Source: Yuukianura sp. NJ FZ-2021 (taxonomy: Eukaryota). Taken from it: a stretch of 64,000 nucleotides of DNA. The notes under the pieces were generated by a model. It made no database searches, was not told where the DNA came from, and was given only the letters and a program-made list of their open reading frames with translations. The DNA is taken from positions 5,270,001 to 5,334,000 of the forward strand of contig CM102285.1 in NCBI GenBank assembly GCA_046563655.1, written 5' to 3'. This document shows positions 1 through 64,000 of the stretch, piece by piece (within the stretch, counting starts at the first letter, position 1; the number at the start of each line of letters is the position of its first letter). The translations under genes were made by a program, and so were the position numbers.

Positions 1-3000
1 GAGTCCCTCTTTACCAACATTCACCTAATCATAATTTAAAAAAAATTTCTTTTATTTACATAAAGTTTTTGTAATTATCGAAATAAAGATTTTTAATACC
101 GGCCGCTGAGATGAGGTTAATTCCTGGAAATTGTATATTATGCGTCATCATCTTAGAAAATTTTAGAGATCCAAGGAGATGTCAGGTGTGTCTGGGAATA
201 ACATAGAACTTTGTCATCATTTAAAAAAAAGTACACTTTATTTCGGTGCGGGATGAAACACGAACGCATCTTCTATGTTTTCTTCATGAGAAGCAGGATC
301 TGTTAGAATTGAAAATTGGAACAAAACCTTAATATACTCCAAAGGCAATGGATTCGGAGTCAGATGCTGGAGTCCTCCACGGAATAAGTGTCTGTCTCAG
401 CATCCCTTCAGTCCAGCACCTGACTTCGCATCCGCTTCTGTAAAAAACAAAACAAAACAAGCATCTACGGACACCACGGATGGCAGATGGGATGCTGAGG
501 CCTTTCTCATCTTCTCCCATCATCCAAAGATCATTTCCTGTCGCTACTTTTTATTTATAAAGCTTGATGTAGGTGGGCTTCAAAGGCTATTCCTATCCTC
601 TTCTTATAGAAATCACTCGAAGCGGATTTGATGATCTTTTTGTTGGTGTCTACTTCGATTTTGAGAAAAAAAAAACTACAAACTTAGTTCGCAATTTTGC
701 TTAATGCCATGTTTGAATCCAGTTCCACTAATTTGGCAGATTCGTTTTGAAGATGCAGCAGTTGAGTGATTTCGTATTATACATCAGCATTAAAAAATAG
801 CACTACGTGAGCGACGAAGACTAGGTTAACTCCTTTTCGAAAATACGTTGTATTCAGGTGCTGTGGAGGATGCGCATCTTCCAGATGCTTCAATTCAGGC
901 GTCCACTTTTAAAAATTGAACAGTTTGGAAATGTTTTATTTACTCCAAGAAAAGCACCAACTGCTTCGGTTATTGTCTCGTGCTGATCTCGATTATATGT
1001 AAATTCTCCAGAAAAATGGCGTTGGACATTAAGCAACGTCTTGGAGAAGAGCGCGGTTCCTTGGAATGAATACCTTGACAGATGGATATCCTTGTTCATC
1101 TTTTCGGTTTACACTGAAAATATTGATGGATTTAGTTAGTCGATGAGGAAGATGCTTAAAAGAGCAGGTGAAATTTCAGGTACTTTTTTGTTCTAAAATT
1201 CAATGCAGTTTAGAGTATACGTCTTAAACCTTTCAGATTCAATTTCCAAAACGAGTTTTTTAAGGTTTGTTTTATGGAGAAACCTAAAGGCCATGCAGCG
1301 CGTGCCATCACACTAAATATTCTGAAAGGATTCAGTGGGACGGCATTATTTAGCGTCACTTCAAACTTAATGGGTCCAAAATTTTATTGTTAAGAAATTT
1401 GCAAATCTTTGAAATATTTGCGACATGTAGTGGCTTTATCTTTTGTTGGATTGTTTTTAAGGAAAGCAGAAGAATGGATAAAAGTACATGTACTTCCGGT
1501 GGATGTTAAGTTTGTTTCATTTCAACGGCCTCTCAAGGTACAATTTTAATATTTGGAAGTCTCATCCTCAGGCCGTTGGAGTTAAGAAGACTTCCTCTGG
1601 GAACAAAGCCACATAACAATGAAGTCGCATCTTCCTTCGGATGAAGGCAGACGCTTCTCTTCTGCGTCCCACTAATGGGATGATGTGAGCACAAAATGGG
1701 AACACAGGAAGGACAGGGACAAATAAATTGCAAGTTTCACGGTTCAAAGTTGACATGATTTTCCTAATTTTAAGTAAACAATTGTGGTTTATTTCCATCA
1801 AAATTGTTTGCAACTCCTAACTTCAGCAATCATCAATAATCAGCATAATCGAGCACAATTTTAGTTCAATTGGGAAGCATTATCCGGATCTCATTATTAA
1901 TGTTTTGTATTTATGATCCTATTCACTCTTACGCTGATTCAAAAATTAACTTATCACCGATTATTTCTACTTCAGAAATGATTTATGCCTATCATTTTGT
2001 AAATGTGAAGTCATTTTCAACAAAACTTTAGCTTTTTTTATTTGCAAAAGTTTATTGAAAGTTTTTCTTAATTATAAGTTTTCATCCTATCAACGAAAAA
2101 CGGATAACCTTACTTTACGTCAAGTTTTCCGCCGTTCATTCTTGCAGTCCTTTGCTTCTGAATACGTTTATACACGTATAATTTTAGAAGATTCAGTTGA
2201 AGACGAATACTTGTAAGTACACCATTCATTTCACCTGCTCCTACCTGTGTGACTTTCCTTGCCTGACTTGGCCCTCATTTCCATTGTTCAACGGAAGAGT
2301 CATCTGAGGGCTATGAATGAGATGTGTGAAGATGGGCAAAAGTCAAGATTCATCAGCACATCTTCCCATCAAGAACTCATCCTGATGCACCAAGGCGGGA
2401 GGAAATGGACCGGTTTTCACGGGGCCCTTTTCCGGTCCAACGCCAAGAAAAAATGGGCCTGGAGATTGGAAACACCGCAGAGGAGACTTGGGATCACGAG
2501 CAGAAGGGAGCCCTTAAGGGATCCCCTCATCAATTAATTGGCCACTCTACCGAGGGCTCACTGCGCGTCCTTACCGTCTGTTTTGGATGAAATTAACGAC
2601 TTGGTATTCACGTCTGCATCTTATTTCGATTCGCGGATAACTTTTTACAAGAGCGTTTAGAAACTAACGTCTTCCGTTCAGAATTTTCTACTGAAAACTG
2701 CTCTTGAAGAGATCTTCTCTGGGAGATGCAACTACTTATTCCAATCACGTGGAACTTGTTGCAATTCAAATTCGAATTTAGTTTCGACTTTTGTGAAGTT
2801 TTTTCTTGATTTTAAAACTAAACTAATTACTGGCAGGTGTAAGTTTTTTCAGTTCTGTTGTGTTAAATAAATGCACACAAGTCTTAAGTAAAAAAAAATT
2901 ACTAAATTAATTTGGATGTCCTTAAGATTATTGTCTAGTTATTGTTTAGGTACTGGATAAATTCAGGTAACGGTACTGTTTTTGACAAATCAATTAACGT

Positions 3001-6000
3001 TAATTAAAATCTAATTTTAGCTAGTTATTTTTTACATCTTGAAATTCTTAGCAAATAGATGAAGTCGCTGCATTTGTTGAATAATATCAAAAGGAAAAGA
3101 GCTTTTACTTTTCTCATCAACGCTTTTCCATTTGCCATCTGCCTTTGACAAGACACAGGAAATTGCAACTTTGAAAACTGTTAACGGCGATCTTAGATTT
3201 TGTCTGACCGTTTGAATAAAAAGTACAGTTCATCAAAATTTCAAATGTGTGAACACTCTGAATTGTAACTCCTAAAAATCACTGGCTAGAACTGCAAATG
3301 AGTTGCACTATAACGTACTGATGCCGTTGTTACCCTCTTTTATCGTTCTCCCTATCAAGGTAAAATATCAATTTATACCGTTAGTCTCCAAATTTGTTTC
3401 CAAAACTATGGATGTCAAAAATGGAATGAACAAAGCACATACCTATATTTAATGGTTAGGACTAGGAGTCTTAAATGCAGTGCAGTCAAAACAATACACA
3501 TGAAATATGGGACTAAACTGAAATTTCATTGAGTAATCTTATGCGTCGGGACATCTTCTAGGAGTGTTAATCTTTGAAGCAAGGTTTAATTAAAGCCTCT
3601 TTAGCTCCGCATTAGTGGTTAGAAACCACACTCAGCACACTACCAGATCCGTTTCATCTCTCTTTCGGTCCTCTCTCGTCCAGAACTTTTTGGATCCAAA
3701 AAATTCGACATCTGGAGACGCGACGGCTAGGACTTAGTTTGGTCACTCTTATCAGTCTTAATTTTAACTTTCCACGGACTTTCCTTGAGGTCAGAGATTT
3801 ACTTTTTCAAAACCCCATGTCGGAGAGTACACAGAGAGGAAGCGGAGTCCATTGATTTTTCGGGCGTCCAAAGTCAATTCTCACGGTTTTCCTCATAAGA
3901 AAAGCACACCGCTGCCCCATCTCCTTTCCTCAGATCATGAAGCCTTAGTTGGTGGATGGTTGAGGCGGAGATGTGAAAGGAGAGCGGATGTCACTTTGGT
4001 TTTCTGGTTAGCTCAAATTTCATATAAAATTGATAAGTTGAGTCAAAGATAGTAAAGTTGGGCATTTGATTTTCCATTTCTCCAGCAATTTCCAGTAATT
4101 CCCCACACACCGCAAAAACTGATCATCATGACAGCCACTTTTAGCGAAAGAAGAATACCAGGTCACTCGGGTCAGGTTGCGGACATAACCTGGACCCAAG
4201 GTTGTTTAAATTGAAATTTTGTTAATTTTTTCTTAACAGGTTATGCCATAACACCTTTTCTTTTTTAATTTTTTGCACCGCACACGTTGCACTCCGTTGA
4301 GATAGCAATTCGAAATCAAAAGTACGACTCAGCAACGTGAAAATTAAAATTAAAATCAAAAGATTATAGTGAAAATAAACAAAATTCGTCCGAAAGTTGT
4401 TGGTTCTTGTTTGTTTGAAAAATTGGAGTTATGGCATAACCTGATACGGAATTTGTACGAATGGCCGCTACAGCAGCCTTGACCTGGACCAATCTTGTGG
4501 CTAATGTAGTCCCTAACGTAGCCTGAATTGAACATTACCATAACCTAACTAACCTAACTAAAACTTTGTTTTGTTTTTTTGCGCTTGGGGACTTCTGCAA
4601 CGCAGTCAGTGGGATTAACAATAATATAAAAGACTTGCTCTTGCTTTCCTCCCTCCAAGTCACACATATACTTCCTTATCTTATGATTTCGTGTTGCAAA
4701 AAAATATAATTGACTAATTGAGTTTTGCGGATGTTACGTAGTGAACATGGCTTGCCTTTTGTCAATAAGAATGGAGAATCCCACTGCTTCAGGATCCACG
4801 CAATCATCCACTTTGCAGAGAGAGAGTTTCAGATCCACCCAAGACTCATCTCTCGCCGTGAGATTATGGGCTGCTCTCATTAGTTGATGGATTTCGTATT
4901 TGTGCTCTTCCTTTGCCTGATTTTCCTTCAATTCATGAGACTTGAGTGGTGATGATGACACAGGCTCTGGCAAAACAGCACAGGTAGATCTGTATGGCCT
5001 AATGATTCCGTGGGAACCAAATCCTGTTTCTTGAGGATATGGGAGATATGTGAACTTTTTTGTATTTTTTAGTCTCAGAATTATGATTAGAGAAGCAGAG
5101 AAGAGGATGGACGCAGTTTGTACAAAAGGCCAACGAGAGCACGGATCAGCGAGTAGAATCTTTTGCCAATTTTCCCATAGGAGTTTCATTTCATCATCAC
5201 TTGTACCATCCTGAATCTAATGGCACAGGGAGAGATCACTTCCATCGCATGATGCTTCATCCCCTGCTCATCATCATCATCATCATGGGAAATTACCTTT
5301 CGCTGTTGACTTTTCCGTGAGGCCCACAGATTCAGCAGAGTGTTGCAAGGCATCCTGGAGCTTATGCTGGTGTGAGGACGAAGGAAAGGGGAGAAAGTTA
5401 GTGTAATCAGATCTGATGGAGGATCAATAGCGAGGGACTACGGCAGTAGTGCAGTCATGACTTCCTCCAAAGATCATGTCTGCGCTCCTTTCACTCAGAA
5501 AAAGAAACTTTCAGATCCAGACCAATCACTGAACAGGAAAACGAAGGAATTGCCTTATGCTTGGGAATGGAAGGCCAACTTCTTGCGCCTTAACCTACAA
5601 AAATTGTTCCTTTCAGAGTTCGTTTTTAAAAAGTCGTTCAATATGTGGCATTTTATTTTTGCGAGCTTCCCTGGGTTGAATCTTTTCTAGAATTAAAATA
5701 ATGTGTTGTGTTCTTACGTTACCCTTGCTCTGTCTTTTTAAATTTTCTAAAATGTATTTTCAAACAATTTGGAAGTTAATTGAATTATGTCATTTGAATT
5801 CAATTGCAGTTACTACCTGGTTTCTTATTTTTTGTTTAATTTTATAGGCGACTCAACAAACGTCAAGTCCACATTTTGTATTTAATTTGAATTAGAATTC
5901 GCATTTTAGGGAAGTAGAGATTGGGAATGAGAGAAGTGAAAGTTCCGAGTTTCCCTGCAATTCCTCGATTTTGGAGAACTTTCAAAAAGGAATCGATAAA

Positions 6001-9000
6001 AGTCACTTCCAATGTTCGTGAGGAGATTTAGAACGTTTCGATCTCTTTTTTGCTTTTGCTATTCCGTTATCAAAATAAAGTAAACTGAAAACAAAGAGCG
6101 CGTGTTTTACTTTACAATACTTACAACGTTTTTTCCAATTATTGTCGCTAAGGTCGACATTAGTTTTTGTTTAACTTAACTTCAAACTTTTGGTAATTAA
6201 TTCAAGTTTTCGGTAATCAATAGTTTGGGGTAAATCGCATATGCTGCTTAAGATTAGTTTAAAACTTAGTACTCTTTCAAGTAAAGTCAAGTTAGAGTAC
6301 GTTTGTTCAGTGTCAGTTGAAATTTTTGAATCCGGGCATCGGGTGACATTGGAATCTAAATAGTTGTAGCAGCTGACGCCAATGCATCAATGTCTTGTGA
6401 GTGGATGATTTAATTTCCAAGTGAAGGACAAGTGAGTGACTGCTTGAGATTCTGTTTTTGGAAGTGTGCTTGTATATTTAGTTTGGAAATTAATTGCGTA
6501 GTTTTATTGTTTTGCAGTCGAGTGATTTCCCAATGGTCATTTGTTGACGACTGGTGTGGCTATGAGTAACTTTGGGTATTGGATGGAATGTCCAAACCAC
6601 AGTTCCATAACTACTGAAAATCCTTTTGTACTTCCTACATCACCACCGATGTCCAGAATCTAACACGGTTTCGTAGGAATGAATTGGGGAACTCAATTGC
6701 ACAGAATTTTGACATCCTATTCTAAAAATCCTACTGGAAACCGCATAATGAGGAAAAATGGGATTCAAAATGATTTATAGAAATATGCTCAAGGAAGACG
6801 CCTATTACGGGATCTCTTAAAATTCATTTAGACTAATCATGCCAACTTAATTAAACTACTGCCAAATACTTTTAGCACAGAAGATGAACAGGTCAAGTGG
6901 AGTGGACAGAACACAGATTCTGTTGTAAAATAGAAAGTCAAAGGAATTTGAGACTGAATGAACCTAAAAATCATTTCCGTCACCCGTTTGAATTGCCAAT
7001 TTCCTTCCTTGGAATTGAATTGAAATGACAATTCAGTGGTTTCTCATCCTCCGATTTTGAAGGGATTACGATTAGGGATTCTTGAGAAGTAGAAGTCTTT
7101 TCCTTGATGATGGTTTTTTATCAATTCAGCATCATCCTGTGCTCTGCCCAAACCTCAGAAAACCGCTCTCTGTCCAGAGTCCAGTGACCAATAACCTAAC
7201 CGGAGAAGGAAATGTCCAGTGGTTAGTGGAAATGCGGGAGATGGTGTTTTGGTTTCAAATTGGAGAATGTACAGTAAACCAGTTGCAGGATTTTTAGCAT
7301 TATATCCGACACCATTCCTATGAAATCTATGCACACAAATCTAACAAGACTTTACATACAATTCTATTTATAATCAATCTCGGTGGACTGCATCTAACCT
7401 TTATCTTTTTGTCTTTTCTCAACGTTTCTCAACCAAAGTATTTTTTTGTTCCATTGGACTGCAGAAGTTGTACAAAATTTTGAGGGAAATGATAATGGGA
7501 AGACTAAAAATGGATTTAAAAATAGTCAATTTTAAAAAGGATTTTGGAAACACTTCTCCTCGGGCAATCTTTGACATTTCTTGTGCTCTCTGTCTCTAAA
7601 ATGCTCTTCTGCTTTTAAAGCTAGGTCCATCTGAAATGCTCATATTCTCTTCAAAAAACGTCTAAAAGATTCCCATTTCTTTAAATTTTGAACCCGTCTT
7701 CAGATTTTTTTTTTCAAAATTGTGAACCTTTTTGAAAGAAATTGTTTAATTTTAACTTGGAGGTGAGGATCAAGTGTTCAAAAAAATGACAAACTCGAAT
7801 ATGGAATGCAACCCGTTCAAAAAAAAATGGATGTTTCATATTAACATTGTTCGGAATGAGATGAAATCTCGACATTAGTTTAAAGATGCAATTCCGTATT
7901 CTGCTGTATGAAACTTGCAAAATTGAACTTCTAAAAACGTTAATTTTTTTTACTACGAATATTCGGTTCAGATCCGTTCACGGATCGCTTCGAAGACAAA
8001 AGGGGTCAAAGGTCAATGCTAATGACCCGCATATCTGTGTGACATTGGAGGTAAGTGACCTGCAGGGAGTGTGTTGGGTTATATGATCTGTTGTGTGTGT
8101 GAATTGGTTGTCATGGAAACTGGACATCGGAGGTAGGGAAGAGCGGTCCCTTTCCCACCCACTGCTCTGCTCTTTCTCTGGATCTTGGATGAGAAAGAGA
8201 AGACGAAGAGGGAAGACGTGAGAGGGGACAAGGGAGGAGGGATCTGGAAGAATCAGTCTCAGTCTCCAACATCAACTCATCACGGGCAGTTCTTCTGTCT
8301 TTAATCACTTCCAACAATAGTCAATTACAGTCATCGACACTACAACGATCATCAATTGGCGACAACCGGTCTGGAGTGAGGGATCAACCACTTAAGTGCC
8401 TTTCACTTCGTCCTCAGCTGCCGGAGACAGGTAAGGAGAAAGTCATTTTACTTTCGTTTTCGTTTTATATTGAAGGCTGTAACGGTAAAAAATAATCGGG
8501 GAAAAATCAGGTTTCGAAATCCATCGATGGTTTCGTGAAACCAGCGATAGATTGATAGAATCCGATAGAATCATTTTTAATGTTAAATTCAATCGGAGAA
8601 GCTTGTTACGATGCACAATTCAGTTTTATTGTTCGTTTTCGTTAACATCGGAAGCTAAAACAATGCATTCTCTTATTCCTCGTTATCATCCGCAGCTTCC
8701 ATGTTTAAAAACTCATCCGTGTTAATCCAGGATGTTAGTTAAATTAGTAATTTGAATTTAGTTATTGTAAAATTGGTGTCAAACAAGTGTTATTGAGAGA
8801 GCGTTGACCAATATAGACGAGAAAGTGACGCTTTGATATCGTTTCCGTCCAAGAATGACAGCATTTCGAATTTGAAAAAATTGCGTGATTTTTTACAGTA
8901 TGATCAGGGTTGCCAAAATGATTGTGACTGACGTTTATGACTGACGTTAGTAACGTTTCTGACGGGACCCCTGGTCACGTTGCGTCAATTTTATTTTTTA

Positions 9001-12000
9001 TTTCGCGCGAATTGCTGATGTTTTATGTAAAAAAATGATCGAGAGGAGCGAAATTTTACCAAAAGCGAAGTAAAACATAGTTTTGTCGTCGTTTTGCATC
9101 TTCTGTTTGCCATTTTCGGTGATCTGCAGCATATAGCGTAGCAGAAGTTTTAGAAAATTGGTAATTAAAATTAATATTAACTGCTAAGCAGGGAGGAAAA
9201 CCCCGTATGGTGCTATGTATGAAACACTCCAAGGTTGCTATAGCAACGAAATTGATTTGCTTTAAGAGGTTTGGCAATAAGTCCTGTTTACGAAAAAATT
9301 CGCTCCAAACAATTTTTCCCCCAATCCCATTTGATTGCATATAAATCATTACCGTAGGAAGGCACGGTGAACCAAGTTTTCCTAATTTTTAACCAAAATT
9401 TAAAACGCTTGAGTTATTGCCTAACCTGTTGAAAAAAAAACTATTTTCTTGTTTACAAACCTTGAAACACTCCATCCAGGCGCCAAGCGCCTGGATGGAG
9501 TGCCAACGTTTTTCGTAAAATTCCTACAACTAGCGCGAAATGACGGTTCGGTAACTAAAAATCTAAATTTTATTGCGCCTTTGGCTCAAATACATCGCTT
9601 TTAAGCCAATATCCGCCTCCAAACAAAAGCTAAAAACTTAGTAAAAACACTTTTCAGGGGGCCAAATTTTATAAAAATTCGAAATTTTTGAGAGCGGGTC
9701 AAAAAAATTATATGAAATTATTAGGTCATAGGGTATTTGTAAAGAAAAAATTACGAAAATCCGAGTTACCCCAACTGATGGCAAACTTTTTCACAGACTT
9801 CTCGAATTAGTCTATGAACATGTCCCACATGTCAATTGGTTCTACTCCCAAATTGTAAAATTTTACCGTAATCGGACAAATCTAACTGAACGTAATCGTG
9901 CGTTAGGTTAGGTTAGGTATTGTATTGGCTAAGTAGTGTTAGGCTAAGTATTGGTTGAAATGGACGAGATTTGATTAAGAGGCATGGAGCTGGTGAAAGT
10001 TAGGTTTTTCATAAGCAGTATGGGACAACATAACCTGCTGTCAACGGCATTAGATACTACGTCAGGAGTTGAGGATTGTTACACAAGTGAACTCGACTAA
10101 AAGTTACATGGATGTGAATAGGAATTTTAAGAGGGAGACATTCCATAAGATTTAATTGTTCTTGAAGTCAATAGCTTCCAAGTTCCAAATGTCTCAGTTT
10201 TCCTTGACGAAATCTTTTGTTCTATTGAATCCGTCAGTAGGAGTGGAAGTGCTGAAAGATAGTTGGAGTCGACTAGAGGTAGTTTCTAACTTTGACTCTT
10301 GATCATAAACATAATAGGTCATTAAATCTGGGCTCACTCCATTCTTTCATCTCCTTCGATTGTTCACTGTTCAGTAGCGACTCCACGGAGGCCAACTTTC
10401 GAAAAAAAATCATTTTAAAAACTACTTTTAGGTATGCACAAGCTAGAATTTCTCGAAATGATCTCGAACACTTACGGTATCTGCTACTGTATAAAAATGG
10501 AACTTACTAATTAATGGTCTTAAAGTGAAGCCTCTCCCGGTAATAGAGACGCTTTGAACTGTGATGCTGTTAGTGTTCGTACTTAGGCTAATCGTCTGTG
10601 GCTTTCCTGTTAACTGATTTTGTTTACGTTGAGGACAGCGTCTCCTGCCATCCAAAGAATAGGTCGTAATTTCTTGATTGGAAATCCTGAGAAATAGAGT
10701 CGTTGGACTAAAGTAGTGCATTGAACTGGATCCGATTTATGTAAAATCACATCTACTGTATTTCATTGTTCTGATTTTGAATCTTTCAGGTTATTCTTTT
10801 CATGGTAGAATTATCGAAACGAAGAACTAAAAAACATACAGCGCCAAGTTAGCTTATATGACCACCAGTTCTGCATCTCAATCCAGGAAATAGACAAATC
10901 TCTGATCTTGAAAAGTTTTCTGTCATCCTCCATCTCATTGACTGGTTTCATCTTCCAATTTCGTTTTTTGAATTAGCTTTAGTTAGGTAAAGACTGGTAA
11001 CAGTTTGTGTGCTGAATGATCTGTCTTTCTGCGTCATTTTTCGTTGTCATTGTAGATTTCCTGTAAACTCCTCCTTAGAATTTTCTGTTCCTGCCTTCCC
11101 TTGTGTAGGAAAACGCAAACAATCAACTTTTCGAGTTTCTTTTTTATTTAACAATTGCCAACCCTGTGACAGAAGCAGTCTAAGTTTCCCAGGCATAATG
11201 GATTTGGATCTAGGCTTAAAGATTGGGTAGTGCAGAAGGGAGATATTCGAAGATGGCTTCACTGCATATGTAATGCTTCATCAGTTCCCTGGGTCAAAAG
11301 GCTCTTTTTAGTCTATTTTTACTAATACCGACACCATTCAACTTCATGTATTTGGGATTTCAAAGCACTAGGGATAGAAATGGGGAAAATAAAGTCTTTT
11401 TAAGCATATTTTGCCTTTGGTCTAGCTGCTCTTGTTTGTGATCAGTTTTGGTCACTTTTTAAGCTGTGAAAACGGGAAGGACGCTCTTCAAAAGGGGTTA
11501 ATGAGACACAATTCACTTCTTCCACTGACCCCCTACCTGTTAAAGTTCTTTTTTTAGTTAATGCTTCTCGTCCTTGATTGATGGGTCTTCGTAGGTTAAC
11601 TTAACCTAAACCTTAAGGATTTTGGCAAGAATCGTCCGTTGGAATTGAGCTCCATCCTGTTCTGTTTTAGAAACCTAAGCAACAGCAGTTCTATTGCTGT
11701 AATGCATCTCATCACCTGCTGTATGCACTGTATTTTCAGATTTTTTAACCACCTTACTTGACTCCCCCGCGTGAACAAGGGTCCCTTAAGGGAGGGAAAA
11801 TCTCAATTTTCTGAATATTGAACTCCTACCTTCACAGGTAGAAACCCTGCGCTAAGGATTTGCTTAATCTTTTAGAGTGGATAATATTGTAATACGTATA
11901 TTTTCATTTTTTGGTTCAACACATCTTAAGTTTTGGAATAACTGAAGATGTTCATTAGCCTCTCAAAATTTTCATGACATCAGTGTGTATGGATAGTATG

Positions 12001-12500
12001 AAATTGGAAGGTGCAGAGATGATGAGAGTGATGGCCAAGAATGATTCATGAATGGAAATGCTCCTGCATCCAGAATATCCTGAGATCATCTTGTTGAAGT
12101 GATCTCCGACAAAGTTTGAAACGTGGTTTGGCATCGCTTTCCTTATTTCCCTAATTCAAGTTGCTTGATCTTGTTCAGAATTCAATAGTAATCTACTCCT
12201 GAGAGCATCATCATCATCCAACATAAGGTTATGATGATTTAGGATTTGGAAACAGGCACACGCATCCTACCATTCTACTGTCGATGACATGAACCCTCAA
12301 TCCTACCTGCGAAAATAATCAATAGAAAAGTAGTTGGACTTCTCCCCTCTCATCCTTATTTTCGAATTAGTTTTTACTTTGGGTTGTCATAATCATCAGC
12401 TTTAATGCAATTGGATTCGTGTTTTTAGCAGGTTCAATTGTGCGTAAGGTGTGACGCAGGGTTTCGGCTAAGAGGGAGCAGATGAGGATGCTGCCCGCAG

Positions 12501-13219
12501 CAGACATCCGGAATGAACCCGGAATCAGCTACCGATTTTTCGAAAATTTCAGCTACCGATTTCGGTAGCTGATTAAAAATGGCGGAGCCGAAAAAAAACG
12601 TGAATTTTATCGATGATATAAAAAAAATCATTTTTTTAAAAAGAGATTACATGACCGTATTCGAAGGTGATGCGATGTAAACTGCAGGATAACCGTCTTT
12701 TTGCTTGGAAAAGCTTTCAAAATGTAACTTGAAGTTTTCCTCCACGTTTTAGGCGCGAAGAAAATTCGGTTTCTGGGAAAAAACAAACCGAAAAAACTAG
12801 TCTTCTGGAGTCGTACTGAAAACGAACTTTTACGAAAAATATTTTTCCAGATTCAAAGAGCATTAGAAAAATCGGTTACGGAAGTCGAACTCGTCATAGA
12901 AATCGTCTTCCGCAGGGAGCCAAAACACAGAAAATCGAATTCTGGACGGAGACGATTTACTCTTTGGAAAAATCGATGTAGTAGTCGCGAGGCCTGGAAA
13001 TGCAAGCTTTTTAGATGTTTCACGCCATAGGCGTGAAAGAAAATCTGGTTTAAGAGCTGTAGAATCACCCGCGCCGTAGGCGCGCGAAATTTTTCGTTTT
13101 TGGAGTAAAAAAAGACTCAATTTTCTACTTTCTTAGCTACCGATTTCGGTAGCTGACAAACCGACAATTTTTAAAGAGCTGCCGAAATCCTATTGTCGGT
13201 AGCTGATTCCGGATGCCTG
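12501..13219. mobile_element. Non-autonomous hAT-like TIR element (MITE)
   Basis: Termini CAGACATCCGGAAT... and ...ATTCCGGATGCCTG, subterminal CAGCTACCGA repeats, 8-bp TSD GCCCGCAG (12493-12500 and 13220-13227). Confidence 0.85.
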
Positions 13220-15733
13220 GCCCGCAGAATGACGTAATGAGTTTTATTTCTCGGTTATTTTCTAACTCTACAACTAACTTTGAAAAGTAGGGGAAAAAAG
13301 CTTTTGAAATCATATTTTTAATCTTTAAATTTTAAGTAACTTTCATAAAAAATCAGAAGTTGAAGTTAGAATAAGGAAAGTGCAAGGCACAAGCGTCTCA
13401 GAGTTGTCAAAGAGTCTGCGTTGAGATTTTTTTAGAGCTTTTCACGGATCAATTCTTTTATTAAGTTGACTTTGAGTGGATGAAAGTTTGAGTTTGGAAA
13501 GCAACGGCACAGGTGAATTGCCGTTTCCATATTGTTTTTTGTTAGTACTGGAATACATTGTGGTGACGCGAATGAAGTATGATTGCTCCATCGTCGTCCA
13601 TCCCCGGCAGTTTGAGCAGATTGGATAAAATGATAGGCGCTGAATAATGGAAGAGGAGAGGCCAACGGAAAATCCATCCAGCAAAAACAACTTATTGTCC
13701 GAGTTTCTTTCATCTAGTAATCCTAGGATAGAGTGGGTATTAAAATAATAAATAATGGGGAAGAGCTCTCTTCTTCTGTGGAGACATTTTGAATAATGGA
13801 TGGACTATGGTTTGGGAGTGGAGAAAGTTCTTGAATGGCGACGAACGTTCCGCTCCACTTTGGAGAAAGGATGGAGTTTTCCTTTGAAGTCACTACGTTC
13901 CAAAGACTCTTGAAGGAGGAGGAGACAAGATAGGCTGGCAGCATATTTGAGCAGAAGCTTCTTCCAAGGCTTCTTTCTGCTCTAACGTTATTTCGGTTAC
14001 GATGGAGCAGAAGCCGCTGCAGTGTCGTGTGGAATTGGGAAGGGGGCTGGGGAGAGAAAGTGGAGCGCTAGATGAGAAATTGAAGAGTTTTTGAATGCGT
14101 AATGAAGGGATGGGAGAGAAAGCGACTTCGATTTTCCCAGGGAGCGTAGCATCCAGGTAGCATTGGATATTGTGGCCTGGAAGACTTTCTCTGGAGAGTT
14201 AGTTGTGTGTAATGGGACTCGCTCCGTGAGAGACAGGGAGGATGGACAGGAGAGGACAGTTGGTGAAAGTGGATGGGAAGGAGGTGTGTTTCTGGGAAAA
14301 GCTTTTGATTTTGATGAAAAGGAGAAAGCTAGGAGGCTATTAGGCATCAATCATTTACACGAACAGAGCCCAAGGTCTATTGCTCCAGTCCTCATTTATT
14401 TCGGTCAACACGGACAACTGGGACGTTGACGGAGAGAGATTTCTGTCACACAAACTTGAGTACACTCTCATTGTAATTTTTGGAGTGGAGCGTTTCAGTT
14501 TTGAATCTCTTTTTTGATGTATTGGAGTGAAATTTATTGAGGTGAAAGGATGGAGTAACGCTAGGTTGCTTTCTCTGGGTTTTAGAGCAGGACAGGTTGG
14601 TTAGGTGAAGGTACGGAGACATAAATTGGAAAATTCATGAGGAAATATGGGTTCTGTGTTAAGGGAGTTAGGATGAAGTTTTTATGAGATATTCGATTAG
14701 TTCATTTCTGCCGGGTAGATCCGAGGGCTTTGGGCTGGCCCCGTCCCAGCCAGGCGGAACTCATCCAAATGCCAAGATCTTGATTGCGACTCGTCCAGGG
14801 AGGGAGATATAGCGTTAGCGTCGTTTCGTCTCTTACCTCTCTTTTGTAAAGGCGTGTGTAGGTTCTGTCTGGAAGAGGAATGGGAGCTGGCCGCCTCCGT
14901 TCCAGTTGCCATGGCAACCGTAGGTCCAAACAATTTCCCGTAGATTTCTCAAATTATTCATGATGTCGGTCTCATTCTGTTCGAATTTTGTGTGGAGATG
15001 GGGAGAAAGAAGGGAGGAGGCGGACGTGGTTCGCCTCCTCGGGAGTTAGGTTGGAGAAAGTCTTCTGCGAAGTCGTTAGGAGGAAGGCTTTCTCTCGAAC
15101 TGAAAGGAGGACGGAACTTGGGAGAAGGAAGGAATGGTATCCCATGGCAACGGGATCGTTTTTCTTTGTTCTTGGTGTACATGGTATATATGCGGAAGAG
15201 AAGCCCCAGCCTTCTTGGTCACCGCCTCCACTCCAAATCCCAGCGTCTCTCTCCCTTTGGACGAGATCTCATGGTTGGGAGTGAGCTGATGATCTTCTGC
15301 CGTGCAGAGACCTCCCCATTGCAGTCCTTCCCAATGGAATTTACTGCGAGTCGAGATGCAGAGATTGCATGAGTCTTGGGCTTTTCTCCTTTCCCCTCCC
15401 TGCATCATGAAAAATAACTTTTGGAGAGAGTTCTCTGGCACGGACATGAACTGTGATGTGTAGGGTCGTGGCAGAGAAAGTGAAAAGTGGCAGCACAGTC
15501 TTCAATTTTGCAATTTCCGAGTTGTTTTCTTTTTTAAAAACACTTTTGAGGCCAAATAATATTAAGTGGCTCTGAATTTTAGTAAGAAGAAATTAAATTA
15601 ATTCGGATGATATACTAATCTATTTGTTTAAAAAAGAAATAAGAATTGAAGATGAAAAGTGGCAATCTTATGCATCTCTTTTAGAGTTGAGTAGTAAGGT
15701 ACTATACTATATGCTACTTAGTTCATAGAAGTA

Positions 15734-16103
15734 CCGTATTTTCTCGCTGATAATACGTGTATCATTTGTGATTTTTCGGAAAATTCGGCATGAAGAGAAT
15801 TTTTTTTTTGGAAACCGGTAAGAAAAATTGTTCTTACGAATATAAAAATGTTTTGAAGTTGAAATGTTCAAAAACAAAGCTGAATTACATTCTTTCAAAT
15901 ATTGCCATAATGGCTTAAAAATAGTGATACTGAAAGTTTTCGTAAAGTCATAATATCTATCAGGGTTATGTGAAACATCCAGTGGTATTTACCGCAAAAG
16001 CTTGTGGAATACACAAAGACTTACAAAAATTTGTGACATCCATGTACGGTGTTACGGGAATGTGTATTATACATGAGAGCGAATTATCTGCGAGAAAATA
16101 CGG
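15734..16103. mobile_element. Tc1/mariner-pogo-like MITE
   Basis: TIR CCGTATTTTCTCGC / GCGAGAAAATACGG with TA on both sides. Confidence 0.75.
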
Positions 16104-16305
16104 TAGTTTTTGCATATTTCACTCAAACTGACTCCGAAAGGCGAGAAGATCTAAAATCCTGGCACTGATAAAACTAGAACAATTGCTTCATCACTCAAAT
16201 TCATAATTTCACAACGATTGACACAAGATAGAGCAGGAGCGTCCCTCTTTCTCTTTTATATGCAACTGTCTCATTATTAGTAGGTTATGTTTAAAAGGTT
16301 TTAGT

Positions 16306-17085
16306 GGTTCCAGGTCATAACCGACAATCCAAAAATCGACAATCCAATAATCGACAATCAATAATCGACAATTGCAAAAATCGACAATCCCTTAAGCGAC
16401 AATCCTAAAATCGACAATTTACAAAATCGACAATTTCTAAAATCGACAATTCCAAAATCGACAATTCTAAAATCGACAATGTCAATAATCGACAATCCTA
16501 AAACCGACAATTCCAATATTGATAGAAACCAGACAACAGTCTAACGGAAAAATTTTGCTATCACGGTGCTGAACACGAATATGCAATCAGATTTGTCCAG
16601 TTTCGCCAGACAACATGGTTATGATTTTTTGAAATTTTGAAATTTTCCTAACCCAGACTTATGTAGACAATAAACCCTACAGACGTAACTACTATTGCCT
16701 GCTTTACCAAACCTAACGCCGCGCCTTCGGCGCGGTACCGCATGCTAAGCTAGCCACACTTCATCAGTACTGCCAGTTGTGTCACTATAGCCAAACTTGT
16801 AGAATACAACCTTCAACATACCGCGGACGATGGTAAAATTTTTCCGTTAGATTGCTTTCTGGTTTCTATCAATATTGAAATTGTCGGTTTTAGGATTGTC
16901 GATTCTTGACATTGTCGATTTTAGAATTGTCGATTTTGGAATTGTCGATTTTAAAAATTGTCGATTTTGTAAATTGTCGATTTTAGGATTGTCGCTTAAG
17001 GGATTGTCGATTTTTGGAATTGTCGATTATTGATTGTCGATTATTGGATTGTCGATTTTTGGGTTGTCGGTTATGACCTGCTACG
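16306..17085. mobile_element. Mutator-like foldback element with repeat-built TIRs
   Basis: About 250-bp inverted arms made of AATCGACAAT-type tandem units; 9-bp TSD GGTTTTAGT (16297-16305 and 17086-17094). Confidence 0.85.
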
Positions 17086-18624
17086 GGTTTTAGTTGCCTA
17101 ACTGTTTAGACTTATAAGTATGACAAAACGTTTTGTTTTTTTTTGTTTGATTTTGTGGTTTTTAAAATTTACCGAAGACTTTAGAATAATGATAGCAATT
17201 GATTAGCGAATTCGTCATGCAGGAAAGATAAAATGGTTCCTTTGAGATTTGAATCCTGTGTTACGGAAGAACGATAGTTCAAGTCTCCAGTTTCAGCTGT
17301 TTGGAGGATATTAATTTCAGGTTGACAAACATTGACTTTGACAAAGGCAGAAGACTGATAAAGTGGAGATCGGTTCTTGCAAAAGAACAACGTTTCTGAG
17401 AGTGTGAGATGAGAATGGAGATGATTTGCGCAATGTATGCGTCCGGCAAAACTTTTTTTTTGATTAAGTATTTATTATTGGTCACTCGAGATGAGGTTTT
17501 ATTATGTGGTTAAGAGTCACTTAGACTAAAGATTGAGTCATCTTCCGTCTGATGACGGGGAATACAAACAAAAGTGGGATGAGGAGACAATTGGTCTGGC
17601 TCGTTTTATTTTGTGTACCAGAAACAATTTGATTCTGCTATTTAGGACGGAGATGGGAAATTAATCACTCAATGCCCTTTGACCTTTCCGCGTCTTTTGA
17701 TATACAAGAGAAATCATGCAATGCAGTTTCTTCTCTGGGTTTGGCATTTCAGTCTCCCACAAAAGAGTTCCGGGCAGGGGGAAAAGGTCAACGGAGGCGT
17801 CTAGTTTGTTCATCACAGAATTTGAAACAGAGTCTTCCTGTTGTAAGCTATGGACCATTGTGAATTTCACTTGTATAGCAGTGGAATCAAATAGAGTGGA
17901 GATTTTAAAAATCTAGATGGCAATGATTTAGGTTGACCTTGCAGCAGATCACTTCACTTGAACAATGGGTTATTGGCTAAGGACGAAAGATAAAGTTCCG
18001 ATACGTAATTAGAAATTGGGGATGGAGTGATCATGACCCGATGAGGCAGAGTCCAAGCCCAGGAGTTAAGTGAGCAACGGGATGTGGATCATTTTTTTAC
18101 TGTTTTTAGATGATGATGATGATGAGCACGAAATCATATTCATAACTCTGTTTTGTGGCAGATAGTGTCGTAACATCTCTATACTCTTTGGGAACTGAGA
18201 CAGATCAATGATACAAATTGACAATTGAGAAGATAAACTAATAATTTTATGTGTTTGTTTTTTGGAATAGGATCTGGTGGTCCGCATTTGCTTTTGGCCT
18301 TAAGCTGCCTCTTCATCTCACACTGACCAAAAGATTCTCAAGTACGAACGCAATTTCAGCCGAATCAAGCTCTCACACTCTCAATTAGAAACTCATTGCA
18401 AATCCCTCCCCATCACCTCATTTCATCCGGGGAAAGTGTAATGCTCTTGGACCACTTATAAACCATAACGTTAACGTAACCAGACAAAACTTGGTGGAGG
18501 CTGGATGCGACGACGAAGGAAAACGGGGAACGGGACGAGAAAAGGGAAGAAGCAGGGAGGAGAGCCAATTTGTGGAACCAACATTTCGTCTGAAGAAACT
18601 TGGAAAGTTGGAGACACTGGAAAC

Positions 18625-21600
18625 ATGAGCGTCACAGCCGTGGATGTGGTTGATACGACGACTCACCAACACTTTGGTCATGGTCATCGTCACATCAATT
18701 CCCCACCACCATCACCACCTAAACAAACACTGAAGCCGATGGACCTCGAATTTGTTTCAACTGTTCCGAACAATAAGGCCGTTGGAGCTAGGAAACGCAA
18801 GCCAACGCAGATTTCAAAGGTAATTGCTATTTTAGTGTTTTTAGATCAGTCTTGTTGCTACTAATCTTGCTGGAAGTATTTGGGATTGTTAAGTTGGAAA
18901 ACTGATGCATGTGTGTTGTGGTAAAATCCAAAGTTTTTACTAGCATTTTGAATGAGTGCTTTACTAGGTAGACGCTGTGGAGGCCAAATCCATTGTTATT
19001 TTTGTGGAAGGAAACCTGGGGGGAATTTGAAATTGATTTAAAGTTGTTTTCCTATTGTTGGATTTTTGGCTTTAGCTAGCGGTGCATTTCGAATTCAAAG
19101 ATCAATGCTTTTTGCTTTCCCTACTATTGGATGATTCATCGAAAAGAATTTATTACGGAATCTCCTGCTTCTGATTGCCCCCTTGGTTTTTACCTCTGCT
19201 GTGAGTCGTGGTTTTTGGCAGGTTAAAAAGCGAGGGGATTTTGGACCGGTGTTTGTCGTGCCCGCACACGACACAGTAATTACGTTTTATGGTGAAGGTG
19301 GGAGAGAAAGGGGATGAAGCAGAAGGGAAAGTCACTATGTATTTTTAGCTGTGGAGATCAGTTCCAGTTCGATGACTCAGATTTAGAATACAGGTTCAAA
19401 ATTGGATTATCGGCATTTTTTTTTGCAAGAATTTTGGATTTCGAATACAGTGGAACCTCTCTGCGTAGCTTTTTAGCTCCGCCTCTCCTGACGGCGGGAT
19501 ACTTCGAAACTTAACTTTTGGAGTCTTAATTTAGTACATTATAAAACTTAATTTAGATTTAACTTGCAAACGAAACGAAAACACTTTGGGTAGTGCGGTA
19601 TTATCTCTATCAGTTTTAGAATTTGACGCTGTACGCTAGCCGCCAAAAAAAATTCACACCAACCAATCAAAGCGTGTTGCGCTATGAGAGGTCCTGCTGT
19701 AATCGATTTAAAATTGCATTAGTTCATGTTAATCAGAAGTAACATTAACAAATTGACTAATTAAAGGGATAATGAATCGAATCTATCGTGCCTGAACACT
19801 TTACTTCGCTTAAAATCACGGTTGCTGATTTTTTTTGATTTTTTCAAAAATCATGATTTTTTGATTTATCCAAGATTTTTCTGATTTAAATCAAGCACAT
19901 AATTTCGAATGCCTTAGTCCTAGAAAAACGCAAATTAAGTTCAAGTTTGAATGCAAAAAATTCCTAAATGACAATGCAGCACCTCGCACTTGGAGTTATT
20001 TTGATTATAATGTAAAAATTCACACTTTTGAGCAAATTAAAAACAATAAAGTGCTGAGGTTTTACGAAAAATTGGTGAAATTGGGCGGAAATTTGCTCAA
20101 AACAGGCAGATTTTGCAACATTTTGTGTACTTGATTTAATCAATGATTTTTTTCAAAAAAATCAATTATTGATTTAATCAACTTGATTTAAATCAAAGCC
20201 ACCCTGCTTAAAATTGAGCGTGTGTTGTGTGGATGGATGCTTGGATTGGAATTTGGGATAGTACGCGTGTGTATTGTTTACTTTTAGTGAAAGTACGCTG
20301 TTAACTGAACGACAATAATTTGCGGTTTTATGCTCGACTGGTTTTAAACGTCTTACTTCTATTCTTTACTGCTGTCTTACCTGCGAGCGATTAAACAGCT
20401 CCTCCTTCCTCAAATCTATTTTCTAACTATAATGCTATGAAAATCAGTAGCTTTCACTTTTCTTGTATTTTGGGGATTGTGCAGATTGTGGACAAACCAG
20501 AACCGGATTCCGCTCGCGATGAGAACAAGGACTACTGCGACTCATTTCCGCATAACAACAATAACAATAGTCCGCCCTACAAGAAGGCCCATATTCACAA
20601 GAATGGAATGATTCAAAACATTGTGACGGAGTTGAAGAGTGCTAAGAAAGCGAGTTCATCCCAGTTTCGTCAAACACAGAGTCATGTCAAAGAGGAGCCA
20701 CTCAGCTCTTCTGACGAAGAAACTAATCTTCGAATTGAACTTCAAATGGATGAACAACCGAAACAAAAGCTAACGAATAAGAAAAGAGAGTGGACAGCAG
20801 ACTTGACAAACATTCGAACGCTGTTGTCTTCTCCGAGCAAGCGATCAGAGTCAGATGATGCTGCGGAGGCAGATGAATATGAAGATGACGGAGTAGACAT
20901 GCGGATAAGCAGGGGCGAGGCGGAGGAATCCGAGCATCAGCAACTCCCCTTTCGCTGCGGCGTTTGTCGATTTGGAACTGACGACCGCCGAGCACTTCAT
21001 GGTCACATGAAAACACACAATGGGGAGAGATCCTTTCAGTGCCGCTTGTGTTGCTTCGCTTTCACTACAAAGGTTTTCACAAAATTTATGCTAAAAAAAC
21101 AAAACTTTCCAAAACTTTCCATTTTCGTGCAGGTTTTAGGACAAAATTTGAGGCGAGTTACCAATTTCCACTTACGTTTTTTTTTTCTTTCAGGCCAATT
21201 GTGAGCGTCACTTACGAAATCGCCATGGACAAATTGAGAAAGACCAAATCCGGAATCTTGTCGTCGTTTTTTCGTCCTCTTCTTCAAACAATTCAGACTC
21301 TGAAGCAGAAGATACTGCAGTTCAAAATCAGCGATACAGCCCATCTTCTTCTTCGATCAATAGAAATGCGACATCCGGAGGCTTGCTGTTTCAAACCAGG
21401 GATAAAAGCGATGCTGGAAGTGGACTTTTGAATTTAAGTAATGGAAGGTACGATGATGGTGTTACGCGGGCTTCAAAACTGGAGAAGCTACCCACGCTCG
21501 GAGGAATTCCACTAGTCACGACCGCAGCAGATGAACAACCGCTGGATCTTAGTATGGATGCTGTGGATCTTTCTACTAAAAATCGAAGCGATCCGAATGC

Positions 21601-24600
21601 TGGTGGTCTACGAGGCTCACTTCTGCGCCCACGCGCTATATATCCGACAGCAGAAATACCAAGCCTGCTGGTTACTTCGCCATTTGTAACTAAGAGGGAA
21701 GCTATCGTTCATCCTCAGTTGTCTGTGCCACTCCAGTAAGTTTACAAATTCTAAGAAAAACGTTTTTTTTTTGGTTTACTTATTTTGTTTCTTTTTTTGA
21801 ATCCAAATTGTAGAATGTTGGCAGATGAACAATATAACGGTTTGTTTAATGGTTACAGTCCATTTTCAAACAGTGCCATCCGGGCAGCAGATCTCAATGG
21901 ACCCTGCGCTCCCGTCACCGCTGTCCCACCGCCATTCTCTCTATTTCCATTCGGGGGAAATCCATCCTACAATCCATTCTCATTTCCTACTCCAACCATG
22001 GACAAAGTAGTTCCTGGAATCACCGATGTCACTGCAAACATTCCACCATCAAAAACTACTCCTTCATTTATGGCACCAAGGTAAATGATTTTGAATTACC
22101 TTTGAATAATGTTTGATTAATCCAGTATTATAAAATTGATCTAAAACGCCGCTTTTCTTTCGTAGCCCTCCTACAAGCTTCGAAAGTCGGGAAAGCGTTA
22201 CCGGGAGTTTGGACAAAGAAGCGAAACTAGTGAAGGTGAAAAAAGAATCAAAGCAACCAGCGAATATCGAATCCAGTAGTGCTTCTTCCGTTTCTCCCAC
22301 CACAACGTCCAGGAAGAGACCCGACACTAAAAGCGGAGAATATCAAAAACCCAAGCAACGGCGATACCGAACTGAGCGTCCATTTTCATGTCCTCATTGT
22401 CCTGCTCGGTTTACTTTAAGGTGAGTACTGTTCCTCCCAAGCTATAATGAGACTCTGGAGTTGAGGAATATGGTGTATTTTACGTCCATGAAAAACCAAA
22501 TCGGCGATTTTTTTATTCATGCACTAGTTCAAATTTTTTCACAATTTTGACCGTTTTTTCAAAATTTTAAACTTTTTTCAAAATTTTAAACTTTTTTTCA
22601 AAATTTTGCACTTTTTTTTTTCAAAATTTGGAACTTTTCAAAACCAAGAGAGTGGGAGCAGAGTTAATGATTAAAAAAGTTCAAAGTTTTGAAAAGAAAA
22701 AGTTCAAAATTTTGAAAAAAAGTTGAAAATCTTGAAAGAAGTTCAAAATTTTGAAAAAAGTTCAAAATTTTGAAAAAAGTTTAAAATTTTGAAAAAACTG
22801 CAAAATTTTGAAAACAGTTCAAAATTTTGAGAAAAAACGGTCAAAATTGTGAAAAAATTTGAACTAGTGCATGGATAAATCATGCTTGTTGAAAAAAAAT
22901 GGTTTTTAAAAAAAATCGTCGATTTTGTTTTTCATGGACTTGAAATCCACCATATTCCGCAACTCCAGAGTCTCATTATAGCTTGGGAGGAACAAGCAAA
23001 TGTTAATCCTCGTCGTCAAACACGTTCATTTACTAATCAAGCATTTTGATGAAGGTCTAACATGGAGCGACACGGAAAGCATCAGCATCCAAACGTCTGG
23101 CAAAGAAGTCCGTCCAATCGAGTAATTAATCGACAACAGAAGAACCAGCAGAGTCCTCTTCTCGGTCCGCCCACGATGGTGCACTCTCTCAAACATGCTA
23201 ACAATCCAAGCGGTGTTGAAAGCAAGCCTAAAGGTCGTGGTTCCTCAAGTGGCGTTAATGGCGACGCCCTTAACAATGTAGATGTCAGGGCTGTCATTGC
23301 CCAACAATTGAAGCGGAAGTTGTCTAATTCGGCACTACTCAATGGGACAGTTGGAGCTGACAGTGAGTCTGAGGTCGAACAAAATGGAATCGAGAACGTT
23401 CGAGTGCCAGACTCTTCAGATTTGGCCAGCGTTAGTCAACTTTTGGATCGTGTGAAAAATTCCAACATTGCTCAGTATTTCCATGACCCCGGCACTGCAA
23501 AGTCCGTTTCCAACTCAGACGATAACGAGAATGATGAAGAGGATTTGAGTGGGACTGAGTCTCCGAGCGGATCTTCGGGCGATGAAGAAGAAGAAATCGA
23601 GGACCTGGAAGATGCCAATGACACTGTGAATGTCACCAAATTGAACGAAGGGCGAGAGAAAAAGAAGAGCGCATACTCCTCGGCTCCGCATAAGGTGAGT
23701 GAAGAGTACGGTTCCAATCTTTTCCGTCGGTTCTTCTCGTGATTTTTTTTTTTTTTGGGCTGTATTCAAAACACAGGAATCCGTAATAGTAGTAGTTTAT
23801 TTCTGTTCAAAAAATTATTCTGTTAGCTTTTTTTTTATTTTTAGTTGTTTTTATGTTTAAAAAATTGAATTTATTGCGGTTGTATAATCTAAGCGGAGGT
23901 CGAAGTGTCTTGCTACGAATCGTTTTGCTAATTTTTAGTTCAGCATCGGACAAATATTCTTTGAGCTTAAATCTCATTGAAAGCAATAAGCGGAGGTACT
24001 AATTAATCGAGTCGTTTCCTTAGAATCAATGGTGCTGCAAGTTAACAGAGTCCGATTCCAATTGAGGCGACCGTTTTAACGTTTTAATCCAGCGCCCAGT
24101 GTAGAAATTAGCGATAGATGGGTGCTAAAACAACTCTTAATTTGCATCAGTTTCCTTTTTCCGTTTTTTTTTTCGTGATTCCCTGAAGTGTCTAAACGAA
24201 ATTTACGAGTTATAGGGAATTATGTATTTACAGTATAAACTTAAATAGCAAATATTATAGTGGTAATTGCGTAAGCGTCCTATGATTGTTGTGATTAATT
24301 TAAAAATGAAATTAGTGTAGGAAGGAGCTTTTGGGTACTTTTAAATTCGCTGTTTAATTATTTTTGTTTATTAATTCTAAAATCTTACCTTTAATTTAAG
24401 CTCAGCACACTCATTTCCAGAATCACTTTTATTTTTCATTTCTGTTCAACATGCTTTAGCCGTGATGTCCAACAAAGGATCCACCCGATCCGTCCGCTGA
24501 GACACTAATAAGTTTAATATACCATACACCTTCTTACCGAAAACCTGCAAATAAATTTATTTCACATTACCACTCAAAGTGAAAGCACATTTTGGCCTTT

Positions 24601-27600
24601 ATTTTTTATTATTATTTATTTTATTTGCACAAGCACCAGCAATTCATTCAACCGAATGTGTCCTAATTCGTGTTTCATCCATTTGCATGTCCTGATGCTT
24701 TTTGCATGTTGCATGAATAATTTTTTCTGCCCTGCCTTATCTTTTGCTAAAAGTTTCGCTGTTGCATCACTGCTAAAAATCGAGCCAAGATCCTTCACTT
24801 ATCAACACGAGGAATAATGTTTTTTTACTGAAGTTTAGGAAATTGTTAGTTTTGTTCATGGTTGGTAGAGGATAGGGTTGGTCGCTCCGGAGCCTTTTTG
24901 AAAAAAACTTACTTTTTGAGCTGGCTGACTTCAATCAGCTAACTGCATTTGTTGCTAAGACGATTTCTAATTTTTAATTTCAATGTACAGAGCAAATCTT
25001 GGTAAACATGAATTATGAAATGATATAAGTTGGATCAAACCTAATTCACAGTTGCTTACTAACGAAGTTCTAGCACTACCGTGTTGTTCAGCGAAAAGTA
25101 GACACCAACAAACTCAAAAGTTTGTTTATTTTCAAAATTCTGGGGGGTTATGCGTACCAAATTTTAAAAAAAATACCCTGCGCAATATAAATTCGTTTAA
25201 ACGTGTCGTTTGTTGGCCTCAATCTCCTCCAGAAATCGCAAATTTTAGAAAAAATGCCATGGACACAATTTTGGGGTGTCTACGTTTCGCCGAACAACAC
25301 GGTATATTGCACTATATAGTGTATTTTCAGTTTTCAAAATATTGTTCAAACAGTAATTTTTAATTATAGCAAATTAATCCTCAAGAACTTGAAGAAACGC
25401 ACTGTACTAAAAATTAATTTATTTGAAATTGTTTCCACAAACAAAGCTGGTTGAAAAAATTCAACCAGCTCAAAAAGTTTATTTTTTTGAAAAAGGCTCC
25501 GGAACGACTAACCCTATCCTCCACTAACCCTGGTTTTGTTACTGTGGAAGAAAGTCTTTTCTAGTGGCGGAGATTTGCTGATAAATTTTTCCTGTGGAGA
25601 AATTCCTAATCCAGAAAATTTTGACATCCAATTCCGAATTCAAAAAATTTTAGCGACCAATTTTTAAGGATTTGTGGCTGCCAATTCCTACACTACGAAT
25701 TGGCTGCCATTAATAGTGGCATTAGGAACGAAACGTCACTATTTTCTGCATTAGGAATTTTACGTCACGTCATGATTTTTTCCATTTAACAGTTTCCCAT
25801 AAAGTGGAGAAAGTCCTGATGCCTATCAGCATAAATCTCACTCCATACCTATATTCTTTTCATTTTTGAACTTGCGAAGGAAGCAAAACTAAGCTAGTTG
25901 ACTAATAACATTTCAAAACAGCTCCAGCAGCTCACACTGAAGGTTCGCAATCGCAAGTTCTATTTGTTTTCTGAAAAGCTTTCTCTCTCGTTTGGAAACG
26001 TCTAATCACGCGATTGTGCGACTAATTTTCTTTTGTCCATCTCCCTTATCAGTCTCTGCGTTTAATGGATTTGTATCTCTTGAAAGCTCGTGCGCAGGGT
26101 CCTTAAAACTGCCAAAGTGAAAGTGAGACATGACAGCATCTCTTTGTTATACGAGAATCTTTTATTTAGATTCGAATTTTCTCCACTTGCTTGGGGACTT
26201 AACTTGGAAAAGGTTCCATTTGCATGGAGACTCAATTTCTAGCGAGCATGCAACCCTAAGTCCTGGTGCTGGAAAGTGTGTGGGAGAAAGTCTAAAGTAG
26301 AGTTGCTGCATGTTTTTGTACCTACTCTAGATTTCGTGTCCGCATTGTACGAGACGATTTCCCTGGACTTCATCTCTCCGGAGGCATTTGCTGACACACA
26401 CGGGACAGAAGCCATACCAATGCCCAAAATGTCCACTACTGTTTACTACAAAGTCCAATTGTGACAGGCACCTAGCTCGGAAGCACAGTGGGAAAGGGAA
26501 GTGCTCAGGTTATAACACGACGGAGGACGATGATGATGACGAGGAAGGGCGAATTCTGGAAGAAGAAAGTACGGAACCCGGAAAAGAGCACAACGAACCG
26601 GAAGTGATGGCTGAAGAGGTCAACGAACCTGTTGTGGTTTCTGTAACTCCGCAGAGGCCCAACGTGCCTGCGAAACCTCTATCCAATTCCAGCCCAGGGG
26701 AAGATGTGTCGTTCAGGTCCGTAAATCTAAAAATCAAAACTAGTAATGACAAAAAATATTAGGCTAGCTCTAATGGTCCTATGTAGTAATGCTAAAAATG
26801 TGAGGAGTTCAAACATAAGAAAACCAAGCTTATAATTGAACCTAACCTAATATTTATAATGGTTAACATTTTCACTCTTTCGCCTTAATTATTTTGATCA
26901 TTTCACGTGATTGGTCCGCATAGGAGCGATTATTTTCGACTGGAATTTTTGAATTTCAAAGTTATGAAACTTTGAGAATTTTTTTGACATAAGAATACGA
27001 CAGCAACTTACACTCTTCTGTTATTTCACAAAAAGAATTGTTTTGCAGTAGTTTCGGTTGTCAACGCCAAGAAAAAAATCCACCATACAGAACTCGAACC
27101 CCCGTCCGGCTCCAGAAGAAAAGGAAATACGATACTTTCCCAACAAAACGTATGTGCAACTTACAAATTGTCTGATGACGGTTCCGAATTTGTTCCCTAT
27201 TCGAAAATTTGACTTTTTTTCGTTCCTCAGTCGCCGGAATGCGGGTTTGAGCTTAGAAACAGCAGATCTTTTGGTTCCACCCCATTTTATTAATTGAATT
27301 GTGTCGGCGACAATTATGTCCACCTAACCTAAACTTTTTTTATCGTTGGCAACCTAAACTACTGCCAAATGTTTTTTTTACATACATAAAAGAATACCAG
27401 TGTAACTTTGAATTTCAAAAATTCCAGATCACATCAAATGGGTTCCCTGGTTAGATTGAGTCAGTTTAGTTAAAATAAAAAAGAAATCATTTTATTCTAT
27501 CAAATTGTGACGCAATCAGCTTCATTTGCCTTTCGTCAATTATAGGTGTCATCTTTGCGAAGCTGCTGCCAGCGAACGCGAAGTTTTACTTGCGCATATG

Positions 27601-28255
27601 GAAGAGGATCATAAGGAAACTTACAGTTTGCTAGTCTCCAAGGGAGCCCTTACGTCGTCCCCGCCAAGTGAAGCCAGTGAGGCGGAGCCTGCGCCGAGTG
27701 ATCCAAAGGAAGCCATTCACCGAAAGGTAAAATTCAACTCCTGTTTGGTAAAATTCATACAACCTAAGCTGATTATCATCAAAATGATTGAATTCCAGGC
27801 AACGTCATTGAATTGAATTATAAGTTTGAACTGTTTACTTGCAGGTTATGTGCGTCTTCTGTGTGAGAAGATTCTGGTCAGTGGAAGACTTGCGCCGTCA
27901 CATCCGGAGTCATAGTGGCGAACGACCTTTCTCCTGCACGCACTGTTCCAGACGCTTTACCCTCAAGCATTCCATGCTTCGTCACCTCAAGAAACACGTC
28001 GTGGATGGTGCTGGTGCGCAGACGCCGAAGTGCCGTCGCTTCCCAGTGCTTAAAAAACCCCAGAATGGAACATCGTCGAAGTCAGATCCACATGAACCAG
28101 AAATTGAAGAAACGAACCTCATCGGTCGACTTCTCGGAATTCAGGACGAAGGCCTTGTCGAAAAGCTTCTCAACAAACCAGATGCCAAGGACGCAGCCAA
28201 GATTCTCGGTCTGCGCGTCGGTTTATCGCGGCAAAATGCTTCGCTAAACAACTAA
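18625..28255 (+). CDS. peb: Pebbled/hindsight (RREB1 family) C2H2 zinc-finger transcription factor; 9 coding exons: 18625-18819, 20485-21072, 21194-21735, 21814-22080, 22166-22420, 23055-23694, 26331-26716, 27546-27726, 27845-28255; about 1154 aa
   Basis: All introns are GT-AG and phase-compatible, and the spliced CDS is 3465 nt. Family-typical motifs: [22 protein letters not shown] (CtBP-binding), [81 protein letters not shown] and C-terminal LIGRLLGI...AAKILG. The first coding exon and start codon are the least certain part. Confidence 0.92.
19448..19699. mobile_element. pogo/Tigger-like MITE in peb intron 1
   Basis: TA|CAGTGGAACCTCTC ... GAGAGGTCCTGCTG|TA imperfect TIR with TA flanks. Confidence 0.65.
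19817..20206. mobile_element. hAT-like MITE in peb intron 1
   Basis: Termini CACGGTTGC / GCCACCCTG, internal GATTTAAATCA repeats, 8-bp TSD CTTAAAAT. Confidence 0.75.
22429..22994. mobile_element. Palindromic MITE filling peb intron 5
   Basis: TIR TGTTCCTCCCAAGCTATAATGAGACTCTGGAGTTG at both ends, long inverted arms, internal AAAATTTTGAACTTTTTT-type repeats. TSD not cleanly resolved. Confidence 0.8.
24857..25532. mobile_element. hAT-like MITE in peb intron 6
   Basis: TIR CATGGTTGGTAGAGGATAGGGTT / AACCCTATCCTCCACTAACCCTG extending about 70 bp; 8-bp TSD GTTTTGTT. Confidence 0.85.
26940..27427. mobile_element. Probable MITE in peb intron 7
   Basis: About 25-bp inverted repeat CTGGAATTTTTGAA(T/A)TTCAAAGTTA at both ends; no clear TSD. 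Confidence 0.5.
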
Positions 28256-29352
28256 CTAAACCAATTAAAAGAAATTCAGCGGGCTCGTTATCAAGGCTCA
28301 GATATTTTCAAGTCAACTACATCAGCGCGTAAATGAAATAACTTTGAAACCGTTAGCACCTAAGGCCTTCGGCTAGGAAACTAAGATTCTATCATTTCAT
28401 CATTTTTTTGGCATACTGCAAACTGCAACTCAAAAAATAACCTTACTGAGGGAACTGCTGAGCTGAAGTAGAAAATGTTAATTTATTCCAAAAGTTATTC
28501 AACTCAGGATACAAACGCTCCTGAAAACCAAATTAACTAAACTTAATAACTAAAGTTAAATAGTTATTAGCTATGTTCAATGTTAGTCATTCACCTGCAA
28601 ACATATCCTTCATGTTCAGTAAAGTTTACAATGCACTTTAAATGTAACTACTATATTCAGCTTATTGTAATACCAAATTTCCTACATATAGTTTAAACTT
28701 CTAATCATTTTTAATTCGTATGTCAGTAGCATAGAGTCATTTATTTTTTAATACTTACCTAAATTCTTGTTAGCGTCAACTCAGTTTCCCGAAAGTTTGC
28801 AAACCTACCGCAAACATTACGTTTGCCGTATGTTTACAAAACGATTGAATTATATTCGGCTTAGCAGGGGACTTGTGTTTTATGATAATGTTGCTATGAA
28901 ACACGAGAAATGTATTGAACTAGGAATTCACCTATTCCGAAGCAACTAGTCGAGTTTTGTTGTATTGGTTAGTTTACAAATGTTATTTGTGATGTAAAGA
29001 AATGAACCTTGAATAGTTCCCGCTCAAGTGTAGTTCAAACGCTTCTTAGTTGAGAGTAGCTGCAGTGTTACAAGCGTAGCTTTTGGTCAAACTGTCATAG
29101 TATCTATACTTAGAAATTACATTCTACAATGAAACTAATTCACCACAATTGCCTCAAAATCGTAAATAGGCCATCTCCTTCTTTCTCTGTGCAATATTTT
29201 ACTGGGAAACCTAAAAAATATTTGCCAAGAGAGGATATGATGGAAGAATGGTCCTAACTGTAAACCTGGTGTTGCAAAACTTGAACCCGTCCATTAGCTG
29301 TAACGTACATACAGTATAGACTCCAAAAAATGTTGTTAATGAGTTTACAGTA

Positions 29353-29450
29353 AATAAAATTGTTAGAATCTTGGAGTTGTAGTCAATCATATTGCAGTTT
29401 AAGCTTTAACCTTAGATGGAATTGTTTTAAACTAAATTTCCAGAAATAAA
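29353..29450 (+). terminator. Candidate polyadenylation signals of peb
   Basis: AATAAA at 29353-29358 and 29445-29450, about 1.1 kb after the stop and just before the repeat-dense region. Confidence 0.35.
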
Positions 29451-29517
29451 GCAAATTTCGATGAGTAACTTCAGTCATTTGTCAACACTATACCTACATC
29501 GCCTTCGCAATTCGCCA

Positions 29518-29816
29518 GGGTGGCAACGGTCTGAATTTCAACTTTAATTTTTTTTTCTTAAAACAACTCCCCAGTTTTTTTTTCCAAAAATTGGGAACGG
29601 TGTGCGACTTGAGAGTCAGAAACAGTTTCTATAATGAAGCCAGTGCTCTAACGCCTGGTTAGACACCTCGTAGTCCGCAGCGCCACGGTGGCAAGTTTAA
29701 ATTTTTTCTTAATGATCAACTTTTTAGTTTTTTTTTTAAAGTGGAAGCGGTGTGGGACCTGAGAGTCTGGAAAAGTGTCTTTAATAAAGCCAGTGGTCTA
29801 ACGCGTGGGTAGACAC
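29518..29816. repeat. Degenerate direct duplication, about 168-bp period
   Basis: GGTGGCAA...CGGTGTG(C/G)GAC(T/C)TGAGAGTC...AAGCCAGTG(C/G)TCTAACGC...TAGACAC occurs twice. Confidence 0.65.
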
Positions 29817-30505
29817 ATACTGTCCCTCACAAGCAGTGTTCCGTAAAAAGCGCTTTTGTAAAGTGGATGCTTTGCTTTTTGCTGTAAATAGCTTTTTTGC
29901 TGTTTTTGCTTTTTATGCTTTAAAAGCAGCAAAATTGCTGTTAATGGGAGGGACGGGAGGGGAAAGTACCTAAAGTAAACAAGTACAAAACAAACGAAAG
30001 AAGGAGGAGCAGATTCTTCTTTCTTTTACTTGTTTTCAGTTAATTTGTCTTTTTGGACATCTTTCACTTGTTCAAGTTTATCAACTAATTGTGAAAGGTG
30101 AAGTGGAAAAGAGAATCGGGCCGCAGAAATCGGAATTAAAGGGACGAAGGTATTAGAAGCGCAAGTTTGTAAATCGCAAAAGCGAACGGATTGGTGAGTT
30201 TGATTTGAGTCGTTATGCCATGTTCATGAGCCAGTGTCACTTCGGTATATCCAAAGAAATTGACATTTAATCTCATTCTCGCAATCTACAACGTCTAGGT
30301 TCATTCCCTGCCACTTCTCCAGTTCCAATCGACACTGACACAGCTAAAGCTGGCACTGGCACAGGAGGAATGCAAATGGAGTTGATTAGTGGCTAGGGAA
30401 TCGACCAGTGGTAAGTCCATACCTGTCGTGCCAGTGCCAGCGTTAGCTGTGCCAGTGTCGACAGGAACTGTTGAGGCTTCCTCCGTTGTTCAGGATGGTC
30501 ACTTA

Positions 30506-31341
30506 GGGTGGTATTTTTAATGGCAAAGTAACCGTAACCTTACCTTGACTCACAGGTCAAAGTAAGCTTTTCATATTTTTAAACAATTTTTCGTCTTACT
30601 TTGACCAATGGTTCAACCCTGGGTCAGCTTGACTTTTACCCTCAAGTAAAAGTTAGGATTTCATATTTTTAATGGAAAATGTGACACCTGGTAAGGTGAC
30701 TGAGCTCTAACCCGAGGTTAAAAATCCAACCCTGGTCAGGGGGTAGGGTTAGCGATTACTTTTTTGGAAATTTTAGCTATTTTATTTATAAAACTTAACT
30801 AATAGCTAATGAAAGTTCATTTTATCGCTTGAGGCGGCTTTCCAGACGACTCCAGCGTCGTCAACTAATCAGAAAAGTATCGTTGAGCAAATTGAAAGAT
30901 AACCAAAATAACAATATAATGAAATGGTAATTACCAACCCATCAGTAACTATGTTAATTGGCTCGATTAATTACGGTAAAACTAACAAAAAGCTAAGACC
31001 TTGAACTGATGTGAACATGTGATTTGTTTTGTTGTCAGTAAAGAACAAGTGACTCGCGGTTAGCTTACCTTCCGGTCAGAGTAAAGTAAAAGTTAACCGA
31101 GGGTATAATTCTACTTGTCATATTTCGTGTCCACTTCTGCTATGTGAAAAGGTTGAGAAAAATGTGACAAGTGAAATCGTAACTCTCGGTCAACTTTACC
31201 TTGACCGTCAGGTTAGCTAGCCTCGGTTCACTTTTTCATTAAAAATATGAAAATAACTTTGACCAAGGGGTTAAGGTTAGGTCCTGGTTAGGTGAACCGT
31301 GGTCAAACCTTACTTTGACTTTGTCATTAAAAATACCACCC
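30506..31341. mobile_element. PIF/Harbinger-like MITE nested in the hAT element
   Basis: TIR GGGTGGTATTTTTAATG(G/A)CAAAGT, 3-bp TSD TTA. Confidence 0.8.
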
Positions 31342-31484
31342 TTAAGGACTTCACTCGTGTTTACATTCAGAGCTTAACCAAACCAAATCTAAGTACGTGC
31401 AAGGCACTGGCCATACGTGACAGGTCATAAAAACACTGGCAAATTAACTTTGACTTTAGTTTTTCAGAAATTTGAGTGCACTTA

Positions 31485-32435
31485 CAAGGCACCGGCAAAG
31501 CCTGATAAGTTCAGATCTGACCCAAATTTGACATGTAGGCTCCAAATGACCCCAAATGACCTGTGTTAAGCTCTCCCGTCAAAATTTTAAACTTTTTTCA
31601 AAATTCCTAACTCTTTTCAAAATTTCAATTTCTTTTTCAAAATTTTGAACTTTTTTGAAAATTCTTAACTTTTTTCAAAATTTTGAACTTTTTTTTCAAA
31701 TTCTTAACTTTTTTCAAAATTTTGAACTTTTTTCAAAATTTTCAACTTTTTTCAAAATTCTTAACTTTTTTCAAAATTTTCAACTTTTTTCAAAATTCTT
31801 AACTTTTTGCAAAATTCTTAACTTTTTTGAAAATTTTCAACTTTTTTCAAAATTTTGAAAAAAATTTGCAATTTTGAAAAAAATTTGCAATTTTGAAAAA
31901 AATTTGCAATTTTGAAACATTTTTGAAATTTTGAAAAAAGTTGAAAATTTTGAAAAAAGTTCAAAATTTTGAAAAAAGTTAAGAATTTTGAAATTTTGAA
32001 AAAAAAAATTGAAATTTTAAAAAAAATTGAAATTTTAAAAAAAAATTGAAATTTTAAAAAAAAATTGAAATTTTAAAAAAAGTTAAGAATTTTGAAAAAA
32101 GTTCAAAATTTTGAAAATAGATCAAAATTTTGAAAAAAGTTAAGAATTTTGAAAAAAAATGCCATCCAAATCGGAGCCATGGAGGTCAACCGAAATTGGC
32201 CACCTGCAAAAATTACGATGACGGTGTTCAAAAATTCCTAAGGGGGGACCCCGTGAAACCTAAAAAATCCCGTGTTAATTCCCATAAGAATTTCCAAAAT
32301 TTTGAAAATTTTTCGAAATTTTGAATTTGTGGCCAGCGCAACGGGAGAGCTTAACACAGGTCATTTGGGGTCATTTGGAGCCTACATGTCAAATTTGGGT
32401 CAGATCTGAACTTATCAGGCTTTGCCGGTGCCTTG
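31485..32435. mobile_element. Foldback-type TIR element with AT-rich internal arrays, nested in the hAT element
   Basis: Apparently perfect ~95-bp TIR beginning CAAGGCACCGGCAAAGCC, TTA on both sides; interior is inverted arrays of ~19-bp AAAATTTTGAACTTTTTTC units. Confidence 0.85.
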
Positions 32436-34001
32436 TTAGTAGTTCCTGCGAGCCCCTTGAAGTTGCGCGTTTTCTCGTTCACGTTGTTTTTGTTTACCAA
32501 AAAACAGCAAAATTAAAAAAAAAGCAAACGCGAAAGCGAATGCTTGCTGGTTTTCATGTAAAAGCAAAAAAAACAAGCAAAAAAAGCATCTGCTTTAAAG
32601 CACATCGGAACACTGCTCACAAGCTATAAACGAAATGAGTAATTATGGTGGCCAGCAAAAAAAAACAGATCCACAAAAACCAAAACTGTTTTTCAATAAA
32701 GCGGCTCTTCTTTTTTTTGGTCTCCTGACCAACAAAAAAAGATAAAAAAAAGATAGGTTGAGTTTTTGTTGTTTGTTACAAATTTTTGTGTGAGAATTGC
32801 ATGACCAAAAAAATGGGGAAAAAAAATGCTGTAATTGATCAATTCAAACTGTCTTGGTATTTTTGGCAGGTGGAGAAGAGTTTAGTTTTAAAGTTTGAGA
32901 AAAAACGGCTTAAAAAATTGAGGCATCCAACTTTGAACGTCGAACAAGAGGAAGGTTACAATTAAAAATGGAAATGGTCAATGTTTCTTTTTTCGATTAT
33001 TTTTCTCATACCCCTTAAATCATTAAAAACAAGGTAGGGCGATGCTCAAGGGCATTGGTCTTCTGGAGGCAGTTGACAATTGATACGACTGAGATCGCCC
33101 GGCCGCAAAACCGTGGAACGAAAAGATGAGAAACCGTTTTCGTGTACTTCATGCTGCTATAAAACTTCGCGCAAAATTTTCAGTGCGGATATTAGGTCCT
33201 ACTTTGTGCATAAGTTGCACCAAATTGCGCAATAGCAAAAAATATTAAAAAACCGTGAAAATTAAGCTCTGCGCAGTTCTGACTCTCTTCAAATTATTTG
33301 GTGCACAATTGTTCTCAAATATGCACAGGTAACAACGTCCTTTACCCAGCGTCAAGGTAACTGCACAATTTTACATTCATGTGCAATAAGCGTGCAAAAC
33401 TAATTTTAATATTGAGGGGGAACGGGTCGAATATCGTTTCCTTAAAATCAAAATCGGTTCATGTAAATGCACAATTCAACGTTTATGTATCTCTGGTAGT
33501 TATAAGTGTGCATCATGCACACTTATAAAATTGAGCGTTGAGGGTGAGGCCTCGAATATCGCTTGTATAAATTGTATAAGTTTCTTGTGAATGCAAATTT
33601 GAACCCTGTCAAGCACTGTTTACGTATTACGAATTTAAGCCGAAATTTCTACCCTCTAACTAGGTTAAATTTAACAACGAAGTTAAAGTAGCTGTCAGAA
33701 ACTGACCAGATCAAAACTCTTCGTTGTTTAAATATATTTTATGTAAACGAAACCAAAATGTGTTCGCCATGCCACGAAACTGCGGGTACGTAAAGTAGCC
33801 GCAAACTTATACGTTGTGAATTTAATACTTTGAGTGCAATATAGAGGTAGAGAAAACAGTTGAGCCGTAGATAACCCCCCGACTGCGATGGGGCTTATGT
33901 TTCAGTGCAAAGTATCCTTAAACAATGTGACAGACGGACGGACGGACGGACAAAGTCGTATCAATAGTCTTCTTCAGCATGTCGTAGACATGCGTCTCCA
34001 G

Positions 34002-35449
34002 GAAGCTTACTTATAAACATAGGCTAGCCTAAGTTTGGCATAGCCTAGGTTTACCCGAATCACTTACCGCACTCAGAATTCCTTACTTATGAAACACATT
34101 CCGCTCATTATGGTAGATTTAAGGAACTTTTCTCCGAGTTAGGTGAGGTGGAGGGGTTGGAGGGGAGTACGCAGACTCAAAACAAAACAGAGATCAGCTG
34201 CTTCATCATGTTTATGACAATAGCCATTGCCAATGATTATTATAACCACTAATCATTCAACAATGGCCATATGGATAACTATTTTGTTTAACAGAGTTCC
34301 GAATAGGAACCCACTGACCATGACATGCTCCTAACCAAATAGATCTCCCTTCAGCTAACCTACACAGCACCTTATGACAATGTAATGAAGATGACAACTA
34401 GCGATAACGATTAGTGACGTTTGACAGTCTGCTGGATGACAATCTAATTGAATGGTGACTTCACATTCGCAAATTGACGTTTATTGACCAAATTAACGGG
34501 TTCCTTACGGGAACCCAATTGTTATTACCTAGTACAAATGGAAGTTGCTCCTCATGAACGTAGTGATGATAATGGTGACCTCACAAGCCAGTTTAACTTC
34601 ACAAACTACTAACATCACCTTATTCAACCACAAAAGTACCTTAAATTAGTTAAATTTACTATTAGTTTCATTGTGAACTCTATTTGAAGTAAGTGATAGA
34701 AGATTGACTGCGGTAACTTTAGAGCAGCCCTCGAGAATCCGTAGATAGTCACATACGTCACACTACTCTCGAGGGGCGGAGCTCTTCATAGGTAGCGATT
34801 TGGCTACCACGGGAAAGTTCTCTGTGGAGAAACAAGAGGAAGAGAAAGGGGTGAGGTAGGAGCTGCACCACTCTCTCCCACACTCCTTATGCCGAATTTA
34901 CACATACTGTTCCCATGCCGTGAACGTTCCCATGCCGTTACCTTTACGTTCATTGTTTCATTTATACTTGCTGCCAAAATCCAGTAGAACGGAATCTTTT
35001 CTCATGCCGTTCTTCTTTCCCTTCTGAATTCTACACAGAAAGTGTAAATCGTTGATTGAGGAAAATGAAGAATTGTCCAGGCAACACACAAAGATTATTA
35101 TTTAAAATCTTTTCCTCTCTACTTTCCTTCAAAAAGTTGAACTCGGTTCAACTTTTGAAAATGAAGGAAAGTAAAAAGGAATGGCATGGGAACGGCAAGT
35201 ATAAATGGAATTCCTTTACTTGCTTGTTTCACATCAGAAAGATGTGAGGAATTCTGTTGTCACGAGAAAGGCAACCATACACCGAAAAATCTGAAAGGAA
35301 AGCAGAAACAACAACTGAAAAAAGAGACGGCATGGGAATGTGTAAATTCGGCAGTACTCTTGTTTTATAAGTACCAAATGCCGTAAATTTTTGAATTTTT
35401 TCCGCGGGCAGCTCTACCGCGGTCGGCTAAAGTGTTATAAGTAGACCTC
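34002..35449. mobile_element. PIF/Harbinger-like non-autonomous insertion into the HINE end
   Basis: Imperfect TIR GAAGCTTACTTATAA / TTATAAGTAGACCTC with CAG duplicated on both sides. Removing it restores GCGTCTCCAGAAGACTAAAA, as in the sister copy. Confidence 0.65.
34890..35353. mobile_element. Small nested MITE
   Basis: TIR TGCCGAATTTACACA / TGTGTAAATTCGGCA with inverted TTCCCATGCCGT subterminal repeats; TSD unclear. Confidence 0.55.
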
Positions 35450-35484
35450 CAGAAGACTAAAAGTGAAAAGGTTTGGCGAATTGG

Positions 35485-36450
35485 TTTTAGTCTTCTGGAG
35501 ACGCATGTCTACGACATGCTGAAGAAGACTATTGATACGACTTTGTCCGTCTGTACGTCATACTTTTTAGGATCCTTTGCACTGAAACATGAGTCCCATG
35601 TTGTACGGGGGGTACTGTATCGCTCGATTATTTTCGTTAGGTCTACATTGTACTGAAAGTGTTATATTAACAACGGAGAAATGGGCGGCAACTTTACGTA
35701 CGCAGTATCGTTCCTACCCGAAAAACGTTTTGGTTTTGATTGCACTCAAAATATTTTTAAACTAAGTTTTGACCTGGTCATTTTCTGACAGTATGTTTAT
35801 TAACGTTGTTAATTTGGGACCGACGAGAGGGCTCAGAATCCGGCTTAAATTCGTCACACTTAACCAGTGCTTGGCAGAGTTCAAATTTGCATTCCCAAGA
35901 AACTTTTTATAATTTTGAATTTATACAAGCGATATTCGAGGCCTCACCCTTAACGCTCAATTTTGTGCATGATGCACACTTATAACTACCAGAGATACAT
36001 AAACGTTTAATTGTGCATTTACATGAACCGATTTTGATTTTAAGCAAACGATATTCGACCCGTTCCCCCTCAATATCAAGGTAAATAGAATACTCCTAGG
36101 TACGGTTTATTTACAATTAGAAAGAATTTAGGGGATTTTTTTCCCCTCGGCAACGTCATTTCTACTGTGAGTTTTTTAATGTTCAATGCATGTTTTCTCT
36201 GTACCGTGTTAACACCGTCATTGAAAACTTTTTCGTACACTTGAAATCCTAAAAAACTCACTGTATTCCCCACGCTGACGTCACGGATTTTAATTTACTT
36301 TTTCGTTGCCATTGGATACCGCCACTAGCTGCTAAATATTAAGTTTAACGTTGCACACTTATTGCGCATGAATGTAAAATTGTGTAGTTATTTTGACGCT
36401 GGGTAAACGACGTTGTTACGTCAAAACCTGTGCATATTTGAGAACAATTG
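35485..36450 (-). mobile_element. Second, truncated HINE copy in opposite orientation
   Basis: Reverse complement of about 33305-34000 with an extra ~270-bp block near 36076-36340. Confidence 0.7.
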
Positions 36451-36772
36451 AATGGCTTCGTGGAAAACAACCAAACAGATTTTTGGTTTAACTTAAGTTG
36501 CACAAAATCTGTTTGTAAACAAAGTTACAAACGAATTTAGAAGTGTGAGATAATTCGCGAGTGTACTGCTTTATTGGCTGAAAGTCTCTCTGTCAGTCTG
36601 TTCGTCGGTCACCCGCTAAAAGACTGCCAGCAGAAAACACAAATATATCACACACTTGTCTTGGCATACCCACTACGTTTAAGGCCACCAGTGTTGGTGG
36701 ATGCTGTAACGTCCAGTAGCTTAATTACCACTTCCACTGGATATCCACTGGAAGAAATGTGACCCAAATGGA

Positions 36773-37588
36773 TAGAGTTCCTAATGGCTCCCAAAAACTC
36801 AGGAGTCGGAGTCATGGCTCTTTCTTAACAGTTTGAGTCAGAGCCGTTGGCTCGAGAGCCATTAAGATTTTCTTTGAATCAGGAGTCATGACTCAAGAGC
36901 CGTTTGAGTCGGCTCCGGAGCCGGCTCCCGTACTCCTATGCAATGAGGTTTTCAGTAGTTAATTTCTACGCTGATCGTGGTACTGCATTGTTTATACGTT
37001 GTTAATTTCTAACTTTCTTCACTAATTACTTCGTCCTGAATGGGTCAAATTACCAAATAGAACCACAAAGAGACCCTGAAGATCTAATTCTGGAGTCGTC
37101 TATACGGAATGTAGTCAAGCTTCAGGCCGCCAGAATCTAGTAATCATTTTAAGGTGTCACTGTCTATTACAAAATACCACTCCATTGAATTGAACGATGA
37201 ACTGGGTTTAACGTTAGCCGCAAAGTCACGAAAATCTTAAGTTTGGGATTGAAAACGTAAAAATTTTCAACTTTACTCCGAAAGTTGACATTTTATACTC
37301 AAATTAGACGTCCTCCGTAAAAGCCACAAAAATTAATTCTGGTCACCAAAACATAGCACATATTTTTTGCGGCAAGCAATATGTCTGAAAAACTGTCAAT
37401 TTTGTTACATTTTAAAGTAATAAAATGAGTCGGCTCTTAGGCTACGGGAGCCGGCTCAAGAGCCGAAAATTTCGATTGCGAGCCGACTCGCAATTCCAAA
37501 GAGCCGTCACCAAATTTTGGGAGCCGATAAGGCAAACAGCCGGTTCGGAGCCATGAGCCATGACTCAATTTAGTCATTAGGAACTCTA
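36773..37588. mobile_element. hAT-like MITE
   Basis: TIR TAGAGTTCCTAATG, subterminal GAGCCG/GAGTC repeats, 8-bp TSD CAAATGGA. Confidence 0.85.
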
Positions 37589-39689
37589 CAAATGGACGAA
37601 ACTATAAGCGGATGAAAGAAATCAAAAATTTAGCGCGAAATTAAGAAAAAATTCCTATTTTAAATTGCAAAACATAGCATAAAGTTTTTCTTTCGCTGTT
37701 AAAATTAATTAATTAAAACGTATTTAAAAACATATTTTTTTCGTTTTTGTATTGTATTTGTATTAATTTTGATAGCTTTTTGCATTCAATTAAATCCAAT
37801 CCGGAGGGCAAAGCTCCGCCCCTTTGGATTAGTAGATTGTGGTTGTTGATGCATCCATTTCGGCCATTTCTTCCACTGGATATCAAGCCATGGATGAAAT
37901 GCCGAAAAAGTGGATATCCACAAGCACTGAAAACCACATTTTCATTACTTATATTTCGGTACAGAATATTTCCGATGAGACGAATTTTCTGTACGCTTAA
38001 ACGTTCAGTGGAGTAGTTGCAGCTTCCATTGGATACCCATTGGGAAAAATGAATCCGTAGTGGCAGAAACTTGATATGAAAGAAAACAACTAAAAAATTC
38101 AGCTCGAAATTCAAATGAACTTAAATATACTGCAAAAATTCATTCAATTATAATCTGAAACTATAGGATGATATGAAAGGTTTTCCTTTTTCCTAGCGAA
38201 GACGAATTATTCGCAAACGATATTGCATTTGTTTCTGTAGTTTATTAGGTTTTATTGTTTGTCGGACAAGTTCAGTTTTTTGAATTCGTCTACTTTGTCA
38301 GTTTCATCCACAGGATATCCAGAACCACCAGTGGATGAAGTCGAAGTGTTGAAGTAGGCATCCATCAACGAACAGATGAGCTCCTTATTGATTCGGTTCA
38401 ATTCCGAGCCAATCTTGTCAAAACAGTTGTTCACAGCGATAGGGTAAATAGTTTCTATACATTTTAATTTTTGAAAAACTGGTCGCCATTCCAAAAACTG
38501 TGTCACGAGAAATCGCACCTGGGGACTATTTCACCACTTTACATTTTTCACTTTTCAATAATCACTCCGCAGTTTGCAATTTTTGCAAATTGAGGATGAG
38601 GAGCGTTTCACCATAACAACAAGCTCCTCAAATTTCCTTCCGCAGTTTTCAACCTTTTTTTTGAAAAGTGAGAAAGAAAAACTTAGCAAAATGAAGAGTG
38701 ATGACTCTTCATTTACGTCTCGTAAATATGGATATTACACTACTGGAAATCGAAACTTTAGCTCCAATCAAAACTTGGTGACCGTGCATGGGTCACCGTC
38801 GGTTAGTGAACGTCCATTAGTGACTGTCAATTGGAGGCTATGCATTGGCGACCGTCCGTTAGTGACCGCCTATTATGATATCGGCCCACCAGTGACCGTT
38901 ACCTCTTAAGGTGACCTTCGAAACTCTCTATTTGCTGCATGTCAGGAACAATTCCCGGATCCTAATTGACAGTCACTTATGGAGCCATACACTTATGCAC
39001 GGGCAATTATGCACACAGGAACACTCGGTGGTTTCCCAAGGGGGTTGATCCCCGGGGGTGGCGCAGGGGGTGATTGTGAATTTGCACTATATTTGTAGAA
39101 AAATCACATTAATAAGTCAATCTCAATCGTTTATACAACATTTCATGACCAATCTGTCCAGTAATGGACGGCAACTCATAATAATCAAGCACTTTTCAAT
39201 CTTTGAAGAAGCCTTCGACCTTCTTCAAAAAAAATTGAAAAGTGCAAAACTTTGCACAAATTTTGTTGCCAAAGAAAAAGCAGTGAAACACTCTTCACGC
39301 TTTTTGAGTGAAAATTTCCTTAATTTTCACTTTGCAAAATTCATCCACAATTTGCAATTTTCACTTTGCAACGTTGTTATGGTGAAACAGTCCACTCCTC
39401 AATTTTCTCGAAAACATGAAAATTGAGGAGAAAAAAGTGCAAAATGAAAAGTGGTGAAATACACTCCTGATCTTCTAGCGAGGCGGTCAAAGCGACAGCC
39501 TGAGTGTCTTTACTTTTCTTGTCCTCCTTTTGAAGCGGAGATGATGCAGGTCTCTTGGAACTGTTAGCAAGGTTGGAGGAAGATGCGGAAAGAATTGGCT
39601 TCAGCGTCGGTGATCGAAGTAACTTAGACATGTTGCTATTGTAAGGCAAATTTCAATGCACAGGAGGACTATTCAGTCGTGCGACTGTC

Positions 39690-40085
39690 TGTCACAGGAG
39701 CCAAAATCGAACTCCTCAAAAGGAAAGTTAGGCATAACTCCGGATTTCCGCGAGGGATTACCAGCATTTAGAACGGGTTCGGTAAGTTCCACACACGACG
39801 TAGATATCAAAAGTGATTCACATTCGGATGAAATCCCTTCGCTGATTCTGTAGACGATCAACATCTCCTAGGTTCCAAGTGACTCTCAACATAAGGTGAC
39901 CACACTACTGTCTCCAGTAATTATTGATCAAGGTCAACCATTCAATTCATCCTACATGACCCAAGCCGCAGTAACTCAGCAATATCTTCTCAAAGGATAA
40001 AAAAGCCAATACTCAAGCAGAAATTTACAGCGAAATCCATTCAACGTCATATCGAGAAGTTCGAAAGTTGGGCTGAAAGTATATA
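39690..40085 (+). pseudogene. Gypsy-type gag N-terminal fragment related to the gag at 58570
   Basis: With one frameshift it reads LLKG/DKKPILKQKFTAKSIQRHIEKFESWAESI, aligning with VIKGDKRPTHKQKLTTKSIKRHIEKFDTWADGL in ORF 58522-59364. The 5' limit is approximate. Confidence 0.7.
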
Positions 40086-40548
40086 TGCTGGGCCGACAGT
40101 TGGGAAGACATGGATGTAACATACAAACATTTTGACGTTGCCGAACTTCCTCGATGGGTTTTTCCAAAAGCTGAGTTGTAGAGCAATTTCCTTTAGGTCA
40201 GACTTGGCAAGCTTTATCCTCATTTTGGTGTTAAAGTTGATAATATCTATTATTGATGGTCTCTTATTGAAGGAAATTCAACGGTGAATTTTTGTAACTT
40301 TAGCTCCAATTTTGTCTGAGGATTCCGTCAGAGGACTTGCCAATGTTGGCAAAGGCTCTTACTGAGTTATATACAGAGATTCTGGGTTACAACATTGTTG
40401 ACAAAGAACAAAAAAAAATAAGGAACAACATGTATAAGCGTCAAGTTCCACTGCAGCGAAGGGTATTGCTAGTTTTTTATTATTTTATATTTTGACAATA
40501 ATACGTTGATAGATTTTATTTTTTGTTAGATTAACTGTCCTCATCAGT

Positions 40549-41433
40549 ATGTCCTCATCAGTCCTCTTTCAGGAATTTGAGTCTACTCATTTTGGAATTT
40601 TGTCTAGCATTAGAGTTATTCCTCAACATACTATTACAAAGATTGTTGAATTCTTTTCTCATGTTGAAAAGGATATACCTAATTTGTTGGAACAGTATGT
40701 TTTACATTTTGAGGTAATAACTGTAAGTATAGTCTTACCGATACACTGCAAAATGAGTTGTTAAACAAGGAAGCCGAGGCATACCTCACCTCCCTCACAC
40801 AACGTCTCTGCTTTACGGAAGATGTGAACAAAATAATTCACGACTCGTGCTGCTTTAATTATTGAAATATTAAACAACTACAACCAAAATGGTAAAAAAT
40901 GAAAAGAAAAAAATGGTTATTGAGAAACGCTTTTTTTTCATTTTTATTTGTTACTTTTAGGTTCTCTTTGGACTTTGGAAAGGATTCTTTTGTTTGATGT
41001 TTTGATTGGCACTTGTGGAGCGATTGAAGCTCCAGGTAGAATAATTGCATTACCAGAAAATTTAGCTCGACGGCAAGGAATTTTGGGATTTTCTGCAAAA
41101 TTTTTTGACTGCTTCCGGTATGCTATAATGGTTGGAATTTATTTACAATCCGATCCTGTTCAAGAATGTTTTTTTAAAAAGATTGGATCGAAGGGATTTC
41201 CAAAAGAATTTTAAAATCAATGCCTTCAGAAGCTTTTGAACAGCAAGTATACTCAACCACACGTTATTCCCCAACTTAGATCTAAGCACTATCAATTATT
41301 TACGATACTACAAAATCGTGTTATACTTTCCAACATTTACACACATACATACTTGTGTGAGAATATGGTAGATACCCTACCATGGTCTACCTTGTACACT
41401 CCTGAACAAATAATAAACTACTATGACTTATAG
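40549..41433 (+). pseudogene. Polinton/Maverick protein-primed DNA polymerase B remnant (N-terminus joined to C-terminus, catalytic core missing)
   Basis: N-terminal pattern NQNG|SLWTLERILLFDVLIG...GRIIALPENLARRQGIL...CFRYAI resembles the Polinton pPolB GSGW...LP...CF.WA region, with a 69-nt GT-AG intron at 40892-40960 and frameshifts. ORF 41236-41433 (QLRSKHYQLFTILQNRVILS...DTLPW) resembles the pPolB C-terminal IRS..H..YT..QNK..LS...TLP.G tail. Confidence 0.65.
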
Positions 41434-41465
41434 TCATTGTCAGCCAAATTTTGGCTGTGCTCTAA

Positions 41466-42095
41466 ATGGACGTAAGGATTCGAACGCCATTCCTAGGAGT
41501 AATTGCTGGTAAACTTCATCTTTTTTATTTTGAAACTTTTTGATTTCTTAATAAAGCAACTTTCAACAGGTCCGAATGGAAGTGGAAAAACTACATTACA
41601 GACTTTATCAAAATTATCAAAAGAAGGCATTCTACTAATCCACCAATCTCCATAGTTATAATTTGGTACTCATACTTCCAAGCATTGTACCAAAATTTGG
41701 TTGAAGTTGAAGAAGATGTCCATCTCGTACCTACACTACAAGAAGCTTTACTTCTAATTCAACCAAACTCTTTGCTATTCACAGATGATCATTCAATAGA
41801 CATTTTGAAAACACCGTCCTACCTTCGACAAGTTACCAACCTATTTGCGAAAGAGTCTCATCATCAACAATACTCCATTTTTCCTATTCTTGACAATTTA
41901 TTTGAACCAAAAATTAGAACACTTGCTCTACAAACTGAATTATTATTCGTATTCTCAAATCCTCGTGACAGGTCAAATATTTTCAATCTTTCCCGCCAGT
42001 CTTATCCTCATTCTCCATGGTTCCTCAACGAAGCTTTTACCTTAGCCACTCAAAACAAACCATACTCATATTTTGTTATTGGTGTTGCACAATCA
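41466..42095 (+). pseudogene. Polinton/Maverick A32-like DNA packaging ATPase, intron-containing, frameshifted, 3' truncated
   Basis: MDVRIRTPFLGVIAG|PNGSGKTT (Walker A) after removing a 61-nt GT-AG intron (41509-41569). Walker-B-like LLFTDD, then LFAKESHH, RTLALQT, FSNPRD, LSRQSYP and EAFTLAT.KPYSYFVI, which follow the Polinton ATPase pattern. Confidence 0.85.
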
Positions 42096-43226
42096 ATGCT
42101 GGACGGACAGTAGATATAATATTCGTTGTCGTAGAATTTCACTTGGGTGAGAGGTGGTAATGGTGTTTGTGTAGCTTCACAAGTATCTACTTGGAAGTAT
42201 TCCTGCTGAGTTTTCTGCAGCGAATTTTTGCAAGTTTGCGTCGTGCTCAAAATAAAGTCTTTGTTCAATTTTTCATTGAAGGTATCAAAGATGCAGTCAC
42301 GTGTGGTAGACATGATGACGGACTTTGGACCGCGATATTGAAGAAAACATGTTTTGTTTCCTACAGTTTGTCGTATTTTGAAAGTGTCAGCCTCGAAAAG
42401 GATCAATGACGGATCGACGTTTGGAACGGTAAAATCCAAATGGATTTCATCGTCGTCATCCATATAGCATCCAGTAAAGGTGCCGTGGGTCACAGGGCAA
42501 TTACTTCCGCAAGGTAAGGTGATGTTGAAGTAGGAGAAAAAAATCATTACTTAGTTGACGGCTGCGCCACAGTTCTCCAGTCTGAAGTATGACTTGTCTA
42601 CCTTCTAACATCCGACCCATTAAATATGAAACGACGTATGCCCATTCCACAGCTTCTTGTTGGCTATTCAGAACTTGATTGCGTATTTGATCCAATTTTC
42701 CCGCCAATTTAAGAATTTCTTTTTGTAGCACACTCTTGTTGATTTCAAAGTTTCGGAAAACTTTTTTCTCGAGGTCGTCTAGTACAATTTTCATTTCTTC
42801 TTGTCTTGTTTGAACAGACATTGATTTGGTAAGAGCTAGTCCACCTAGTCCAATACCGGTGGTGGCAATGGCGGCAACTACCAAAATACCAATGGCAAGA
42901 AATAACTCTCTCTTCCCTCTTGCCATTGAGGTATTTGGTTGCGGAGGGCAGATCTTTTTCAAATTGTCCAATACAATTTCGTGATAATTGTCCTCGCACT
43001 TATCAATAACTTCATTGATGAACCGACTTCAGGTGTTGTGTGGTGAAAGAAGATCACACGGCGACACAAGTTTAATTCTGGATTGGACTATGTGAAAGCC
43101 AGTCACAACGGGAGTAGGATTTCGTCGCCAGATAACAAATTGACCCTGCTTATGAGCAGGAACCACTGAGCCATCTCCGATGGTACCCATGGTGATCAGA
43201 AGAAGAAGGCAGCAAATGAAATGCAT
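42095..43226 (-). pseudogene. env: Envelope-like class I fusion glycoprotein, in frame with copia pol
   Basis: Signal-peptide-like MHFICCLLLLITMGTIGDG, furin site RGKR (42909-42920), hydrophobic ELFLAIGILVVAAIATTGIGLGGLAL, heptad-like helix, Cys-rich region with sequons NTS/NKS/NIT/NKT. One in-frame TGA (43029-43031) and one frameshift in a homopolymer near 42540; truncated before any TM anchor. Confidence 0.8.
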
Positions 43227-46067
43227 TTTGCCAGTTTTAAATGTTGCACTAGAGTTGGTTGTCGTCGCGGACTCTGGAGTAGAACTGACAGTCGTCTTTA
43301 AAATTTTCCTTTTTACTGCATGTGCATAGGATGTGGGATGTTCATCAAGTCCTATTAATTTTCTTTTTCTCAGAAAAGTTTCTTTGTTAACTGCCTTGGT
43401 CAGGATATCCGCCGGTTGAAAACTATCAGGAGTGTGCTGTAACGTGACCAATTTTTTGTCCATCAAGTTGCGTATGTAGTAATGGCGGATGTCAATGTGT
43501 TTTGTCTTGTCGTGATATTCCGGGTTTTTTGCAAGTTTAATAGCACTCTGGGAATCAGTTTGAATGACAACTTGCTCTTGAGGGTGACCACATTCAGCCA
43601 AAATGTGTCTGAACCAGATAGATTCTTTTCCTGCATGAGACAGAGCAATGTACTCTGCTTCGGTGCTAGATAACGCAATGCAAGTTTGTCGTCTGCTTAG
43701 CCAGATAATAGGTGCTTCATTTATGATGAATAGACAACCCGTAGTTGACTTTCTTGTGTTGATGTCTGAGCCATAATCTGCGTCAACATAACCGTCCAGT
43801 GTCAAGGTCGAGTCTTTTTTATATTCTATGGACAAGTCTGCTGTCCCTTTTAGACATCTCAGAATGTTTTTGGCGGCTTCCCAATGATCTTTGTCATATG
43901 CGCCAAAGAAACGTGACAGATAGTGAACATTGTCTGGTCTAGTACATCTAGCCAGGAACAACAAAGATCCTACTAATTCCTGATATTCAAAGTCTGAATT
44001 GCCTTTTGTCTCTGCTGTTTTGAGTTGTAAACCAGGGCTCATTGGAATGTTGAGTGGTTTACCATTGGACATATTGAACCTTTCCAACATAGATTCAATG
44101 TACCCTTTTTGACTAATAACAATGCTATTTTTCTTTTGCTTGATCTCTATGCCAAGAAACTTAGTCAAGTTTCCTACTGTCAATTTAAAGACATTTTGTA
44201 ATTTTGCTAAGATTTGTTGATTTTCCTTTTTGTCATTTCCCATAATTATGCCATCATCGACATAAATTATGATGAAAGTAACTTTGTTATCCTGTGCTCT
44301 CTTGTAAACACAATAATCGGACGTGAGAGCTGAAAAACCTAATTTTTGAAGTTCGTTGTTCAGAGTATTATTCCAGCACCATGGCGCTTGCTTGAGTCCG
44401 TACAAGCCCTTCTTAAGGAGGCAGACTAAACTCTCTCCTTTAATGCTAGTACCTTGAACTTCGAAACCTTCAGGTTGCTCCATGTATATTTCTTCGTCTA
44501 AATTGCTATTCAAGAAGGCTGTGGCAATATCAAATTGAATCATATCCCAGCTTTCTTGAGCAGCTAGGGCCAGCATTATTCGAATTGTTTCATAACGACA
44601 AACCGGGGCAAACGTTTCTTCGTAATCGACCCCTTCTACTTGATTAAAGCCTTTTACTACTAATCTGGCTTTATATTTCTCAATTGTTCCGTCAGGGTTG
44701 GTCTTAATGCGAAATACCCATCGGTTTTTGAGTATTTTTCTTTCCAATGGTCTTGATACTAAAATCCACGTTTTGATTTGGAGTTGACTTTTGAACTCAT
44801 CTTCCATTGCCTGTTTCCATTCGTCAGCTCCTTGTGTTCGAATGGCCTCTTTGTAAGAGTTGGGAACAGTTTGTAGTACAAACATTTGGAATTTTGCATT
44901 TTTGGCCTGCAAGCGAGCGGACCTGCGCAGTGTGTTTTCCGTACTACCAGCAGTAGTATTAACCGTTGCGTTAAGAGACTCATTATCATGCGTGAGTTCC
45001 GGTGTCATTTCGACTGAATTATTTTCAGTGTCTGATTTGATTTGTAAATTTTCAATATTTACATAATCACAATCCGCGTTAAGTTTTTCGTCTTTTGCGG
45101 GAGAAACAATTCTGTATTCTCCTGTCAAATCCTTCCTTAGAACAATTTTATTGCTGTCCGGATCAGATTTTGACGTATCCATTGAATCAATTTTTGTATC
45201 TGACTTTGGAAGTGTCTCTATTGCGGTGATATCTTCTTGGAAGATATTTCTGATTTTGATTTTTTCGAGTTTTTGGTTAAATGACACGTGTTTTGTTTGT
45301 TCAAAGTAAACACGATTTTCTGGACTGTAGAGCCTATACAAATCGTTGGCGGAATTGTACCCCACCAGAATGCGTCTTGTTGCTTTCTCTTCCCACTTAT
45401 TTGCGTTTGTCATTTTATGCGCGAAAGCTTCGCATCCAAATGTCTTGACATGATGTAATTTTGGCTTTTTACCAAAAATCAGCTCATACGGCGTTTTGAC
45501 TTTATTACGGGAAGATAGAGTTCTGTTCAGAAAATAGACTGCGGTTTTTACTGCATCTTCCCAGAAAGTGTCATTTAGATTTGCCTCTATTATCATTGTA
45601 CGAGATGCATCCTGAATGGTTCTGATGTCCCTTTCCATAAAACCGTTGCTCGCGCTTGAGTAAGGAGCATTTGTGCCCAACTGTATTCCTTTTTGGGACA
45701 CAAACTGTTTTAACTCCTCATTAATTATTTCAGTGCCATTGTCACTTCGAATGACTTTGACATGATTTCCCGTTTGATTAGCGATAAAGTGAACAGCGTC
45801 CTTAATATTTTTCACAGTCTCATCTTTAGTCTTCTGCGCATAAACTTGCCTGAAGTTGCTTGCCTGATCTTTAATGACGAGGAAATATTTATTTCCCTTT
45901 TTGGAGGTGGTATTTGCATAACCCAGATCAAGGTGAAGACATTCACCCTCTTTGAAATTGCTTTCCGTCTGGCTGGATTTATACCCTTGTTTCTTTGATT
46001 TTCCCAAAAGACAGGAGTCACAAGTAAAATCTTCCTCCTTCATTTGCTCTAAACCAAGAGCAGCTTC
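43227..46067 (-). CDS. pol: Copia pol: integrase core, reverse transcriptase, RNase H
   Basis: CDSC; IN LHLDL / IRSDNGTE / NGFMER; RT KARLVVKG, QFDIATAFL, LYGLKQAP, IYVDD; RH YVDADY, LSSTEAEY, KHIDIRHY, QPADILTK. Small in-frame deletion in the TRPD..VHYLSRF region. Confidence 0.95.
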
Positions 46068-46330
46068 AGTAGGTAGATAGGACGGACTTTCACGCCAAAT
46101 CAACCTTTGGACAAATAAGGTTTAAAACCCACAGGCGTGAGATCCTACAAGTCAGATTAATTAAGACTAATTAACACTTCCTGACGCCAAATCAACCTTT
46201 GGACCCATAAGGTTTAAAACCCACTGGCGTGAGATCCTACAAGTCAGATTAATTAAGACTAATTAACACTTCCTAACGCCAAATCAACCTTTGGACCCAT
46301 AAGGTTTAAAACCCACTGGCGTGAGATCCT
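46068..46330 (+). repeat. Left TIR with about 2.6 copies of a 92-bp unit
   Basis: ACGCCAAATCAACCTTTGGAC recurs at 46092, 46184 and 46276. Confidence 0.92.
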
Positions 46331-46783
46331 TCAAATCACATGAGGATTCAAAACCACACCAAATCCTCAAAACTTTTTGCGAAATAGACAAATTCGAGAG
46401 GGGAAAAAAGCCGCAGTGGAAATAAATTGGATAGAAACTTGTCTAAAAAATAGTTAATAATTAAGAAAATAAAAGAAAAAGCCACAGACAGTCGAAATAA
46501 ATTGGATTAGAAACACTTACGTCCTTTTTTCAAAGCTAGACAAAGGATTTGTGCTTACCCTTGACCACAGAAGAAATTTAGACAAAAATTTTTAATATGT
46601 AAAAACAAAAATCAATTATTCAGACTTTAGTATTTATAGGTGTTTTAGAATAAGTCTGTTCAACCAAACCTAATCTTTTTGAGACAACAGTTGTGAGCAG
46701 AAGGCTAGAATTTACAAATTAATCCTTCTGGCACTTTACTCATAACCTGAAGTCTGAAAAGAACATTTTAACAAAACAAACTG

Positions 46784-47249
46784 ATGCTACAGCAGCAGCA
46801 GCAGCAGGACGAAGGAGAAACTTTGGGTAAGTGTATAGATGTAGTGTGAAAATTATGTCCATTTTCTTATTGCGTCTTATATACTTAGACAAGCCTGAGT
46901 TTTCAACGATGGAGGTAGAGATGATCGCTACACTTCTAGATTTACACGAAGAAAAAATCCAACTGAAAATCCAACTCAATGATGTCATGCAGGAATATGA
47001 AAAAATAAAAAAAGAAATGAAGGCCATGGAGTTTAAACTAGCCGAAAATGTGAAAGAAGCAATCATCTTCAATGCAAAGTAACAATATATTATGAAATTA
47101 ATTCAACTGGTTACTAATTTGAATTCATTTACAGAATTTTTGAACTGGAGACTCAGCTTGAAGATGAAAGAAAGGCTATAGAACTTTGGCTAAACGCTAC
47201 CAGTGAAACATTTAGGACTCTCTCCAGCTCATTTCGACAAGTCACTTGA
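46784..47249 (+). CDS. Cargo gene A: 115-aa coiled-coil-like protein, 3 exons (46784-46826, 46889-47078, 47135-47249)
   Basis: Two in-phase GT-AG introns (62 and 56 nt) give MLQQQQQQDEGETLDKPEF...IFELETQLEDERKAIELW...; AATAAA near 47308. Confidence 0.6.
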
Positions 47250-47883
47250 TAAGTGTATTCTGTACTCAGAAAACGACCCAATTTTCTCTACCTCATCTTG
47301 ATGAAAAAATAAAACCAGACTTAAATTCGTTGTAATCTCATAAAGCGGTTTATTTGAAAATCAATGACAGAAAAATCAAACACCTTACGTTAAGTTCTCA
47401 TACAAATTCTGCAGCGTTCAAGTCGTGGTGAATTTTTCTTTCTTAAATTTTGTTTTTTCTTAAATAAATTAGATCAATCAAGAAAGAAAAAAAATCTTAA
47501 AACCGCAGACGCAAACGTAAATCAATTTTAAACTACTGACTACAATATGTGGAGAGAAAGTATTTAAACGCTTCGCACTCTTCATAAGAAACTGTCTTCT
47601 CCTGGAAATTCTGTAGAGTATAATGAGAACAATTCGTTTCAAACTAAATAACGATTGTCTCATTATATTCCATAGAAGCATTATTTAAAACGTCAGAAAT
47701 TACACCAACTTCGAAGTATCAATTACAAGTTCATAATTTTTTCTGAAGGGTTTTAGACAACAATTTGCTTTAAGTTTAAAACAAGCTATTGTTACCTAAC
47801 ACTCTTTAGAATAGTAATGAGCGCAGAAAAAAGCTCTCTATTATTAAAAATAGTTTAACCTTTCTTATTGTCTGGTGCAGAAC

Positions 47884-48401
47884 ATGGAACCTAAGAACGG
47901 TGAGTAATTTCACTAAATGGCTCTATTAAAGTATTGGGTAGCTAAAAACTTTTTAGTTAGTTTTTAATACTTTAGGCTTTCTTAATAATTAATATCTTTT
48001 TTAAAATGAACACAAAACTTTACTACACATTACGTAGAGCACCCCTTATCTATATTGTGTGTGTGTGTGTGTGTGTGAGGGGTATAGAGTTGCTAGCAAA
48101 GACTTACTGAACACTTGTTTCTCTAGAAAATCATGATGAGGAGCAAGTTGAAAATTTCTTGACAACAATGCTGGAGATTATAAACTGGGGAGGATCAATC
48201 AAAATCCATGGAAATACATACATTAAGGGGAATGTTGACTATTGTCAGAAAGCTTGCACCTTCATGGCAGGCATCGGCAAGCGAGATATTGTCATTCTCG
48301 CAAACTTTCTATCTCTAGACATTGAGTTCCAAACCGAAATTCAAAAAACTTACGAGTCTACCACAAAGGAATCAGCAGAAAAAATATTGAGGCACGCTTA
48401 A
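47884..48401 (+). CDS. Cargo gene B: 96-aa unknown protein, 2 exons (47884-47899, 48127-48401)
   Basis: ATGGAACCTAAGAACG|GTGAGT donor splices in frame to CTAG|AAAATCAT, extending ORF 48159-48401. Confidence 0.5.
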
Positions 48402-48509
48402 CAGAAGCCCTACAAAAAATTTACGATTATAATATCAATAAATAACACCCTTCTAAAGTTCTTCTTCTTCTTCCATGTTGAATCGTGATGATGTGAAAGT
48501 CAAACATTC

Positions 48510-48780
48510 ATTTCTGTCAAGTTTTAAATATATTGTTTCATCAAATTTTTTCAAATTACAACAAATGTTAACAACAACAACTTTAATTCAATTTGAAATA
48601 TTTCTTGACATGTTAAATAAAAGGTCAAATGTATGTCACATTTATTTGCACTGCAACTTTACTTTTATGAAATGCATTTCTGTCAAGTTTTAAACAATGT
48701 TTCATCAACTTTTTTTTTCATAACTTTGATTCAAATTGAAATATTTATTGACATGCTAAATATAAGGTCAAATGTATGTA
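48510..48780. repeat. Degenerate tandem duplication, about 165-bp period
   Basis: ATTTCTGTCAAGTTTTAAA...TTGACATG(T/C)TAAATA.AAGGTCAAATGTATGT occurs twice. Confidence 0.7.
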
Positions 48781-48810
48781 ACAACTATTTATTTGGAATT
48801 TTAATTAGAC

Positions 48811-49565
48811 TTAAAATTTCACAAAATTTCCTTCTGTCGCTTGCATTAACAGATATTTCTGAAACCAGTAAAATTGAATGATAAAGTTTCTGAACTTTTT
48901 TAAAATTAAAGGAAATATCATAGTCAAAATAGGAAACAAGTATCGTTTTAAACACAAAACGTGTGACAATTTCAGATTTAGACGAACATCCAATTGTTTT
49001 GATGCAGAGGTCAACTTAGCTACTGCTCACTAAAAAGACAGAAAATTAAGATGGTTGTATGTTTGTATGTAAAAAGTAAGTAAGGTTTAACCTACCTTTT
49101 CAACCTTCTTAGCAATCTTTAGGATTTCTGAAACAAAGAAATCCGCGAACACCCATTTCATGTCCATAGAATTTTCGTTGGTAATGTATTCAACACAATG
49201 TTGAGCGAAAGCGTCTGCGATGTCACCTTTACTTTCATGCATCACAGACAACATCTTGTGCATGTAATCGTTCGCTCTTTTGAGTTTTCAAAAGTAATAA
49301 AAGAATGAGCAGAGAAAATGTACGCAGATCCAACCTTAGTACAGCTTATCGCAAAATAGTCGCCAAATTCAATGAAAGCTTATTTAAGCATGCTTCGTTG
49401 ACGTTGATATACTCTTGGGCTGTACTTCTCCCATAGCGTGTTATCAAACTTTATAAGCGCGACCGGCTGATTTATATTTTCAGCTTTAAGAATTTCCTCA
49501 GCATTCTCAGAGTTTGAAAACCCGACCCTACTAAACCCTCCTATACCTGATATTGTGTAGTTCAT
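48811..49565 (-). pseudogene. Cargo gene C: multi-exon unknown protein with a nonsense codon
   Basis: TATAAAA about 35-40 bp upstream of the ATG. MNYTISG...SMLK*AFIEFGDYF...KVGSA|ANDYMHKML...KKVEK| with plausible GT-AG introns; last exon uncertain. Confidence 0.45.
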
Positions 49566-49988
49566 TTTTTAGCTTACAAATCTCCAGAGATTCGCGGCTT
49601 TTATACAAATTTTTTTATTGTGGGTAAGACGTATAACCATAAGGTTTACCCAGTTACTTCACGTGTCTAGACATGTCATTAATTCAAAAACCGCACATCC
49701 GTTAATTTAGTCAACTTATTTGAATGATGAAACTCTAATTTGTGCCACCTGTGGCACTGCAGCATACGCACTCTAACCTAAGCCGATTTTGGCACCACTG
49801 CGGTTTATTATGACTCTGCTAGACAACCTCACACCTGGAACCAAGTAATCTAACTTGTCTAGACACGAAATCAATTCAAAAAACGCACATCTGTTAATTA
49901 AACACACTTTTTTAAATTCTGTAAACATGAATCAGCGTCCCACCAAGCATATATAAGGGCACAGTCGGAGTTAGACGTACTATGCAAA

Positions 49989-50905
49989 ATGTCAAAAGGT
50001 TAGTATCTTATCCAATCTGTCATTTCAAATTGTAATTTCCTTGTTGTTTCTTCTTTTTTTTCTTTCTTTTTTTTTGTTCAGCTGGAGATAAAGATGGCTA
50101 TTTGGAAGCAGCCGCCAGAGACATCTATAGTCCAGGAAATGATAAGTTTTTTGGGCAAAACGACTTGATTCACAGCATTGGAACAGATTGTGTTTGCAGG
50201 CTGGGATTTGACGACTTGCTGCAGTGTACGTATTTACATCATCCACATAAAGAGAAATTAGCCTCAACCACTGTTGTGTTATTGTCCGCTTCCTAATGCT
50301 TAAACAAGCTTTCATTGAATTTGGACAAGGATTACCTAGTAAATCATCGCAGCATACGACACATAATGTGTATATATTATGCAATATATAAAAAATTACA
50401 TATTTTCAGGCTTCAAGGTGTATGTGAGAAAAGGCTACGCAAACTTCTCACCTACAGTTCTACATATCATCGCGAAAGAGATTCCGGAGATTTTGCACTA
50501 CACGAAGACCACGTTGAAGGAGATTGAATCTCAGCCAGCTGTAACGGAGAGAATCAATCCTAAAGATTCCAGTTTTTGGGCGGATTTTAGCGTCTTCACC
50601 ACGTCGTCAAAAACAGCGCGAATGAGAATTATCCGTGGGCGGTTCTCTCGGCTTCAGATGTATTTGAATTCTCCAATTCATGAGGAATCGCGCTTCCTGA
50701 ATTACATTGGTATGGAATATTGTGTAGGATAATATTATATAATGCTAAATACTCATTCTGATTTCTACAAAAGTAAAACAAATAAGCTAATTATAAGTGT
50801 ATTATATTTTCAGGGCCGCTGATTTTTTGGAATCGAGATGAGATATTAAGCTTTGTCACTATTATGGAAAACATGATGGAGAAGCTTGACATTTCAGACC
50901 TCTAA
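49989..50905 (+). pseudogene. Cargo gene D: 4-exon unknown protein with one apparent frameshift near 50280
   Basis: TATATAAG near 49950. ATGTCAAAAG|GTTAGT, CCTA|GTAAAT and ATTG|GTATGG donors all splice in phase to downstream exons ending at TAA 50903-50905. Confidence 0.5.
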
Positions 50906-51161
50906 AGCTGATTTTCTTTCCTGAAAATGTTTCATCTTTGTGTTAATTGGAATGAATTCTTCTTCGCCTTTATTCGAATAAATCTTTCTTCTTGATTGGA
51001 ATAAATTCTGATGGAATGTTTTATTTCAACGAATTTTTACAAAATACAACAAATGTTTGATAAGCGTCACAAGTTATTGATTCCAATTGAAATATTTCCT
51101 CATTCACAAACTTTTTCAGAAACGTTTGACACGACTCTTTTAATAAATTCAACTCGGAAAT

Positions 51162-51195
<34 letters not shown>

Positions 51196-54100
51196 AAAGA
51201 AAATCAGTGACCCTGAAAATATAATACACTTATAATTAGCTTATTTGCCTGATGTTCTCTACACGTCCCGTCCCATTCCCACCTGAAAATGTTTCATCTT
51301 TGTGTTAATTGGAATGAATTCTTCTTCGCCTTTATTCGAATAAATCTTTCTTCTTGATTGAAATAAATTCTGATGTAATGTTTTTATTTCAACAAAGGAT
51401 GGTTTCGGATTTTGGGGGTAACTTTGATGGCAAAAATGAAGATGAAGGCGGCCGAACACAGTTTTGAAACTTTCCGAAATTCATCATCACTTGTCATAGA
51501 ATCGATGTCAACAAAATTTGGGAAAGTGTTCGGCCGCCTTCCACCCTAAATGTGTCACGAAAGTTGACCAAGTTTTCATCAAAATCATCAACTTTTTTTT
51601 ATTACTAACATCGAAAGCATCATCGAAATGAATGTAATTTTTCTCACAGGGATGTGCACAAATTGTAAGTTTTGTTCAGCGAAGCTGCACAATTTCAAAC
51701 TTCGGGTTTTTAATTTTAATTTTGCACAATTTCTAACTTTTAAGTGTATCCGCTGCACATTTTCCTTGTTTTACGTTTTTAGAATGCACAATTTCTAGAT
51801 TTTGTGTTATTCGCAGTGCACATTTCAAAAATTTTACGTTCGAACATTGCACAACTTTCATACCTGTTCTGTTGTTGCGTTGCACAAGATCAAACTTTCT
51901 GGTTGTCACATTGCACAGTTTCGAATCTTTCGTGTTTTTAAACTGCATATTTTTACAAGTTATAATAATAAGAATCAACCGATTGTAAACCGGATATACG
52001 TAAGTAACGAAAGCCCTGTTCACGTCTGGCATAAAATAATTATCGGTGTCAGATAAGTGTTGATTTTGGTAAATGAGATACAATTGTAAATGAGTCCATT
52101 TTGTTTTTCATTGATTTCGAAGAAAAAGTCAAAAGTTTAAAGAATGCAGCAGTTTTAGATTTTTGAGAAGTAAGCTAAGTAAGTAAGAAGTAAGTTTCAG
52201 CTTTTTGAAAATGAATTTATACTCCATTTTCCTAAGACAAGTTTGTCGTAGAAAATGAAATATGTTTTTTTAAAGAATTTTATATGAAGTCATATGAAAT
52301 TAAAACTTCTATACAACTTTCCCTACGAAACTGTGTAGGAAAATCGAGCATAAATTGGGGTTAACAGGTTAGGCTACCTTGGAGTTTTTAATTTGTTAGG
52401 GAATATCATGAAAACAAGAATAAAACCGTGTTTTTGTTGTTTTCTTATGCGGGATTTTTTCAACAATCGGTGTATTGCCTAACCTGTTAATGAAACAGTT
52501 TCCTTTTAAAACACCTTGGCTGCACCTGTGGACTGTGTTGTAGATAGTTGACGTTAATGGACTGACGGCCAGACGGACAGACAGACAGAAAGGGTAAAAG
52601 CATAAAGTACCTTACGCTATTTAGGAATAACAGATGTTTCGCAATTTCGAGCTTTTTCAGTTTTCATGTTGCACAAGGCCGAAAGAATTGTGCAACATTT
52701 TGCACATTTGTGAAAAAAACAGGCGATTTAAAACGTTTTATAACGTTATTAATTGGGCCGGAGAAAATACAAACAAACAAATGGCACTGGGCCGGATTTT
52801 CTACAGAAACCCGAAACCATCCTTTTTACCAATAAAGTTAAACCCTTCTACTTTTAGAGAACTTTGAAAAAGTCAAAGTTTGAATCTTGTTAGCTACACG
52901 AGGACACTTTAGTGTAAAGAGAAAGTTATTACACCCGTATGTTAAAGAGATTTAAATGGAAACACATCCGCCCGTCCATCATAGTAAAAACGATACACGA
53001 CGAACTAAGCCCTGCACGCAAACTTTTGCTCCATTCTAAATTCACCCCATGAGCCTTCAGCTTAGTTTCTATCGTCAAGTACTTAAGTGACACAGACAGG
53101 TCAGATTTCTCAGGTTTCTGGAGTCAGGAACTTTCTATTTCCTCCTGGGAAAAAAATTTGAAGATTAACTGAAACAAAAGCGATTTTCAAAATTTTGAAA
53201 TTCTATTCCGAAATCAAAACTTCCAAATTCCGCGTGACCTGAAGGGTGAAAGTTGTTTGGGATTATGGGAGAGGAGATCATAAAATCTAAAGAGTTGCTT
53301 AACAAGTTTACAAGAAGACTTTGTTTAGGTTTGACGCTCTTTTCTGCTTCAAAATGGCACTCTTTGCAAGCATATTGTCCGTTTCCAGAATGGCTTCTGA
53401 GGTAAATTGATGAGGTGAAAGTGGAAAGTATGCTTGATAAGGCGTCTTCTGTTCCATTCCCATCATCTCCAATCCTCTTACTTGAGAGTTCCGTAGGGAA
53501 TGGATTTCCGCAATTGCTTTAGCGAATTCGCAAGGTGAAGCAACCATTCGGAAATATTATTGCAAACTTTGGAACTTCCGATTTTACATCATTTGTGATA
53601 AGTCTATCGTAGAGCTCGAAATTGAATGCCTAGGCGATATTAAATCTTTACACTAAAGCTGAAGGCTGGCCGTAAAGTTCAGAAATTGAATTTTTTGAAG
53701 TCTTTTCATTTTGATTTTCAAAATTTTGTTCTCATCCTCCTTGCCTCTGGCTATTTTTATTTTTTAGAATTTGGAAGTCTATTAATTTAAGTCATGAGAC
53801 CACAACAAAAGATCCTTGAGCGACACTTGAGAAATCAAGTCTGAAGGAAGGTTAGTTAATAAAGACAGCACAGGAATTAGTGAAGAGACACATTGGATTT
53901 AGGATCAGAACAGATTAAGTTTTTAACGAGGTCACAGTTTTCAAACATTCAAACAACAAAATACAAAAACTGAATGAAAGAAATCACGTAGGACTGGGTG
54001 GGACGCTTAAGTTTCAAATTTTTGGCTCATAAAAAAAAATACAAATTAGTTTTGACAAACTCCAAAGCTCAACATGGAGGTACTTTCGCCCTCAACCGGT

Positions 54101-54428
54101 ATTGATCATCCCTAAAGACGCCAATAAAATTTTGAAAAATGAGCCATGTATGATTCTTTCTTCCATTTAAATTCCAGATTCTAACCAACCGCCCTATCAT
54201 ATACTTTCTCTTTAGTAATCAAACAAAAATAAATGTTTACGACAGAAAATCCAAGAAAATTGTTTCATTTAATTCACTCCTCTCGAGATGCTATGGTCCA
54301 ATAAGAAATTATTGTGATATAAATTGTATTGTTTATAGACACGTGGATACATCTAAACAAGATAGGGTAAAAGAATTATTGTAGTGTATAAGATATACTG
54401 GTGAATCGGCTTGAGTGCAAGAGTCTTC

Positions 54429-54890
54429 CTATTTTGATTTGTTGTAGACAATAGTCTCATAGACAGTTTCGAGATATTCGGGCTTGGTGTCTTGTCCGTC
54501 AGTAGCCTCAGTGTCTTGTGACATTTCCTCCATTTCCTGTAGGTCTTGTTTTACCTGCCATGCGTGAGGAGTCCACTTCTCGCGACAAATCCAGAATGTC
54601 CGGGAGGATGAAGTGACATATTCATTCTTCAGCGTCATGAGATGCCGTTCCGTGTCGTGTGTAATCTGCATGCGTGGCAACTCTCTCGAATCTCCGCCAT
54701 TCTCCATGTAAATCTGGAAGAGGTATCCGATGAGTTTCGGCACATCTTCAAAGTCAATGGCGGTGGCGCTCCTGTTTTGCCGTATATTGATCGCCTTGTC
54801 TTCGCCACGTTTGCTAAACCAGCACAATAATAGCTTGTCGTTCACTGGCCGAGGTCTAGTTTGCCGGCTGATAGATTTCCTTGAGGCCAT
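54429..54890 (-). CDS. Cargo gene E: 153-aa unknown protein, paralog of gene F
   Basis: Intact ATG-stop ORF; shares the AIDFEDVPKLIGYLFQIYMENGG..RELPRM block with 55239-55805. Confidence 0.7.
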   Translation of the reverse strand: MASRKSISRQTRPRPVNDKLLLCWFSKRGEDKAINIRQNRSATAIDFEDVPKLIGYLFQIYMENGGDSRELPRMQITHDTERHLMTLKNEYVTSSSRTFWICREKWTPHAWQVKQDLQEMEEMSQDTEATDGQDTKPEYLETVYETIVYNKSK

Positions 54891-55238
54891 TGTTGTTTGA
54901 AACTTAACAGCGAAAATGGCAGTATTGAGCAGAGAGTGGATGTCGATGTCCTGGTTTCCAGTTGCAGACTACAGAAGACTGCTGATGCTTCTGACCAAAT
55001 AACTTTGTATGGACCCCAATAAATTGGATCCATACGCCAAGCCCCACGCCTAAACTCATAGACAGTTGGAGAGGGTTTATTTCTTTGTCATCATATCACA
55101 TTTCATCAAAAAAAAAAAAAGACAGGACGAGAGAGTAAGGAGAAAGTTAACATTGTTTCATTCCGAGTGTACTACTAGCCTAGTGTACAATTTTACAAAT
55201 ACAATACTAGAAAAATGTAGAAATACTTTTATTGTAGT

Positions 55239-55805
55239 TTAAAAAGGAAGTCTGAATTCTAAATCTGGGTCTTCGTATACTGTAAACGTTTGATACAGGA
55301 CATTCTCTCCAAGTGCTCCTTGTCGCTTTCTTACTTGTCGCCATGCTACAGCTGGAGTGGCTGTCGTACCATTTTCCGAATCAAGTTTATAGTCGGTCGA
55401 CTCTATTGGTTCTTCTTTTATGTCCCCTTCTGGAATCGTCTTCCAGTGGTTAATGTCCATGCCATACTTGTTTCGAATCGCAAGAAGCGTGCTGTCTTTT
55501 TGGCGATAGACTTTCATTCTGGGCAGTTCCTTTACCTTTCCACCGTTTCGAAGATATACGTGAAACAGATTGGCAATGAGCCCTGGGATCGATTGAAAAT
55601 CCACCGCGGCAGTCGTATCGTGTTGTTTAATATAGACTGCTTTCAACTCCTTTGGACCCCACTTTCCCAAGAAACAATCCAAAGGTTCTGGAAACTTTGG
55701 CATTCGCTTTTTAAGTTGCTTATAAGTTGGCCATTCGAACCCTTCTGGGAATGTAATAGTGCACGGACACTGGTTAGACTTGATGCTACTAGGCGGAATT
55801 TCCAT
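55239..55805 (-). CDS. Cargo gene F: 188-aa unknown protein, paralog of gene E
   Basis: Intact ORF; AVDFQSIPGLIANLFHVYLRNGG..KELPRM block; a minus-strand AATAAA lies just after the stop. Confidence 0.7.
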   Translation of the reverse strand: MEIPPSSIKSNQCPCTITFPEGFEWPTYKQLKKRMPKFPEPLDCFLGKWGPKELKAVYIKQHDTTAAVDFQSIPGLIANLFHVYLRNGGKVKELPRMKVYRQKDSTLLAIRNKYGMDINHWKTIPEGDIKEEPIESTDYKLDSENGTTATPAVAWRQVRKRQGALGENVLYQTFTVYEDPDLEFRLPF

Positions 55806-56040
55806 TGGTTGCTATTTCCCTAAACTTTTGTCTGGAGGTTCCACACAAGGAGATGGAGAAAGGGGTAGGGTGCTTAGTTGCTAATTCTAGGGTTCTTCTG
55901 TATTCGGTAAAAATCCTGTTGCAGCCTTCCTTGGTTCTGATTTGCTGTGTATCGTCCACAAATGCCTGGTGGAATTTGTTCTTTAAGATTGGAGATAGCT
56001 GTGAAGCTGTCAAAGTAACTGACCATTTAGGCTTCATCAT
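55789..56040 (-). CDS. Cargo gene G: 83-aa ORF overlapping the start of gene F
   Basis: ATG-initiated ORF just inside the right TIR with a 17-nt overlap with the next ORF. Confidence 0.4.
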   Translation of the reverse strand: MMKPKWSVTLTASQLSPILKNKFHQAFVDDTQQIRTKEGCNRIFTEYRRTLELATKHPTPFSISLCGTSRQKFREIATNGNSA

Positions 56041-56223
56041 CTCCTTTTAAGCGTCTTGGTCGAGGTATTCAGGAATCCCATTGGATAACCAAAACTCCTC
56101 CCCACCGATTCCTATTTGTCCAAGGTGTTAACGGACATATTGTTAACGGACAAAGGATTAAACTCACTGGAAGCGTTAATTAAGAAAAGGATGTCTTAAT
56201 TAGTCTGACTTTGATAAGTCATA

Positions 56224-56394
56224 AGGATCTCACGCCAGTGGGTTTTAAACCTTATGGGTCCAAAGGTTGATTTGGCGTCAGGAAGTGTTAATTAGTCTTA
56301 ATTAATCTGACTTGTAGGATCTCACGCCTGTGGGTTTTAAACCTTATGGGTCCAAAGGTTGATTTGGCGTGAAAGTCCGTCCTATCTACCTACT
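56224..56394 (-). repeat. Right TIR with about 1.6 copies of the 92-bp unit
   Basis: Reverse complement of 46068-46238 with very few mismatches; a degenerate further unit lies at about 56168-56215. Confidence 0.92.
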
Positions 56395-57812
56395 GCTTCT
56401 TTCTCTTTTGTCAATTTTAGGAATTCACCATTAATATGGGCAAGGCGCTTATGCCATGTTACCTCTTTTATGCAGGTAAAAGCATGTTTTCTTTTTATGG
56501 GCTTGAATTTCATGATTTGAAGCCCGTCCTTCCGAACGGCTTCAAGATCCGGCTCATTGTTCCAAAAGAACGTTATGTCCCAAAATCTATTTTTAATTAC
56601 TTCAAAACCTTTTTCTAGAAGCACGTTTTCTGAAACAAGGTTTACTCCTTGGGGAATGTAATCCACGTTATGTAATTCAATTTCTTCCCATCTTCCTTGT
56701 TTAAAAGCATTGACTTTGACCGTGCCAAAGCCTTCAGCGTAACTGCATGTGTTATTTGCCATATGAATTTCTTTGGGTTTTTCATAGACTGTGAAATTTG
56801 AGAACCATTCTCGATTTCCACAGTAATGTTGATCTGCGCCAGAATCGTTTATCCATTGTTCTGCTATATCGTCGCTCTGCCATACCATGTAGGCATTTCT
56901 ATCTCTGTTTTCCCGTTTTCCCTGCTCATTGGGTTTCCAATTTGGGTCTCGTTTATAGGTCCCTGTGTGCGGGCGTATTTTTGTACCCTTGGGGATATTT
57001 TTGTATGAGACTGGAGTATTTTGATGAAAACAGTCTCTCGCCCAATGCCCCTTTCTGGCGCAAATTCTGCAAATATCATTTGACTTGTCTTTGCGGTTGT
57101 TAAATTTTCCCTCTTTACCTTCATTAGAAAAGAAGGATTTTGATGCTGACTCATCAGCTTGTTTTTCTTTAGGTTGCTCTAAATCCAAAGCTTTAAGTCG
57201 TGACAGGAGATTTCCTGTCGTTCTCCTTGAACTTTCTACCGACTTCCAAGCTTCCTTAAAATGTTTGTATTTGTTATCATCTAAACTGGTGATAGCTCTT
57301 GAAACTTCAGACTCCTCGTCTACGACGGAGCCTAATGACCTCAATTGAACCGCAAGGTTTTGGATTTCTATCATTGCCTGAAGAGCGCTTTTATCGCTGC
57401 TTGTTTTGACGTTATAGAATTTTTGCCAGAACAGTCCTTTTGACTCTCCGCTTAGATCTTGGTGAATTGTCGCCAGTTTGTTCCATGCTTCTGCAGCAGT
57501 GGAACAACTTGCAATGGAACTTAATTCTTTGTCCTTAATGCAAAGATAAATGCAACTTATTGCCTCGTTATTATGCTTGTCCCACTTGCTCTGGTCAACG
57601 CCTGCATTTGCTGGTCTTGGCGTAGTTCCATTGACTACCTTCAAAATGTCGTGTGCTCTAAACAAGCTTTCTAACCTCAGCTTCCACGTTATATAATTGT
57701 CTTCATTAAGTTTTGTAATGGAATCAGTATCGAATTTTTTGTTTAAAAAATGGTAACTTGTTACGGTCTCACCGGGCACAGCTACAGATGTTTGGTTAGA
57801 GTTGGAAGCCAT
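56395..57812 (-). CDS. gag: Copia gag, protease and first half of the integrase zinc-binding domain
   Basis: KLNEDNYITWKLRL (copia gag N-terminus), zinc knuckle CRICARKGHWARDC, protease WINDSGA, pre-integrase WHKRLAH. Confidence 0.95.
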
Positions 57813-57890
57813 GGCGTCTTCTAAGCTGGCTGAATTCTTCTAGAATGGACCCTTTTTGGTAGATCGTGAAGATCGCGTAGATCGTGTAGA

Positions 57891-57904
57891 TCGTGCTGAT
57901 AACG
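57891..57904 (-). promoter_or_regulatory. Copia primer-binding site matching the anticodon arm (5' half) of tRNA-Ile
   Basis: The minus strand reads LTR...CAACA|CGTTATCAGCACGA, complementary to tRNA-Ile UCGUGCU(I/G)AUAACG; the tRNA sequence is recalled, not searched. Confidence 0.65.
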
Positions 57905-58345
57905 TGTTGAAAGTTGATAATAAACTCAGTCGTAAATCGCAGCGTTTGGATTTTTGAGGTTTTTATTATAACAATAAACTTGTAACAGAATACGAGGCAC
58001 CACTGACTCTTTTTCCTATCTAGGTGATTTGGTATTTATATGGTTACACTAACCTGAAATTTGACATTAGTCATTGACCTAGTGTCCTTGATAAAAACGA
58101 TTTCTTACGTTATATCCTGGAGCCTACGTCAACTATGACTTTTCCTTGTCCTTGTCTATTATGTTATTGTAAACTAAATGAGGTGACTTAATTACCTACT
58201 TTATAATTAGTTTACCAAATCCTGTTTTTCTCCTTTACCTAATTTTCATTTACGTCAGTAGAGGTAGATGTCCTAATTCTAAATTCCTAATGTGACGCAT
58301 ATTCTTGTTTGTATGATTTAAATTATGCTGACCATATTTTTAACA
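57905..58345 (-). repeat. Copia 5' LTR (about 441 bp)
   Basis: TGTT...AACA termini; on the minus strand, TATAAATA near 58040 and AATAAA near 57966; abuts the PBS. The outer end cannot be confirmed because no second LTR is present. Confidence 0.7.
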
Positions 58346-60690
58346 AAAACCTTGCGGTGGAATTGAGGTGTGAGGGCTGTTCTATCTGCCCGCCAAATAA
58401 CCGCACACCACATTAGAGTTAGTATAAAATAAGTAGAAACGAACCAATAAAAAGAAGCAAGTGAAAGCGAAACAAGGATACGAGCATCACTTAACAATGG
58501 TGCCGAAAGCCTCCAAGATTTTTGAATATTTTTAGTTTTCCCAATTTAGTAGGAAAATTGTGTAATGGAATGCAAAATTCTAAAATTCCACAACAAAAAC
58601 GTCAAACACGTAGTGCTACAAAAGGAACCGGTCAACAATTAGAAGTCTCCGAAGGACTTAATTCCAGTCGAATTCGGTCAACAAATTCCAAACCGGAACG
58701 TTCACCTCAAGGGTCCATTACAGAAGAAGATCAATTTGTTGATTCCATTGACTTCCAAGACGATCCTATTTTTCCAATCAACGACTTAGAAGATAATCTA
58801 ACAACACCAGAATTGAATTTTAACATCATGTCACAATCCACATCACAACCTCCAGCCTCACAAACGTTAGTTATCAAAGGTGATAAGCGACCAACACACA
58901 AACAAAAACTTACTACCAAATCTATCAAACGCCACATTGAAAAATTCGACACTTGGGCAGATGGACTCAATTACGATGATGCTAGAAGGAAACGAGAATT
59001 TGTTAATTCATTTGAGCATGCAGCAGCAGATCAATGGTTTTCCATTTACAAGGACAAAATTACTGACACAGGGACATCATGGCGCGATTTTCAAACAAGT
59101 TTTACAGAACACTGCCCAAAGGACAAAGACGAGAAGGACCTTCTTCTGACCAATTTGCACACTCACACGCAAGATCCGGAAGAATCTTCTATTACATACG
59201 TTGTGCGAATTCGATATCTCTTTGGCGATACTTGGACTAAATACAACGAAAATGAGCTTTGTGAAGCTATAGTGAAGCAATGCAATTGCTGTCAGACGAT
59301 ACGTACAATATCGTGGTATTCCCGAGACTTATGCAGCATTACTCAACATGCTTACGGAATATGAAGGAAAGGGGATGAAGGACATCGATGCTGTTCCCAA
59401 AACATCTTCAACTATTCCAGCAAAAGTGGCTACTGTATACATCTACCGCTACAGACCCAATTGAGGAACTCACCACCGCTGTCAAAGAACTTAAAATTCA
59501 TTTCGCAGGCGTTCAATCTAACCGTGGCAGCAACTATCGGGGACGAAACAGAAGCTTTGGTGGGCGTGGCTACACCAATCATACAATCAGCAGTACAGAA
59601 ATGGATCCTTTGTACCTACTTGCTATTTCTGTGGAAAACGAGGTCATTACTCAACCAATTGTTATCAGCAACAAAACATGAGGGCATCCTTCAACTATCG
59701 ACAAAGACAACAAAGACGAGGAGCTCAAAACGGATTTAACCAGAATCAACGCAATGAATACCGCATGACGCAAAATTATGTTGATTCTCAATGGAATGAT
59801 CAGAATCATCCTGCACAACAACAAAACGCTCCTTCATATTCAACGCAACAGGGAAACATGCCACGGCGGGACTAGAGCCCGCCATCTTTAATTACCAACG
59901 ATCAAACTCAATCCAACCCAATTCATTCACTTCAATTTCTTCAAGCAATCACTCTAGTTCCAATCCTAAAATTACAATCGAAATTTGAAGTGCTCCGGTC
60001 CCCATTAGGTCAGGGTCCTCCGAAGGTCAGTTAGGGAGTGGCCCATAGTTAGTGTCGTAGAGTTAGTGTTAGTTAGTTTGTAGTTGGTTGAGATGAGAGA
60101 TGAGCTCGGAGGGAGATTTGAGAGCGAGCGTGTTCGTGTATAGTTTAGTGTGTAGTTGAGCTTTGAGCTCAGTCTGGTTTTGGTTATTGCTCGGAGAGCA
60201 TTTAGAGTTATGGTGTTTCTGCCACGAGCAGTTTATTTTGTATATATTTTATTTATCAGCGAATAAATATATGATATATATTTATTTACGCTGATCAGTG
60301 TTCACGGGAGTTCTGCAGAGGTTATTTGTCGTTTCACTGGGCATGAGTCTGCGGACTCGGATTGGAGTCTGAGAGGGTGTGGCTGCGGCCATTTCTGTGT
60401 TTTCCGTAGCGTGCGACGTTACAAATTTACAAAAACTCACTTCAAAATTCTCAAACTGGACCGAAAATTCTGGTTGCCGTTAATATTCTCAAACGACGAG
60501 TCATAGCCTTAGTGGAATGCGGAGCATCACTCACTCTCTTCAAACCGCATATTGCTCAAGAACATTACACCATTCCCAACACCTTCATTCAATTAGCACA
60601 GCTCAAGGACCCCCTCAAAGATGATGGAATCTGCTTTCTTCCAATTCAACTCGGAAAACGTCAAGTCAAGGAAAAGTCAAGCACCCGACC
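58346..60690 (+). mobile_element. Decayed Ty3/gypsy-type element: partial 5' LTR, PBS, gag, protease remnant
   Basis: LTR end TTAACA at 58496, PBS TGGTGCCGAAA (tRNA-Phe-like) at 58498, gag from ATG 58570 to about 59875 with frameshifts, zinc knuckle CYFCGKRGHYSTNC at 59621, degenerate protease ALVECGASLT near 60507. RT and IN are absent, so the superfamily is inferred. Confidence 0.75.
59986..60423 (+). mobile_element. Solo LTR inserted between the gypsy gag and protease
   Basis: TG...TTACA termini, 4-bp TSD AATT, internal AATAAA near 60262, abrupt G/T-rich composition shift. Confidence 0.7.
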
Positions 60691-60691
60691 A

Positions 60692-61620
60692 TGATTGCAG
60701 ACGACATGGACTTTGTTGCAGTTGCACAAATACTTTCACTTAGTTGTCACCATTAGTTGCAACACCTGTAAGCAGTACTTTCACTTTCACTACTACACAA
60801 GCACTAGACCAAGGTCGCACGTGTAACGTTTAGTTACCAAGCACATTTAGTTACCAAGCACATTTAGTTACCAAGCACATTTAGTTACTAAGCACACTTA
60901 GCACAAATAGAGTTCCAGTCGGAGTGGAAAAACCACACGGCCAAGCGACCACAGGGCCAAGTGGCAGAAAGCGCAACCACAGCTTGTACCGCTAATGCAG
61001 GAAAACAAAAGTTGTTAATTAGCTCCTAATTAGCACCCACCTAGCAACCTTAATTAGGCAATTAAAACACCCAGTATAAATAATACTCAGTAACGGCTTA
61101 GAAGTAAGACAGAGAGGACGGAGAGACGAGAGAGAGGGGAGAGAACTACCTACTAACTAAGCACCTCAACAATATAATAAACTCGCACCAAAGAAAGCAG
61201 AAGGTATGGAAGTTCACACTTTATTTGGTCATTCATTTTTAACCTTACACAGACACTGACGGACTCAACCACCGGAAAGGGGTCCCTAAGACCCTTGACT
61301 CCTTGGGTTACGCAAACTGACCCGGAGGGCCCTTCCAACGGTTTACGCCAGTTTAGGCGTAACAATTTGTGCATTTGCCGAGATTGGCAATTTATTTTAA
61401 AACAATAAGAGGTTCCCGCCTCTGCGGCTGTCTGCTTTTCTTTATTGCGTTGTTTATTCAAATAAGACTATTGTTACTACAATACCGCAACCTTTAATGC
61501 AGCTGTTAACGTAATTTAACGTATTGAATGAATGTAAATTATAACGTAGTCAGTAACGTAAGACAATAACGTAACTTAAAGACAATAACGTAATGTGAAG
61601 ACAATAACGTATAAACATTA
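60692..61620. repeat. LTR-like repeat-rich segment
   Basis: Four copies of 17-bp TTTAGTTACCAAGCACA (60829-60896), TATAAATA near 61076, GA-rich tract, three copies of AAGACAATAACGTA (61560-61611). Boundaries unresolved. Confidence 0.45.
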
Positions 61621-62350
61621 AATAAGTTTAGATTTAAGTACTAAGGGACTCCTAGGGCAACCACCCTGGGGTAACCAACGAACAAGTCAAGCTGATTTCT
61701 ACGAAGCTACCTACTACGTAAGTGACCGCGACCAGTGCTATTCCCCCCTGGTGACCAAGTACTCACAGGCATCGAACAGACACAATAGAGAAGGTGACCC
61801 TCGCTGAGGTGAAAGTCCTCTATTGTTGTCACACACGCTCTGCCTCAGGTCAAAGGTCACCGTATAGGGCTGTGGCTCTAGCCAAGGGTCAGAGGTTACT
61901 GTGGTAGCCATCAGTTGTGACTCATACACGGTTGGCGCTATTGTTCTCACAATCGGGGGGAGGGGTAGGAAACCCCTTCCGTCACTTCTCTTCCGACGCT
62001 ACTTTCTTCCCCAGCCAGTTGGGTAGCTGGCTGGCGTATTAACGACTTGTATAAAAGATTCACTGCTCTCCGCGCTTGGCGTAGGTGAAACCGAACGACT
62101 AGAAATATTCCGTGAAGGAACGGGTTGAGGGACGGTGTGCCGTCACCTCGGAAATGGTGTAAATTTTGACCTAACCGCTTTGAGGGTGAAGTCGCGACCA
62201 CTCGAGAGAGGCGATGACGTAGGACAGAGGTTTTTCTTCTACACCTGTCGCATACCCCGAGGAGCGAAACACAACGAGACTACAAACGAAGCAATGAAAC
62301 AAATTACCGAACCTTGGCGGTTCAACCCTGTTGCAGGATACCTGGACGGT

Positions 62351-63413
62351 ATGACTCTACGGATGCTCCTTGTACTTTGCGTCGGGACGACGCTTGTTGC
62401 AGAGGTCGCCGGGACGATGATGTGCCCATGGGCACTGGCGACACGAATTCGACGGAGTCCGGTGAACCCACACCGGTGGACCAAGAGGAACCTCACGTGG
62501 ACCCTTGGACCTACCCCATATGACATGGACCGAGAAGAAGCACTGGCGCCAGCCTGGCGTTCGTGAAGTGGCAACTTTACTCCAACTTCACCTTTACTTA
62601 CGTGGAGGGGAATGCTGATATCCCCATTACCTTCGAACACGGAATTCATGATGACGCTAGTGACGGACGTGGTGGCACACTAGCCCACGCCCACTATCCA
62701 GCATCAGTTATGGGCGGACAAATCCACCTAGACGCCAACGAGACTTGGTCTCTCGGAGAGGACGACGAACACGTCAATTTATTTTCGGTACTCCTACACG
62801 AAACGCCTTGGCCTTGCCACACACTCGTGCCATAGGATCTGTGATGACAGCCTGGTACCAGTTCTGGCCGCACGTTACCGAAACAGGAGTCCCCGACGAA
62901 GAAGCTCTGAAGGTCCTATACCCACCAGGGTTCATCGACGAAGGGCCGGATGGAGAAAATATCCGAGGCCTGAGTACACTGTGGTACGACCATGTTGGTT
63001 ATCTCAATGGGGACCACCTCCTGTTCCACGGGAAAAGTCACGTTAGAGTTACAGGAGCTGGGACACTACTTCCTACTCCAGTGCAGAATGGCGATTTCTT
63101 CGAGGACTTCCCGCCGGACCGCCGAATCAACTTCACAGTCGGCGTCACGAGTTACCTCTATGTTATGGTTGACGACCAAATCGGAGTATATTCATCAGAC
63201 GGCCACCTAATCACACCAGGACTCAAGCACCGAAGTATCTTTGGCATTACGCACCCAGTTTTGGGATACTTCCCGTCAGAACACACCCTCTGGATCAAGT
63301 TGACCACTGGATGGAGGCCGCTATACCTAGAGAAGGGCATGATACAAAATCGCCTTCGACATTGCCTTCATAATCGTGTCAAAGTTCAACGCTTTTGTCA
63401 TAGACCCTACTAA
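62351..63413 (+). pseudogene. Intronless matrix metalloproteinase (M10A/matrixin) with possible hemopexin-like tail, two frameshifts
   Basis: Signal peptide, RIRR, RWTKRNLTW, AFVKWQLYSNFTF, ADIPITF, DGRGGTLAHAHYP, GQIHLDANETWS, VNLFSVLLHE/ALALPH (7-nt deletion in the zinc motif), Met-turn SVMTAWY. Confidence 0.85.
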
Positions 63414-63939
63414 CCCGGACACGCACGAGCCGCTACAAAACTTGTACAAATCCACGGCGGTCGTTAAGTTATGTTACCGTGGAGGAAACCAACTGAAATG
63501 GATAGAGAGGGATTTTGGAGTAATCCCAATCGGAGAGATTGATATTGAAACTATACGCCTACACACCGACAGTCTGCCGTGTCACGCGTCACCGACGCAA
63601 ATTCGGAACAAGTTCCTTTCAACACTTGAGCTGCCCTTGGGATTTCCACACGCTGTTCCAAATTTGGATGTTAACGCTATGAAAACTGTGGTCGTAACAA
63701 TTGTGAAACTTTGGGGTGACATCTCCGAGCAATTACACAACCTGGACACTCTGGAAATTCAGGCCCTGATTCAGAAGATGCTTAACAGCACACACGAGCA
63801 AACTGCAGACCAGTTCCGGCTGACTCATTTCTTTACGCATGTTTCGGTACTCAACGTCAAGGATACAAGGATCCGACTAAGCCTAATTTCCGTGGCCCGG
63901 CAGCTCAATCTGACAACAACCGTATTTTGTCAGGACTAA
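63343..63939 (+). CDS. Unknown open frame (about 198 codons) overlapping the MMP 3' end; no ATG at its start
   Basis: Long stop-free frame in the same GC-richer block; no recognisable motif. Confidence 0.45.
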   Translation, partial: YKIAFDIAFIIVSKFNAFVIDPTNPDTHEPLQNLYKSTAVVKLCYRGGNQLKWIERDFGVIPIGEIDIETIRLHTDSLPCHASPTQIRNKFLSTLELPLGFPHAVPNLDVNAMKTVVVTIVKLWGDISEQLHNLDTLEIQALIQKMLNSTHEQTADQFRLTHFFTHVSVLNVKDTRIRLSLISVARQLNLTTTVFCQD

Positions 63940-64000
63940 GAGACTTGGAAAACAGAGACGGAGGCAGAATTTTTGCGAGAACTACTGCAGAAAGTCCGAA

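Follow-up and report, generated by a model that had tools for sequence, protein, structure and literature searches.

What kind of mobile element interrupts the integrase gene of a copia retrotransposon at this locus, and which enzyme could have moved it, when no enzyme gene can be recognised inside it? The interruption is a 10.3-kb element with terminal inverted repeats (TIRs) in an animal genome, at positions 46068-56394 of the window, by which we mean the whole 64,000-nucleotide stretch of DNA analysed. Its ends and the target-site duplication, the latter placed from the sequence and from the empty-site joint described below, are arranged as follows.

46063-46067: left copy of the target-site duplication, GCTTC
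46068-46238, + strand: left TIR, starting AGTAGG, with a 24-nt unique tip followed by 92-bp units
46092-46338, + strand: left subterminal tandem array, 92-bp period, 2.7 copies, 96% matches
56224-56394, - strand: right TIR, ending CCTACT
56395-56399: right copy of the target-site duplication, GCTTC

The left end aligned with the reverse complement of the right end over 171 columns with two adjacent mismatches, beyond which similarity decays, and the two GCTTC copies are identical. The 171-nt TIRs and the perfect 5-bp duplication bear out the claim, made in an earlier inspection without database searches (the sequence-only reading), of a TIR insertion at 46068-56394 with a 5-bp target-site duplication. 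An inverted-repeat search returned arms at 46067-46238 and 56224-56395 (172 nt, 99% complementary). At the right end, too, a 24-nt unique tip is followed by two 92-bp units and a degenerate third, and the units of the left array hold short palindromes, read by eye as ACGCCA...TGGCGT and TTAATTAA. The terminal 29-mer occurred twice in the window, solely at the element ends, and a 21-nt core of the 92-bp unit five times, confined to the same ends; neither count was reached in any of 100 shuffles. GC content does not distinguish the element (0.36) from its surroundings (0.39). A composite macrotransposon formed by two MITEs was considered and rejected, as the terminal 29-mer, with up to 3 mismatches allowed, was found only twice, once per outer end, so that neither end carries the two tips of a complete small element.

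The interrupted copia element reads on the minus strand and lies on both sides of the insertion. Its domains were called from Pfam-type domain families.

43029-46067, - strand: downstream half of the host copia, with the remainder of the integrase (C-x2-C, rve), SH3_retrovirus, RVT_2 (RT) and the RNase H region
56400-57839, - strand: upstream half of the host copia, with Retrotran_gag_2, zf-CCHC, Pol_BBD (protease-region barrel) and the start of the integrase (H-x4-H)

Inspection of the translations by eye placed H-x4-H at ~56436-56453 and C-x2-C at ~46011-46022. Since these motifs fall on opposite sides of the element, the insertion lies inside the zinc-binding motif of the integrase. Coordinate arithmetic on the ORFs showed that in each half a codon begins at the final base of the duplication; the halves are thus in one common frame, in keeping with the sequence-only reading, in which removal of the element and one GCTTC restores the copia sequence. 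The empty site that the sequence-only reading had proposed to look for in other copia copies was also found: in each of four public DNA runs, at least one contig joins 46062 to 56395 with base-exact precision, skipping 10332 bases with 5 ambiguous letters at the joint. Insertion-free copia copies therefore exist. The near identity of the TIRs had been taken as a sign of recent insertion; this argument is weak, because TIR identity does not date the insertion of a TIR element. A better argument for a recent event is that the duplication is perfect and the copia frames are still open.

Searches of 81 stop-to-stop ORFs of at least 45 aa against Pfam and of 36 ORFs against PHROGs recognised no domain of a transposase, integrase, polymerase or capsid protein inside the element, in agreement with what had been noticed from the sequence. 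Pfam gave nothing usable (one sub-threshold match among the 81 ORFs, at 18.4 bits against a cut-off of 34.3), and PHROGs matched 0 of 36. DNA_pol_B_2 and rve had no Pfam match among the 81 ORFs, and neither library, both of which may be missing capsid models, returned a capsid, packaging ATPase or protease gene. Maverick core-gene remnants, even decayed ones, were likewise absent in the Pfam and PHROGs searches, and no partner element was found within the window. The stretch 46068-56394 is a real non-autonomous TIR element; sequencing depth suggests few copies, and it is probably low-copy.

The interior is a patchwork of gene models, intronless ORFs, nested repeats and local duplications. The gene models lie in the left half.

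46909-48401, + strand: gene model A, exons 46909-47078, 47135-47240, 47881-47899 and 48127-48401, 189 codons, all introns GT-AG
49090-49565, - strand: candidate gene B, a 61-codon ORF from ATG plus a second ORF of 66 codons
49648-49924: region between B and C, two 85-nt direct repeats, 74% alike
49989-50905, + strand: gene model C, exons 49989-49998, 50082-50225, 50410-50709 and 50814-50905, 182 codons, canonical GT-AG introns

Exons are richer in GC than introns in both model A (0.37 versus 0.30) and model C (0.43 versus 0.28). The N-terminal half of A is coiled-coil-like; its exon 2 donor is weak, and the region may instead hold two separate genes, of 94 and 96 codons, with two exons each. 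The two ORFs of candidate B have no clean splice between them, and B is possibly decayed. Genes B and C are divergent, with a TATA-like motif at ~49950, and an AATAAA follows C at 50977. Both models are orphans, A having no Pfam family and C neither a homologue nor a PDB match. Among spliced ATG-to-stop paths on the + strand, the longest in 46341-51300 ran to 189-205 codons, compared with maxima of 94-183 codons in 30 Markov shuffles, none of which reached 189; these top paths overlap models A and C without being identical to them.

Two further parts hold repeats and rearrangements.

50779-51396: local rearrangements, seen in the repeat search and as a joint that goes back 363 in run X2
51397-52822: block absent from some contigs, with a joint from 51396 to 52823 in runs X1 and X2

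The rearranged region contains a 115-nt direct repeat (50920-51033 and 51282-51396, 96.5%) and a 48-nt inverted repeat (50779-50826 and 51200-51247). The block at 51397-52822 is probably a nested insertion and includes ~63-nt repeats at 51723-51921. A stretch at 52506-52922, with a depth of ~932 versus ~40 in X1, overlaps the right part of this block and extends 100 bases past it.

Three intronless ORFs lie near the right end.

54432-54968, - strand: 179-codon ORF, stop to stop, with 153 codons from the ATG at 54890
55242-55805, - strand: 188-codon intronless ORF with an orphan conserved domain of ~70 residues
55792-56040, - strand: 83-codon intronless ORF adjoining the right TIR, read by eye

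The first two are paralogues (40% identity over 73 aa, E 5e-19), and the first sits in a stretch with ~3x the depth of the left half. The third runs a few codons into the beginning of the 188-codon ORF, in a different frame, and has no Pfam family above noise. The orphan domain had no family in Pfam, Atlas or PHROGs; a profile search of 1.84 billion representatives gave a single credible distant relative, the metagenomic P0002 (E 6.5e-5), whose Atlas model is of low confidence (pLDDT 0.44). A GPY/F-like stretch seen by eye at 54845-55087 found no support. The count of about seven small genes given in the sequence-only reading is on the high side: what remains is a pair of good four-exon models, a doubtful gene and the three intronless ORFs, the rest being nested repeats or duplications.

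Assignment of the element to the Maverick/Polinton lineage is plausible but unproven, and we give it a probability of roughly 0.4. AG...CT ends, long TIRs and 5-6 bp duplications had been put forward as Polinton hallmarks, and all three are published, with the qualification that the characteristic Polinton/Maverick duplication is 6 bp in passages of PMC8097293 and PMC10045372. Vertebrate Mavericks have conserved ends given there as 5'-(AGT)2//(ACT)2-3' or (AG)3//(CT)3 (PMC8097293). Duplications of 5-6 bp are described in parts of reports on mavirus integrations (bioRxiv 10.1101/068312) and polinton-like viruses (PMC12220804), the latter ascribing a 5-nt duplication of one such virus to its own RVE integrase. 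Because the element holds no core-gene remnant, the case for Maverick descent is made solely by about six terminal bases, the TIR length and the duplication length. Among Mavericks/Polintons it could be placed at most as a non-autonomous derivative. Of the earlier description of the element as a non-autonomous Polinton derivative, the true TIR insertion with a target-site duplication and no recognisable enzyme genes is borne out, and the Polinton descent is no more than plausible.

From the ends and the gene content we infer the following course of events. The element inserted as a single unit into the copia integrase gene, probably through an enzyme that was provided in trans and cuts its target with a 5-bp stagger, most likely a retroviral-type (rve) integrase from a Maverick/Polinton-like element. 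It may be a deletion derivative that kept Maverick-type ends and the accessory ('cargo') region and lost the polymerase, integrase, ATPase, protease and capsid genes. Recognition sites for the trans-acting proteins could be provided by the 24-nt tips and 92-bp subterminal units, with the intron-bearing genes A and C as putative passengers and the right-end intronless ORFs as possible leftover element genes. We regard it as somewhat doubtful that a core-less Maverick derivative is still moving cargo genes in trans, and the few copies suggested by the depth count against activity in trans.

The element could instead be a non-autonomous cut-and-paste element of another, perhaps undescribed, superfamily with 5-bp duplications, its likeness to Maverick ends being coincidental. 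Its interior would then consist of nested repeats and host DNA that it had captured, and a DDE transposase encoded at another locus would have moved it. We consider this quite possible. Cut-and-paste transposons commonly arrange their binding sites as subterminal tandem units that hold short motifs in both orientations, a layout that the present ends may share. The interior resembles ordinary intron-bearing host-type genes plus junk, a viral-type gene remnant is absent by Pfam and PHROGs, and the link to Mavericks consists of only two to six terminal bases. Against this, the described candidates differ at their ends. Transib makes 5-bp duplications but has CAC-type ends, which are not those of the element. 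Ginger2, as presented in parts of PMC2836005 and PMC10045372, makes 4- or 5-bp duplications, yet Ginger ends are TGTNR versus AGTAGG here, and IS3EU/GingerRoot elements end in TA..TA and duplicate 6 bp (a passage of PMC10045372). Because the ends of Ginger, IS3EU/GingerRoot and Transib all differ, a Maverick fits at least as well as any described 5-bp superfamily.

The junctions also permit a CACTA/CMC-like element with ends CAGTA...TACTG, one base longer per side, and a 3-bp duplication, CTT. CACTA/CMC elements typically are large, make 3-bp duplications and carry subterminal repeats and pieces of captured genes. The 172-nt inverted repeat takes in the C/G pair at 46067/56395, CTT with CAG...CTG accounts equally for the junctions, whose duplication length a single copy cannot fix, and CAGTA is one base from CACTA. 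This reading nevertheless needs two chance flanking matches (~1 in 16), whereas the 5-bp reading needs one (~1 in 4), so that by our own estimate the junction letters favour 5 bp by ~4:1 when those two readings alone are compared. The CAC start of the CACTA superfamily is highly conserved, whereas the element starts CAG, and the Pfam scan gave no transposase remnant of CACTA type. Taken together, these points make a CACTA/CMC origin improbable.

It is very unlikely that the element represents an undescribed eukaryotic TIR class with 5-bp duplications, in which the right-end ORFs would aid mobilisation and the intron-bearing genes would be shuttled between loci. Still less credible is a new autonomous class, in which the right-end ORFs (83, 188 and 153 codons) with their orphan domain would themselves be the mobilisation proteins. 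The ORFs do lie just inside the right TIR, are intronless, overlap in one pair and are paralogous in another, and the domain has just the one credible distant relative named above, out of 1.84 billion representatives. However, the conserved part spans only ~70 residues, in which neither an acidic triad nor a nuclease/recombinase signature was seen, one paralogue lies in a stretch of differing depth that suggests a separate repeat, and the model of P0002 is of low confidence. An assembly artefact, or a rearrangement not made by transposition, has a negligible chance: among the contigs listed none was seen bridging the occupied junctions, nor was a bridging read seen, and De Bruijn contigs break within the TIRs, but exact TIRs at a perfect 5-bp duplication with a base-exact empty site are a transposition signature, and the interior was found in four runs from two studies.

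Should the ends prove to be of true Maverick type, the element would be a stripped-down Maverick that kept just its ends and passenger genes. It would show that virus-like elements of this kind can give rise to non-autonomous gene shuttles in animals, a finding relevant to the way Mavericks move host genes. Documented cases of non-autonomous Polinton/Maverick elements are scarce in the open-access literature searched, where a single paper uses that designation, and Repbase may hold entries for them. As a member of an ordinary cut-and-paste family it would instead be a routine non-autonomous element, of use chiefly for marking a dated insertion in a young copia.

Among known systems, CACTA/EnSpm (CMC) elements are likewise large, with subterminal repeats and host sequence that they have captured, and the junctions permit their 3-bp duplication; the element is set apart by the CAGTA ends that it would then have, by the lower likelihood of the 3-bp reading and by the lack of a transposase remnant. 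The foldback-like elements FB and Galileo make 7-9 bp duplications and have far longer TIRs, compared with 5 bp and 171 nt here. The likeness lies in TIRs built of tandem subrepeats, as described in part of PMC3573991. For Ginger2/TDD, passages of PMC2836005 describe a Gypsy-like integrase that makes duplications of 4-5 bp (4 bp in metazoan Gingers, 5 bp in TDD), against 5 bp in this one insertion, and TIRs of 50-300 bp, a range that takes in the 171 nt found here; Ginger elements, however, have TGTNR rather than AGTAGG ends, are 2.6-7 kb long and encode one transposase. Compared with Mavericks/Polintons, the element shows no pPolB, integrase, ATPase, protease or capsid gene, nor remnants of them, in Pfam or PHROGs, its TIRs are made of 92-bp tandem units, its duplication measures 5 bp in this one insertion against the usual 6 bp, and at 10.3 kb it is shorter than intact vertebrate copies, given as 12.7-24.6 kb in PMC8097293. 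It resembles them in its AG...CT ends, AGTAGG matching the vertebrate (AGT)2 at 5 of 6 positions, in 171-nt TIRs that fall inside the 46-1447 bp given for vertebrate Mavericks (PMC8097293), and in a 5-bp duplication within the 5-6 bp of rve-type integrases. Its two four-exon models in the left half also recall nematode Mavericks, which a portion of bioRxiv 10.1101/2022.07.12.499685 describes as carrying 2-5 kb of intron-containing cargo genes beside one TIR.

The 10.3-kb insertion at 46068-56394 is very probably (about 0.95) a genuine transposed TIR element without a known enzyme of its own, and as a non-autonomous TIR element it belongs to an already known kind. A repeat search of the window placed its long inverted repeats as one pair, at 46067-46238 and 56224-56395 (172-nt arms, 99% complementary). 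When the left end was aligned directly with the reverse-complemented right end, the two stayed in register for 171 columns with two adjacent mismatches, and similarity decayed beyond. A unique 24-nt tip (AGTAGG...) opens each end and leads into 92-bp tandem units, of which the right end has two and a degenerate third. In the 64-kb window, a 29-nt tip sequence occurred twice and a 21-nt unit core five times, at the element ends only; neither count was reached in any of 100 shuffles. The left-end DNA fold was mildly better than shuffles, with a z of -2.7 from which no inference is drawn. The features of the ends are:

46063-46067 and 56395-56399, GCTTC duplication on both sides of the element
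46092-46338, left 92-bp array, 2.7 units with 96% matches

The junctions can be read either as AGTAGG...CCTACT ends with a 5-bp duplication or as CAGTAGG...CCTACTG ends with a 3-bp CTT duplication. Because the former needs one chance match and the latter two, the 5-bp reading is about four times likelier from the junction letters of this single insertion. A composite of two MITEs was ruled out, since neither end forms a complete small element by itself. No second copy was found in the window by blastn or tblastx. Neither the 21-nt unit core nor a 22-nt tip had an exact match in the metagenome contigs scanned, and Rfam and tRNA scans of the element gave no match.

The element's sampled words are 55-74% represented in four public DNA runs (two studies), and contigs from these runs were compared with the window over 45000-57500. 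At least one contig in each of the four runs carried the joint 46062->56395, with five ambiguous letters, which skips 10332 bases, that is, the element and one copy of the duplication. These empty-site contigs diverge by ~1.4-4% from the window's copia and therefore represent other copia copies without the insertion, where the sequence-only reading had proposed to look for an empty site. No contig bridging the occupied junctions was among those listed for the four runs. Base-exact in all four, the empty site makes an assembly artefact very unlikely as the source of the element, the least probable of the explanations considered.

Depth in the element's left half in X1, one of the public runs compared, was about one third of copia depth, a value relative to the copia. 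It was roughly flat, with single contig paths 0-1% different from the window, which suggests that copies of the element are few. Depth was 3 to 20 times higher at 51672-52088, 52506-52922 and 52923-55007, and a joint 51396->52823 in X1 and in a second run, X2, revealed copies without a 1426-bp block; the right-central part of the element therefore contains nested or separate repeats. In a further run, X3, loose ends at 46205, 46256, 56281 and 56310, where pieces of 92-bp units are attached to other sequence, hint at additional, distinct family members. The sequence-only reading had taken the near-identical TIRs to suggest a fairly recent insertion. TIR identity cannot date when a TIR element inserted; evidence for a recent event comes from the perfect duplication and from the copia frames still open on each flank (485 and 1030 codons).

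The interrupted host element is a copia on the minus strand, with the following parts, the two motifs being read from ORF translations:

56400-57839, minus strand, copia right half with Retrotran_gag_2, zinc knuckle and Pol_BBD
~56436-56453, integrase H-x4-H
~46011-46022, integrase C-x2-C
43029-46067, minus strand, copia left half with rve, SH3_retrovirus and RVT_2

As H-x4-H and C-x2-C stand on opposite sides of the element, the insertion falls within the integrase zinc-binding motif, as had been proposed. The proposal that both copia halves share one frame also agrees with the ORF coordinates, since in each half the duplication's final base is the first of a codon. The copia looks otherwise intact; no LTR pair marking its ends was found within the window (regions 40000-43100 and 57700-59500). 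Downstream of copia pol, env-like ORFs occupy 42053-43200 on the minus strand. A hydrophobic, signal-peptide-like stretch closes the pol frame. Next come a 175-codon ORF, in which an R-G-K-R site, a hydrophobic segment and a heptad-like region can be seen, and then a Cys-rich 166-codon ORF in a different frame. By eye, the putative product looks like a fusion protein of class I (F-type); for these ORFs Pfam gave no match. An env-like gene in an animal copia-type element would deserve separate study. Adjoining the copia on the plus strand, a 289-codon ORF and a subsequent CCHC zinc-knuckle ORF (58495-59875) are probably the gag of another retroelement.

Elsewhere in the window, C2H2 zinc-finger ORFs and a matrixin (Peptidase_M10) exon (E 2.8e-20) at 20395-28252 and 62524-62832 belong to host genes and point to an animal host. 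Three inverted-repeat structures are possibly MITE-like or foldback elements:

16311-16562 and 16829-17080, 252-nt arms, 96% alike
31480-31579 and 32341-32440, 100-nt arms, 99% alike, around a palindromic satellite that recurs at 22.4-23.0 kb (22429-22994)
33406-34001 and 35495-36079 (region 33306-36450), arms of ~600 nt, 80% alike

Pfam gave no usable match for the element's 81 stop-to-stop ORFs of at least 45 aa (one hit of 18.4 bits lay below its cut-off, 34.3), and PHROGs matched none of the 36 longer ORFs. No gene for a transposase, integrase, polymerase, ATPase, protease or capsid can therefore be recognised in the element, which confirms the earlier view for transposase, integrase, polymerase and capsid. 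By sequence comparison, its predicted genes and ORFs are all orphans. The left half contains two predicted genes and a weaker candidate:

46909-47078, 47135-47240, 47881-47899 and 48127-48401, plus strand, predicted gene A, 189 codons
49090-49565, minus strand, candidate gene B, divergent, without a clean splice
49989-49998, 50082-50225, 50410-50709 and 50814-50905, plus strand, predicted gene C, 182 codons

Genes A and C are two clean gene models as predicted, and gene A may be two smaller genes because its exon 2 donor is weak. The splice sites of gene C are all GT-AG, with a TATA-like motif ~40 bases upstream and AATAAA ~70 bases downstream. G+C is higher in exons than in introns (0.37 vs 0.30 for gene A, 0.43 vs 0.28 for gene C). 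On the plus strand of 46341-51300, spliced paths from ATG to stop reached 189-205 codons at their longest, compared with maxima of 94-183 in 30 first-order Markov shuffles (189 reached in 0/30) and only 145 codons on the real minus strand. This control is rough, and its top paths overlap gene models A and C without being identical to them; with the G+C contrast, it supports both predicted models. PDB sequence searches gave no match for gene C exon 3 and a best E of only 0.17 for the last exon of gene A, and a word-index search confirmed none of five candidates for the large exon-3 ORF of gene C. A 29-nt inverted repeat, 97% alike, has one arm just beyond candidate gene B's first ORF (49363-49391) and the other in gene C intron 2 (50296-50324); taken with 85-nt repeats between genes B and C, this is a hint that a promoter-proximal segment was long ago duplicated in inverted orientation.

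Three intronless ORFs lie near the right end:

54432-54968, minus strand, paralogue of the 188-codon ORF, 153-179 codons (40% identity over 73 aa, E 5e-19)
55242-55805, minus strand, 188-codon ORF
55792-56040, minus strand, 83-codon ORF overlapping the 188-codon ORF

A profile of the two paralogues, searched against 1.84 billion representatives, matched two database proteins at E up to 0.001. P0001 is repetitive and was discounted as spurious; P0002, an unnamed 234-aa protein from metagenome contigs of ~1.2-1.4 kb, aligned across the ~70-residue conserved core (E 6.5e-5). The Protein Atlas gave no usable match for the 190-aa ORF or P0002, the word-index search confirmed none of 34 candidates for that ORF, and none of 91 pattern stretches in viral contigs was confirmed. 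Against PDB sequences, paralogue profile A2 matched 4jio_A, the V-domain chain of a Bro1 protein, at E 0.0025 and a ribosomal protein at E 0.023. The orphan domain aligns weakly with the start of the V domain; no fold can be named from so weak a match, which Pfam does not back and which is at most a lead and may be chance. A by-eye likeness of an 81-aa ORF (54845-55087) to a GPY/F integrase tail was rejected (0/17 candidates in 'longer' mode, no Pfam family at E 10).

As to origin, the element could tentatively, at somewhat less than even odds, be derived from a Maverick/Polinton-like element, with an rve-type integrase moving it. Its tips and 92-bp units would be recognised by proteins encoded elsewhere, and the non-autonomous unit would have been inserted with a 5-bp stagger. 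The sequence-only reading of a non-autonomous Polinton derivative is supported in part: the ends agree with the Maverick class, and on the 5-bp reading the duplication lies within the rve-type range. Counting against Maverick descent are the 6 bp usual for Polintons (PMC10045372) as opposed to 5 bp here, the absence of core-gene remnants, and a composition not distinct from the surroundings. A further point against it is that no partner element for such mobilisation was found within the 64-kb window. Another or undescribed cut-and-paste superfamily is a somewhat less likely source. A CACTA-like element is unlikely: CACTA elements have a 3-bp duplication, CACTA ends and subterminal repeats, which the 3-bp CTT reading accommodates only with an altered third base and its two chance matches. 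Self-mobilisation by the orphan ORFs is less likely still.

Among known systems, Repbase may include non-autonomous Polinton entries; in the open-access library searched, Polintons or Mavericks were called non-autonomous in one paper. Vertebrate Mavericks are described with 6-bp duplications, (AGT)2//(ACT)2 or (AG)3//(CT)3 ends and TIRs of 46-1447 bp (PMC8097293). Duplications are 3-6 bp for LTR elements (PMC10045372) and 5-6 bp for mavirus integrations (bioRxiv 10.1101/068312) and polinton-like viruses, one 5-nt case being ascribed to the virus's own RVE integrase (PMC12220804). Ginger1 (4 bp) and Ginger2 (4 or 5 bp) have TGTNR ends (PMC10045372; PMC2836005) and IS3EU/GingerRoot has TA..TA ends with 6 bp (PMC10045372); the element's ends fit neither group. 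What is notable in the element is the combination of Maverick-like ends with intact-looking predicted passenger genes. In nematode Mavericks, 2-5 kb of cargo genes with introns separate one TIR from the integrase (bioRxiv 10.1101/2022.07.12.499685). Deletion of the core module from such a cargo-bearing Maverick would yield something like the element, whose layout resembles their intron-bearing cargo region beside the TIR.
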